DNA from: Candidatus Saccharimonadales bacterium
GTDB lineage: Bacteria; Patescibacteriota; Saccharimonadia; Saccharimonadales; OMJO01
Assembly: GCA_035480035.1 (NCBI GenBank)
Contig: DATIID010000005.1
Coordinates: forward strand, 1 to 45,589
DNA: 45,589 nt
Direction of reading: 5' to 3'
Numbering within the stretch: position 1 is the first letter of the stretch; every line of letters begins with the position of its first letter. Under the pieces are notes generated by a model. That model made no database searches. It was not told the origin of the DNA and saw nothing but the letters and a program-made list of their open reading frames with translations. The position numbers were made by a program, and so were the translations under genes. Below are positions 1 through 45,589 of the stretch, piece by piece.

Positions 1-358
<358 letters not shown>

Positions 359-569
359 AATCTGTCACTCACCGAAGCGGGTGTCAGAAAAAGAATCTGT
401 CTCTGATCAGTCGAACATGACCATAAATGGTCAAATTACTGACTTAATTTCAAAACAATTCTCGTACTACCTTACAGTAATACTGAATCGACGTTGATTT
501 GCACTATTCAATTTTTAACGTTCACTCGCCTGGCCAAACAAATCAATGCCTCCAAAACGAGCTCATGCT

Positions 570-598
570 ATGATACAGTGCCGCAACAGATTATGCAA
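570..598 (-). promoter_or_regulatory. candidate rRNA operon promoter
   Basis: Minus strand reads TTGCAT (593-598), 17 nt, TATCAT (570-575), about 210 nt upstream of the 16S 5' end. Confidence 0.45.
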
Positions 599-640
599 GG
601 CCTTTTCTGGCAATTAAGGTTGTGCTTATCGCAACACATC

Positions 641-1333
641 CTACTGTTTTGATAAATTGATAAACGTATCTCTCCATTTGTCGAACGTGACCTGGCTAAA
701 ACCACGATCCCCATCGTAAATTTGGGAAAATGGGAAAATCTCACTATCGGTTAATATTTTATAAGTTGCGCCATTTCTAATTTCATCAAAACTTGCAGAT
801 TCTTTGCTTCTTTGTTCCCAATCAAGTTCTTTCTCTAATGAGTCATATTTATCCATTGATTTATCGTCAGGTCTAAATAAACCAGTCCCGCGCAGGTCTC
901 CATTGCTATCTAACACATAGCCAACCACATGATAATAAACTTCTCTTTCATCGTAAACACCACGCCCACTACTTTCTCCATAACTCAATGTTACCGATGA
1001 TATTGATTTTTCTGCATATAAAGGCCACTCTGAAGGTCTAATTTTTTTGCCTCTCCGACCTATCGTTACACCTATTTCATTCTCAGTCAGCCAATTAGCC
1101 ATAGTTTTAGCATCGTTTCTAATTGTTTCGACAATCCTTTTCTGTACAGGCCTTTTTAGTTCATTCTCTCGATATATTCTTTCTAATCGAGTTAACCTTT
1201 CTCGTTTTTTATATTCAATAACCTGGGTCATCATATCAATACCAAATCTATGTTGTGCTACAGTCTCGGGTTTGGGAGCATTGATTACTTCCTCTATTAC
1301 AGCTTCAATTGGTTTAATGTCATCAAACTCCAT
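641..1333 (-). CDS. hypothetical protein, 230 aa (orphan array gene 1)
   Basis: Long ORF with an ATG start and its own promoter 9 nt upstream. No recognisable motif. Confidence 0.6.
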   Translation of the reverse strand: MEFDDIKPIEAVIEEVINAPKPETVAQHRFGIDMMTQVIEYKKRERLTRLERIYRENELKRPVQKRIVETIRNDAKTMANWLTENEIGVTIGRRGKKIRPSEWPLYAEKSISSVTLSYGESSGRGVYDEREVYYHVVGYVLDSNGDLRGTGLFRPDDKSMDKYDSLEKELDWEQRSKESASFDEIRNGATYKILTDSEIFPFSQIYDGDRGFSQVTFDKWRDTFINLSKQ

Positions 1334-1342
1334 AATTTGGTT

Positions 1343-1384
1343 ATTATACTAACTTACTTGATTTTTGCAAGCTTGAGCAGGATT
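1343..1384 (-). promoter_or_regulatory. promoter module with conserved upstream block (copy A)
   Basis: Minus strand reads AATCCTGCTCAAGC-TTGCAA (-35, 1365-1370), 16 nt, TATAAT (1343-1348), then 9 nt to the ATG. The block starts on the last base of the upstream stop codon. Confidence 0.6.
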
Positions 1385-1875
1385 CAGTCTTCAAACCTGT
1401 ATGTGTAATTATTGCCAACGGGGCTGGTGCAACGTATCACCTCATGGCCAAAGAAGCGCCATCTTTTAGCTGCTTCTGGACCACCTTCGCACGTACTCAA
1501 AGCCGCATCGGCGCGTTGCTGTTGCGTGTCAATTATTTGGCTCAATAACCGTTCACCTTCAGCGCTATCTCGTTCAGCTTTTTCGTTAGCACGTTGTAAT
1601 TTGTTAAAGCTTTTTTCTTCACGCGCTTTGGTCTTTTCCCAAGCCTTTTTTTCATCTTTACTGCCAAATTCATTAACCCACTCTTCATACTCTATCTTCA
1701 ATGGCAACTCATTTATTAGATCGCGAGTAGTATTATTTTCAATAATAGTAAAACTAAGGTCACTATGAGACTGTCTAGCTTCATCTAATTCGGTGCAGTA
1801 TCTTTCAGCAGTGGCTAAGCATTCAACCACAAATGGGCACTCCTTCAAACATTCGGGATTGACCATATCACTCAT
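1384..1875 (-). CDS. hypothetical protein, 163 aa, Cys-rich N-terminus (orphan array gene 2)
   Basis: ORF with ATG start. The N-terminus has a C-x3-C-x6-C-x8-C pattern and the middle is Lys/Glu-rich. No family recognised. Confidence 0.55.
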   Translation of the reverse strand: MSDMVNPECLKECPFVVECLATAERYCTELDEARQSHSDLSFTIIENNTTRDLINELPLKIEYEEWVNEFGSKDEKKAWEKTKAREEKSFNKLQRANEKAERDSAEGERLLSQIIDTQQQRADAALSTCEGGPEAAKRWRFFGHEVIRCTSPVGNNYTYRFED

Positions 1876-1883
1876 ATTTACAG

Positions 1884-1921
1884 ATTATCAAAGCTTGCCA
1901 AGTTAGCAAGCATGAGCAGAA
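1884..1921 (-). promoter_or_regulatory. promoter module, variant copy B
   Basis: Minus strand reads TAG(stop)-TTCTGCTCATGCTTGCTA ... TGATAATCT, then 6-8 nt to the ATG of the 163-aa ORF. Confidence 0.5.
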
Positions 1922-2332
1922 CTATTCGTGTTTTCCGATAGGTTTAGTTACAAAGTAGAAATCTGGAGTAAAACTAGAACCAATTAGAATCATGTCGATC
2001 ACTTGTCCTGCAATACTGCCAACATGTTTACCATAACGAAGCCATTCATCCCCAGGATCAAACGCAAAACGCTTATCTGTCCGTTCAAAAATAGCCGGAA
2101 CTGAGTCCTCTATCAGACCTAAAGGATTGGGACGGACTGGATTTTCAGCAGCAGCTTGGGCATCTCCTAACCCAGTATATAAAACATACTTAATCGGCAT
2201 AAATTGAGTCAAATCAAGCTTTAGTTCACTTCTTTCATTGCGTCCTGGGAAAGTACCCCCAGTGACAATTACGCTTTCACCGGGTTCCATTACTTCAAAT
2301 GTCTCTACAAACAAATCTCTTTCAGGTGGCAT
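1922..2332 (-). CDS. hypothetical protein, 136 aa (orphan array gene 3)
   Basis: ORF with ATG start and a GGAG Shine-Dalgarno about 8 nt upstream. No family recognised. Confidence 0.55.
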   Translation of the reverse strand: MPPERDLFVETFEVMEPGESVIVTGGTFPGRNERSELKLDLTQFMPIKYVLYTGLGDAQAAAENPVRPNPLGLIEDSVPAIFERTDKRFAFDPGDEWLRYGKHVGSIAGQVIDMILIGSSFTPDFYFVTKPIGKHE

Positions 2333-2353
2333 ACATGACTCCGTCGAACAGTT

Positions 2354-2395
2354 ATTATCCTTTTAAATTGAATTTATGCAAGCTTGAGCAGGATT
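2354..2395 (-). promoter_or_regulatory. promoter module with conserved upstream block (copy C)
   Basis: Minus strand reads AATCCTGCTCAAGC-TTGCAT (2376-2381), 16 nt, GATAAT (2354-2359). The 19-nt block is identical to copy A and overlaps the stop codon of the upstream ORF. Confidence 0.6.
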
Positions 2396-3002
2396 ACTGG
2401 GGCTTATAGCCGTAAACATCTTCGATCTCAGCATGTCTAAAACCTATAAGCTCGGGGATCACTGCCGCTTGTATAAGTTGATCGGCAAATTGTTTCAAAT
2501 TATGCCGCTGACTTTGACCCTTAAATTTAGCGATATGAACCTGGGTAATATAATCGTTTTCTTCCCAAGTGGTTTGAGGTGTACCAGGTATATCATAGTA
2601 TCGATTAATCAGGCTTTGAGTGGCTAGTCGCTCAGCCTTAACCGCAGGATTACGAGTAGCAATCGTTAATGAAGTTTCGGTCTCACCGCGGTGACATAAC
2701 TCATGGAGTGACCAAGGCCAAGTTGGAGCTCCTATATCCTTATCAACGCTTGCAGGTAAACAATCGTCTAAATAATCAGCCAGGTTTTCAGCATCATCAT
2801 CTATTAGTCTTAGGCCATAGCGACTATGGAAGGAACGGACTTCGCCTGGTCCGACAATAGTGGCTCGAGGTTTGTGTCTAAGTTCAACATGTTCAATGCC
2901 AGTTTGCCCAATTATCTTCTGGGCCGCACTTAACCAACGATCACCGAGTGTCTCAACTTCTCTAAATACTCTTACGCTGGGTATTGATTCTGGGTTAGGC
3001 AC
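2394..3002 (-). CDS. hypothetical protein, 202 aa (orphan array gene 4)
   Basis: ORF with a GTG start only 7 nt after a -10 box. No family recognised. Confidence 0.5.
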   Translation of the reverse strand: MPNPESIPSVRVFREVETLGDRWLSAAQKIIGQTGIEHVELRHKPRATIVGPGEVRSFHSRYGLRLIDDDAENLADYLDDCLPASVDKDIGAPTWPWSLHELCHRGETETSLTIATRNPAVKAERLATQSLINRYYDIPGTPQTTWEENDYITQVHIAKFKGQSQRHNLKQFADQLIQAAVIPELIGFRHAEIEDVYGYKPQ

Positions 3003-3009
3003 CCAGAAA

Positions 3010-3047
3010 AATATAAACTAGTTTCAGATTTTTGCAAGCATAAGAGG
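3010..3047 (-). promoter_or_regulatory. promoter module, variant copy D
   Basis: Minus strand reads CCTCTTATGC-TTGCAA (3032-3037), 16 nt, TATATT (3010-3015), then 7 nt to the GTG start. Confidence 0.5.
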
Positions 3048-3059
3048 TTTTAGTTTGGT

Positions 3060-3521
3060 TTATTGTGACGGTAATTCTTCAATGGTTACGTTTGAGTCAT
3101 ATTCTTGGGCCTCTAATAACCCATCGATTTCTTTAAGTGTTTGGCTGACTTCATACCAGTTAGGCATTGGACTAAAGTGGTTATGGCCTGAGATTATTTC
3201 CCTAAAAGGTAACTTCATACGGCTGTTAAATACCCAGTTAGCCTCTTCCACATCACCTAAAGACCACTCGCTTTTACTTGCTACATAATAGGACCTAGTT
3301 GGGTCGTGTTCAAAAGTGTAAGTATGTTTGTGCCGTTTAGACGTATCAGCGATGCTAGTAGGCTGTTCATGAGTAATCACTACGCCAGTTGTAAAGTGAA
3401 TGGCCAGTTCGCCCAGCTCATCAATAATCTTGTCTCTAAAGAATACTAGCTCTTGATCATTGGCAACTTGCTCCATTTCAGAGAGTAAAATTCGTTGGTA
3501 AGGTGTTAATCGTTCAGACAT
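3060..3521 (-). CDS. hypothetical protein, 153 aa (orphan array gene 5)
   Basis: ORF begins 7 nt after the stop of the 70-aa ORF, so the two are probably co-transcribed. Confidence 0.55.
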   Translation of the reverse strand: MSERLTPYQRILLSEMEQVANDQELVFFRDKIIDELGELAIHFTTGVVITHEQPTSIADTSKRHKHTYTFEHDPTRSYYVASKSEWSLGDVEEANWVFNSRMKLPFREIISGHNHFSPMPNWYEVSQTLKEIDGLLEAQEYDSNVTIEELPSQ

Positions 3522-3528
3522 AAGACTT

Positions 3529-3741
3529 TTACTCTAAAACTAAATCAATTTGGTTAAGAATAACTTCCGCAGCCAGGTGAGCTCTGGAAATTTCGTCAGC
3601 TGATTTTGAGTTACCAAAAGTCAGATCTTTATCTGTTGAAGATAAGCCATCAACATTATGAATGTGGTTTGTAGCTGAATTAAAAGTCAATTCCGGCAAA
3701 CCAAACTCAGGAAAATCACCACTGGGTACTAAAGTTCTCAT
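3529..3741 (-). CDS. hypothetical protein, 70 aa (orphan array gene 6)
   Basis: Short ORF whose ATG lies 7 nt after a TAAAAT -10 box (leaderless geometry). Confidence 0.45.
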   Translation of the reverse strand: MRTLVPSGDFPEFGLPELTFNSATNHIHNVDGLSSTDKDLTFGNSKSADEISRAHLAAEVILNQIDLVLE

Positions 3742-3748
3742 TTACCAT

Positions 3749-3790
3749 ATTTTAACATGCTTACACTGTTTAAGCAATAGTAGGATGGCG
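3749..3790 (-). promoter_or_regulatory. promoter, degenerate copy E of the module
   Basis: Minus strand reads TAA(stop)-CGCCATCCTACTA-TTGCTT (3772-3777), 17 nt, TAAAAT (3749-3754). Confidence 0.45.
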
Positions 3791-4345
3791 TTAGATGGCG
3801 ACGCCGACGTCTTCGAGTTTTTGAGTTAGCTTGTGGTCGAGGTGCCAGCCATCCATCTCATAAGCTAACATCGATAATACCTGATGGCCGAGATTTCGCT
3901 CGACACTTGATAGTTCTTCTTCGGGATGTTTGACGATTCGATGATAGCCAATTTCTGGCTGCTTGATCTCTGAGAAGGCGGGGTGTGGAGTTTTGATATC
4001 TGGGGTCTGAAAAGCTATAGTTGCTCGGTCAAGACGCAAAAATTTAAGATCTGATTCACCTTCTTTAATCTTAAAGCGAGCCTCAGATTTGGGTGGCATG
4101 ATATATTGACCACGAGATTTCGACATTGGCATTAATCCATCGCCATGATACGAGGCGGCTGTTCGGACAATGGCATTTCCTAAAGTACTTTTTAGTTCGC
4201 CGATTGTTTGAGAATGATGAACTTCCAAAAGTGTTGGCAGCCATAAATGAGGCAAAAAAGAACCTGAACGGTTTTCGAATATATAGCGGTCTTTACCGTT
4301 AACTTTGGCTAATTCTAATTTAGGCATTTCTAATGATACTGACAT
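3791..4345 (-). CDS. hypothetical protein, 184 aa (orphan array gene 7)
   Basis: ORF with ATG start. A TTGCCC-17-TTAAAT promoter candidate lies in 4395-4425. No family recognised. Confidence 0.55.
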   Translation of the reverse strand: MSVSLEMPKLELAKVNGKDRYIFENRSGSFLPHLWLPTLLEVHHSQTIGELKSTLGNAIVRTAASYHGDGLMPMSKSRGQYIMPPKSEARFKIKEGESDLKFLRLDRATIAFQTPDIKTPHPAFSEIKQPEIGYHRIVKHPEEELSSVERNLGHQVLSMLAYEMDGWHLDHKLTQKLEDVGVAI

Positions 4346-4367
4346 ATTTACCTGCTTAGATAATTGT

Positions 4368-4382
4368 TTGTCGAATCGACAA
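4368..4382. promoter_or_regulatory. perfect 15-nt palindrome TTGTCGA-A-TCGACAA
   Basis: Lies between the candidate promoter and the start codon of the 184-aa ORF, downstream of the gyrA stop. No U-run follows, so it is either an operator or a 5'-UTR hairpin. Confidence 0.35.
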
Positions 4383-4434
4383 GACTTGGTATTTAATCAC
4401 GTATACAGATTGAGGGCAACCTTAGTTGGTTCAA

Positions 4435-7062
4435 TTATTTCTTAGATTTTGGTTTGGTTTCGGGTTTAGCTTTAGTTTCTTCAGGTTTTTCGGTGGTTTC
4501 CTCTTCATCTTCATCAATTGTCTTCTCAACTAAAGCTAACGAAGCAACGGTGTCGCCATCATTTAGACGCATTATTCTAACACCTTGAGTAGCGCGGCCA
4601 AGTGATGGAATATCCTTCAGTCCAAGACGGATTGTTTGCCCATGCGTCGAAATAATGATCAGTTCTTGAGTATCATCTTTAAGTGTTTTAACACCCATAA
4701 GGTTACCGGTTTTACTGTTAACCACTGCTGAACGGATACCAACTCCACCACGAGCATGCGCTGTAAACTGAGAAATCTTGGTTCGTTTTCCATAACCGTG
4801 TTGGCTAATCACAAAAATACTAGAACCTTCTTCGACAATGTCCATGCCAATAACTTGGTCGCCGGTGCGCAGCCGAATGCCACGAACACCACGCGAAACA
4901 CGGCCCATTGGACGAGCATCTTTTTCATGAAATCGGATGGCTTGGCCTTGCGACGTCGAAATGACAATTTCATTGTTACTGTCGGTTTGACGAATCCATT
5001 TTAGTTCGTCACCATCGTCCAAATTGATAGCAATTAAGCCAGTTTGACGAACGTTTTGATACTGCTCAAATGGCGTCTTCTTCACAACACCTCGGATGGT
5101 ACACATTAGCAAATTACCGTCTTTAGACGTCTTAGAGACATTTATGACTGAGCTGACTACTTCTTCGGGTTGCAGTTGTAGTAAATTAACCAACGCAACA
5201 CCTTTAGCGTTCAAACCCACCGCTGGGACCTCATAGGTTTTTAGACGGAAAACTCGGCCTTTGTTGGTGAAGAACAGTAAAAAGTCGTGAGTGCTGGCAT
5301 AAATCACGTGATCAATCACGTCTTCTTCTCTGGTAGACATGCCTCTTTTGCCCTTTCCACCCCTGTTTTGGCGTCGATATTCGGCAATCTGAGACCGTTT
5401 GATGTAGTTTGCTGACGTAAGTGTTACAACAACCTGCTCGTCAGGAATCATGTCTTCATCACTCATTTTGCCAAGTTCACCGACCACAACTTTTGTTCTA
5501 CGATCATCACCAAACTGCTTTTTAATGTCCAGTAGTTCATCTTTGACGATTTTAAGAATGCGTTTTTCGTCAGCCAGAATAGTTTCAAGCTCAGCAATTA
5601 TTTTGATTAGCTCAGCCAGCTCGTCTTCAATTTTCTTACGCTCTAGCCCAGCAAGTGTGCGCAGCTGCATCGCCAAAATGGCTTTGGCTTGAATTTCGGT
5701 CAGTTTGAACTTCTTGATTAGGTTTTCTTGGGCTTCATCAGTGGTTTGGCTAGCCCTAATGGTTTTAATTACTTCGTCGATGTGATCAAGCGCCGTCTTA
5801 AGCCCTTCTAAAATATGAGCGCGCTCTTTGGCTTTGCGCAGTTCAAACTCAGTCCGGCGACGAACAACAACCTGACGGTGCTTAATATATTCGCCCAAGA
5901 TGTCTTGAAGCCCCAGAACACGCGGTTGAATACCTTCAATCAGGGCCAGCATATTGTAGTGAACTGTCAGCTGCAGCGGTGTTAATTTGTAAAGTTGGTT
6001 GAGCAACTTTTTTGGGTAAGCGTCTCTTTTAAGATCAATCACCAAACGGACATTGCCGCGGGCCGATTCGTCACGCAAATCACTAATACCACTGATTTTT
6101 TTGTCTTTGTAGAGATCGGCGATCTTTTCGAGTAGACCGGCTTTATTAACACTATATGGGATTTCGCTAATAATAATCTGTTGTTTGCCTTTGGCAGTTT
6201 CTTCAACTGAGGCAACGCCGCGAACTACTACGCCACCACGACCAGTCGCAAAGGCAGTTCTAATGGAATCACGGCCATAGACTACTCCACCGGTTGGGAA
6301 ATCAGGACCCTTGACGTGTTCCAGTAAATCGTCCAGCGTGGCGTCCGGTTTATCAATCAGAGTTACGGTAGCGTCAACAATTTCCGACAAGTTGTGTGGT
6401 GGAATATTAGTGGCCATACCGACGGCAATACCGACTTGTCCGTTAATTAACAGATTGGGTAGTTTGGCCGGCAAAACTTCTGGCTCTTGCTCACTCCCGT
6501 CGTAGTTATCGCGAAACGGCACGGTTTCTTTATCAATATCTTCAAGTAGCGCGCCGCCAGCTTTAGCCATACGAGCCTCGGTGTAACGTTGAGCAGCTGG
6601 CGGATCGCCATCCATCGAACCAAAGTTACCTTGCCCGTCGACTAACAAGTAACGGGTTGACCAGTCCTGGGCTAGTCGAACCATAGCATCATAAATCGCT
6701 ACGTCGCCGTGCGGATGGTATTTACCCATGACATCGCCGGTTATCCTTGCGCTTTTAACGAACTTAGAGCCCGATTTCCAGCCGTTTTTATCCATGGAGT
6801 ATAAAATACGTCGGTGTACTGGCTTGAGGCCGTCACGGACGTCTGGCAAGGCTCTAGCCACAATCACGCTCATCGAGTAGCGCAAGTAGCTATCTTCCAT
6901 GACGTTCTCAACACTGCGTAGCTCCAGAGTTTTACTGTGGTCACTTTTAATTATCTGAGTGTCATCAATCAGACTGGTTGGACTAGCAATAATCTCACCC
7001 TCGGCCGGATCAATTGGATCAACAACCGGCTGGTCTTTAACTTCGTCAATGTCGTCAGCCAT
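4435..7062 (-). CDS. gyrA: DNA gyrase subunit A
   Basis: 875 aa with GKYHPHGD and [10 protein letters not shown] (active-site Tyr region) motifs and C-terminal repeated beta-pinwheel-like segments. An acidic/Lys-rich tail and a ~35-aa N-terminal extension are present. The start lies 1 nt after the gyrB stop. Confidence 0.97.
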
Positions 7063-7063
7063 T

Positions 7064-9031
<1,968 letters not shown>

Positions 9032-9162
9032 CTAAAACCTTACACCTCGTTATTTTGCGCGTTAGTTATATTATAGCTGGTTTTACGGATTGAAACAACC
9101 TGTAAAGCTTGAATGAACACATGGTTTTATGGTTGAATAAGCAATAGCGTTTAGTAAACAAA

Positions 9163-10464
9163 ATGTTCAAAAAATTACTCAGCCATCTACCCTTCAACCC
9201 AAGCCTGATTAACCAGTTGTCATTCTATGCCAAGCGGGTTCACCGTGAGGCCTTTGTGCGCAGTGTCGGCTTTGCGTTGATGATTTTAGCTATGCTGGTC
9301 CAATTATTTGCCGTGATTTCACCACCCCAGCCCAGTCTGGCCTATTCGTCAAATGATTTGATTGGCGGCGGCTTTGCTAACCAGGAGCAAGCTGTTGAAC
9401 ACTGTAATAATGACGATTTTGATTTCCATGATGTCCTTGGCCATTTTCGGATTAGCTGTGGCGATTTAGCCCGAGCTTCCACCAAAGAAATTAAAGCCGA
9501 CGATTATGGCGGCAAACTTTATACCTATGGCCGCAAAGCTGTCGGCGATGAAGATCCACGCACTCACAAACACACCGACGAAGGTTCAATCGAGGTTAAG
9601 GGTGAAAATTATTATGGCCGCAAACTAACCAGTTGGGACCGCGACGACCACAAGAAATACAAGGCTCTGGTCGGTAAAACCGACGACGGCAAAGATTTCG
9701 TAGTGCTCTACAACTGCGGTGGCGTTAGCGTCCCTGAAAAACCCAAACCAACGCCACCGCCAGAGCCACCCAAGCCCCATAAACCACCAACCACCAAAGA
9801 CCAAGATAAGTGTCCGTACTTGCCTGGTCTGCAAACCAAATCCGAAGATTGTAAGCCCTGTCCCCAGGCTCAGAATGATAATGATGACCTGGCTTGCTTG
9901 AGCTTTTCTAAAACGGCCGCCAACCTAACCAGCCGCATCGATAATGCCAGCGGCCTGACAGCTAAAGGCGGTGACGAAATAAAGTACACCTTACGTGTCC
10001 ACAATAGCGGTAAGGTCAAAGTTACCAAGTATCTAATCGAGGAAAATTTGGGTGACGTTTTGGAATACGCAACGCTCAATAATACCGGTAGTGGTAGTCT
10101 GAACCAAAACAATTTGAGCTGGTCGAAAACCGATATCCAAGCCAGTCAAACCGTCAGCAAAACTTTCACGGTTAAGATTAAAAACCCAGTGCCGAGCACA
10201 CCAGTCTCTAAATCTGACCCAAGTGCCTACGACCTAATTATGACTAACGTCTATGGCAATACCATCAACATCAAATTGCCGGCTAGCGCCGCCAAGGTCA
10301 CTGAAGCAACAATGACTAGCTTGCCCGACACTGGTCCGGGCCCAGGCATATTTATCGTGTTTATTATTACCTCAATCATTGGCTATTTCTACTATCGAAG
10401 TCGTTTGATGGCCAAAGAACTGGACATAGTGAGAGAAGAATTTAACAGTAGCGGGGGCTATTAA
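9163..10464 (+). CDS. LPXTG-anchored surface protein with Pro-rich linker
   Basis: N-terminal signal/anchor helix, a PKPTPPPEPPKPHKPP linker and a beta-rich repeat-like domain. The C-terminus has LPDTG, a hydrophobic helix and YRSR (sortase sorting signal). Confidence 0.75.
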   Translation: MFKKLLSHLPFNPSLINQLSFYAKRVHREAFVRSVGFALMILAMLVQLFAVISPPQPSLAYSSNDLIGGGFANQEQAVEHCNNDDFDFHDVLGHFRISCGDLARASTKEIKADDYGGKLYTYGRKAVGDEDPRTHKHTDEGSIEVKGENYYGRKLTSWDRDDHKKYKALVGKTDDGKDFVVLYNCGGVSVPEKPKPTPPPEPPKPHKPPTTKDQDKCPYLPGLQTKSEDCKPCPQAQNDNDDLACLSFSKTAANLTSRIDNASGLTAKGGDEIKYTLRVHNSGKVKVTKYLIEENLGDVLEYATLNNTGSGSLNQNNLSWSKTDIQASQTVSKTFTVKIKNPVPSTPVSKSDPSAYDLIMTNVYGNTINIKLPASAAKVTEATMTSLPDTGPGPGIFIVFIITSIIGYFYYRSRLMAKELDIVREEFNSSGGY

Positions 10465-10465
10465 C

Positions 10466-11020
10466 ATGAGTGAATATATGCCGGAGCGCCTGGAGCGCGA
10501 ACCAAAACCAGCCGAAGCTGAGCACCACGAACACCAGCGAGCACACCATGAGCACAGTGGTAAAGTCGAGAGCCGACCGAACCTCGATAAATTACGACAC
10601 CAAATTGCCCACGAAGCTCGAGGTTCTAAAGAAGTCAGCGTCGGCGAAAAAGAATCACCTGCTGACAACCAACCAATTACAGTTAATCGTGACTTGATAA
10701 ATAGTTCCTACCACCGTAGCCTGAAGTCAGTTCAAGCTAAATTAACTGGTATTGACCGCTTGGCCAGCAAGGTTATCCATAAACCGACTGTCGAGCAAAT
10801 TAGCAATGTCGGCGCCCAAACGGTGGCTAGACCATCAGGCATAATTGGTGGCGCCAGTGGTGCTCTAATTGGTTCACTAGCCCTGCTAATGATGGCCAAA
10901 CATTACGGCCTAACCTACAACTACTTGATGATTTTTCTCTTTTATACTGGCGGTTTTGTAATCGGTTTACTAATTGAGATTATTTATCGGCTATTTCGAC
11001 CTCGCCGACAAAATATTTAG
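10466..11020 (+). CDS. hypothetical membrane protein, 184 aa
   Basis: ATG lies 1 nt after the previous stop (coupled). His/Glu-rich N-terminus and two C-terminal hydrophobic helices. Confidence 0.6.
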   Translation: MSEYMPERLEREPKPAEAEHHEHQRAHHEHSGKVESRPNLDKLRHQIAHEARGSKEVSVGEKESPADNQPITVNRDLINSSYHRSLKSVQAKLTGIDRLASKVIHKPTVEQISNVGAQTVARPSGIIGGASGALIGSLALLMMAKHYGLTYNYLMIFLFYTGGFVIGLLIEIIYRLFRPRRQNI

Positions 11021-11023
11021 AAA

Positions 11024-14000
11024 CTAGCTATCAAATAACTGAACGTGGCCTTCTCGGTCAATCTTTATAGTGTCGTCCGGGTCAACGTGGCTATCGTCGC
11101 GGTGAGCAATTGGTTTGTGGAGCGGCTTGTCGGGCTCTTTATCGATGTCGGCTGGCTTCTGAGCGCCACCTAAACTAGCTTCTAGTTGATTAGCTAAAGC
11201 CGAAATTTCTTGGCTACTACCGGCTGTTGACGGTTGGGTTGTTGAAGCCTGAGTGGCTGGATTAGCAGCTGGGTTGAGACTTGGCATTGATAATGAAATC
11301 GGTGGATCTGAGGCAAATGGTGAAGTTGAGGTTCTGGACGCTGGTGCTTGAGCCGATAGATTTGGCGGTAGCGTTGCGGTGGCTGAAGCACTCGGTATGG
11401 CCGGTGCACCAGCCGCGGGACTATTAACAAATGGATTGGTTGGCCCACTTGTAGTATTGGTTGGACTGGCTGGATTCTGGCGACGTTTAGACAGCCACTC
11501 GTCGAGAAATGACGAACCACTCGCTGGCGGCCGTGGCGTAGCTGGCATACCACTGGCCGCGCCGGTTGGTGGTAAGCGATTTGGCCCACTTGGTGCCCCT
11601 GCACCATAGGGTCCGGCGACAGTCTGTGGTGTTCGGGGTTCCTCTTTGGTAGCTAAACGAGCAAAAATTTCCTTTTCGACTTGGGCTTTCGGTCGACCAT
11701 ATTTAGCAGCTGACAACTGCTTCAGGGCATCAGCTAGCTCTGGGTTTGGCGTACCAAGCGGCGGTAGGGTCGCCATACTAAACGGCTGAGTTGGCACCCC
11801 GCCAATCAAAGTTCTAGTAATCGTGTTGTAGTTTGGTACCCGTAATAAGTCTTCGCTGTCAAAGGTTGGCTGAAAGTAGCGCGACAGCGAATCAACGTCC
11901 TGTTGACCAACCCGGAAAGCCACAATTGTACCCATGTTACCGAAGACCGCATCGCGAATTTCTTCAGTTAACTGAGTCGTAAACTGGTTGGCCACAATTA
12001 AGTTTAGTCGGTATTTTCGAGCTTCGGACATGATGGTAGCAAAGCTATCTGTCGAGAAGTTCTGGAACTCGTCGACGTAGAGACAAAAGTCAACCCGCTC
12101 GGATTCCGGAATGGTCGAGCGACTCATGGCGGCAGCTTGGAATTTCATTACGAAAATCATACCCAATAACATCGAGTTCAACTCGCCGGTGCGGCCCTTG
12201 CTTAAGTTAACCAGCAGTATTTTCTTATTGTCCATAATTTCGCGCAGGTTGAACGAGCTCTTGGTCTGACCTATCACATTACGCATCATTTCGTTAGCCA
12301 TAAAAGCACCGAATTTACTGACAAACCAACCCAGCACCTCACTCTTGTGATAGTCGCTGGTACTGGCCATTTCCTTGTTCCAGAAGTCCAACACCATCTG
12401 ATCGGTGACATGAGCCAGCTTTTGCTTGGCGTATTTGTTATCTGTAAAGACTTTGGGTATGTCAATGAACGTGGCACCGTCTGGATCAGCCATGAGCGTT
12501 AATGCGGCCATTCTAAACCAGTGTTCATAGCGCGGACCAATAATGCCTTGATGCGTTGGGTCATACAGCTTATACAGCATGTTAATGGCTTCCTGAATCA
12601 AAAAGTCTTTCTGTTCCGGCGTGTGGAATTCAAACAAGTTCAGACCCATCGGATAGTCCATTTCACCAGGGCTAAAGTAAATTACATCCTCGGTGCGTTC
12701 TCGCGGCACCATCGCCAGTAAGCGGTCGACGGCATCACCGTGCGGATCGACAAAGGCAAAACCGTCACTATTAAGCATGTCCTGCAAGGCCAGATTCTCT
12801 AAGTAAGTTGACTTACCAGTACCAGTCTGGCCGACGACATACATGTGACGTTGTCGGTCGCCCAAGGCTAGCTTAATTGGTTTTTTAACACCTCTAAATA
12901 GGTTGTAGCCGAGTAGCAAACCCTCTTCTGAAATGTTACGCGGCCCATCGACTTGTTTGGAAGCTTGACGTTCCAACTGGCTGGTCGGAATATTGCTTTG
13001 ATCTGGAAAATGAAACAGTGTGGCTAACTCCACCGAGTTAAGCACATTAGATGTGTCTTCTTGGGGGAAAAACCGCAGAATGTAGGCTGTGACGAAACGC
13101 TCAATATCTTTGGCGGCCGTAAACTTAAAGCCGTTTTTACCCGGCGAATCAAACAGCGCAAAGGTCGCTACCACGTTATTTAGGATGGCTTGGGCTTTAG
13201 TTGGCTCATCAGATGAGGCAATTACTCGAATTAGTGTTTCAAAGCCCGGATGGCGCGTCTTAGCGTCAATTGAATCAACAATATTTTGATCAAGTGAGGT
13301 CAGCTCTTTTTTATCACCACCTTTTTCTTCTGGTGGTTTCCATAACGCAAAAAACAGCTGGCTAAACCACCAAAAAGCATGCTGACTGGTGGTTTTTTTC
13401 TTAACACCAGTACGCTTATGCTTGGCTACTTCATGGGCCTGGGTTCGCCAATCACTAGTCGCTGGTCGAATCATAATTTGTATACCGGCGCCGTCATCTT
13501 TATCCAGGCTGGACAAGGCGTTCAAAACCGACTGCATCGAGTCACGTTTCAAATCTTGATAGGTGGCAATCGGATAAGCAAAACTCTCTTTTAGCGTCAG
13601 TTCACCGCCAACTGTGCCATTAATTTTACCGACCGGGCTGAAGATATTGTGCTCTGGCACCTCTTCCATTCTGGCCGCCGGATAAGAACTGACCACCGCT
13701 TGCTTGACGACTTCCACCAAGACTACCGGTACCGCAGCGTAAAAGTTGACCACGCCGTTAGTGCCAACAATTTCAAAGGCAACGTGACGCTGACCATAAA
13801 ATTGACGCTTAAAACCCTTCTCGAAGGTGCTGGCGATGATGCCGTACAGGGTTTCAGCTTTAGAAATCGTTTCTTCAGCCACATCGCGAACATCACGTGT
13901 ACCAATTTCCGTATCTTCGCTAGACGGTGGCAAATGGATTAATAATGGTACCATTTTCAGACCACGCTCGAAGTTCTTTTGCTGGCGGAAAACCGTCCGC

Positions 14001-14077
14001 ACTTGGATAAACACAAAGGGCGCAGCAATTAAGGCTAAGCCAACGAAGGTTCCTAAGACTACAAAGATTACCAACAT
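11024..14077 (-). CDS. TraD/VirD4/FtsK-HerA-like P-loop membrane ATPase with long disordered C-terminal tail
   Basis: 1017 aa with an N-terminal TM helix, Walker A VVGQTGTGKST and Walker B-like LYVDEFQNF. About 200 aa of P/A/S/T/G-rich low complexity lie at the C-terminus. Confidence 0.7.
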   Translation of the reverse strand: MLVIFVVLGTFVGLALIAAPFVFIQVRTVFRQQKNFERGLKMVPLLIHLPPSSEDTEIGTRDVRDVAEETISKAETLYGIIASTFEKGFKRQFYGQRHVAFEIVGTNGVVNFYAAVPVVLVEVVKQAVVSSYPAARMEEVPEHNIFSPVGKINGTVGGELTLKESFAYPIATYQDLKRDSMQSVLNALSSLDKDDGAGIQIMIRPATSDWRTQAHEVAKHKRTGVKKKTTSQHAFWWFSQLFFALWKPPEEKGGDKKELTSLDQNIVDSIDAKTRHPGFETLIRVIASSDEPTKAQAILNNVVATFALFDSPGKNGFKFTAAKDIERFVTAYILRFFPQEDTSNVLNSVELATLFHFPDQSNIPTSQLERQASKQVDGPRNISEEGLLLGYNLFRGVKKPIKLALGDRQRHMYVVGQTGTGKSTYLENLALQDMLNSDGFAFVDPHGDAVDRLLAMVPRERTEDVIYFSPGEMDYPMGLNLFEFHTPEQKDFLIQEAINMLYKLYDPTHQGIIGPRYEHWFRMAALTLMADPDGATFIDIPKVFTDNKYAKQKLAHVTDQMVLDFWNKEMASTSDYHKSEVLGWFVSKFGAFMANEMMRNVIGQTKSSFNLREIMDNKKILLVNLSKGRTGELNSMLLGMIFVMKFQAAAMSRSTIPESERVDFCLYVDEFQNFSTDSFATIMSEARKYRLNLIVANQFTTQLTEEIRDAVFGNMGTIVAFRVGQQDVDSLSRYFQPTFDSEDLLRVPNYNTITRTLIGGVPTQPFSMATLPPLGTPNPELADALKQLSAAKYGRPKAQVEKEIFARLATKEEPRTPQTVAGPYGAGAPSGPNRLPPTGAASGMPATPRPPASGSSFLDEWLSKRRQNPASPTNTTSGPTNPFVNSPAAGAPAIPSASATATLPPNLSAQAPASRTSTSPFASDPPISLSMPSLNPAANPATQASTTQPSTAGSSQEISALANQLEASLGGAQKPADIDKEPDKPLHKPIAHRDDSHVDPDDTIKIDREGHVQLFDS

Positions 14078-14081
14078 CTAA

Positions 14082-14552
14082 TTACCCTTCCGCTGAATCG
14101 GTTGCGGTTTTAATATCCTTATTGAAACGCTTCTTAATGTATTCAGCTTTGTAGCGGCCAATTTCTTGATTCTGGACACGTGGATCAGCTTTGGTACTTT
14201 CAACGATTCGTTTAGCCCTTTCAACCCATTCTTTTTCGATTAAATCATTGTCGTCGGCCATAGTTGGCGTCGATGAAACGGGGGTGGTTGGAGCATTGGC
14301 TATCGGTGTCATTGGTGTATCAATGGGCGTTGAATCGGCTGTCAAATCAAATGGTGTAGCGATGTTTAACTGGTTAGTTGGTTGAGTAATTATCGGTTGA
14401 GTAATTGACGAACCGTGCTCAACAGACTTAGCACCACCCAGTTCCGATATAATGTCGTCAACATTAGCGCTTTCCACTTTATAAGGTACCGACTCACTCT
14501 GTGGTTCCGGCAAATTCAAAGCTTCGCCTGGTGAATTCAAACTGTCACTCAT
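14082..14552 (-). CDS. hypothetical protein, 156 aa, upstream partner of the ATPase
   Basis: The stop lies 4 nt before the ATPase start. A P/T-rich middle is followed by a charged helical C-terminus. Confidence 0.55.
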   Translation of the reverse strand: MSDSLNSPGEALNLPEPQSESVPYKVESANVDDIISELGGAKSVEHGSSITQPIITQPTNQLNIATPFDLTADSTPIDTPMTPIANAPTTPVSSTPTMADDNDLIEKEWVERAKRIVESTKADPRVQNQEIGRYKAEYIKKRFNKDIKTATDSAEG

Positions 14553-14644
14553 ACTAAAACCAAGTATAGCAGAAGCAATTTCGCTTAAACAGAGGTAAAT
14601 CTAAGTATTATTAAACCTTTTTACGACCTCTATAAATTACTAAT

Positions 14645-14983
14645 TTAGCGTATAAAATCAGCCCGTGACAGGTAAAAAGTAGTGACTCCGATCAAGCTGC
14701 CGACAATCAAGACATCGCGAAAAGTTAATTGATGAATTGATTGAAAAACTAACAATAATACTGGCGCACTAGCGCCCGCTGCCGAAATTAACATCTTTTT
14801 GCGCCAACTAATTGGTTTTAGAATTAATCTAAGGCTCGTGTAACAGATGATAAATAGCAACATAAACGGCACAATTAATAGTGGTAATGGCAAATGATCA
14901 GGATTAGTAAACATAATAAACAGCGGTAAACTGAGGTAAATGAGTAAAATGTATAACTTTCGCCGGTGCTTTTCGAGGTTCAT
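14645..14983 (-). CDS. small integral membrane protein, 112 aa
   Basis: Three or four hydrophobic helices. The ATG lies 9 nt after a TATCAT box. Confidence 0.55.
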   Translation of the reverse strand: MNLEKHRRKLYILLIYLSLPLFIMFTNPDHLPLPLLIVPFMLLFIICYTSLRLILKPISWRKKMLISAAGASAPVLLLVFQSIHQLTFRDVLIVGSLIGVTTFYLSRADFIR

Positions 14984-15007
14984 ATCAAGCTTATGATAGC
15001 CAATTTC

Positions 15008-15205
15008 AATAAATTAAAATAGTACTGCGAGTCGAGCAGTACTACTGTTATTTAATTAATTAAGGAGCAAGGACAGTAAATCCGCTCAATAATTCAATAA
15101 ATAGCGCTTACTGTCCATTGCTATGACTGACCGCTCGAATTGCCTTTAGGGCAAAGGGAGCGAAATTTTGTTTTGATTATGGATAACTTTTTGTTTTCAT
15201 AATAC
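15008..15205 (-). ncRNA. candidate structured sRNA (~200 nt), unknown class
   Basis: Minus strand has TTGACA (15235-15240), 17 nt, TAAATT (15212-15217). Internal 9-bp stem pairs 15071-15079 with 15108-15116. Nested stems pair 15132-15136 with 15158-15162 and 15140-15144 with 15150-15154. An 8-bp terminator hairpin at 15021-15043 is followed by AUUUUAAUUU. Confidence 0.35.
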
Positions 15206-15830
15206 GGTTTAAATTTACTCTTTTTTAGCGAGTTTGTCAATAATTTTCGATGTCTATTTATCTACAATACACCTATAGTTAAAAAATTTAAGATAAGCTC
15301 AAGCAATATTTTTTGTTGTAATTATTAAATGAACAAATTGTGTTTAATTAGTTATAGGCATTAACTAATACGAATACTGTGAACTATTTTAGACTTCCTA
15401 GCCTATTTATTGCTTTAAAAAACTGCATGTATAAATTTTCTATCCGCATTTTAAATGTATGAAATTCAGTTAAGTTTTGTTACTTGTAATAGATTTTGAT
15501 TAATTGCTGGGTTGGCACTTCGACTTAACTATTACAATACAACTGCAACACAACTCAGGCTAAATAATTAGTTAATTTGGCCGTTAATTGGTTTTTGTGG
15601 GTTCTTAATCAACCTTTGCCAATTTAAACGCTCAAAGCGGCTGATTTTAGGCCGGGTCTAAACCATTGAGTTTTTAATTTATGCAAAGTCCAACCGGCAC
15701 ATGCTTTTTTATAAAAATAGGTTCATTAATTTCAAGCATTTTGTTAACTTTAGGGCTCTAAAACTATATCTTTGGGCCAAAGTTACAAGTGAAGTTATGC
15801 ACAGGCCTAAATAATTTAAACATAGATGTA

Positions 15831-16029
15831 TTGACAGCTAAAAATGTACTGTCTATTATAAGGATAAGCACTGAACAAAATAAGTGCTCAAAAACAAAAA
15901 CGCATCTGTAACAACGGCTTCTCGCAAGCCGTTGTTCCACAAAAATAATTAAAACCAAGATCTCAAAAACTAAATAAAAACTCCGTCTGAAACAACCCGC
16001 ACCAAATCAAAAGCGGGTTGTTTTAATTT
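15831..16029 (+). ncRNA. candidate sRNA or comM leader (~165 nt) with its promoter
   Basis: TTGACA (15831-15836), 17 nt, TATTAT (15854-15859). An 11-bp perfect hairpin spans 15910-15936. A 10-bp hairpin at 15991-16022 is followed by a T-rich run (intrinsic terminator). Confidence 0.35.
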
Positions 16030-16094
16030 ATAAAGTCGTTCAATAGTTAATGGTTGTGCTTGCCGGATTTTTGTGGAGTATAATTTCGGCCATT

Positions 16095-17609
16095 ATGAGC
16101 CAGACGGTCAAAAGCATCGTGGAGTATGGCAGCTCCGGTGTGGTGGTGGACGTTGAATGTCACTTGACCAATAGCCTGCCAATCGTGGTGATTGTTGGGC
16201 TTGGAACTAAGGCAGTTGATGAATCCAAAGAACGTGTCCGCAGTGCTTTTGCAAGTAGTGATCTGAGTCTACCCCGTAAACGCATAACTATTAACCTGGC
16301 GCCAGCTGATTTACCGAAGGATAGCTCCAGTTTCGACCTGGCGATTGCCACGGCTATACTAGTGGCCAGTGATCAGGTTAAAAATCTAGCTATTGATAAG
16401 TCAATAATTATTGGTGAGCTTGGCTTAGATGGTACTGTTCGCGGAGTTAGAGGTGTTATTGGCAAGATTTTGGCTGGCCGTGAGCTGGGCTTTAAGAGAT
16501 TTTATGTGCCGTTAGCTAACTTAGCTCAGGCTATGTTAGTGCCAGAGGTAACAATCGTTGCGGTGCCCAGTCTGCGTGATTTATATCTTGACTTAACAGA
16601 TACAGTAAAACTTAAACAGCGCGTTTCAGGCAATGTCAAAATCAATCATCACCAGCTACACGACAATGATTTCAGTGAAGTCGTTGGTCAAGGTATGGCC
16701 AAACGAGCCCTGGAGATTGCCGCGGCCGGCGGCCATAACATCTTGCTAAATGGTCCACCGGGCACTGGTAAGAGCATGCTAGCCAAGGCGCTGCCGTCGA
16801 TATTACCGGAGTTATCTAATGAAGAAATCCTGGAAGTCACCCATCTGCACAGTCTTGGTTCGCGTAATTACGAGAAGATTATCACTGCTCGCCCGTTTCG
16901 CGCGCCGCACCACAGCGCGTCTAATGTTTCAATTGTAGGTGGCGGCAGTCATCCCAAACCTGGTGAAGTCAGTTTGAGCCATCACGGCGTGTTGTTCTTT
17001 GACGAGTTACCGGAGTTCACCAAACAGACGCTGGAAGCATTGAGACAGCCATTGGAAGACCGTTTTATTACAGTGGCCCGGGCTCAGGACAGTCTGACTT
17101 TTCCAGCCAGTTTCATCTTTGTGGCGACGGCTAACCCCTGTCCCTGCGGTTACTTTGGCACATCGAAGGCTTGCGTTTGCCTACCGACGCAAATTATCAA
17201 GTATCAGCATAAATTGTCTGGTCCGATTTTGGATAGGATTGATCTTTATGTGAATGTTGATGAGGTGGAGCACGCCAAATTGCTCGACAAAAACCAAGCA
17301 GAACCTAGTTCGAATATCAGACAGCGTGTGGTGGCCGCCAAACAGCGTCAGACAGCGCGTTATGATTCAAAGCTGAAGTCCAATGCCAATCTAACCAACC
17401 GGGATATCAAGAAATCCGTTAATTTGGCCGATAATGCCAAACAACTGCTCGATCAAGCGGCCGCCAAGCTGGATATTTCCGCTCGAAGCTACATTCGCGT
17501 AGTCAAAGTCGCCCGCACTATCGCTGATCTGGACAACAGCAACGAGATTAACACCAACCACATCACTGAAGCCCTGCAATACCGCCGCCCCATCACCACA
17601 ATTATTTAA
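16095..17609 (+). CDS. comM: YifB/ComM family Mg-chelatase-like AAA+ ATPase
   Basis: N-terminal Lon-protease-like domain, Walker A GPPGTGKSM, Walker B GVLFFDELPEF and a C-terminal ChlI-like domain. I prefer the ATG at 16095 (MSQTVK) over the track start at 16050. TATAAT at 16079-16084 lies 10 nt upstream. Confidence 0.85.
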   Translation: MSQTVKSIVEYGSSGVVVDVECHLTNSLPIVVIVGLGTKAVDESKERVRSAFASSDLSLPRKRITINLAPADLPKDSSSFDLAIATAILVASDQVKNLAIDKSIIIGELGLDGTVRGVRGVIGKILAGRELGFKRFYVPLANLAQAMLVPEVTIVAVPSLRDLYLDLTDTVKLKQRVSGNVKINHHQLHDNDFSEVVGQGMAKRALEIAAAGGHNILLNGPPGTGKSMLAKALPSILPELSNEEILEVTHLHSLGSRNYEKIITARPFRAPHHSASNVSIVGGGSHPKPGEVSLSHHGVLFFDELPEFTKQTLEALRQPLEDRFITVARAQDSLTFPASFIFVATANPCPCGYFGTSKACVCLPTQIIKYQHKLSGPILDRIDLYVNVDEVEHAKLLDKNQAEPSSNIRQRVVAAKQRQTARYDSKLKSNANLTNRDIKKSVNLADNAKQLLDQAAAKLDISARSYIRVVKVARTIADLDNSNEINTNHITEALQYRRPITTII

Positions 17610-17615
17610 TGTTCG

Positions 17616-18047
17616 TTATCGATTAAAAATTATTAAAAGTAACCAAACCATAAGTATTATTCCAAGAGTGGTAATAAAGATCGTAGTGAGCGGATTAAAC
17701 TTATTGCCTTGTGACTTTTTTAAAGGTTTTGTACTGACTTTTATCTGAGCTAATGTAACCACAGAGCCCAAAAATAGAACGAAAAATAGCCATAAGATTG
17801 GCTCGCTAAAGGCTAATAGTAGCGTATAAAGTGCAAATATCGTTCTGGTAGTGACAAAATATACGTATGTCAGTTCTTGAAGTGTCTCTTTTAGAGTTTG
17901 TCGAATAAAAAGCGCTAGAATCACAGCGTCAGCAACAGCAAGAATTGAAATTATTGCTAAAAATGGCCCCCAAAAGTACGGAATAGCCAACAGATCGCCC
18001 AAAATATTTAAAGCGATAAACCCAATAGCAAGTTGTTTCTTATCCAT
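17616..18047 (-). CDS. integral membrane protein, 143 aa
   Basis: Four hydrophobic helices. No family recognised. Confidence 0.55.
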   Translation of the reverse strand: MDKKQLAIGFIALNILGDLLAIPYFWGPFLAIISILAVADAVILALFIRQTLKETLQELTYVYFVTTRTIFALYTLLLAFSEPILWLFFVLFLGSVVTLAQIKVSTKPLKKSQGNKFNPLTTIFITTLGIILMVWLLLIIFNR

Positions 18048-18066
18048 TTGTTAATTAGTATAGCAA

Positions 18067-18104
18067 TTCTTATGCTTGCATAAGTTGTGACATATACTTA
18101 TATT
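18067..18104 (+). promoter_or_regulatory. promoter module, variant copy F
   Basis: TTCTTATGC-TTGCAT (18076-18081), 17 nt, TATATT (18099-18104), then 14 nt to the ATG. Confidence 0.5.
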
Positions 18105-18118
18105 TCAAGAACTAGATT

Positions 18119-18502
18119 ATGAGCAATGCCGAATTACCATCTCCAAGAGTTTTATTATTTCACCCCAATGAAAGAACTTTAAATATGGCATACAAAGGTA
18201 GCCAATTAGCAGGATGGCAGTCTCTGCCATATGATGATCCTCGTCTAGCTTTTGAAGAGTTAGATGAAAATATAAACGCACTTGTTGCAGGCATGCCTAA
18301 TTTGAGATCCATGGGCGAAAGAGCTGCAGTAGAGCCATTATTTTATAAATCTACTGAGTTGGATATTCCGCGAGCAATAGTGTCGTCATCTCGAGATGCA
18401 AATACATTTGTTCGCGACGGCTCACTTGACATAGTTATACCTACTTCATCAGTAAGGTCCGGTGTAACAAAATGGTTACTCGATTTAGCAGCTAATCAAT
18501 AA
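18119..18502 (+). CDS. hypothetical protein, 127 aa
   Basis: ORF with ATG start and no Shine-Dalgarno. The N-terminus RVLLFHPNERT faintly resembles a degenerate receiver domain (weak). Confidence 0.5.
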   Translation: MSNAELPSPRVLLFHPNERTLNMAYKGSQLAGWQSLPYDDPRLAFEELDENINALVAGMPNLRSMGERAAVEPLFYKSTELDIPRAIVSSSRDANTFVRDGSLDIVIPTSSVRSGVTKWLLDLAANQ

Positions 18503-18580
18503 ATAATTATCATTGACCCCTGTTTACTTATCTGTTAAACTGCTTAGCAATCCGTTAAAAGAGTTAAGGAGTATTTTTTT

Positions 18581-19147
18581 ATCAATAAGAGTACCCGTGT
18601 AAATGGGGCGATTCGAGCTAATAACCTGCGGGTTATTGACGAGGATGGGCAGCAATTGGGCGTATTATCCAGAAGCGATGCCCTGCGAATGGCTGAAGAA
18701 CATGGACTCGATTTGGTAGAAATTTCACCAACTGCCGACCCGCCGGTGGCTAAAATCATCGACTGGGGCAAGTTTAATTATCAACGGACCAAGCAACTTC
18801 AAAAGAACAAACGCCACGCCAAAACCTTAGAGGTTAAGCAAATGCGGTTCGGTTTGAAGATTGGCGATCACGATATAGAAGTTAAGAATAATAAGATTCG
18901 TGGCTTCTTAGAGGATGGTCATAAAGTCAAAATTACGGTATTCTATCGGGGGCGCGAAATGGCCCATAGAGATCTAGGTTTTGTACTAGCCAATAGAATT
19001 ATCGAGAGTTTCGGCGATAGCATCGCGGTTGATCAAGAACCCCAGCTGGCCGGCAAACAACTAATTTTTGTAATAAGGAGTAGCAGTAGTCATCATGCCC
19101 AAGCTAAAGACCCACAGCGGGACGAAGAAACGAGTCCGGATCACTAA
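18581..19147 (+). CDS. infC: translation initiation factor IF-3, non-canonical AUC start
   Basis: IF-3 N-domain sequence INKSTRVNGAIRANNLRVIDEDGQQLGV continues upstream of the track start. No ATG/GTG/TTG occurs between the in-frame stop at 18545 and 18656. AAGGAG (18566-18571) lies 9 nt before ATC at 18581. Confidence 0.8.
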   Translation: MNKSTRVNGAIRANNLRVIDEDGQQLGVLSRSDALRMAEEHGLDLVEISPTADPPVAKIIDWGKFNYQRTKQLQKNKRHAKTLEVKQMRFGLKIGDHDIEVKNNKIRGFLEDGHKVKITVFYRGREMAHRDLGFVLANRIIESFGDSIAVDQEPQLAGKQLIFVIRSSSSHHAQAKDPQRDEETSPDH

Positions 19148-19289
19148 GAACGGCAAGGTTTTGCATGGTCACGCTACAGCCAACCACTTTTTACAGAAGA
19201 AAAGTGCGGCTAGAAAGCGCCGCTTTGCGATAGATGGCCAAATTACTGGCAAGAGCGCCAAGAATATCAAGTTGAATTTAGGTAAATAA
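19095..19289 (+). CDS. rpmI: 50S ribosomal protein L35
   Basis: [21 protein letters not shown] signature, in the classic infC-rpmI-rplT order. Confidence 0.92.
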
Positions 19290-19291
19290 TT

Positions 19292-19636
19292 ATGAGAGTT
19301 AAAGGCGGAGTCGCGGCGCACCAGCGCCATCACAAAATTCGTAAAGCCACCAAGGGCTTTAGTCACGGTAACCGGGTTAGCGTACGCCGTGGTAAGCAAG
19401 CTGTTACCAAGTCCCTACAATACGCCTACCGCGATAGACGCAATAAAAAGCGTACTTTTCGCCAGCTTTGGAATATTCGTATTAACGCTGCCGCACGCCT
19501 GCACGGCACAACTTATTCTAAGTTAATCGCCAGCCTGAAAAAGGCTAATATTACTCTGGACCGTAAGATCTTGGCCGAGCTGGCCGTCAACGAACCGGCC
19601 GCTTTTGAAGCCGTCGTCAAAGCCACCAAGAAGTAA
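19292..19636 (+). CDS. rplT: 50S ribosomal protein L20
   Basis: [15 protein letters not shown] and [24 protein letters not shown] signatures. Confidence 0.95.
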
Positions 19637-19666
19637 ATAGTTCTTTTTAAAAGCCTGGACAATTCC

Positions 19667-19705
19667 GTACTCATGCTTGCGTTTTGAGCACTGAGGTTGT
19701 TTACT
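19667..19705 (+). promoter_or_regulatory. promoter module, variant copy G (weak -10)
   Basis: GTACTCATGC-TTGCGT (19677-19682), 17 nt, TTTACT. AAGGAG Shine-Dalgarno lies 8 nt before the ATG at 19729. Confidence 0.35.
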
Positions 19706-19728
19706 AAAAATATAAAGGAGACTCAATT

Positions 19729-20115
19729 ATGCCAGAAGGAATGCGGGGCGATAGAAGACCATTTCAGCCAGTCATGGACGAGGAGGCCTTCGCAGATCGT
19801 ACTAAAGAAGTATTAGAAAGCGTGATTGAGTCAAGGACACCTGCACTTGTCACAAGAGGCGGTAAGCTGGCCGCCATTATAGTGCCATACACCATGCAAG
19901 ATGTAGCTGAGAATCTTCTGCTTGATCCCGAAGTTAGGCGATCACTTGAAGGAGCTGATCAAGCATTTCTCGAAGGACGTACCCGGCCATCTTCTGAAGC
20001 TCTAGCTGAAGATGATAAAGATCCATTTCATCGGTCGCTTGAAAATATCAGTGTGCGGCGAGAGAATCTTAGCCAACATCAACCTAGTGAAGTGCCACCG
20101 ATACTCGAGACTTAA
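19729..20115 (+). CDS. Phd/YefM-like antitoxin-fold protein with extended C-terminus
   Basis: TPALVTRGGKLAAIIVPY ... ENLLLDPEVRRSLEGADQAFLEG aligns by eye to the YefM core (ILITRqnGeacVLms ... YLLRSPANARRLMDSIDSL). Confidence 0.5.
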   Translation: MPEGMRGDRRPFQPVMDEEAFADRTKEVLESVIESRTPALVTRGGKLAAIIVPYTMQDVAENLLLDPEVRRSLEGADQAFLEGRTRPSSEALAEDDKDPFHRSLENISVRRENLSQHQPSEVPPILET

Positions 20116-20136
20116 GTTACTGTGATCGAATTAGAA

Positions 20137-20164
20137 AACACCGCTCTTTCGGGCGGTGTTTTTC
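20137..20164. terminator. bidirectional intrinsic terminator
   Basis: 10-bp stem AACACCGCTC/GGGCGGTGTT with a TTTC loop, flanked by an A-run and a T-run. It sits between the convergent YefM-like gene and rnpB. Confidence 0.75.
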
Positions 20165-20174
20165 ATATATTGCT

Positions 20175-20686
20175 GTGGGTTATCCGTAAGCCGGGTTCTG
20201 TTTTAGCTAACCATCTATCTAGACTAGCAATTGCTCACTAATTCAAGCGGGTTTAACGACGAACTCAGGCGGGAAACCTTTGATGAGCACATCTCCTTGC
20301 AGCGGACAGGGTTTACCTCTTCATCACGTCACCGTGACAAACTGTGGGCTCTTGCCCCACTCGTTTCACCCTTACCCAGCACCTTACAGGGCTTTACACT
20401 TGAGGCTAGTGCAAGGAAGAAGTGAAGCGCGCATCGAGATGTATGAATAATACTTCGAGGAGCACTACAGCTTCTGACGAAGCAATAGTCCAAGAGCACG
20501 AGCGGAGTTTGAGCTCTGCTCAAAGCAGGCTCGTGCGATGTATAGAACTGAAAGGTACTGGGCGGTTTCGTTTCTGTGGCACTTTCCCTAAGATTACTCT
20601 CGGTTGCCGTTAGCAACTGTCTCTCCCTACGCTGCCCGGACTTTCCTCCGACTCATTGCTGAGCCGGCGGTTAGCCGATAACCTAG
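20175..20686 (-). ncRNA. rnpB: RNase P RNA, bacterial type A-like, ~510 nt
   Basis: Minus strand carries GAGGAAAGTCCGGGC (P4 5' strand, near 20632-20650), CACAGAAACGAAACCGCC, GGTAAGGGTGAAA and ACAGAACCCGGCTTA (P4 3' strand, near 20184-20200). P1 pairs GGTTATC with GATAACC at the two ends. Confidence 0.88.
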
Positions 20687-20712
20687 CTCACATATTATAC
20701 CATTAAAAAGCG

Positions 20713-21519
20713 TTAGCGGCTATCGATTGGTTCAGCGTCGAGCACTTCATTAACCATCGCATCAGCCAATTTATTCAGTTCGCGCGGCACGTGCGTAAAA
20801 GTTACCTTTTCAAAATTCTTAAGGAATTCCGTAATTTCACGATGTACCGGCACAATATCGGTATGTCTAACCTTGTAGGCACCAGTCATTTGTTTAACGA
20901 CTAGCTGGCTATCCATGTAGACATCAACCTGTTTGGCATGCCTTTTGGCAGCTTCTTCTAAACCGATTTTAAGAGCATTGTACTCGGCTTGATTGTTAGT
21001 AGTGATGCCGAGATAAATGCCACCTTCGTTGATAATTGTGCCATTCACGTCCATTAGCACGAAGCCGCTGGCCGAGGGGCCAGGATTGCCACGCGACCCG
21101 CCATCGGCGTAGAGTTTAACCTTGTCGTTAATTGGTTTGAATGTCTCCGCGCCATATGGAACCGAATATGGTTTAACTGGCTTAAAGGTAAAGCGGACAA
21201 TTTTTACAGTGGTGTCACTATTAATTCTTGGCCCATGGTAGCTGGATAGCGTTTTCATCATGTCTTCTTTGGAGGAGTAACCTTCGTGTCCAATCAAGTC
21301 AGCTTCAGTGATGTCGCCTAGTCGCTTCGCAATAATTTCATTAACTTTGGCTAGGCCAATCACCTGCCAACTAGATGGATCTTTACGCATTACTTTGTCG
21401 ATAATCTCGATTTCGTCGTTAACGCCTAGATTTTTCTCATCGTTAATTCTGATTGAGGCTGTCTTTTGGCCAGCCAAGACTTTTTGAGCTAGTTCGTGCC
21501 TGAATCTAAAGGCTTTCAT
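20713..21519 (-). CDS. ASCH domain - RNase HI fusion protein
   Basis: N-terminus MKAFRFRHELAQKVLAGQKTASIR is ASCH-like. The C-terminus carries RNase H residues: YADGGSRGNPG (D), NNQAEYNAL (E), YMDSQLV (D), NKLAD (D). The preferred start at 21519 overlaps the upstream stop as ATGA. Confidence 0.7.
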   Translation of the reverse strand: MKAFRFRHELAQKVLAGQKTASIRINDEKNLGVNDEIEIIDKVMRKDPSSWQVIGLAKVNEIIAKRLGDITEADLIGHEGYSSKEDMMKTLSSYHGPRINSDTTVKIVRFTFKPVKPYSVPYGAETFKPINDKVKLYADGGSRGNPGPSASGFVLMDVNGTIINEGGIYLGITTNNQAEYNALKIGLEEAAKRHAKQVDVYMDSQLVVKQMTGAYKVRHTDIVPVHREITEFLKNFEKVTFTHVPRELNKLADAMVNEVLDAEPIDSR

Positions 21520-21749
21520 TGTTTTATCCTGTCGATAGCTTCGGCCATTTGCCTGTCTTCGTCTGTAATTTGGTCGCCGGCTTCGTGGCTGCTCAGCCAA
21601 ATCTCGACTTTATTGTAAGTATTTTGCCAAGTGGGGTGGTGATTGTGTTCCTCTGCTATGTCGGCGACTTTAGTCATAAAAGCAAAAGCCTCTTTGAAAT
21701 CCTTGAAGGTAAACTCTTGATGCAAACCTTTTTTTGTTTCCTGCCACAT
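21516..21749 (-). CDS. pterin-4-alpha-carbinolamine dehydratase
   Basis: 77 aa with the EEHNHHPTW motif, typical length and pattern for the PCD/DCoH family. Confidence 0.8.
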   Translation of the reverse strand: MWQETKKGLHQEFTFKDFKEAFAFMTKVADIAEEHNHHPTWQNTYNKVEIWLSSHEAGDQITDEDRQMAEAIDRIKQ

Positions 21750-21769
21750 GACTCTTATCTTAGCATGGT

Positions 21770-22378
21770 CTAGGCCACAGGAGTTTCACTAATAAGTTTA
21801 ATTTTTTCAGGATCAAAAATTAGAAACGTATCGTGTTTGCCAATATCATCACCTTCGCCACCTTCTGGTGTTTTTAAGCCATCGTAGCCAAGACCTCTTA
21901 AATAATTGGTAAATGAAGCACTGTGCGAGAAAATCGCCTCTTTAACCCTGCCAACTTGTATACCCTTGCCTATAGATTCCAATGACTTATCGATACTAGC
22001 GGCCCTGAAAAACGGTGTATCTTCTGGAAGTGATTCCTTCTTTTTTTGTAAGACTGTGCCAAAATCTTCCATAACTGCTTGTAATTTTTCTGGATTTGAT
22101 AGATTAACCAACTTAAGATTATTAACTTCCGCTTTAGCTACGACCGGGTGAGAGCCATGCAAACTTTGGCCTCGGCGTTTGGCATATTCCGCTGCTTGTG
22201 AAGAGTTATCAACAAAATAAACACCCTCGCCTACAGTAGTTTCTTGTGCATGTGAAAATTCATTTAAACCGCTTGTAGCCGATCCCCGATATAAAATTTT
22301 ATGATCAATAAGTAATTCGGGCGGTTCTAAATTTTCCGGCTGGCTTTCTATTGCTGTTCTATCTAAAGTTTCTGGCAT
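21770..22378 (-). CDS. hypothetical protein, 202 aa; weak ADP-ribosyltransferase-fold (DUF3990/ART-PolyVal-like) resemblance
   Basis: The pattern ILYRGS ... F ... GEGVYFVDNSSQAAEYA resembles LYHGS ... GFYxT ... QAxxWA of that family. This is by-eye only. Confidence 0.3.
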   Translation of the reverse strand: MPETLDRTAIESQPENLEPPELLIDHKILYRGSATSGLNEFSHAQETTVGEGVYFVDNSSQAAEYAKRRGQSLHGSHPVVAKAEVNNLKLVNLSNPEKLQAVMEDFGTVLQKKKESLPEDTPFFRAASIDKSLESIGKGIQVGRVKEAIFSHSASFTNYLRGLGYDGLKTPEGGEGDDIGKHDTFLIFDPEKIKLISETPVA

Positions 22379-22461
22379 GTTTTGTTTTAACTTTATAAAA
22401 ATATATTAGCATATTATCTCTTAAATTGCAATACTGTGATCAGAACCAAATATTAGATTAT

Positions 22462-23106
22462 TTATACAGTTCCTGTTTCTTTGACGGGTTCAGTGGCGTG
22501 TTTGGCTAGCTCGACCATGTTCTGACGACGATGGATATTGCGTAATTTTTGACGAATTTCTTCCGATGTATAGTTAGTGGTTTTCTCCAAATTTCTTGAA
22601 AAATCAGCGAACCCGCCTGCCGCAACCGAAACTCCTCCTATTGCTAATAGAGCCCAGCCATAAGATCGTTCACCAATTGCCTCAATACCTCCGATTACTG
22701 CCGCACCTGCGCCAGCACCGCCAAAGAAAACCTCAGTTACCATACCTGCAGCCCGTTTCCTTAATTTTTGTCTAATATTTTCGACCTCTCGATCTTCTTC
22801 CTCTTTAAGCGCTACTTCTACAGATAGAACAGTGTTCCTTAAAGTTTGTTCAGTTGGTAGTTGACGGCTAGCTTCAAGTGCGGCATCTAATGCTTCAGGG
22901 CTGTCGGCTTTAAACGGTACTTCAATAGTAGCTACCGGTAATTTATTTCCAGCCCTTTTATATTCTTCATCAGCCATCAAGAGAACACGGTTAAACGTCA
23001 CTGCGGGATTTGCTACATCAACTGAATGGTTCTGTACTCGATCATGTATCTCAAAGTCAAAACCGGCTACTACGCCACTGACATTAACACCCTCATATAT
23101 TGGCAT
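22462..23106 (-). CDS. hypothetical protein, 214 aa, with Gly/Ala-rich membrane segment
   Basis: FFGGAGAGAAVIGGIEAIG ... LLAIGGVSVAAGGFA forms a hydrophobic Gly-zipper-like region. No family recognised. Confidence 0.5.
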   Translation of the reverse strand: MPIYEGVNVSGVVAGFDFEIHDRVQNHSVDVANPAVTFNRVLLMADEEYKRAGNKLPVATIEVPFKADSPEALDAALEASRQLPTEQTLRNTVLSVEVALKEEEDREVENIRQKLRKRAAGMVTEVFFGGAGAGAAVIGGIEAIGERSYGWALLAIGGVSVAAGGFADFSRNLEKTTNYTSEEIRQKLRNIHRRQNMVELAKHATEPVKETGTV

Positions 23107-23175
23107 TTTGGTTCTCCTAATTAATCAGAGCTTATTATTCTACAGAAATTGTAATAAATAAATTGCTTGTGGTTA

Positions 23176-23251
23176 TGGTCAGGGTGAGAGGACTTGAACC
23201 TCCGGTCTCCGGACCCCCAGCCCGGCGCTTTACCAACTAAGCTACACCCTG
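23176..23251 (-). tRNA. tRNA-Pro (GGG)
   Basis: Cloverleaf folds by hand, with C1:G72 and A73 typical of bacterial tRNA-Pro. Anticodon loop is CUGGGGG and CCA is encoded. Confidence 0.9.
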
Positions 23252-23272
23252 CTGTCACACATTCTACCAGAT

Positions 23273-23302
23273 AAAAAGACCGAGTTGCCTCGGTCCTTTT
23301 TT
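23273..23302. terminator. A-run/T-run flanked hairpin (bidirectional terminator-like)
   Basis: AAAAA-GACCGAG-TTGC-CTCGGTC-CTTTTTT. Confidence 0.55.
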
Positions 23303-23304
23303 GC

Positions 23305-23461
23305 GAGCTGATCAGGTCAACATGACAACCTGGTTTAATAATCCCAGGTGGGTGTCCGCACGGAGCAGCCACGGCCACTCGCGAATATTGAACTCCCGAA
23401 TGATAAGTAATCAGATTATCATTATTGTTGACCTGTAGGAGTTACCTCCGAGATCAGCTGA
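23305..23461 (+). ncRNA. ffs: signal recognition particle RNA (4.5S-like, extended hairpin)
   Basis: CCCAGGTGGGTGTCCGCACGGAGCAGCCACGG aligns to E. coli 4.5S CCAGGUCAGGUCCGGAAGGAAGCAGCCAAGG. The ends pair (AGCTGATCAGGTCAACA with TGTTGACCT...GATCAGCT) into one long hairpin. Confidence 0.6.
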
Positions 23462-23466
23462 TTTAA

Positions 23467-24081
23467 TTATATCCGCGACAAGACGTTGAGTAAAGATTGG
23501 TTTATGTTAATCAAGATGTCGAAAAAGCCAGGAAAGCCCAAAACTAGAGCGAAGATAATAAAAATTCCGAATTGTTCTAACTTAGCCATAATCTCCTGAA
23601 GTGCCTCTGGTGCAAAAGCGTACAGCAGTCGTGAGCCATCGAGCGGCGGAATTGGAATCATATTAAAGACAAATAAGGCAACGTTGATTTGAGTAAAATC
23701 AATCAAGAAGGTTGGCAAAATCACGCCGTTACTAAATTTCAGTAAAAGCGCGCCGATAATCGCCATGGCTAAGTTGCTTAAGGGTCCGGCAATACCGACT
23801 AACGCAGCGCCAAATTCATCAAATTTAACGCGGTTCGGGTTAAATGGTACGGGTTTCGCCGCTAAGAGTGGGACATGAAACAAAACAAGAGTTATAACCG
23901 GCAAAAGTAAAGTCGTAAACGGATCAATGTGACGCAGTGGATTAAGACTGATCCGTCCTTCCCGTTCAGCTGTGTCATCGCCTAGCCAATGGGCAGTAAA
24001 GGCGTGCATTGCTTCATGGACCGTCATGGCTATCAAAATGGCCGGAATAATATAAATTAAGTCGGATGTCTGAAAATTCAT
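23467..24081 (-). CDS. site-2 protease family (M50) zinc metalloprotease
   Basis: HEAMHAF (HExxH) and NMIPIPPLDG motifs in a polytopic membrane protein. Confidence 0.8.
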   Translation of the reverse strand: MNFQTSDLIYIIPAILIAMTVHEAMHAFTAHWLGDDTAEREGRISLNPLRHIDPFTTLLLPVITLVLFHVPLLAAKPVPFNPNRVKFDEFGAALVGIAGPLSNLAMAIIGALLLKFSNGVILPTFLIDFTQINVALFVFNMIPIPPLDGSRLLYAFAPEALQEIMAKLEQFGIFIIFALVLGFPGFFDILININQSLLNVLSRI

Positions 24082-24145
24082 ACTTGTTTAGTATAGCAAA
24101 CCTAGAGGTTGACCATTAGGGTAAAAACAGATACAATACGCACTT

Positions 24146-24391
24146 ATGCAAAAGTGTGATCTTACCGGCAAAGGCAAACAATTCGGCTCCAACGTGAGCT
24201 TCTCTCAAAGGCACACTAATAAAGTCTTTAAACCCAATTTGCAGATGAAAACTGTTGTCGTTGACGGCAAACGAGTTCAGATGAAATTGAGCACCCAAGC
24301 TATCAGGACATTGAAAAAGAAGGGTTTGTTAGGTAATAACGCCCCTGAAAAAGTAGTGGTTACTGTCGCTCCAGCACAATCAGCTGAGTAG
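24146..24391 (+). CDS. rpmB: 50S ribosomal protein L28
   Basis: MQKCDLTGKGKQFGSNVSFSQRHTNKVFKPNLQ signature. TTGACC-17-TACAAT promoter lies upstream. Confidence 0.9.
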   Translation: MQKCDLTGKGKQFGSNVSFSQRHTNKVFKPNLQMKTVVVDGKRVQMKLSTQAIRTLKKKGLLGNNAPEKVVVTVAPAQSAE

Positions 24392-24989
24392 TTTCCCCTA
24401 GTTCGCCAGCTCTAATCTTTAATTTTGGTACGGTTTCTTTAGGCTCCATAGCTAAACCTTTTAGAGCTTCTTCCAAGGGTTGCTGAGGTACTTCATATTT
24501 CAGGGCTTTATCTTCGTAATGGGTTGGGATGATTAGTTTGGGCTCAATCTTTTTAATCAGCTTTAACGCGCCAATACTGTCTAGCGTGTAGCCATTGCCG
24601 CCAACCGGGATAATCAGAACGTCGACTGTACCAAGAGCTTCTAGTTGTTCATCATTTAGTTCAGGATATACATGGCCGACCACCACAGTTTTGACCTCGT
24701 CAGCAATGACTTTGAACATGGTGGCTGATTTTTTGCCAGCTTCATCCACATGTGAACGAGCAGCTACGCCTTGAATTGAAGTGTTGGACACCTCGTATTC
24801 GCCTGGCATATCAATAATTATCTTGGGCTCGGCTTTGCCCGTCGAATCCTGTGGTATCGTCATCAGTACTATGTCACCAGATTTAGTAACGGATTTCTGA
24901 CCTAGTTTGGCTAGGTTATCATCAACAATAATAGACGCTTTTTTAGTGCTCAAGCGGACACAGTTTGCCCCATAATACTGAATTTCCAT
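24360..24989 (-). CDS. MBL-fold hydrolase-like protein (UPF0173-like, degenerate metal motif)
   Basis: Overall pattern (MEIQYYGANCVRL ... IIPVGG ... IPTHY) resembles the family. No clear HxHxDH motif. Its 3' end overlaps rpmB by 32 nt (convergent). Confidence 0.45.
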   Translation of the reverse strand: MEIQYYGANCVRLSTKKASIIVDDNLAKLGQKSVTKSGDIVLMTIPQDSTGKAEPKIIIDMPGEYEVSNTSIQGVAARSHVDEAGKKSATMFKVIADEVKTVVVGHVYPELNDEQLEALGTVDVLIIPVGGNGYTLDSIGALKLIKKIEPKLIIPTHYEDKALKYEVPQQPLEEALKGLAMEPKETVPKLKIRAGELGETTQLIVLERQ

Positions 24990-24995
24990 GAAGTT

Positions 24996-25619
24996 TTACT
25001 CCTCTTCCTTTGATTTTTTATTATCTGGTTTAGGCGTCAGTAGAAACTGCTTGTCGACCAAGATCTGCATTTTAGAATTCAAAACATTTGATAAAAACCG
25101 ATCGTTGACCTGTTTGCGATACTTGTATTCACCCAGCGGCATCGAGGTATAACGGATTTCCTTGCCTTCTTTGGCTTCTAAGTCACTAACGTAGTTGCTC
25201 AACTTGGTTTGGTTAATGTCGCCGACAACCAAGAAGTCAATACCACCAGTTTCATCACGCGTAAATTGACCGGTGTAAATGGCCAGTTCAACGTGGCCGA
25301 GCGAATTAATTTCGGTGTTCTCGGCGGGTACGGCAGCTTTAGCAGCTTTGGCGGTTGGTTTGACGCCTTTACCAAAAATTATCGATAACTCAGAATAGTA
25401 TTCATATTTTTGATCGACTTCATAATATAGGCGGTTGTTGTTGGTATCAGATGAAATAATTCCAATGCTCAGCAAATTAGCCAGTTCACGACGAACTGAG
25501 TTGATCTGCTCGTCAATCTTACGGGTAATTTCGCGCACGTAAAAAGACCGGTTGGGGTTGCTATAAAACAACTGCAACAGCTTAACTCGAGTCTTACTCC
25601 CAAAAAGTTGCTCAATCAC
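24996..25619 (-). CDS. winged-helix (ArsR-like) DNA-binding protein with C-terminal extension
   Basis: N-terminus SKTRVKLLQLFYSNPNRSFYVREITRKIDEQINSVRRELANL has a typical wHTH pattern. Confidence 0.5.
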   Translation of the reverse strand: MIEQLFGSKTRVKLLQLFYSNPNRSFYVREITRKIDEQINSVRRELANLLSIGIISSDTNNNRLYYEVDQKYEYYSELSIIFGKGVKPTAKAAKAAVPAENTEINSLGHVELAIYTGQFTRDETGGIDFLVVGDINQTKLSNYVSDLEAKEGKEIRYTSMPLGEYKYRKQVNDRFLSNVLNSKMQILVDKQFLLTPKPDNKKSKEEE

Positions 25620-25654
25620 TTTGCTATTGTATCAGAAATTAAGCCGAACCAAAC

Positions 25655-26527
25655 CTATTTGTTCAAAAACGTTGTTACATCAGCTACAATTTGACTAGTG
25701 TTCGAGTACCAATGAATATATTTATTGCGCCTGAACCAGGTTCGCTGTTTCTTAGCTAGCTGCATTGAACCACGAATGATACGCTCACGGGTTAATGCTA
25801 ATGTTTGGGTACCATTAAAGTAGTTTTGCCACTCACGGTAGCCAATGCCTTTCATTGGTTCAATCTGCCAGCCATATTTTTGGCTAAGAGTCCGAACTTC
25901 ATGCTCTAGGCTCTGCTCTAGCATCTGGTCTACTCGCTTAGTAATTCTAGTTTCCAGTTCTTCTTTTGGTGTGCTGATGCCGATTATTAAGGTGTTGGGT
26001 CGTAAATCCTGCTTGGTTGGCCGTTGGCCGTTTGATTCTAGCAAACGAATAAGTCGACGTTTGTTGCGTACATCAATGCCTTCAGTCGATATAGAGGCTG
26101 CTTCAACCAGTTTTTTAACTTCTTGCAATGGCAGCTGGTCTAGTTCTTGGCGGCGATTTTGCGGTCCAGCTGGTAAAAAGCCATAGTTAAAAATCACGCT
26201 GTCTATATATAATCCTGTGCCACCCACTAGAATCGGCAGTTTACCTCTGACTAAAATGTCATTGATTGTCTGATCAGCTTGTCTTTTGAACTCGGCGGCA
26301 CTAAAACCTTTGAGTGGATTAGCAATGTCGAGTAAATGATGCGGCACTTCTTGCTGTTCAATGTTGGTAGGTTTGGCCGTACCTATATCAAAACCTTTAT
26401 AAACCGTCCACGAATCAGCCGAAATTATTTCGCCATTCAACTTCTTAGCCAAATTAAGTGCCAAGGCGCTCTTACCCGAGGCGGTTTCACCAACAATAAC
26501 TAGAAGTGGACTAGGCACTTTCAGCAA
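25655..26527 (-). CDS. miaA: tRNA dimethylallyltransferase
   Basis: P-loop GETASGKSALAL and DSWTVYKGFDIGTAKP. The start is uncertain (TTG at 26527 or GTG at 26518). Confidence 0.9.
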   Translation of the reverse strand: MLKVPSPLLVIVGETASGKSALALNLAKKLNGEIISADSWTVYKGFDIGTAKPTNIEQQEVPHHLLDIANPLKGFSAAEFKRQADQTINDILVRGKLPILVGGTGLYIDSVIFNYGFLPAGPQNRRQELDQLPLQEVKKLVEAASISTEGIDVRNKRRLIRLLESNGQRPTKQDLRPNTLIIGISTPKEELETRITKRVDQMLEQSLEHEVRTLSQKYGWQIEPMKGIGYREWQNYFNGTQTLALTRERIIRGSMQLAKKQRTWFRRNKYIHWYSNTSQIVADVTTFLNK

Positions 26528-26831
26528 CAGGTAATTTGTCTACAATCTGATTAAAGGTCTGCTCTAGGTCGACTGCGTCGACAAAAAATACATCAGCTTC
26601 TATGTGATCTCTCGTCCGATCGTAAAGTTCAAAGGCAGCGCTATTAACTACTGATTCTTTTATGGATCTTTCTACTTCTGGTGAAATAATGCGATGTTCA
26701 CCGTCAAGTTCATCAAGAAGGCTTTGGGCTCGAACTACATCGACAAGTAAATCAATTTTCCGACCAGCTTCTATAAAACGCTCAGTCGAAGTTTTTTCCA
26801 CCTCAGTGCCAGATACTAAATTTCGTTCCAT
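26511..26831 (-). CDS. hypothetical acidic protein, 106 aa
   Basis: ORF overlaps the miaA start. No family recognised. Confidence 0.45.
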   Translation of the reverse strand: MERNLVSGTEVEKTSTERFIEAGRKIDLLVDVVRAQSLLDELDGEHRIISPEVERSIKESVVNSAAFELYDRTRDHIEADVFFVDAVDLEQTFNQIVDKLPVAESA

Positions 26832-26862
26832 ATTATCTCCTTGTTAGTATTAAACTACATTT

Positions 26863-27180
26863 TTAGCTTTTTGGCAACCATAACAAGTGTCCGACGTCGA
26901 CTTTATAATCTTGGTTTACTTTAACACCTTCGGCTTCGAGCATAATACGATGGCCTTCGACTCCGCCTGGGAAACCAGTAGCTAGGGCGCCATCTTTATG
27001 GACAACGCGTTGCCAGGGCAAAGTCTGGTCGCTCCAGTGAGCAATCCCACCGACCACCAGAGCTGATCTGGGACTGCCACAGAGCGCAGCCAATTGGCCG
27101 TAAGTCATCACCCGCCCCTCGGGAATCTGAGCTACCACCGCCAATACACGATCGCGAAAATCTCCATTTACTCTTTGCAT
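26863..27180 (-). CDS. alkyltransferase-like protein (MGMT DNA-binding domain without active-site Cys)
   Basis: VPEGRVMTYGQLAALCG ... LPWQRVV. The canonical PCHR is replaced by PWQR, as in ATL proteins. I prefer the start at M17 (27180), which avoids overlap with thrS. Confidence 0.7.
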   Translation of the reverse strand: MQRVNGDFRDRVLAVVAQIPEGRVMTYGQLAALCGSPRSALVVGGIAHWSDQTLPWQRVVHKDGALATGFPGGVEGHRIMLEAEGVKVNQDYKVDVGHLLWLPKS

Positions 27181-27184
27181 AAGC

Positions 27185-29044
27185 CTAAAATGAACTCTTG
27201 TGGACGCGGCCTTTTGCTTCGTGGACAACTGATTGCAAGAATTCTTTGATACCTACTGACTGATGCTTGTCGGTGACGACCATATCGCTGCGGACACGTG
27301 GCGTAACTTTGCCAGATTTGATTTCTTTATCACCAATCACTAAGGTATACGGCACTTTCATAAGTTCAGCAGTACGGATTTTCTTACCAACTGATTCATT
27401 GGAATTATCGACATCGACTCTAAGGCCTAGATCACGAGCATCTTCAGCAATATTTTCGGCAAATTCGACAGTCACCTTTTCTTGATTGAGCGAGGCAATT
27501 CTAATCTGTTCTGGGGCTAACCAAACTGGGAATCTACCAGCAGTGTGTTCGATATAAACACTTAAGAAACGCTCTATCGAACCGAGTAAGGCGCAGTGAA
27601 TCATGACTGGTTGGCTTTTATTGCCGTTTTCGCCGACATATTCGAGTCCAAACCGCTCAGGTTGGACAAAATCAAGTTGAACAGTGGCCACCTGGTGTTC
27701 TCGGGCGATGGCATCGGTGGCCATGAAGTCGATTTTGGGGCCGTAGAACGCGGCTTCGCCCTCTTCTTCGTAATATTCGAGCTTACTCGATACAACGGCG
27801 TTCTTAAGCTGTTTCTGAGCGCTTTGCCAAAGTTTTTCCGAGCCAAGATAGGCATCACTTGAATCGCGATAAGAAAGCCGCACTCGAAGCTTCATATCGA
27901 TGGTGTCATATAGCTCTTGTGCTGACACCAATAAATTATCAATTTCGACTTCGATCTGATCGTCACGGCAAAAAACATGGCTGTCATCTTGAGTGATCGA
28001 GCGTACCCGACTCAGTCCGCCGAGTTCACCACTTTTTTCATCACGATAAACAGTGGTGGTTTCCATGTAGCGTATTGGCAAGTCCCGGTAACTACGGCTA
28101 TGGGCGGCGTATAAACGCGTGTGGTGCGGACAGTTCATTGGTTTCATGACCAGCTGGTCACTAGTTTCCTGGCTTTTGACCAAAAATAGTTCGTCGCCGA
28201 ATTTAGCCCAGTGGCCAGAGGCTTCGTACAAATCTTTCTTAGTGATATGTGGCACCCAAACCTTTTCAAAACCGTTACGACGACGTAATTCTTCAGAGAA
28301 AACAGCCAATTGATCGCGCAAAATTGTGCCCCGCGGCGTAAACATTGGCAATCCGGAGCCGACCATGTCCGAAAAGATAAATAAATCTAGCTCCTGGCCG
28401 AGTTTGCGGTGATCACGTTTTTTCGATTCTTCTAGCATTTCAAGGTGTTTATTTAGTTCAGCCTCGGTTTCGAAACCCAAACCATAAATGCGTTGCATTT
28501 GAGCATTTTTCTCATTTCCACGCCAATAAGCGCCGCTAACTCGCATCAGCTTGAAGACGCCAGCTTTGCTGGTGCTCGAGACGTGCGGACCACGACAGAG
28601 ATCGTTAAAGTCGCCGTTCTTATAAAACGATACCTTGTCGACCTTACTGGCCCTCCCAGCGTCTAGGCCGAGTTCAGCAGCATCTAAATCCTTCGCCACA
28701 GTTGTTCCGGAGCGTTTTAAGTCGTTCAGCAGTTCTAATTTATATGGTTGGTTGGTTTTTTTAGCCCAATCAATGGCTTCGTCAATCGGTAGCTCAAATT
28801 TTTCAAATTTTTGGTCGGCCTTGATTACCTTACTCATTTCCTTTTCCAAGGTCGCAAAATCTTCCTCTGAGATTTTGGCCTTGTCAAGATCAATATCATA
28901 GTAAAAACCGTCATTAACCACTGGGCCAACGCCAAACTTAGCATCTGGCCAGAGGTGTTGAACCGCCGTTGCCAGAATGTGCGCCAAACTGTGACGAAGC
29001 GCTTCTAAATTATCAGTCTTGTCGGCCATAGAACTCCATTTCAT
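27185..29044 (-). CDS. thrS: threonine--tRNA ligase (no N-terminal TGS domain)
   Basis: LRHSLAHILA ... GPVVNDGFYYDIDL (second additional domain), class II core and anticodon-binding domain. An alternative start lies at 29029 (MADKT). Confidence 0.95.
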   Translation of the reverse strand: MKWSSMADKTDNLEALRHSLAHILATAVQHLWPDAKFGVGPVVNDGFYYDIDLDKAKISEEDFATLEKEMSKVIKADQKFEKFELPIDEAIDWAKKTNQPYKLELLNDLKRSGTTVAKDLDAAELGLDAGRASKVDKVSFYKNGDFNDLCRGPHVSSTSKAGVFKLMRVSGAYWRGNEKNAQMQRIYGLGFETEAELNKHLEMLEESKKRDHRKLGQELDLFIFSDMVGSGLPMFTPRGTILRDQLAVFSEELRRRNGFEKVWVPHITKKDLYEASGHWAKFGDELFLVKSQETSDQLVMKPMNCPHHTRLYAAHSRSYRDLPIRYMETTTVYRDEKSGELGGLSRVRSITQDDSHVFCRDDQIEVEIDNLLVSAQELYDTIDMKLRVRLSYRDSSDAYLGSEKLWQSAQKQLKNAVVSSKLEYYEEEGEAAFYGPKIDFMATDAIAREHQVATVQLDFVQPERFGLEYVGENGNKSQPVMIHCALLGSIERFLSVYIEHTAGRFPVWLAPEQIRIASLNQEKVTVEFAENIAEDARDLGLRVDVDNSNESVGKKIRTAELMKVPYTLVIGDKEIKSGKVTPRVRSDMVVTDKHQSVGIKEFLQSVVHEAKGRVHKSSF

Positions 29045-29096
29045 ACATCATATCACCCCTGTCGGTTCGACCCAAACTAATTATGGCAGTCGGCAC

Positions 29097-29139
29097 AAAA
29101 AAACGGCGTTCAAATGTTCTCGCAACCACATTTGAACGC
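29097..29139 (-). terminator. intrinsic terminator (12-bp stem plus U7)
   Basis: Minus strand reads GCGTTCAAATGT-loop-ACATTTGAACGC-CGTTTTTTT. It lies downstream of the 218-aa ORF and ~50 nt before thrS. Confidence 0.75.
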
Positions 29140-29278
29140 ACGTTTTCGGTGAGGTTAAAACACTTAGCAAAACTTCGCCTAAGAGAGACTATACCAATAC
29201 TAGTATTATCATGCTAGTACTTTTGTATTGTTATTATTACCATAAGCATGTGGACAAGTTCCCTTACCTTTAACTCAT

Positions 29279-29935
29279 CTATGATAATCGGTCGTTAAGA
29301 TTAGTGGGTAATCTATCGACATTTGTGCTAATTACAGATAACGACGATACTTCATCAACCCAGTCGATCACAGCTGCCAAAACGCATTGTAATCGACTGT
29401 AGCGATAGGTTTTTGCCCGCTTAACTAGTTCTGTTAATTCCTGGGTTTCAGCTTCATTAATTTGTCCGATACCCTGATGACGTTCGTCCAACCTTGCCTT
29501 GTCCCATTTAGACCTTGTAGCATTTACTTCATCTCTAAGGCTGATATTTACGTCAATTTCTTCCTGGCCGCCACCCATTCGTAATCGATGATGAGTACCG
29601 TTACCAGTCGCATTAAATTTTTGAATACTTAAGCGGTCATTGTCATCATATATATAGTAGTGCGTTTGGGTATTAATACCTTCGAACGATGGATTATCTG
29701 GTTCAGTGTCTTCTATTACGGCCATCTCTGAAGTTGCGTAGTTGTCGGCCGGAAAGCGTCTTAATATCAGGTGATGGAGATTACCGTGTTCATCTAATGA
29801 CCTCAGTGGACCACTAACGCTATCCGAAAAAGATACCGGGTGGCGTCTAATTTGATCATTCATATGTTCAAAGAGGTTAACTACCGCTGGCGGTTTAACT
29901 ACTTCAAATACTGGTTGAGACTCTGGACTTGTCAT
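29279..29935 (-). CDS. hypothetical protein, 218 aa
   Basis: ORF with ATG start. No family recognised. Confidence 0.55.
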   Translation of the reverse strand: MTSPESQPVFEVVKPPAVVNLFEHMNDQIRRHPVSFSDSVSGPLRSLDEHGNLHHLILRRFPADNYATSEMAVIEDTEPDNPSFEGINTQTHYYIYDDNDRLSIQKFNATGNGTHHRLRMGGGQEEIDVNISLRDEVNATRSKWDKARLDERHQGIGQINEAETQELTELVKRAKTYRYSRLQCVLAAVIDWVDEVSSLSVISTNVDRLPTNLNDRLS

Positions 29936-29953
29936 CTATATTTAAGTTCAATC

Positions 29954-30030
29954 TGGTGGGCGATACAGGATTCGAACCTGTCACCTCTACAACGTCAATG
30001 TAGCGCTCTAGCCAAATGAGCTAATCGCCC
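29954..30030 (-). tRNA. tRNA-Val (GAC)
   Basis: Cloverleaf folds by hand. Anticodon loop is UUGACGU, T-loop is UUCGAAU and CCA is encoded. Confidence 0.92.
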
Positions 30031-30059
30031 TCACCATGTTGATTAAATTACAGTCAGCC

Positions 30060-30088
30060 ATTATAGACTTTTAACCTTCGGTCGGCAA
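30060..30088 (-). promoter_or_regulatory. promoter of tRNA-Val
   Basis: Minus strand reads TTGCCG (30083-30088), 17 nt, TATAAT (30060-30065). Confidence 0.6.
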
Positions 30089-30132
30089 ACATAAAAGCCT
30101 AAAAATTGAAAATGCTTAAGGTGTTATGAGTA

Positions 30133-30361
30133 TTGACCTGAGTGCCCTTTTATGTTAGCATAACCGAGTTAAACGGGAGGCACTCATAATACATGAGTAC
30201 CACAAGCGGCTCGTTGGAGGGCTTTAAACTCTTCTATGAAGAGATTGGCACTGCAACGAAGTCATTGAGTCGTTTACGACGCGCCCGTGTTTTGACGGCT
30301 ACCAAGTAGCATAATTACACAGGTGAAGAAGCTCCAAGCCACATAAGTCTTGGGGCTTTTT
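30133..30361 (+). other. promoter/terminator-delimited ~195-nt transcription unit: sRNA, leader, or 38-codon ORF (30193-30309)
   Basis: TTGACC (30133-30138), 17 nt, TAGCAT (30156-30161). GGGAGG lies 12 nt before the ATG at 30193. The encoded peptide is MSTTSGSLEGFKLFYEEIGTATKSLSRLRRARVLTATK. A 9-bp hairpin followed by TTTTT lies at 30330-30361. Confidence 0.4.
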
Positions 30362-30430
30362 ACATTTCTTGACTAGTTTTCCCTGGCTTGTCCACTTGGT
30401 TTTTCATAAGCGTTATGACAATATGTTGTC

Positions 30431-30829
30431 ATGGTATGCGTATATTGTGGCAGTAAAACTGCAGTTTCAAATTCACGCTCCCGTCAAAACGGTCTGCAAG
30501 TCTGGCGCCGCCGAGTTTGTACCGATTGCAAAGCAGTTTTTACGACTTTAGAAAGGGTTGATCAAGAGTTAGCTATGATGGTTAAAAGCGCTGCTGATTT
30601 TCAGCCTTTTTCGCGCGATAATTTATTCTTAAGCATCTACGACAGCCTAAAACACCGAAAAACCGCTCTAGGCGACGCTACGGCCTTAACAGATACAACT
30701 TGGACTAAGTTGGTGCCGGTTTTTGTAGAAGGTTCGATTGAACGTCAAGATATTGTCGACATTGTCAGTTCGACGCTAGAACGTTTCGACCACGCTGCCG
30801 CCACCCATTATCAAGCTTTCCACCCTTAG
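30431..30829 (+). CDS. nrdR: NrdR-like transcriptional repressor (Zn ribbon plus short ATP-cone)
   Basis: CVYCGSKTAVSNSRSRQNGLQVWRRRVCTDCKAVFTTLERV matches the NrdR zinc ribbon. The following FQPFSRDNLFLSIYDSL is ATP-cone-like. Confidence 0.75.
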   Translation: MVCVYCGSKTAVSNSRSRQNGLQVWRRRVCTDCKAVFTTLERVDQELAMMVKSAADFQPFSRDNLFLSIYDSLKHRKTALGDATALTDTTWTKLVPVFVEGSIERQDIVDIVSSTLERFDHAAATHYQAFHP

Positions 30830-30858
30830 CATTTATTAATACGGCTAAGTAGTTTATT

Positions 30859-31158
30859 ATGTTAACTCCTATGGCTGGTGAAATGTTTGATAATGATTTG
30901 TTCTTTGAGACGTTTAATCCTAACTTTGAGCGTTTAGCTAGAGATAGCTGTGAACGCGGCGATGAATGTGATTTAGACGGTGTTAGCGTAACCGATTTGA
31001 CGGAAAGTGCAGATCAGACAGTTATAAGTATTATGGGTTGCCTATTATGTAGGTCTGGTTGTCCATTTACTAATGGTGGTGTAGATATTTTGAACAGCTT
31101 AACAATTCAAGTTACTGCCAATCAAATGGATATTGATATTTCGTTTGAAGTTGACTAA
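30859..31158 (+). CDS. hypothetical acidic Cys-containing protein, 99 aa
   Basis: ORF only. No family recognised. Confidence 0.4.
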   Translation: MLTPMAGEMFDNDLFFETFNPNFERLARDSCERGDECDLDGVSVTDLTESADQTVISIMGCLLCRSGCPFTNGGVDILNSLTIQVTANQMDIDISFEVD

Positions 31159-32762
31159 ATGATAGTTCGTTTGTCTTCGGTGATGACGGCTTTGTCAGTA
31201 ACATCGAACTTACCTAAGTAACGGCCAAACATCAGCCGGGTTTGCGAAGTTAGAGCCGAAAATGAACTGTAAACAATAGTCGTAACCGGTAGATAAACCC
31301 ATTGGAGCAGCATAAATAAATTGCGTCGCTTGGTGTAGCGCGCTGGTTTGGGCGGCAAAGTTTTCAGGCTGAACAGCATCGTCACGAAAATACCGACGAG
31401 GGCTAAAGTCTGAACGTTACGGGCAATAATTGGTAGTTGGTTAGCGGCGAAGTCTTTGGAGTTAAATAACAGTGGTATCCAGGCTGCAAACAGCAAGATT
31501 AATGGTGCGGTAGCCCAGCTGACATGACCTTCAACCAAGCGACAAAACTTCATAAAGGAATCCCAGCGACTAGCCTTACTCTTCCGGAAAAAGCCCATTT
31601 CAGCGACATAAGCAATATCCGAAGCCCCCCACGCCCAGCGTCGGAGCTGGATAAACTGCGCGACAAGCGTACGACGAAGGTTATTGGATAACACGGCATC
31701 CTGATAAATGGGTAGAAAGATTGGGAAAACGTTATGACGACCGTAGCGGAAATAGGTCCGCCAATATTGGTGACCATCTTCGACAATGGTGCGGACACTC
31801 CAAAAGTCGGTATCAATTAAGGTTTGCATGTTCTGAGCGTGGGCCGAGAAGTTTCGCAGAGTATGCGTGCGAAGGCCCTGCACCACCATCCAGAAGGAGT
31901 TACCGGTGGCAATCACTCGCATCGGCGCTGGCGCATCCCAAATATTATTGGTAAACATCGGGATCGGTTGAAGCGAGACAGTCAACGGATCGATAACCAC
32001 CGAATATAAATAGGCCGCAGCGGCTAAGTATTTGGGATGCGGCCGGTTGTCGGCATCCAGCGTTGTGACCACCACGTTAAAGGGTTCAATTTGTTCTTTA
32101 GCCAGATACTTCTTTAATTCCCGGCCGGCATAGGTGATGTTACCACCCTTGCCAATCACTTCGCCGGGTATGTCCTGAGGATGCTCAACCGCAAAAGCGT
32201 GACGGAAATGCTTTTCATAATCTTTAATTAATTGCTTGGCTTGGGCAGCGACAGCTGGACCGCCACGTTGTTCGTAGGCCAAAACCAAGATGACCTTTTC
32301 CATGTCGAAGTCTGAATCAAGGACGGCTTTGAAGGTTGGCTCAAGAATTTCACGGGTCTCGTTATAAGTAGCAATAATCACGGCGTGAATAATATCAGCG
32401 GCTTTAATCGGTGTTGGCGAGTTAATCAACCGGTCAATATTTTCCGAATGCCACGATGGAATAGACTGATTATATTGGCTCATTTTGAGAGTTTTTAGAT
32501 CATCAAATAACTGCTGCCACGGTAATTTTTGGTGTTGCTGTAGAGTGCGGTAACCTTGAATGGCGCGAGTGTTGAGACCCAATGCTTTAGCAAACCATAG
32601 CATCATGTAAGCCAGAATAAAGATGATGGTAATGCGGGCGTCAATAATGCTTAGCAAGAATGGCAAAGCCAAAATACCCCAGCTTAAAGCCCCAGGTAAA
32701 ATTTCAAAAAACCGATAGCGCTTGCCGCGGTCTTTCGGATAAGGAATCTCGAGATTTTGCAT
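31155..32762 (-). CDS. processive family-2 glycosyltransferase (membrane-embedded synthase-like)
   Basis: IIATYNE ..., TLDADN (DxD) and QLRRWAWG (QxxRW) motifs. TM helices flank the catalytic domain. Confidence 0.7.
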   Translation of the reverse strand: MQNLEIPYPKDRGKRYRFFEILPGALSWGILALPFLLSIIDARITIIFILAYMMLWFAKALGLNTRAIQGYRTLQQHQKLPWQQLFDDLKTLKMSQYNQSIPSWHSENIDRLINSPTPIKAADIIHAVIIATYNETREILEPTFKAVLDSDFDMEKVILVLAYEQRGGPAVAAQAKQLIKDYEKHFRHAFAVEHPQDIPGEVIGKGGNITYAGRELKKYLAKEQIEPFNVVVTTLDADNRPHPKYLAAAAYLYSVVIDPLTVSLQPIPMFTNNIWDAPAPMRVIATGNSFWMVVQGLRTHTLRNFSAHAQNMQTLIDTDFWSVRTIVEDGHQYWRTYFRYGRHNVFPIFLPIYQDAVLSNNLRRTLVAQFIQLRRWAWGASDIAYVAEMGFFRKSKASRWDSFMKFCRLVEGHVSWATAPLILLFAAWIPLLFNSKDFAANQLPIIARNVQTLALVGIFVTMLFSLKTLPPKPARYTKRRNLFMLLQWVYLPVTTIVYSSFSALTSQTRLMFGRYLGKFDVTDKAVITEDKRTII

Positions 32763-32770
32763 ATTTTTAA

Positions 32771-33133
32771 TTAGCTATGGTTGAACAGTAGCACATTGCT
32801 AACCACCACTACCAGCAGCAGCAATAGAAGTGTTAATGACAAAATAACTATCGAGAAGTGGCGCTTGATATGGTAAACCCGGATGCTGAGAATATTATTA
32901 AAAACCAATGTGAACACCGCGAATAGCATGAATTCGATAAAGGTTGATGCGTTGCCGACTTTTGGAGCGCTCAGGCCGAGGTTGGCCCGGTATTGAACGA
33001 TATAACTGGCTGAGGAAGCACTGCCACTTAAGTTTAGAGCAATTAAGCCGCAGCCCAACAAAGTCAAAAATACATTTATGCTAACCAGTAGCAATATCAA
33101 TCGATCTCGAAAATAGTTCTTAGGAATAGTCAT
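32771..33133 (-). CDS. small integral membrane protein, 120 aa
   Basis: Three or four hydrophobic helices, 8 nt upstream of the GT2 gene. Confidence 0.55.
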   Translation of the reverse strand: MTIPKNYFRDRLILLLVSINVFLTLLGCGLIALNLSGSASSASYIVQYRANLGLSAPKVGNASTFIEFMLFAVFTLVFNNILSIRVYHIKRHFSIVILSLTLLLLLLVVVVSNVLLFNHS

Positions 33134-33217
33134 TGTTCGATAATAGCTTATAGCTTTTGACGTTTCGTCGCTAGTTTTTATTCTACATCGTGTTTTGCCG
33201 GCTCAGCAACGACAGAA

Positions 33218-34378
33218 TTAGAGGACAGTGTCCAGATGTAAATTAGCTTTGACTTGGTCGGCGACATCGGTGCCCACCTGAAAGCCGATTTTGTTATCAA
33301 TTTCGAAGTGAATACCGGCTTTAATACGTGAGTTGCGAGCTTCTAAGGCCATCGCTTCCCACTGCTCAGCATGTTTCGGTACCATTACGCTCAAAACATC
33401 CGCTGCTGCCTTGGAAATAGTTGAATGACCAGATACATAACCTGGGAAATTAGGGTCTTTCATAGCTGTCTTGACGTTAGCGGTACGCATATCCGGACGA
33501 GCCGTCCAGTAGGTGTACTTGACCTTCCAACATTCCATGAAAGCGTCACTGATAGTCTGGGCTAATATTTTCTGTAATTTGGCGTAGTCTTGGTCGGCCG
33601 TTAGCTGATCGGCTGGTAATTCAGTCTTAATTGTTCGATAGAGTTGATTTTGCCATATGCCAGCCGGCGTTTCGCTACCAGGTGTACCCCCCCAGAAATT
33701 GATGATATTGACGTCGTTGCCATTACGCTCGCCTGATACTTGCTTAACATTAGCGATCTCCGCCAAATCCTGAGCACTGCCAAACGTTGGTGGTGGTGGT
33801 ACGCTTATCGACTTATTAACTACCCAACGCTGCCAATCACCGGCTCTAGGAGTAAGCGGCGGTAAACCGACCTTGCTAACCCATTTGCCCGGACCTTTGG
33901 GTATAACGCCGTTCCATTTAAGATCATGGTGATCGCTGTGGTAGCGGCTAGCATAACCATCGGCAATCGATACGACGTTGACGGATAGCTGCGAACCTAG
34001 GGCACCCAAATTGTTGGACGTCGCCAAGCCATTAACTTTTTGATTGATGAAGGCTTGTTTGTCTGGATATATTACTACCAACATATGCCCTGCTGCCGCC
34101 AAGGCATCAGCTTGATTAGCGGCTGTTAAAGAGTCGAAATAAACGCTACTGACGTAAGCATAGTCCAGCGCGGCTTTGGTTGGTGGCGGTTTCTTTTCTT
34201 TAATTATCGTCTGTTGGAGCTGCATTATTTGGTAGCTCAGTGGTTCGGTTGCTACTTGGTTGGTCGATTTTGTCTTGGCAACATCATTAGTGCGTGATAA
34301 GTAAATAGCTAAGCCAAAACTACCAATAAATACCGCCAGTACGACAAATATAAATTTGTATTTTTTAATAAAGGACAC
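33218..34378 (-). CDS. PAP2 / vanadium-haloperoxidase-like phosphatase superfamily protein, N-terminally anchored
   Basis: YWTARPD (KxxxxxxRP-like), PGYVSGHS (PSGH) and SRIKAGIHFEID (SRxxxxxHxxxD). The GTG start abuts the upstream TAG stop. Confidence 0.6.
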   Translation of the reverse strand: MSFIKKYKFIFVVLAVFIGSFGLAIYLSRTNDVAKTKSTNQVATEPLSYQIMQLQQTIIKEKKPPPTKAALDYAYVSSVYFDSLTAANQADALAAAGHMLVVIYPDKQAFINQKVNGLATSNNLGALGSQLSVNVVSIADGYASRYHSDHHDLKWNGVIPKGPGKWVSKVGLPPLTPRAGDWQRWVVNKSISVPPPPTFGSAQDLAEIANVKQVSGERNGNDVNIINFWGGTPGSETPAGIWQNQLYRTIKTELPADQLTADQDYAKLQKILAQTISDAFMECWKVKYTYWTARPDMRTANVKTAMKDPNFPGYVSGHSTISKAAADVLSVMVPKHAEQWEAMALEARNSRIKAGIHFEIDNKIGFQVGTDVADQVKANLHLDTVL

Positions 34379-35647
34379 CTAGAATACCCCGAGATTTACA
34401 TAACTGGAGTTCGTTAGTATGTGCCCCGTAACCATGGTGTAGACTTGTTTTTTGTCAGTGTCAAAAATTGCTGGGGTCATGTAAGTATCGTATTTGTAGT
34501 CACCTGTCGCACCCTCACCAAAGCGTTGTTCAACATTAAGAAACTTCAACTGCTGGTAAGTACCCAGTTCAACGGCCGTAAACATAGTTTTATAGGGTGT
34601 ATCCTTGTCGGGTTTTTGTTTGGTAACTAAGTCGCTCAGAGTTTGACGCAAGGATGGATCGAGTTGGAGTTCAAGAGTGCTGTCAGTGACGCTGTCATTT
34701 CCGTCATAGTTGTAGTCAGGTGGTGTCGTCGGCGTTAACTTAATAGAGTTATCGGCCAGCTTGCCATCGTAAGATGGTCCTTCAACACCATTGATGTAAG
34801 GAGCACTAACCTGAAAACTAACACCACTGGCTTCGTTGTAGGCTCGAACGTAATAATTAGTTAGATCGTCTGGTACGTTGAATGGCAGTGAATAATCGGT
34901 GTAATCAAAAGTTTCCGGATCAATAACCCGGCGGATGATATAACTATGATCTTTACCTTTAATATGGCCCGGTAATGAACCGTCGTCGACAATATATGGA
35001 TGGTCCTCAATTGGATCGATGTAGAAGACTAATTTGTCATTTTCATTAGCAGCGAGCAAGATTTGTTCTTTATTACCTTGGGTTGGTGTGAAGTTACTAC
35101 CGCCAATGTAATGGTATTCGGCAGTTTGCATGTTGAACAAGATATAGCTGTTATATTTGTCGGTGTCCTTAGTCTTACCGTCGTCGATAAAGATGTATTT
35201 ATCACCAAGTAGAAAAGTTGGCTTGGATGAACAAGCGCCTGGTGCCCACATCGGGTCATCAGCAATGGCTTGCAGTGACCAGCCAGGTTCGAGTTGATTG
35301 GCGGTTGGTATGTTACCGCCGCCCAGAAAAGCTAGCACAAAATGGCCGCCACTTTGGTCGTTGGCAGCAATCACCAACTTGGCTGAATCACCTTCAGTAA
35401 TTTTGGACTTGGTCAAAGTTTCGTACTTATAACTGCCGGTGCCGATTTGCTTGCCGACTAGATCAGGTTTAATTTCACGTTTTTTGGCATTAGTAATGTC
35501 GATTTTAGGTTTAACAATCTCTTTGAGTGTCGTTGGCTGCGAAACCTTACGATAATGTTGAGCAGTCACATAACCTAGGCCGCCGCCGTTGGCCAGCGTA
35601 ATGACCGTGCAAGCTGTATAAACAAGGGCTTTTTTAGGAATTTTCAT
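34379..35647 (-). CDS. hypothetical exported protein, 422 aa
   Basis: N-terminal signal/anchor. The start overlaps the upstream stop by 1 nt (TGATG). No family recognised. Confidence 0.6.
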   Translation of the reverse strand: MKIPKKALVYTACTVITLANGGGLGYVTAQHYRKVSQPTTLKEIVKPKIDITNAKKREIKPDLVGKQIGTGSYKYETLTKSKITEGDSAKLVIAANDQSGGHFVLAFLGGGNIPTANQLEPGWSLQAIADDPMWAPGACSSKPTFLLGDKYIFIDDGKTKDTDKYNSYILFNMQTAEYHYIGGSNFTPTQGNKEQILLAANENDKLVFYIDPIEDHPYIVDDGSLPGHIKGKDHSYIIRRVIDPETFDYTDYSLPFNVPDDLTNYYVRAYNEASGVSFQVSAPYINGVEGPSYDGKLADNSIKLTPTTPPDYNYDGNDSVTDSTLELQLDPSLRQTLSDLVTKQKPDKDTPYKTMFTAVELGTYQQLKFLNVEQRFGEGATGDYKYDTYMTPAIFDTDKKQVYTMVTGHILTNSSYVNLGVF

Positions 35648-36642
35648 CAGTTAAACCTCATTGACGCAATAATGTCTTTGGCAGTTTTGAAATAATCAAG
35701 GTTTTGGAAGGTATCAACGGCCATTGGTACAACGCCTTGAGTCTCGGTACACAGGCTATCGCAAGCATTGACCTCGAAAATAATAAAGGGGTTAACTCGT
35801 TTATACGTCTTGGCGTTTACTTGATCGCCAGTTTTATAGACCAAATTACCACTCACAAACGCCGAAGTAAGGTTGTCACTAGCCACTTCAATGGCCGATG
35901 GCAAAGTTGATGGCAATATGTAGGTTAGATTTGTAACTTTACGTTGAACTTTAGTCGGACTTTTATAAGTTAGGCTTTCGGAGTTAGCACCGACAATTGA
36001 ATCATTATTAACATCTGGATTGTTTTCTGGATATTTAGCATAAATAGTAATCTCGGCACGAGCTGGTGTGGTTGAACCACCGCCTTGGTCGGCGTCAAAT
36101 TGAGCCGAACTAATCGTTATAACCGTGCTGTCCGGGTTACTGGTAATTCGCCAATCGGATGGATAATCAAAGTCTAGCTTTAAGGCATCCGACGTGTAGT
36201 GTTTAGTCACTGGTTTTTCAGTCGCTTTGGTTGCCGTCGTAGTAGCTACTTGCTGTTTTGATGAGTCTGTTGTCGGCAACGACACGATGCTTGCCTGCTT
36301 TTTTGGTATCCGCATCATGACATTAGTCGCCGCTAATATGCCGACGTTTACAATACAAAATAAGATGATAAGTATTGGCTGGAGTTTGCCTTTAAATTTG
36401 CTTTTGGATAGTTTTTTAGAGGTATTTTCAGACTCTACGGCCGCTGGTTTATCGGTGGCTTCGGGGGCTATTTCAACTTTTAATTCCTCGGCGGAGTCAG
36501 CCTTAGGCATGTCGTCGGCAGTCCTTTTAACCTCGACTTTTTCATCGTTGATTACTGTTTCCGAAGCCGAAGTAACCGGTGATTCGTCCGGTTCAACACT
36601 ATCAGTCTCAGTGACTTCTATTTTTTTAGAAGACCCCTTCAT
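35647..36642 (-). CDS. hypothetical membrane-anchored protein, 331 aa
   Basis: Acidic N-terminus, a single TM helix near residue 90-115, then a beta-rich ectodomain. No family recognised. Confidence 0.6.
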   Translation of the reverse strand: MKGSSKKIEVTETDSVEPDESPVTSASETVINDEKVEVKRTADDMPKADSAEELKVEIAPEATDKPAAVESENTSKKLSKSKFKGKLQPILIILFCIVNVGILAATNVMMRIPKKQASIVSLPTTDSSKQQVATTTATKATEKPVTKHYTSDALKLDFDYPSDWRITSNPDSTVITISSAQFDADQGGGSTTPARAEITIYAKYPENNPDVNNDSIVGANSESLTYKSPTKVQRKVTNLTYILPSTLPSAIEVASDNLTSAFVSGNLVYKTGDQVNAKTYKRVNPFIIFEVNACDSLCTETQGVVPMAVDTFQNLDYFKTAKDIIASMRFN

Positions 36643-36694
36643 GACTAGAATTATTGTTTATTTAAACGAAATTAGCAATAAGCTTAAGCTATAG

Positions 36695-36768
36695 TGGTGC
36701 GGGATACGAGAATCAAACTCGTACTTCTTGCTTGGGAAGCAAGCGTACTATCACTATACGAATCCCGC
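36695..36768 (-). tRNA. tRNA-Gly (CCC)
   Basis: Cloverleaf folds by hand. Anticodon loop is UUCCCAA and CCA is encoded. Confidence 0.9.
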
Positions 36769-36772
36769 ATAG

Positions 36773-36848
36773 TGGAGCCGATAGGCGGATTCGAACCGCC
36801 GACCTTCACTTTACGAAAGTGCTGCTCTACCAACTGAGCTACATCGGC
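36773..36848 (-). tRNA. tRNA-Thr (CGU)
   Basis: Cloverleaf folds by hand. Anticodon loop is UUCGUAA and CCA is encoded. TATAAT lies 9 nt upstream of the mature 5' end. Confidence 0.92.
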
Positions 36849-36889
36849 ACAACGCCAATTATAGCTGAGGAGAAATTAATAATTATAAA

Positions 36890-37126
36890 TTAAAGTGAAG
36901 CTTCTCGGCTGGCTTGTAGATAAGCACCGGGTGCTTCGGGTCTGTCTATTAAACCGTGCGCGACTTCTTCGCGCACAGCAATTCGGGCAACCAATCTCAT
37001 AGCCCGTGGAGAAAGTTGATCAGCCGGGATGCCAGCCAACTCCAGTTTGTCAAAAAAAAGCCCGGTTGCCGGCAAATCGCCTTCTTCGCAACCTAAATTA
37101 GATAATAGCTCGCTGTTAATAGCCAT
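36890..37126 (-). CDS. hypothetical protein, 78 aa
   Basis: ORF only. TATAAT and a copy of the GCTCAAGgTTG motif (37176-37190) lie upstream. Confidence 0.4.
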   Translation of the reverse strand: MAINSELLSNLGCEEGDLPATGLFFDKLELAGIPADQLSPRAMRLVARIAVREEVAHGLIDRPEAPGAYLQASREASL

Positions 37127-37198
37127 ATTTTTATTCTTTACTAACTCCTATTAACATTATAGACCCCTAAGTCAACAACCTTGAGCATTTGGAGTCGT

Positions 37199-38146
37199 TT
37201 ATGGATTATAGAAGTTATAAATTTGCTGAGACAAAGCTCGAACATCGCCAATACTTGCGCCATCAGTCATGATAACCAATACATAAGTCGCTTTAGAGCT
37301 ATAAACTATCGCAACGTCGTCATTAGTAGTGTTAAGGTTACCAGTTTTATCAGCTACAACTGAGCCGCCGGACCCGGCCGGGATACCACTACGATAAACT
37401 TGGTTTTTCATTAAACCAAGTAAGTATGATGTGTGTTCGGCATTTAATAATTTGCCGCTGTAAAGATTAATTAACAGATTGCCGAAGTCACGTGATGAGC
37501 TTGATAATGTACCACGGGGGCTATCGAGAGCCGTTTGAGTATAGCCAGAAGCTTGAACAAATAAAGTCATGGTATGCCAGCCAAGCATGCCACCAATCGC
37601 TTCGCCGCAGTCATTGTCAGAGTACAAAATAGCCTGCCTTAAACAGTAATCCAAAGTGCCAAAACCAGTTGGCGTCGACATACTCCAGACCCCTTGCTCA
37701 ACTTTGATTAGAGCGTTATAGGCGGCGAATAATTTGTAAGTACTGGCCGTAAGCATTTGATTATTAGCGTTGTAGCTGACGTTATTGACTGGATTTTTAA
37801 GATTGAAAAGACTAACTGAGTATTTACCAGCATGGGAATTGGCATAATCAGTAATGATTTTAGTTAGGGCCGCATTGTCGGCTTTGCTGTGATCGGGTGG
37901 CGCCAAAGCGGCAGCTGCCACTTTTGGATCCAACTGAAAAGTTGGGACTTTGATTGAGTTCAATTCTTTAGCCGCGGCACTTTCAGAGACATCGATTGGT
38001 AAGTTGCGAACTAATGAAATAATTGGCAAATTAACTAGTAAAATTACAGTCAACGCAAAGGCCAACGCTTGAATCGCATTACGCTGACGGTGTGGTGAGT
38101 GAATGGCTGAATTAAACTCAAATTCAGCAAACTGGAGAGGGTTCAT
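37199..38146 (-). CDS. class A beta-lactamase / PBP-like serine hydrolase, N-terminally anchored
   Basis: STYK (SxxK), SDN and KTG motifs occur in the correct order and spacing. N-terminal TM helix present. Confidence 0.65.
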   Translation of the reverse strand: MNPLQFAEFEFNSAIHSPHRQRNAIQALAFALTVILLVNLPIISLVRNLPIDVSESAAAKELNSIKVPTFQLDPKVAAAALAPPDHSKADNAALTKIITDYANSHAGKYSVSLFNLKNPVNNVSYNANNQMLTASTYKLFAAYNALIKVEQGVWSMSTPTGFGTLDYCLRQAILYSDNDCGEAIGGMLGWHTMTLFVQASGYTQTALDSPRGTLSSSSRDFGNLLINLYSGKLLNAEHTSYLLGLMKNQVYRSGIPAGSGGSVVADKTGNLNTTNDDVAIVYSSKATYVLVIMTDGASIGDVRALSQQIYNFYNP

Positions 38147-38245
38147 TTTGTTTTAATTATTTATTTGAAGTTAGGACTTCAAGCTTATGGTAGTTCTGTT
38201 TTTACCTCAAAGCAAGAGGTTTTTGTCTATAACAGTTTTGTGATT

Positions 38246-38809
38246 TTACATTATGATAATCGGATGAGCTTCACTGACGATGGTCATAACCTCCTGAGCG
38301 TCAGCTTCTGATACAAAACTTAACCCAAGCTCATTTTCTAAACTTTGGTCTTCTCTTTCAGCCTGTAATTTTTGTGATTCATTAGTCCCAAGTACTGACG
38401 CAATCGATTTGGCTTGGGCCCATTGGCCCAAAGACATTATTGGCTTGTGTAACTTAGTTTGACGTGACATCTGCAGGCCGTCTGGCGATTCAGAAACTGT
38501 AAACGTAGTTTTCAAAAACTCCGGCTGATCTGAGGAATCATGGTAAACCGAAACTTCGATTACTTTTCCAGCCGGATTACGGCTAGCGGTAGGCCCATAT
38601 CGCATAACATTAATGATTTCAGCATAATGATTCGGCCGTTGTAATTTTCTGGATTTCCATATAGTTTTGGGCAATAGTTCACCGACCTTGTTGCTAACAA
38701 GCTCAACAAGAGCTGTTTTGGTCGCTTCAGTAACAGGTTGCATAGCCTCGAGACTATCGTCGATCTCCGGGTGCTTTGAGGGTTCTTCAAATAAACTATC
38801 GTATTCCAC
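38246..38809 (-). CDS. hypothetical protein, 187 aa
   Basis: ORF only. No family recognised. Confidence 0.5.
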   Translation of the reverse strand: MEYDSLFEEPSKHPEIDDSLEAMQPVTEATKTALVELVSNKVGELLPKTIWKSRKLQRPNHYAEIINVMRYGPTASRNPAGKVIEVSVYHDSSDQPEFLKTTFTVSESPDGLQMSRQTKLHKPIMSLGQWAQAKSIASVLGTNESQKLQAEREDQSLENELGLSFVSEADAQEVMTIVSEAHPIIIM

Positions 38810-38908
38810 ACTATTATCACATCATTAAATAGTTTATAAATCAATCATTAGATTAGTTGAGTTTGCTTTTTACCTCTGTAACTGATACTATCTTTCCAGT
38901 CAAAATAC

Positions 38909-38985
38909 GGGCTCGTAGTGAAGAGGCCTATCACGCCTCCCTGTCACGGAGGAGATCGCCGGTTCGAATCCGGTCGGGCCCGCCA
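38909..38985 (+). tRNA. tRNA-Asp (GUC)
   Basis: Cloverleaf folds by hand. Anticodon loop is CUGUCAC and CCA is encoded. TTGCTT-17-TACTAT promoter lies upstream. Confidence 0.92.
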
Positions 38986-39010
38986 GGATATGTAAGGTAA
39001 AGTTATCCCA

Positions 39011-39382
39011 ATGACTGAAAAAATTGAATTATCATCTGAGCCAGTGGAATTTGGGGAAAATATAGACTTGATGGGAGCCGTCAGGGTTCTAGGAGTTGCT
39101 GCCTGTCTAGCCGCAGAAGTGGCCGAAAGCGAACTACTTGTGCCTTTGATAACGGGTGTTTATGCTCTTGAAGTCGCGCAAGCAGTTGTTAAACATCCAC
39201 CAAAAGAATTTGTAGGGTTAGTTGCTAAACGAGAGTTTAAAAACGCATCTATGAACGGTATAAATTACGCCTTCTCGATTGGTAAACACGTTTTAAAAAA
39301 TGGCGCAGTTACTGCAGCGCTGGTTGGGCAAACTAACCTGATGCGTAAAGCCGTACAACAAAGCCATCATTTAAAAACCTAA
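39011..39382 (+). CDS. hypothetical protein, 123 aa
   Basis: Starts 25 nt after tRNA-Asp with no intervening promoter. Ala/Val-rich, possibly membrane-associated. Confidence 0.45.
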   Translation: MTEKIELSSEPVEFGENIDLMGAVRVLGVAACLAAEVAESELLVPLITGVYALEVAQAVVKHPPKEFVGLVAKREFKNASMNGINYAFSIGKHVLKNGAVTAALVGQTNLMRKAVQQSHHLKT

Positions 39383-39435
39383 TCCTATAACCCACTAATA
39401 TTGACTTTTTGTACTGCTTATGGTAATATGACTTT

Positions 39436-39993
39436 ATGAGTGAACAAAACAGACACCCCGATAACATAGAAGAACTTTTGCACCAGGAAGCTGTTGAAAT
39501 TTTTGGGCCGGAACGTATGGCTCAACTCCAGGGTCACGAAGCTACTGAAGAATCAACCCAAGAACTCATTAACGCTGTGTCGGCTCTGTGTGCTGAACCT
39601 GTATCAACAGAGCATCATGGACTTCATTTCCGTGACCTTCAAAGAAGTAAGGGCAAGCCTTTGCACATAAAGACAAACCCAACTGGTATAACAGGATTTG
39701 GCGATAATCAAGCTGATGCCGCCACTGTGAGTATAAGCAATTTAAAAAGTGGCAGAGCCCCCCGACCTAGACACTACCCTCCATTTGGATATGAATTTCA
39801 AGAGTCAATTTTTGTTGACCATGACGGAGTTGCAAAAATAGGACGTGCTGTTTGGGCACGCCTTGGAAACGTTACACAACCGAGTGCAGTAAAACGTGCT
39901 AGTGAAGATGAAATTCAGGAGGCTCTAGACATCCTTGCTGACGCAGTTCACTACCATGATGAATTAAATGCAAAGACAGAATCTGCAAAATAG
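39436..39993 (+). CDS. hypothetical protein, 185 aa
   Basis: TTGACT-17-(TGG)TAATAT promoter ends 6 nt before the ATG (leaderless geometry). Confidence 0.55.
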   Translation: MSEQNRHPDNIEELLHQEAVEIFGPERMAQLQGHEATEESTQELINAVSALCAEPVSTEHHGLHFRDLQRSKGKPLHIKTNPTGITGFGDNQADAATVSISNLKSGRAPRPRHYPPFGYEFQESIFVDHDGVAKIGRAVWARLGNVTQPSAVKRASEDEIQEALDILADAVHYHDELNAKTESAK

Positions 39994-40088
39994 CTCCATA
40001 GCTGTTCAGTGAAGACGACCAGATTGACATTTTGTAATTATTATGCTATTATTAATCCTGTAATCTCAGAAATAAAAGGATTTAAGAT

Positions 40089-40367
40089 ATGGCATGGAAA
40101 TATCACGAACATCAACAACACGCTAGTTTTGACGAAGCGGCTACTCTTGCGAAAGCTACAGCAGATCTTGGTTATGGTAAAGTAACTGCCCTTGCTAACG
40201 AAGGCGACCAGTATAAAAACCATCTTGGTGATGACAGAGTAGTTGAAGGTGGGCACATGCTTATTAAGCTAAGTGGTGATTTCCCTGAAACTACCGATGC
40301 TGTTTACGCACATGCAGAGCAAATTCAGCGAGAACACGCTCCCCAAAGTCCTGAACAAGCAAAATAA
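40089..40367 (+). CDS. hypothetical protein, 92 aa
   Basis: TTGACA-17-TATTAT promoter at about 40025-40053. No family recognised. Confidence 0.5.
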   Translation: MAWKYHEHQQHASFDEAATLAKATADLGYGKVTALANEGDQYKNHLGDDRVVEGGHMLIKLSGDFPETTDAVYAHAEQIQREHAPQSPEQAK

Positions 40368-40404
40368 TTCCACGCCCGTTCTGTTAAGGTCAACAATTTC
40401 AAAT

Positions 40405-40794
40405 TTATTTGTCTTGAAGAACGGCTAATATGTTGCCGGCTGGATCTTTGAACCAGGCAATGTCTGGCCCTTGATTAACAGATAATCCTCGAGCTATTCC
40501 CTTTTCATCTTGATTCATAGGCATGTTGTTGTAATGTTCAAATTCAACCCCGTCAGTAACCAGCTCATCGACAGCTTTATCGATGTCATCAACCACAAAA
40601 TTGAGAATAGTAAAAGATGCTGGCTGGTGGTCTTTTTTATCATAAATAAAGATTTCTCCACCGTAAGGTAATCCGAGATTGAGCCCCATGGAATCGTCTC
40701 GCAATTTAAGCCCCAAAACTTTTACGTAAAAATCTTTAGCCTTGGCTAAATCATCGACTGAAAAACCACTAAAAACTGCATTTGCTTGTAACAT
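40405..40794 (-). CDS. VOC (glyoxalase/bleomycin-resistance) family protein
   Basis: FSGFSVDDLAKAKDFYVKVLGL ... FKDPAGNILAV. I prefer the start at MLQANAVF (40794) over the track start at 40866. Confidence 0.65.
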   Translation of the reverse strand: MLQANAVFSGFSVDDLAKAKDFYVKVLGLKLRDDSMGLNLGLPYGGEIFIYDKKDHQPASFTILNFVVDDIDKAVDELVTDGVEFEHYNNMPMNQDEKGIARGLSVNQGPDIAWFKDPAGNILAVLQDK

Positions 40795-40889
40795 ATTAAG
40801 ATCCCCCTTCAAAGATTTACATATTAATGTTAACACTCTCGACTGAAGTAAAAAATTTGTCGACATCTTTTTAGAATTTATTTATAGTT

Positions 40890-41141
40890 ATGCTTATGGC
40901 GCAAAAACGCAAAAGTCCTAAGCCCAAAGCCGGTGCCTGGTTTATAAAAGTTAGGGGCAGTTATCTACCTGCTAGTTCGGCCGGTTGGTTGTTATATTTG
41001 CCCTATACCGTATACCTTGTTTTTACATTGGTAGCCGCGCTGAACCAGACGAGTTCATGGCAGCTGGCGTTTTTATTTATCATTCCTAATTGGATAGCTG
41101 CTTTCGGACTTATGACTTATATAGCTAGCAAGAAAAGCTAA
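40890..41141 (+). CDS. small membrane protein, 83 aa
   Basis: Basic N-terminus followed by two hydrophobic helices. Confidence 0.45.
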   Translation: MLMAQKRKSPKPKAGAWFIKVRGSYLPASSAGWLLYLPYTVYLVFTLVAALNQTSSWQLAFLFIIPNWIAAFGLMTYIASKKS

Positions 41142-41190
41142 TAAACATCTGACTTCTTCTAACCAGAAACACCATTTTAGTGGTTAGGTT

Positions 41191-41631
41191 TTAGTCTTTT
41201 TCTGTTGATTTTTGATCTATTAATAAGCCAATGCGCTCTGGCCGATTAATACCTATTAAGCCCAAGAATTTAGTTAATCTGGTTGGCTCAGTCCTTGGAC
41301 GCTCATAAAACGGTCCAGACCAGCCATCACGCTGCAATTGACTATTTTTAAGACCCAAACCGATTGCGTTGTAGACCAAAGACTCAACGTCAACCCCGCG
41401 TGAGGCAGCCTCTTCATGGTAGGGTTGAGCGGCTTCACCTTGTAAGGTAATTCGGATTCTGGGTACCGAGGGGGTCTTATTATCTACGTGAGGAACTATT
41501 TGGAGTTCATGATTAATAGATTCTGATAGTTCATCTAGAGATTCAACAGACCCGTGTTCTGGGTTTTGGGTACTTAAATCCGTGAACGATAGACTGTGAA
41601 CTTCAGTTTGAGCAGAATTATTTCTAACCAT
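41191..41631 (-). CDS. hypothetical protein, 146 aa, possible ribbon-helix-helix segment
   Basis: RIRITLQGEAAQPYHEEAASRGVDVESLVYNAI resembles a CopG/Arc-type strand-helix-helix (weak). Confidence 0.4.
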   Translation of the reverse strand: MVRNNSAQTEVHSLSFTDLSTQNPEHGSVESLDELSESINHELQIVPHVDNKTPSVPRIRITLQGEAAQPYHEEAASRGVDVESLVYNAIGLGLKNSQLQRDGWSGPFYERPRTEPTRLTKFLGLIGINRPERIGLLIDQKSTEKD

Positions 41632-41726
41632 AAATCTCCCTTAGTTATTGATAAATACTTAACTATATTTAAAAAGCCATCTGTTAGTTATATCACCCTT
41701 ACTTCTATAGACTAACTACAGTTTTT

Positions 41727-41945
41727 GTGTTATTGTTTACGTTTATGAAATTAGCGTTTGATAACGACCCTGACCACCGACCATTTGATAATCGTCCAAA
41801 TGGTCATCCCGGACCATTGCTAAAAATTTCACCCGATGAAGTTGATGAGTTATTTAACACCCCTTCCCTTATTAGCGAGGCTGCTTCCTTAGTTTTGTCC
41901 AGCGCCAATGTAATTGTTGCTGACACCGACTCTGGGAACAGCTAG
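41727..41945 (+). CDS. hypothetical protein, ~66-72 aa
   Basis: ORF only. Divergent from the 146-aa ORF. Confidence 0.35.
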   Translation: MLLFTFMKLAFDNDPDHRPFDNRPNGHPGPLLKISPDEVDELFNTPSLISEAASLVLSSANVIVADTDSGNS

Positions 41946-41996
41946 GTAAAGCGCTTCTGGTTGATTATTTTGTGTTTTTGTGGTATTATTTAGTTT

Positions 41997-42998
41997 ATGA
42001 CAGGAGTAAACGGCGACAAAGCTCCCAATATCGCCCTGATTGGTGGCGGTACTGGTAGTTTTACCCTATTACAAGAGCTAAAGGACATTACACCGAACAT
42101 TTCGGCGATTGTTAACATGAGTGACGATGGTGGTTCGACTGGTGTTTTACGTGATGAATTAGGTGTTTTGCCCCCTGGTGATGTACGTCAGTGTTTGGTG
42201 GCCTTGAGTGATTCTCCAGTCGCACGTGAGATTTTCAATTACCGCTTTGGTGGCAAGAGTCGGTTTAGCGGCCATACCATTGGTAACCTTATTTTAGCCG
42301 GTCTGGAGCTTAAAGACGGCAGTTTTGACCAAGCCCTTAAAGATGCTAGCTCGTTATTACAAATTACTGGCCAGGTTATCCCGGTCACCCTCGAGCAACA
42401 CGTGTTGACCATGCTTGATGGCGACGAATTAATTAAAGGTGAACATAAGATTGGTCATCGTCCAATTAATAGCCAAGGCGCCAAGGTCTCGCTTGAGCCA
42501 TATGCCAAGCTAAATCCAGAGGCCAAATCAGCTATTCGGGACGCTGATTTAGTAATGATTGCGCCTGGCAATTTGTACGGCTCAATCTTGCCCTCCCTAG
42601 CCGTCGACGGTATGCGCGAAGCCTTTGAAAAAAGCAAAGCAAAGCGAGTGATGATTAGCAATTTAGTCACTAAACCTGGCCAAACTACTGATTGGCACGT
42701 CGTTGATTATGCCAAAACTATTGAGCAGTACATCGGTGAAGACAGTCTAGATTATGTTTTATATAACCAAGATTTGCCGTCAAGTGAATTGCTTGAAAAG
42801 TATGCTGCTGAAGGCGAATTCCCAGTTCGAACCGAGCCAGAGCGTTTCAGTGAAATTTCGGCTCAAGCCATCGGCGCTAATCTAGTCGCCAGTAATTTCG
42901 CCCATCAAGATGAAAACGATAAGGCCATCCGTCGGACTTTAATCCGACATGATGCTCATCAAGTTGGACGTCAATTAATGGGTATTTTATATCAATAA
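41997..42998 (+). CDS. yvcK: YvcK/CofD-family gluconeogenesis factor
   Basis: GGGTGSFTLLQEL ... NMSDDGGSTGVLRDELGVLPPGDVRQCLVAL. TTGATT-17-(TGG)TATTAT promoter ends 7 nt before the ATG. Confidence 0.85.
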   Translation: MTGVNGDKAPNIALIGGGTGSFTLLQELKDITPNISAIVNMSDDGGSTGVLRDELGVLPPGDVRQCLVALSDSPVAREIFNYRFGGKSRFSGHTIGNLILAGLELKDGSFDQALKDASSLLQITGQVIPVTLEQHVLTMLDGDELIKGEHKIGHRPINSQGAKVSLEPYAKLNPEAKSAIRDADLVMIAPGNLYGSILPSLAVDGMREAFEKSKAKRVMISNLVTKPGQTTDWHVVDYAKTIEQYIGEDSLDYVLYNQDLPSSELLEKYAAEGEFPVRTEPERFSEISAQAIGANLVASNFAHQDENDKAIRRTLIRHDAHQVGRQLMGILYQ

Positions 42999-43008
42999 GG
43001 CAGCCGAG

Positions 43009-43272
43009 ATGAACGATCGAGAACGTGAACCTGGCGTTTGGCAAAACATTAGTGTTGGCCGGGTGTTAGCGGTTGGCGCCTCTGTTCTGACAGCCGCCGG
43101 TTTAGTTGGTGTTCCGTTGCAAGTTGCAATTGATCAAGGTAATCGCCCAGCCGAACCGCAGGTAACTTATAATCCCTTAACTTGGGCAGCTACACCAATC
43201 AGTAACTGGATCGAAAACATCACTTCCCCAGACTTACCACAGCCAACCACGACAGCTGAATATCAACCTTAG
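43009..43272 (+). CDS. small membrane-anchored protein, 87 aa
   Basis: One hydrophobic helix. Starts 10 nt after yvcK. Confidence 0.45.
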   Translation: MNDREREPGVWQNISVGRVLAVGASVLTAAGLVGVPLQVAIDQGNRPAEPQVTYNPLTWAATPISNWIENITSPDLPQPTTTAEYQP

Positions 43273-43329
43273 TTTAATACCTCAAGATCGTGTCGCGCTT
43301 TTAAGCATAAATGATATAATAGGCGCGGA

Positions 43330-44319
43330 ATGTATGAAAAATTAAAAATAATACATCATAGTCACACTGGTCGTTTAAAACCTCACGAGTTTACATCTTA
43401 CCTCCCACTAGCTTTCATGGTGTTTATCACGGGTGTGGTTTTGCTAATTGCTACTTTCCCACAGGTTTCGGCCAGCGATCCACCACCTCAGTCAGGTTCA
43501 ATCGGTCTAACTGGTGTAGTACCTTCTCCGCCGCCCAAAACTCCAGCCGTTATTTTATCGCCGACTAATAATCAACACTTTAAAACTTCTCCGATTACCG
43601 TTTCTGGCACCTGCCCGAGCGGGACTTTGGTTGAAATCTATAAAAATAACATTTTCGCCGGGTCTGCTCAGTGTGATTCTAGTGGCAGATTTGCCTTTGA
43701 TATCGATCTACTATTCGGTCAGAATGTTATCACCGCTCTAGTTTATGATGCCCTCAATCAGGCAGGTCCAGCGTCGAACTCAGTTACAGTCTATTTTGAT
43801 TCGGTACTGCCACCAAATAGTCCGCTCAGCCTCTTAAACTTAGGTGGTGAACAACTATTACTGAATACTAATGCTGTTTATAGGGGTGCCTTCCCTGATC
43901 AAATGCTAAATGTGCCAGTGAGCATCATTGGTGGTACACCCCCGTATGCAGTAACCGTGGAGTGGGGTGATTCTAATGATAAAGTTATTCCTCGGAGTAA
44001 TAACGAAACTTTTAACGCTGGACACGCCTACAAGAAGCCAGGAACCTTTCAGATTACACTTAAGGGTGTTGATAGCCAACAGAGAACGGCATTTTTAACA
44101 GTGGCGGCGATAATCAATGGCCAACCAGCAGCACTTGTTCCCTCTGCTAGCACTCTAAAGCATTCCGTGAACAAAATTTTGATGCTCTGGCCCATCTACA
44201 CAATAGCTGTTACCACGGTCATTAGCTTCTGGTTAGGCGAGCGACGTGAGAAGCGTATTTTGGGTAAAACGCTCTCGGCTCAGCGCCCACCCCTGGGAAC
44301 GCCTGCCCCACAACCCTGA
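43330..44319 (+). CDS. membrane-anchored protein with Ig-like and PKD-like domains
   Basis: N-terminal TM helix. VTVEWGDSND ... HAYKKPGTFQITLKGVD is a PKD signature. C-terminal TM helix present. Confidence 0.6.
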   Translation: MYEKLKIIHHSHTGRLKPHEFTSYLPLAFMVFITGVVLLIATFPQVSASDPPPQSGSIGLTGVVPSPPPKTPAVILSPTNNQHFKTSPITVSGTCPSGTLVEIYKNNIFAGSAQCDSSGRFAFDIDLLFGQNVITALVYDALNQAGPASNSVTVYFDSVLPPNSPLSLLNLGGEQLLLNTNAVYRGAFPDQMLNVPVSIIGGTPPYAVTVEWGDSNDKVIPRSNNETFNAGHAYKKPGTFQITLKGVDSQQRTAFLTVAAIINGQPAALVPSASTLKHSVNKILMLWPIYTIAVTTVISFWLGERREKRILGKTLSAQRPPLGTPAPQP

Positions 44320-44431
44320 TAAAAACACTTGCTTACTTTATTTATAAAGCTTATACTTATCATCAGATAGAGAATCACGGCAAAAATAGCCGTCTCCCTA
44401 AGCACAAATAAATAACAAAAAAAGACAAAAA

Positions 44432-45589
44432 ATGAAGTCGAGTCGAACACAAAAAAGTTTTTTGCTATTTGGGCTTTTTGGCGCTGTCTTTTTTGCTTTT
44501 GTCTGGATTTCGGCCAAACCAACTCAAGCCGCCACTGGAATCAATAAAACCATAAATTTTCAGGGACGGTTGCTTAACTCTCAAGGTGCCACGGTGCCAG
44601 ATGGCTCTTACAACATTGAATTCAAAATTTATCAGGACGGTGATGGCCAAAGTGTTGGCGACACAACCGGTTCACCATCAGGTACTCTGAAGTGGACAGA
44701 AGATTATCTAAACAACAATAGTCATGGAGTGACGGTCATAAATGGCTATTTGTCGGTTTCACTGGGGTCGGTTACCCCATTTGGGTCAAATATTGACTGG
44801 AATCAGGACACTTTATGGTTGTCAATGAACATTGGCGGCACCGGCCCCGCATGTACACCATTCTCTTCTTGTAGCCCGGATGGCGAAATGATTCCCATGC
44901 AACCGATGACCGCAGCCCCCTACGCCTTAAACGCTGGTGAGCTTGGCGGACTTGACAGTTCACAGTTCGTGCAACTGGCTCAAGGAGTACAAACTGATGG
45001 TGGCACCGGAACAAACAGTATTTATATCAACAAAACCGGCACGGGTAATTTGTTGGACTTACAATCAGGCGGTAGTGATGCTTTTGTACTTAGTAACAAT
45101 GGTGATGTGTCTTTTGGAGCCAATGCTAATCATACTATTTCGGTGGCCACCGCCGGCGCCGGAGTAGCTGGCAAGTCGTTAACTATCAGTTCTGGCGCGG
45201 CCGGCAGTGGTGGCAGCACATTGGCTGGTGGTAATTTGGTCTTACAAGGTGGTGCTGGCGGCGGCACCAATGGCAATGGTGGTAACGTCAGCGTTGATGC
45301 CGGAGTTAAAAATGGTAGTGGTGCCGACGGAATTATTAATATTGGTACGACTACCGCCAGCGCTGTAAACATCAGTAAAACCGGTGTCACCACCGCGGTT
45401 GGTGGTAGTTTGACGGTGGCTAGCACCATCAACACGGCAACAATCTCAGGCGGAACTCTAAGCGGCGGTGCGGTTTCTGGTGGTACTTTAACTGGTACGG
45501 CAGTCAATGGATTAAATGTTTCAAGTACGGCAATAGCCGTATCAGCGGCCGCTACTGGCTTGACTGTCGATGCTGGCACAAGTGGGACT
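44432..45589 (+). CDS. large secreted Gly/Thr/Ala-rich repeat (beta-helix / tail-fibre-like) surface protein, 5' part only
   Basis: Absent from the ORF track because it runs off the window: 386 codons are open from the ATG at 44432. It has a signal peptide (FGLFGAVFFAFVWISAKPTQA), an INFQGRLLNSQGATVPDGSYNIEFKIY module, then G-rich repeats. TTGCTT-17-TATACT promoter lies at 44329-44357. Confidence 0.75.
   Translation, partial: MKSSRTQKSFLLFGLFGAVFFAFVWISAKPTQAATGINKTINFQGRLLNSQGATVPDGSYNIEFKIYQDGDGQSVGDTTGSPSGTLKWTEDYLNNNSHGVTVINGYLSVSLGSVTPFGSNIDWNQDTLWLSMNIGGTGPACTPFSSCSPDGEMIPMQPMTAAPYALNAGELGGLDSSQFVQLAQGVQTDGGTGTNSIYINKTGTGNLLDLQSGGSDAFVLSNNGDVSFGANANHTISVATAGAGVAGKSLTISSGAAGSGGSTLAGGNLVLQGGAGGGTNGNGGNVSVDAGVKNGSGADGIINIGTTTASAVNISKTGVTTAVGGSLTVASTINTATISGGTLSGGAVSGGTLTGTAVNGLNVSSTAIAVSAAATGLTVDAGTSGT

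Follow-up and report, generated by a model that had tools for sequence, protein, structure and literature searches.

Saccharibacteria have tiny genomes, depend on a host bacterium and carry lineage-specific genes that are mostly unexplained. Among described arrays of small genes, integron cassettes are typically promoterless. Horizontal-transfer hot spots, or flexible islets lying between conserved core genes, are an established concept of comparative genomics (e.g. Oliveira et al. 2017). Here, we analysed a 45,589-nt stretch of DNA (hereafter, the window) from a Candidatus Saccharibacteria contig of a soil lineage, in which 4,077 nt separate the gyrA stop codon from the 5′ end of the 16S rRNA gene. 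Seven co-directional minus-strand ORFs of 184, 70, 153, 202, 136, 163 and 230 aa (named by length, o184 to o230), oriented like gyrB/gyrA and the 16S gene, occupy this interval (Table 1). As at a transfer hot spot, the same flanks recur in many relatives around many unrelated gene families and empty sites, and we consider it likely that the seven genes are lineage-specific cargo of an insertion or replacement hot spot in a soil Saccharibacteria clade.

Table 1. Features of the gyrA–16S islet and its flanks (positions in the window)
Feature	Position	Strand	Remarks
16S rRNA gene, 5′ end	1..358	-	Rfam SSU_rRNA_bacteria, 305.7 bits; conserved downstream flank
rRNA operon promoter-like site TTGCAT-17-TATCAT	570..598	-	Pattern scan; conserved leader downstream
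o230	641..1333	-	230-aa protein; coding score 0.237
Promoter-like site TTGCAA-16-TATAAT, o230	1343..1370	-	Best in window; -10 box ends 9 nt ahead of ATG
o163	1384..1875	-	163-aa protein
o136-to-o163 spacer	1876..1921	-	8-bp hairpin overlaps weak promoter-like site
o136	1922..2332	-	136-aa protein; family of ~15 clusters
Promoter-like site TTGCAT-16-GATAAT, o136	2354..2381	-	Followed by 21-nt leader with GGAG Shine-Dalgarno box
o202	2394..3002	-	202-aa protein, GTG start; family of ~35 clusters
Promoter-like site TTGCAA-16-TATATT, o202	3010..3037	-	-10 box ends 7 nt ahead of GTG
o153	3060..3521	-	153-aa protein; start 7 nt after o70 stop
o70	3529..3741	-	70-aa acidic protein, pI 4.6
Promoter-like site TTGCTT-17-TAAAAT, o70	3749..3777	-	-10 box ends 7 nt ahead of ATG; leaderless type
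o184	3791..4345	-	184-aa soluble protein; family of ~21 clusters
gyrA-to-o184 spacer	4346..4434	-	89 nt; 7-bp hairpin 4367-4383 without U-tract; AGCAGG Shine-Dalgarno-like box 4351-4356
gyrA	4435..7062	-	875-aa ORF; conserved upstream flank

The islet DNA was 100% identical in all copies, which came from five independent assemblies, and read depth was flat over gyrA, the islet and the rRNA leader. Both flanks are conserved: gyrA shares 72–89% identity with gyrA of Saccharibacteria MAGs and contigs, and the rRNA leader contains a box, CGTTAAAAATTGAATAGTGCAAATCAACGTC, common to relatives. All seven ORFs are coding, with in-frame codon log-odds of 0.17–0.31 in a score trained on 21 other genes of the window (which themselves score 0.14–0.46) and negative values in every alternative frame. 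Searches of Pfam, NCBIfam, PHROGs and PADLOC returned no significant match for any of the seven, and single searches of PDB sequences with o202 and o230 returned none, in keeping with the initial annotation, which had recognised no assignable motif. The lack of any curated family match would be expected if the ORFs were random frames within a long non-coding stretch, be it rRNA leader or spacer; that explanation is virtually impossible, refuted by in-frame scores that match host genes, by homologues with conserved columns for six of the seven proteins, by AlphaFold2 (AF2) models with a pLDDT of 94 for both proteins modelled (o202 and o184) and by an Rfam search with no match inside the interval. 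Given these coding statistics, the similar-length homologues with conserved motifs, the two AF2 models and the recurring assemblies, the seven ORFs are real genes.

The same annotation had described proteins that were free of signal peptides, mutually dissimilar and encoded in an AT-richer interval, all of which held. Maximum 19-residue Kyte–Doolittle means were ≤1.34 and N-termini were polar; hydropathy indicated no transmembrane segments, and pI ranged from 4.6 to 6.8. All-against-all phmmer and three profile–profile comparisons detected no similarity among the seven. The compositional shift is modest: islet GC is 0.402 vs 0.443 in the remaining window, at the low edge of the range of other 3.8-kb windows (0.397–0.486) and no outlier, and GC3 of the islet ORFs is 0.25–0.38 vs mostly 0.39–0.52. 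Strict orphan status, in contrast, did not survive an exhaustive HMMER search of 1.84 billion representative proteins: six proteins have from 1 to ~35 homologous clusters at 20–66% identity, and o230, which matched itself alone, is the only true orphan. The products are small, soluble and mostly acidic, and represent six or more families that are unrelated to one another, narrow in distribution and quick to diverge.

The order gyrB–gyrA–16S is retained at about 40 GTDB loci (L002–L043) and 80 metagenome loci (L103–L182, where order was judged with both ends on the contig). Across the latter 80, the flanks are fixed and the content varies, as anticipated for an accessory locus that is hypervariable next to conserved landmarks: the gyrA–16S spacer spans 167–4,896 nt (median 406; ≤450 nt in 41 of 80, about half being empty), and clustering of its 88 ORFs gives 77 unrelated groups, 69 of them singletons, in a comparison of different species (gyrA identity 76–89%) that gauges turnover per speciation and not per strain. 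Cargo in relatives includes IMPase, GDPD, SurE, peptide deformylase, CofD, an aminotransferase, a desaturase, WhiB, a Phd–GNAT fusion and patatin, and about two-thirds of it lacks a Pfam match. Ordinary enzymes are as frequent as orphans at this spot, so the site is a general insertion hot spot with lineage-specific cargo rather than a dedicated effector locus. It would extend from the stop codon of gyrA to the promoter of the rRNA operon, and cargo would turn over when, following DNA uptake, the two highly conserved flanks undergo homologous recombination, and not by an integrase or transposase. The small GC shift and host-like codon usage fit cargo that arrived long ago or came from donors of the same clade, a fit that does not itself prove transfer.

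Transcription signals suggest how such cargo may be expressed. A strong-promoter pattern (TTGC[AT][AT], a spacer of 15–18 nt and at least four of six matches to TATAAT) occurs exactly four times on the minus strand of the islet, always intergenic and directly upstream of o70, o202, o136 or o230; matches with at least five of six in the -10 box number just four in the rest of the 45.6-kb window on both strands, the rRNA promoter included. A generic promoter scan of a 9.5-kb region found no enrichment (22 sites vs 16.2 ± 4.0 in shuffles). A fifth, weaker site precedes o163 (TTGCTA at 1904-1909, 16 nt, TAATCT at 1882-1887) and ends 6 nt ahead of its ATG. The sites begin at or just past the preceding stop codon, and the five separate sigma70-like promoters proposed earlier are thus present as consensus matches, four strong and one weak. 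An upstream extension of the o230 promoter, CTGCTCAAGCTTGCAWAAAT, recurs exactly at 2372-2391, and the o136 and o230 promoters share a 45-nt module with 78% identity (family D1). Scans of the 89-nt gap upstream of o184 revealed no convincing site.

At four of the five islet sites the -10 box lies 6–9 nt from the start codon, a leaderless-type spacing that occurs at many other genes of the window too. Transcripts of o70, o202 and o230 would accordingly be leaderless or near-leaderless, and that of o163 probably so; o136 and o184 appear to be translated from Shine-Dalgarno leaders. Since o153 starts 7 nt after the o70 stop, it shares the o70 promoter, as had been proposed for this pair, and is probably co-transcribed with o70 under translational coupling. 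The hairpin between o136 and o163 (1893-1911) is stable (-11.7 kcal/mol, z -2.96) and possibly acts as a weak terminator; the fold energy of the gyrA–o184 spacer is not significant (z -1.6). Strong terminators are absent, so transcription is likely to run on from gyrBA and to continue into rrs. Judged from sequence, expression of the islet would be modular.

Structure prediction followed by Foldseek, proposed earlier for all seven proteins, was applied to two, with a match for o202 and none for o184. The AF2 model of o202 (pLDDT 93.9, pTM 0.88) is confidently predicted to have the two-lobed fold of 2H phosphoesterases (LigT/Usb1/Acb1-like), matching human Usb1 with a Foldseek probability of 1.00 and a TM score of 0.57–0.62, as well as a Burkholderia phage phosphodiesterase, Acb1, Arabidopsis CPDase and E. 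coli LigT. Both HxT/S motifs are absent from the o202 family (37 sequences), in which no alignment column exceeds 38% His. The equivalent positions, placed from the order of secondary-structure elements and a LigT sequence rather than from a printed structural alignment, read R46-A-T-I and H156-I-A-K in o202, and [K/R/Y]-A-[T/S/N]-I and [R/W/H]-[L/I]-[A/G]-[R/K] across the family. Conserved residues are instead R14, E124 and R125 together with prolines, and the family alignment (A2) has no sequence match to 2H Pfam families or PDB chains. Homologues align from residue 1, which supports the GTG start. We tentatively suggest that o202 probably binds nucleotides or RNA ends without catalysing a reaction. 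The o184 model (pLDDT 94.5, pTM 0.90) matched no structure in PDB or BFVD; its homologues (26–43% identity) share an invariant W35 and conserved R90 and H135, and we tentatively regard its fold as new and as carrying a His/Arg/Thr/Trp set that is conserved.

The o136 family conserves a GGTFPG motif and has no match in Pfam or PDB. In a six-member alignment, o163 has four invariant cysteines (C9, C13, C129 and C149) flanking a charged helical middle, a putative metal site that we offer with low confidence. Two distant homologue clusters of o153 occur in other genomic contexts. The single homologue cluster of o70 also lies directly after gyrA in L090–L093, where an o184 homologue follows; o70 may, again tentatively, be a small acidic partner protein. 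The o70 and o184 families, in swapped order there, are the sole pair that family HMMs found together again, and the two may be functionally linked. Divergence outpaces that of the flank: L090 has 89% identity in gyrA, 66% in o70 and 44% in o184, and L097 has 82% in gyrA and 33% in the o163 homologue that it (like L129) carries in its own gyrA–16S islet. The family HMMs matched nothing in L001–L080 and one locus in L103–L182. Homologues lie after dnaE, in other orphan arrays, beside NUDIX, Ham1 or kinase genes and among cell-wall genes; those examined sit in ordinary chromosomal contexts of Saccharibacteria-like contigs.

This scatter bears on the idea, favoured at first, of a single undescribed system, in which the seven genes would work as one coherent multi-component unit for defence, counter-defence or effector–immunity functions. 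Tight co-directional packing, the lack of an assigned function for any of the genes, the joint recurrence of the o70 and o184 families beside gyrA, the operon-like o70/o153 spacing and a predicted o202 fold like that of Acb1 (an anti-CBASS nuclease) and of a phage phosphodiesterase all speak for it. It is nevertheless very unlikely: barring o70/o184, no two families were found together in any of the other contexts examined, genes or pairs have candidate promoters of their own, PADLOC gave no significant match and unrelated enzymes fill the same slot in relatives. The first reading is therefore corrected, in that this is not one new multi-gene system. The rapid divergence of the proteins, which far exceeds that of neighbouring housekeeping genes, would be explained if they were effectors exported to the host bacterium by a non-classical route, such as type IV secretion or pili; a distribution seemingly confined to Saccharibacteria-like contigs and a TraG/VirD4-like coupling-protein homologue in the window would suit this too. 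We regard such export as quite unlikely, given the lack of signal peptides, transmembrane segments and any recognisable secretion signal or effector domain, the plain metabolic enzymes at the same site in relatives, and the absence of a link between islet genes and the secretion ATPase.

Less probable than either is that the islet is what remains of a mobile element or prophage, for example early or 'moron' genes left after excision. Such an origin is compatible with a cargo of small, acidic orphans that have lower GC3 and candidate promoters of their own, with variable presence among relatives and with the TraG/VirD4-like ATPase gene 6.6 kb away. Against it, the islet has no integrase, recombinase, tRNA, terminal repeat or structural gene, codon usage is host-like, the homologues examined are chromosomal, and phage signal was lacking in PHROGs, in tblastn against 50,697 phage records and in BFVD, where o184 had no viral structural match. 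A bolder extension of the hot-spot reading, which we hold to be unlikely, is that naturally transformable Saccharibacteria have in the gyrA–16S junction a site dedicated to cassette exchange, where two of the genome's most conserved sequences would recombine homologously and so swap self-promoted, mostly leaderless single-gene modules. The cargo (a histidine-less 2H-fold family, the o184 fold, a Cys4 protein and o70 as a promiscuous small acidic partner) would then act in host or phage interplay, and might, for example, sequester nucleotide signals.

With a general insertion hot spot as the preferred reading, the stretch from the gyrA stop to the rRNA promoter becomes a precisely bounded and easily recognisable place for the storage and exchange of accessory genes, of use in comparing genomes or populations and perhaps as a neutral site for genetic insertions. 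The analysis also contributes alignments of three or four new protein families and high-confidence models for two, among them a predicted 2H-fold family without catalytic histidines and another predicted fold without a known analogue, and the sequence points to frequent leaderless-type promoters in this genome.

Set against known systems, individual components show partial likenesses. Although o202 resembles 2H phosphoesterases (LigT/ThpR, CPDase, Usb1, Acb1) in predicted fold, it is missing both catalytic tetrapeptides and belongs to none of their sequence profiles. Like a type II toxin–antitoxin pair, o70 and o153 comprise a small acidic gene and a larger gene 7 nt on under one promoter; unlike such pairs, they have no homology to toxin–antitoxin or defence families (Pfam, NCBIfam, PHROGs, PADLOC), and in L090 the o70 homologue is followed by that of o184, not o153. 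A known anti-phage defence system was considered and rejected, the sole PADLOC match being a DrmD fragment (E 0.0014, 14.9 bits) on a coiled-coil region. Rejected likewise was a classical integrative genomic island, there being no integrase or mobility gene, tRNA target or flanking direct repeats at the islet.

The islet shares with integron arrays its co-directional, unrelated, small genes, mostly without an assigned function, and a content that differs among relatives. An integron cassette array was nonetheless rejected: the neighbours are gyrA and 16S, with no adjacent intI and no attC-type imperfect inverted repeats, the spacers (46–61 nt) have no shared inverted repeat and just one hairpin, and the modules each carry their own candidate promoter. 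Compared with described transfer hot spots, the islet is very small (≤5 kb), is wedged between a stop codon and an rRNA promoter, resides in a reduced-genome Saccharibacterium and holds cargo made up entirely of single-gene promoter–ORF modules; it is like them in its fixed core flanks (gyrA and 16S), its diverse lineage-specific cargo, the many empty sites in relatives and the many occupied sites that do without mobility genes.

The window is a contig of Candidatus Saccharibacteria (TM7), with a gyrA sharing 72–82% identity with those of GTDB Saccharibacteria MAGs and up to 89% with soil metagenome contigs. On the minus strand, gyrB and gyrA are followed by seven ORFs (named by length in amino acids, o184 to o230), a promoter-like site and the 16S 5′ end. 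The ORFs occupy the 4,077 nt separating the gyrA stop from the 16S start (hereafter the islet), with gaps of 89, 49, 7, 57, 61, 46 and 50 nt from gyrA to o230. A chimeric assembly was ruled out because independent assemblies of at least four soil metagenome runs, and a second MAG, yielded identical islet DNA, with flat depth along contigs that run from gyrA through the islet into the rRNA leader; all other islet copies found were 100% identical. Contigs from soil runs X1 and X3 join window position 518, in the rRNA leader, to 4559, near the gyrA 3′ end, skipping ~4 kb. An empty-site allele of the window strain was rejected as their source: on one side the match covers only 20 letters, and the depth differs from that of the window strain. 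They probably belong to co-occurring relatives whose spacer is short or different.

Features from gyrB to the 16S 5′ end, with homologous clusters retrieved for each islet protein by exhaustive HMMER search (seven concatenated proteins against 1.84 billion representative proteins, E ≤ 0.001)
Feature	Position	Strand	Homologous clusters	Remark
gyrB	7064–9025	-		upstream of gyrA
gyrA	4435–7062	-		upstream flank of islet
o184	3791–4345	-	about 21	
o70	3529–3741	-	1	
o153	3060–3521	-	2	
o202	2394–3002	-	about 35	
o136	1922–2332	-	about 15	
o163	1384–1875	-	5	
o230	641–1333	-	0	
Promoter-like site before 16S	598–570	-		pattern match
16S 5′ end	358	-		downstream flank of islet

All seven ORFs are genes, as coding scores, homologues, predicted folds and the independent assemblies together indicate. 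Trained on 21 other window genes, a codon log-odds score gave 0.17–0.31 per codon in frame (training genes 0.14–0.46) and was negative in all five alternative frames of every islet ORF; homologues of comparable length that share conserved columns exist for six of the seven, and mean pLDDT was 94 for both modelled proteins (o202 and o184). The initial annotation had described seven mutually dissimilar proteins with neither an assignable motif nor a signal peptide, and this description held: Pfam, PHROGs, NCBIfam and PADLOC named none of them, none has a hydrophobic N-terminus or transmembrane segments, and no resemblance was found among them, with the o202, o184 and o136 families also unrelated in profile–profile comparison. 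PDB sequences held no relative of o202 or o230 (single queries) or of four family profiles. The islet is AT-richer than the gyrase genes, as had been proposed (GC 0.402 vs about 0.45–0.50), but its GC stays within the range of the window itself, at the lower edge, with the difference located mostly at third codon positions.

Their supposed orphan status stood in part: no protein belongs to a named family, but only o230 lacks a relative. The exhaustive search matched 86 proteins, six of them self-matches, at identities of 20–45% (66% for o70); every homologue is labelled ‘hypothetical protein’ and originates from a Saccharibacteria MAG or from a soil or rhizosphere metagenome. A word-indexed profile search matched four members of the o202 family. 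We inspected the genomic context of ten homologues on their own contigs. Relatives of o202 lay between NUDIX and P-loop kinase genes (L102), among sortase and cell-wall genes (L099) and, in a Saccharibacteria MAG (L100), in a co-directional orphan array of ~20 genes adjoining a Ham1-like gene; an o184 relative followed dnaE (L101), and relatives of o153, o163 and o136 occupied other contexts (L094, L096, L183). Family HMMs found no second islet family at any inspected homologue locus except L090–L093, a closer relative (gyrA 86–89%) with gyrA, an o70 homologue, an o184 homologue and an alpha/beta-hydrolase, the o70 and o184 families thus standing at the same place in swapped order. The same HMMs had no match in 80 GTDB gyrA loci and one, to o163, in 80 metagenome gyrA loci. 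The islet families do not travel together. The L100 array (739–12214, GCA_028289245.1) comprises small genes of 42–246 aa with a single Pfam match (Ham1p_like) and one member of the o202 family; Saccharibacteria genomes seem to carry such long runs of small orphan genes repeatedly.

Structure prediction places o202 in the 2H phosphoesterase fold. Its AF2 model (37-sequence alignment; pLDDT 93.9, pTM 0.88) matched human Usb1 in Foldseek (E 4e-4, TM 0.57–0.62), followed by yeast Usb1, a Burkholderia phage phosphodiesterase, the anti-CBASS nuclease Acb1, plant CPDase and E. coli LigT. In contrast to the 2H superfamily, the o202 family lacks both defining HxT/S motifs, and o202 is therefore not classed as a 2H enzyme: histidine reaches at most 38% in any alignment column, the central strands read [K/R/Y]-A-[T/S/N]-I and [R/W/H]-[L/I]-[A/G]-[R/K], and conservation falls on R14, G53-E54, P83, P96, E124-R125 and P183. 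Non-catalytic ligand binding is the leading candidate for its role, if somewhat short of probable. A zinc protease, suggested by HELCH (HExxH), was dropped because the motif is not conserved across the family. The o184 model (pLDDT 94.5, pTM 0.90) resembled nothing in PDB (best E 0.19, TM ≤0.25) or BFVD. Its family conserves W35, T47, Q51, R90, a GYQTPD motif and H135, and the window copy departs from consensus at several strongly conserved positions (Q51L, Y112F, V126E, YPGF168–171 to HLDH), which may reflect weakened constraint or a shift in function. In o163, four invariant cysteines (N-terminal C-x3-C-P and C-terminal C-x19-C, separated by a charged, helical middle) suggest a putative metal site; the o136 family conserves GGTFPG and several arginines.

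The layout had been read as five genes with their own promoters and one pair sharing a promoter. Four islet spacers carry a -35/-10 pair of the form TTGC[AT][AT]-N16–17-(at least 5/6 of TATAAT), beginning 1–30 nt from the preceding stop codon. These are the only pattern matches on the islet minus strand, none falling within a coding region; both strands of the rest of the 45.6-kb window yielded four more (-10 at least 5/6), one being the rRNA promoter. With four strong predicted sites, and o153 starting 7 nt past o70, most of that reading stands; the predicted o163 site is weaker. A 45-nt module (78% identical) with an exact 15-nt core, CTGCTCAAGCTTGCA, is common to the promoters of o230 and o136, and weaker versions precede o202 and o163. 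The intergenic repeat CTGCTCAAGCTTGCAWAAAT might be taken for a recombination site, an operator or an attC-like site, but in the alignment it extends the -35 box on the upstream side, and a near variant occurs at a promoter outside the islet (18073–18083); we therefore interpret it as part of a promoter module that several genes share. Two small genes without Pfam match (143 and 127 aa; 17616–18502) diverge from a 71-nt spacer carrying a TGCTTGCATAA-type -35 region, as in the islet promoters.

The predicted -10 boxes end 7 nt (o70), 7 nt (o202), 9 nt (o230) and 6 nt (o163) before the start codon, predicting leaderless or near-leaderless mRNAs; about ten other window genes have the same geometry. 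By comparison, o136 has a 21-nt leader containing GGAG, and o184 has an AGCAGG box and no promoter of its own. Transcriptional read-through across the islet is likely, since the o136/o163 spacer is the only one with a significant hairpin. The sequence turned up in no RNA run. Many window genes outside the islet have a TATAAT-like box that ends just 6–10 nt before the start and no Shine–Dalgarno box, e.g. 14082–14552(-), 17616–18047(-), 23467–24081(-), 24996–25619(-), 39436–39993(+), 41997–42998(+) and 43330–44319(+), and at others a GGAG/AGGAG leader is clear; the organism may make many leaderless mRNAs. Between the rRNA promoter and the 16S 5′ end (480–530, minus strand), a clade-conserved leader box, CGTTAAAAATTGAATAGTGCAAATCAACGTC, also present in the rRNA leaders of L002–L023 and L097, may serve in antitermination or RNA processing.

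Elsewhere in the window, the class A RNase P RNA (20171–20686, minus strand) spans 516 nt on a 367-position model, so that insertions must add ~150 nt to the bacterial consensus. The genes upstream of gyrB (9163–14077) encode a surface-type protein of 433 aa with DUF11 repeats, an orphan of 184 aa and an ATPase of 1,017 aa, a candidate VirD4/TraG-like coupling protein with weak TraG-D_C, DUF87 and AAA_22 matches.

Across 80 related loci with both the gyrA stop and the 16S start on one contig, the interval varied in content between fixed flanks. Spacers measured 167–4,896 nt (median 406): 41 were ≤450 nt, holding promoter and leader only, 23 were 451–1,500 nt, 12 were 1,501–3,000 nt and four were longer. 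The 88 spacer ORFs of at least 60 aa (the islet's seven included) formed 77 BLAST clusters, 69 of them singletons, and 64 of the relatives' 81 were co-directional with gyrA and 16S. Among the closest relatives (gyrA C-terminus 85–88%), the spacer ranged from empty to four unrelated genes. The L097/L129 spacer held eight genes in 4.9 kb, including an o163 homologue at 33% identity vs 82% for gyrA. About a third of 46 non-redundant cargo proteins (≥100 aa) from relatives had Pfam domains (GDPD, PPDK-like, CofD, inositol monophosphatase, SurE, DUF212, peptide deformylase, class-V aminotransferase, fatty-acid desaturase, WhiB, TrmB, a Phd-GNAT fusion, C39-like peptidase, patatin and alpha/beta-hydrolase); the rest had none. 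Related proteins in L009 (8877–9608) and L014 (13594–14151) share a Phd/YefM antitoxin-like N-terminus; the L009 copy, the one of the two given a domain scan, also scored a GNAT acetyltransferase domain, making it an apparent single-chain antitoxin–toxin-like fusion.

The varied spacers and predicted module promoters support the initial annotation's hypervariable accessory locus of promoter–ORF modules. Its further proposal, an undescribed system, is not supported, as the families almost never co-occur elsewhere and the relatives' slot holds unrelated genes; nor did any test applied here support an effector or immunity reading. The islet has no integrase, transposase, tRNA or flanking repeats, and no phage signal was found for its proteins in PHROGs, BFVD (o184) or tblastn against phage records. 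Literature searches turned up nothing usable on Saccharibacteria hypervariable islands, leaderless mRNAs or the phage BCSR5 phosphodiesterase. Natural competence of Saccharibacteria is known from published genetics, and the most economical mechanism would be replacement of cargo by homologous recombination through the conserved flanks. The islet carries several new small protein families and is a new, well-bounded case of a known kind: a gene-turnover hot spot between core genes.

Follow-up and report, generated by a model that had tools for sequence, protein, structure and literature searches.

The window analysed here, a stretch of 45,589 nucleotides from contig DATIID010000005.1 of the Candidatus Saccharimonadales bacterium assembly GCA_035480035.1, contains an array of seven orphan genes, with gyrA on one side and the promoter of the 16S rRNA on the other (Table 1). 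The last four of these genes each possess their own motif-bearing promoter, which lies directly against the stop codon of the previous gene. According to the initial annotation of this DNA a 19-nt block (AATCCTGCTCAAGCTTGCA) is identical at two of these places, overlaps the upstream stop codon, and supplies with its 3' end the -35 hexamer of the next gene. All three statements hold. The two copies are exact, the first base or bases of both fall within a stop codon (TGA or TAA), and their 3' ends form the -35 boxes TTGCAA and TTGCAT, each situated 16 nt 5' of a -10 box (TATAAT and GATAAT, respectively). Shuffled sequences gave 0.03 matches to the 19-mer even with up to three mismatches permitted.

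Table 1. Coordinates of the motif sites, their promoters and the genes downstream of them in the window
Feature	Position	Strand	Description
Array of seven orphan genes	641..4345	-	Between gyrA and 16S rRNA promoter
19-mer copy A	1366..1384	-	Last base (1384) of stop TGA (1384-1386), ATCCT, then core GCTCAAGCTTGCA (1366-1378)
Core promoter A	1331..1370	-	-35 TTGCAA 1365-1370; 16-nt spacer; -10 TATAAT 1343-1348
Gene start, promoter A	ATG 1331-1333	-	9 nt past -10; 230-aa orphan gene 641-1333
19-mer copy B	2377..2395	-	Overlaps stop TAA (2394-2396) of ORF 2394-3002; core 13-mer 2377-2389
Core promoter B	2330..2381	-	-35 TTGCAT 2376-2381; 16-nt spacer; -10 GATAAT 2354-2359
Gene, promoter B	1922-2332	-	21-nt leader with GGAG, then ATG; 136-aa orphan
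Third exact member	1882..1921	-	Core GCTCATGCTTGCT (1905-1917), 4 nt past stop TAG (1922-1924)
Promoter, third member	1882..1909	-	-35 TTGCTA 1904-1909; -10 TAATCT 1882-1887
Gene, third member	1384-1875	-	163-aa orphan; ATG 6 nt past -10, leaderless type
1-mismatch member	3010..3047	-	Core TCTTATGCTTGCA (3033-3045); -35 TTGCAA 3032-3037; -10 TATATT 3010-3015
Gene of 3010..3047 member	2394-3002	-	202-aa orphan; GTG start 7 nt past -10
1-mismatch member	18067..18104	+	Core TCTTATGCTTGCA (18068-18080); -35 TTGCAT; 17-nt spacer; -10 TATATT 18099-18104
Gene of 18067..18104 member	18119-18502	+	127-aa orphan, just 5' of infC and rplT
Weaker 2-mismatch member	19667..19705	+	Core ACTCATGCTTGCG (19669-19681); -35 TTGCGT; weak -10 TTTACT 19700-19705
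Gene of 19667..19705 member	19729-20115	+	128 aa; leader with AAGGAG; sub-threshold PhdYeFM match
Doubtful site, non-member	37174..37190	-	GCTCAAGGTTGTT; 2 mismatches; no -10 box 16-18 nt past TTG

Five variants of the block had also been listed. Those at 1904-1921, 3032-3047, 18067-18081 and 19667-19682 do share the core and the -35/-10 geometry, differing from the core GCTYAWGCTTGCW by 0, 1, 1 and 2 mismatches, respectively. The fifth, at 37176, probably does not belong with them: since it has two mismatches, lacks a -10 box in register and is a match at chance level, it is not counted as a member, and the likely promoter at this location uses TTGACT, 3 nt further on. The variable spacing argued from this site in the initial annotation therefore rests on a probable non-member. 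The genes downstream of the motif sites in the window specify products of 78-230 amino acids, without a Pfam family above the cut-off.

The functional unit is a 13-mer in which the 8-nt word GCTYAWGC is joined gap-free to the -35 box TTGCW. The word spans about -43 to -36, and in most cases a short T-run lies 5' of it, at about -44 to -47. It contains four G or C positions, is not palindromic, and is found in a single orientation, strictly fused to the -35 hexamer. The -10 box of motif promoters lies 16-17 nt downstream of TTGCW, and in roughly 40% of cases the predicted start codon follows it by 5-10 nt (often 6-9 nt), so that the predicted mRNA is leaderless or nearly so. In this genome a TAnnnT box is present 16-18 nt after TTGCW at 7/7 exact sites and at all nine non-coding 1-mismatch sites, while in relatives the best -10 box has a spacer of 16-18 nt at 50 of 69 motif sites. 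A strict -10 score was passed by 33/69 and 25/60 motif sites; in viral contigs, which provided a control, 1/79 chance matches passed this test. With -35/-10 hexamers 16-18 bp apart and just 5' of a gene start, these are predicted promoters of the sigma-70 (sigma-A) type. Their core elements are slightly weaker than average; the -35 box is a poorer match to TTGACA than that of the average promoter, and a TG-extended -10 is found in 13% of them vs 28% on average.

The 817-kb genome contains seven exact copies of the 13-mer compared with about 0.4 expected (0-1 in Markov simulations), and all seven fall in the non-coding DNA, which makes up 9% of the genome. Sites with two mismatches are near chance numbers overall. 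A match to the 8-mer at six or more of its eight positions, directly before the -35 box, was seen in 28 of the 381 called promoters; shifted control positions gave 3-10. The distribution of matches is bimodal, having a second mode at 7-8/8 where the promoter has a -35 box of the TTGC type. TTGCW by itself is a common -35 form in this genome, and upstream of the -35 box the generic promoter logo is merely A/T-rich; this logo and the offset controls rule out the generic promoter consensus as the source of the motif. In agreement with the earlier proposal that housekeeping promoters lack the upstream part, those of 16S rRNA, gyrB and infC match the 8-mer at no more than five positions. The motif was to be considered uninteresting if it represented the generic consensus or occurred at background frequency in coding regions. 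It is carried by about 5-7% of the called promoters, and is at background in coding DNA with strong enrichment in non-coding DNA; it has therefore passed both tests.

The motif is not private to the orphans of this window, but is found across the order Saccharimonadales, 218 of 301 genomes containing at least one exact 13-mer. In 41 relatives there were 99 matches vs 10 for a reversed control, and outside Saccharimonadales, in other Patescibacteria, about 28 matches vs 25 for the control. The number of exact copies is overdispersed, ranging from 0 to 8-10 per genome, and one genus includes genomes with 6 and 0, though exact 13-mer counts per genome reflect the use of the motif only with much noise. 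Promoter-type sites were not enriched in the zero-hit genomes. A drifted consensus was sought in these genomes and rejected, since the 9-mer matches were mostly chance hits of the coding type without a -10 box. A phage origin was likewise rejected, the matches in viral contigs being single, without a -10 box and at chance level. The patchiness of the motif could reflect the accessory-gene content of each genome rather than the presence of a factor.

The suggestion that the motif marks a regulon of orphans holds only in part. The check for enrichment upstream of orphans turned out in its favour, in that the targets, which are mostly orphans, are enriched in genes lacking a Pfam family: 65 motif-driven proteins have 28 Pfam families and a second set of 59 has 14, compared with 74 for 65 neighbouring control ORFs. 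What does not fit is that the motif also precedes genes other than orphans: in this genome it lies 5' of purA, dcd and ssb, as well as of an amidohydrolase and a Pup-ligase-family gene, and in relatives 5' of purB/D/K/M, IMP cyclohydrolase (purO), tmk, comEC and rpoD-like genes. Overall it prefers self-contained single-gene units, these being orphans and patchily distributed metabolic genes, notably those of nucleotide metabolism. Of the amidohydrolase orthologues, which are only 31-38% identical as proteins, three have kept the 13-mer in upstream regions that are otherwise unalignable. Among the dcd promoters about 10/30 keep the motif with two or fewer mismatches, and here conservation of the 8-mer falls below that of the spacer. 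The possibility that the driven genes are paralogues was rejected, as BLAST detected no paralogy among the targets of this genome or its relatives with the exception of three LTD proteins.

Who reads the word? The reading which we favour, and to which we would assign about an even chance, is that the block forms the upstream half of a Saccharimonadales-specific class of sigma-A promoters, and that GCTYAWGC is the docking site of a dedicated candidate DNA-binding protein. Such a factor would contact the RNA polymerase from a position near -40 and so determine how active the motif promoters are, with a slight lean towards its being an activator. A factor binding at the motif is plausible. A separate factor is favoured because the use of the motif is patchy despite a near-invariant sigma-A region 4 and alpha C-terminal domain and a single sigma-70 gene (one PF04542 match in this genome). 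Between genomes rich in the motif and genomes without it, these two domains are essentially the same, with no systematic differences. The overdispersed copy number, the lack of promoter-type sites in zero-hit genomes and the slightly weaker core elements of motif promoters also favour a separate factor. An alternative sigma factor was considered and rejected; besides the one sigma-70 gene here, the extra sigma paralogues of relatives do not track the motif counts. WhiB-like (Wbl) proteins, which bind sigma region 4, were rejected as readers, as their presence across genomes does not track the motif. Two are found in this genome, yet three near-complete genomes (G013, G028 and G035) have 3-5 exact motif copies and no PF02467 match, while G031 and G037 have three Wbl genes and no motif.

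Among the closest known systems are the activator-dependent sigma-70 promoters of class II, exemplified by CRP or FNR sites centred near -41.5 and by lambda cI at PRM. In both, the site abuts or overlaps the -35 box with constant spacing to the -10 box, is found at a subset of promoters and accompanies a somewhat sub-optimal core. The motif has these features of a class II activator or operator site: a fixed site overlapping the -35 box, restriction to a promoter subset, and retention before orthologous genes. It differs in that the Saccharimonadales word is 8 nt long and asymmetric rather than a 16-22 bp palindrome, and its -35 hexamer is well conserved. Dimeric operator sites are mostly palindromic. 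WhiB7-type promoters require a Wbl protein which, anchored on sigma region 4, reads the DNA just 5' of the -35 box, and their tract 3-6 bp 5' of that box is A/T-rich; unlike these, our motif is present in genomes without a PF02467 match. Phage T4 middle promoters have a MotA box with the core TGCTT, centred at -30 and 11-13 bp from the -10 box, which replaces the -35 box, MotA and AsiA being phage proteins. TGCTT near a sigma-70 -10 box is present here too, but in the window members TGCTTGC and the -10 box are 15-16 nt apart and the -35 geometry is normal. Palindrome and MotA-box readings are thus ruled out by sequence and spacing, and the viral contigs give no phage link.

A bolder form of the factor reading is that GCTYAWGC-TTGCW is the recognition code of a Saccharimonadales-specific master regulator of the accessory genome, gained and lost between close species. 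This we regard as possible, though doubtful on balance. The regulon would then consist of the orphans, probably concerned with host interaction, together with dcd, tmk, purA/B/D/K/M/O, ssb and comEC. In bacteria of the candidate phyla radiation, tiny genomes encode one or a few sigma factors and few regulators that can be recognised as such. A full-text literature search revealed no published promoter motifs of, or WhiB in, Saccharibacteria, and no published work on transcription control in candidate-phyla-radiation bacteria. As far as this search shows, a master regulator of this kind would, if true, provide the first cis-regulatory code and regulon for a lineage of this radiation. The motif is a handle for predicting which orphan genes are co-expressed and a bait sequence for capturing the candidate regulator, and the motif promoter is a portable part for the emerging genetic tools of Saccharibacteria, where natural transformation has already been demonstrated (PMC10187176).

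The strongest competitor of the dedicated factor, though we consider it unlikely, is RNA polymerase itself, which would read the 8-mer and T-run as an extension of the -35 box through sigma-A region 4 or the alpha C-terminal domain. In that event the word would strengthen promoters whose -10 box has no TG extension, and a separate factor would not be required. The strict fusion of the word to the -35 hexamer in one orientation, the upstream T-run where UP-element contacts occur, the reduced frequency of TG-extended -10 boxes and the single sigma factor of this genome all accord with such a mechanism. So does the finding that the same 8-mer is joined directly to -10 boxes at C6:168, C6:8675, C8:3235 and C1:40930, where the TATG within it has the form of an extended -10 element of the TRTG type, itself a known contact of RNA polymerase. 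In this respect the word GCTTATGC resembles the TRTG ('-16 region') or TG-extended -10 promoters of Gram-positive bacteria, but in the motif promoters it lies 23 bp further upstream, before the -35 box, and therefore cannot be read there by the sigma region that reads the extended -10. The comparison with UP elements is similarly two-sided. These are A/T-rich, lie at -40 to -60, are bound by the alpha C-terminal domain and are typical of rRNA and other strong promoters. The word resembles them in its location upstream of the -35 box and in its T-run. Unlike them it has G and C positions, is high in information and is used in an all-or-none manner, and it is missing from the 16S promoter. Moreover, its use is patchy while the alpha C-terminal domain is invariant. 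It does not qualify as an UP element, having four G or C positions and no copy at the 16S promoter. Against polymerase as the reader are also the bimodal rather than graded distribution of matches, the lack of the word at the other housekeeping promoters of the window, the range of 0 to 8 exact copies among genomes that do not differ in sigma-A region 4 and the alpha C-terminal domain, and the fact that zero-hit genomes are not enriched in promoter-type sites. Should polymerase nevertheless read the word, this would be a new kind of core-promoter element.

We judge it quite improbable that the block is a portable promoter or cassette junction which travels with accessory promoter-plus-ORF modules and doubles as an insertion or exchange joint. 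The proposal would account for the position of the block against the previous stop codon, for targets which are mostly orphans or patchily distributed genes, for identity beyond the functional core (the 19-nt and 17-nt copies in this genome), and for the clustering of sites: five in 3.7 kb here, a neighbouring pair on contig C2 and, in relatives, several on the same contig. From one site to another, however, spacers and flanks are unrelated, and the sites are therefore without shared recent descent. In addition, no inverted repeat was seen by eye in the word, and no recombinase family was detected in Pfam scans of 20 small window proteins. In many families the motif occupies the orthologous position 5' of the core gene dcd, and upstream of the amidohydrolase orthologues only the promoter-relevant 13-mer is conserved. 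The 'recombination scar' of the initial annotation is made unlikely by the fixed geometry to the -10 box and by this constancy of position before orthologous dcd and amidohydrolase genes.

Integron cassette arrays, in which promoterless cassettes are joined at attC sites (imperfect inverted repeats of 60-140 bp) with an integrase nearby, are similar in that a short element recurs at the junctions between single small orphan genes. The present element differs, being 13-19 nt long without an inverted repeat, each unit having its own promoter of fixed geometry, and it does not fit an integron attC or cassette junction on these grounds. The array itself recurs with 100% identity in a further assembly of this organism (L277, NCBI GCA_964572305.1), and three shorter contigs have the same array gene order (these were compared by order, alignment being limited to L277). 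As all the other assemblies found belong to this one organism and the aligned one is identical, they provide no strain variant of the array which would show exchange. No DNA-level relatives of the array were detected in 30 related genomes, and the 230-aa orphan had no homologue except itself among 5.8 billion proteins.

Chance similarity, or the general promoter consensus of the organism, has been tested and rejected and retains next to no probability: TTGCW is common here and 2-mismatch sites are near chance numbers, but against this stand the excess of exact copies, all non-coding, a roughly tenfold excess over the reversed control across 41 relatives, and the small fraction of promoters which carry the motif.

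The third exact member of the window has 17 nt (TTCTGCTCATGCTTGCT) in common with C2:1958. This identity and that of the two 19-mers appear to mark local copies or gene-conversion products of one such promoter in this genome.

The genome comprises 817 kb in 8 contigs (estimated 98.6% complete), the window being contig C5. Between the 5' end of the 16S rRNA gene and gyrA lie seven small minus-strand genes with normal coding statistics, for none of which a Pfam scan revealed a family above the cut-off. The two minus-strand copies of the 19-mer AATCCTGCTCAAGCTTGCA reported in the initial annotation proved to be exact; with up to 3 mismatches permitted, shuffled sequences still gave only 0.03 matches. 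As had been described, the 5' end of each copy falls within the stop codon of the ORF ahead of it and the 3' end supplies a -35-like hexamer. A -10 box (TATAAT in one case, GATAAT in the other) stands 16 nt further on, before the next gene. Four of the five proposed variants possess the same 13-mer core (the 8-mer GCTYAWGC, or word, fused to the -35 box TTGCW) and geometry, while the fifth shares neither, matches at chance level and was rejected. Beyond the core the two 19-mers have 6 further nt in common, and C5:1905 and C2:1958 are identical over 17 nt; judged from sequence, this extended identity within the genome suggests that a promoter was locally duplicated or copied by gene conversion. 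The 127-aa orphan gene immediately 5' of infC and rplT has its own predicted motif promoter (core plus -10 box), and a second gene behind such a promoter (128 aa) follows rplT. On contig C2 two tandem small genes (85 and 89 aa) without BLAST similarity to each other both have exact-match motif promoters, and are near-identical from -10 box to ribosome-binding site (TAAAATCAAAC[A/G]TCTAAGGAGT).

Location of the features discussed. Coordinates without a contig refer to the window; G-numbers are related genomes.
Feature	Location	Strand
16S rRNA gene, 5' end	1-358	minus
gyrA	4435-7062	
19-mer copies	1366-1384, 2377-2395	minus
Variants with core and geometry	1905-1917, 3033-3045, 18068-18080, 19669-19681	
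Rejected variant	37174-37186	
127-aa orphan gene	18119-18502	plus
Tandem small genes	C2:1278-1975	minus
dcd upstream region	C1:~204640-204710	minus
Pup-ligase-family gene	C1:471443-472837	minus
WhiB-like genes	C1:359804-359998	plus
	C1:273148-273360	minus
Word fused to -10 box	C6:168-181, C6:8675-8688, C8:3235-3248, C1:40930-40943	
GCTCATGC-TATGAT	561-574	plus
Extra sigma-70 paralogues near rpoD (examples)	G029:C12:136682-141894, G036:C15:5722-14571, G013:C1:34563-37265	

The whole genome was scanned with the degenerate core GCTYAWGCTTGCW, expectations being derived from first-order Markov simulations. Sites with 0, 1 and 2 mismatches numbered 7, 19 and 136 versus 0-1, 6-12 and 115-150 in the simulations, and 7, 9 and 30 of them, respectively, were non-coding. 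Since a -10-like box also stands at promoter spacing behind all non-coding sites that have at most one mismatch, the frequency in coding DNA is background and that in non-coding DNA far above it. Nor is the block the generic consensus, because the logo of 65 stringently defined intergenic promoters is merely A/T-rich upstream of the -35 box. The word matches at ≥6/8 positions immediately 5' of the -35 box in 28 of the 381 promoters called before genes, against 3-10 at shifted control positions in the same promoters, and those with a -35 box starting TTGC show a second mode at 7-8/8 matches. Thus about 5-7% of promoters constitute a separate class. The leaderless type is commoner in it, with a distance of ≤10 nt from -10 box to start codon in 57% of the class versus 28% of other promoters, and the genes behind class promoters are shorter (median 164 aa versus 218 aa). 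A TG-extended -10 box occurs in 13% versus 28% of the rest, a difference which is not significant.

In 41 related genomes the core gave 99 matches as compared with 10 for the reversed control pattern, and 218/301 sampled genomes of the order Saccharimonadales carried one or more exact copies of the stricter GCTYATGCTTGCW. Among some 285 other Patescibacteria core matches were at control level (about 28 versus 25); the element is thus order-specific and not confined to this genome. Its anatomy is alike in 69 unique sites from ~30 relatives and in an independent 60 sites from 11 further genomes. A T-run stands just 5' of the core, position -1 being T in 64% of sites, and the best -10 box is found at a spacer of 16-18 in 50/69. 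The first ATG follows the -10 box by 6-7 nt in 24/69 sites of the first set, and the start by 5-10 nt in 24/59 of the second. A strict -10 criterion was passed by 33/69 and 25/60 sites, and by 1/79 exact matches in unrelated viral contigs. Between sites in relatives neither spacers nor flanks are related; recent copying therefore does not account for the conservation, which reflects selection on the 13-mer. A literature search returned no paper describing this promoter element.

Before amidohydrolase orthologues sharing merely 31-38% protein identity, the 13-mer is retained at the same position with 0-1 mismatch in three loci (this genome and L107 and L108 from relatives), and nothing else in the upstream DNA aligns. 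About 10/30 dcd promoters carry the core at ≤2 mismatches; here the word varies more than the spacer. The whole dcd promoter, spacer included, is near-invariant in many families of the order (loci L076-L104), its spacer being TTGCGTCATGGTTTTGACAAACCGTACAAT; the promoter includes GTCA..TGAC, a stretch that resembles a separate conserved operator.

Twelve of the 16 best sites in this genome precede genes without a Pfam family; the rest precede purA, dcd, the amidohydrolase gene and a Pup-ligase-family gene (PafA/Dop-like, PF03136; one mismatch in its motif promoter). Weaker core matches stand before ssb and an alpha/beta hydrolase gene. In relatives the first set of 65 motif-driven proteins contained 28 Pfam families and the second set of 59 contained 14, against 74 in 65 upstream-neighbour control ORFs from the same loci, and orphan genes are therefore truly over-represented among the putative targets. 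The annotated minority in relatives is weighted towards nucleotide and DNA metabolism (purK, purD, purM, purB, IMP cyclohydrolase twice, tmk twice, dcd, comEC and three LTD proteins); other patchy biosynthetic targets are dapA-like, leuB-like (twice) and ilvC. This genome lacks purK, purD, purM and purB, and the amidohydrolase gene occurs in only 10/61 genomes. What the targets have in common is an accessory, self-contained character, and they are not orphans alone. The orphan-gene regulon proposed initially thus holds as a preference, but it takes in annotated genes and is not private to the window; the element itself is confirmed as a real, non-generic, lineage-wide predicted promoter module preferring orphan or accessory genes, with the interpretation partly supported.

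Who reads the word can be approached indirectly. Over the segment searched, the primary sigma factor shows 85-97% identity among relatives, sigma region 4 being identical in this genome (7 exact copies of the core) and in two relatives with 4 (G006) and 0 (G004), and the alpha C-terminal domain revealed no systematic difference. Copies per genome are overdispersed, from 0 to 8-10, with genomes of 6 and 0 in one genus; in zero-hit genomes no promoter-type sites were seen. The 16S rRNA and other housekeeping promoters of the window are without the word. Taken together, these findings and the single sigma-70 gene of this genome argue, indirectly, for a dispensable trans-acting factor over simple reading by RNA polymerase, though the patchiness could also track the amount of accessory DNA per genome. 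Pointing towards the polymerase is a second register, in which the 8-mer GCTTATGC immediately abuts -10 boxes (TATAAT or TAAAAT): its TATG equals the TRTG extension, an element read by RNA polymerase. Of 206 copies of the word, 56 are in non-coding DNA, which by our own gene calls makes up 9.0% of the genome. On the plus strand of the window, GCTCATGC-TATGAT overlaps the TATCAT that serves the minus-strand 16S rRNA promoter as -10 box; it may act as an extended -10 promoter in antisense orientation, aimed into the last orphan gene.

WhiB-like proteins, which bind sigma region 4, were considered as readers and rejected, their presence across the 41 relatives not tracking the motif. Genes of this family (PF02467) number two here and occur in 28/41 relatives; among control genomes Corynebacterium glutamicum alone matched. 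The family is otherwise known almost exclusively from Actinobacteria and their phages, and a literature search gave no paper on WhiB in Saccharibacteria. An alternative-sigma regulon is ruled out by the single sigma-70 gene of this genome. In many relatives there are further sigma-70 paralogues (one to three per genome, 32-52% identity), which in several genomes lie on the contig of the primary rpoD, a few kb from it, and in one relative (G009) a motif promoter precedes such a paralogue.
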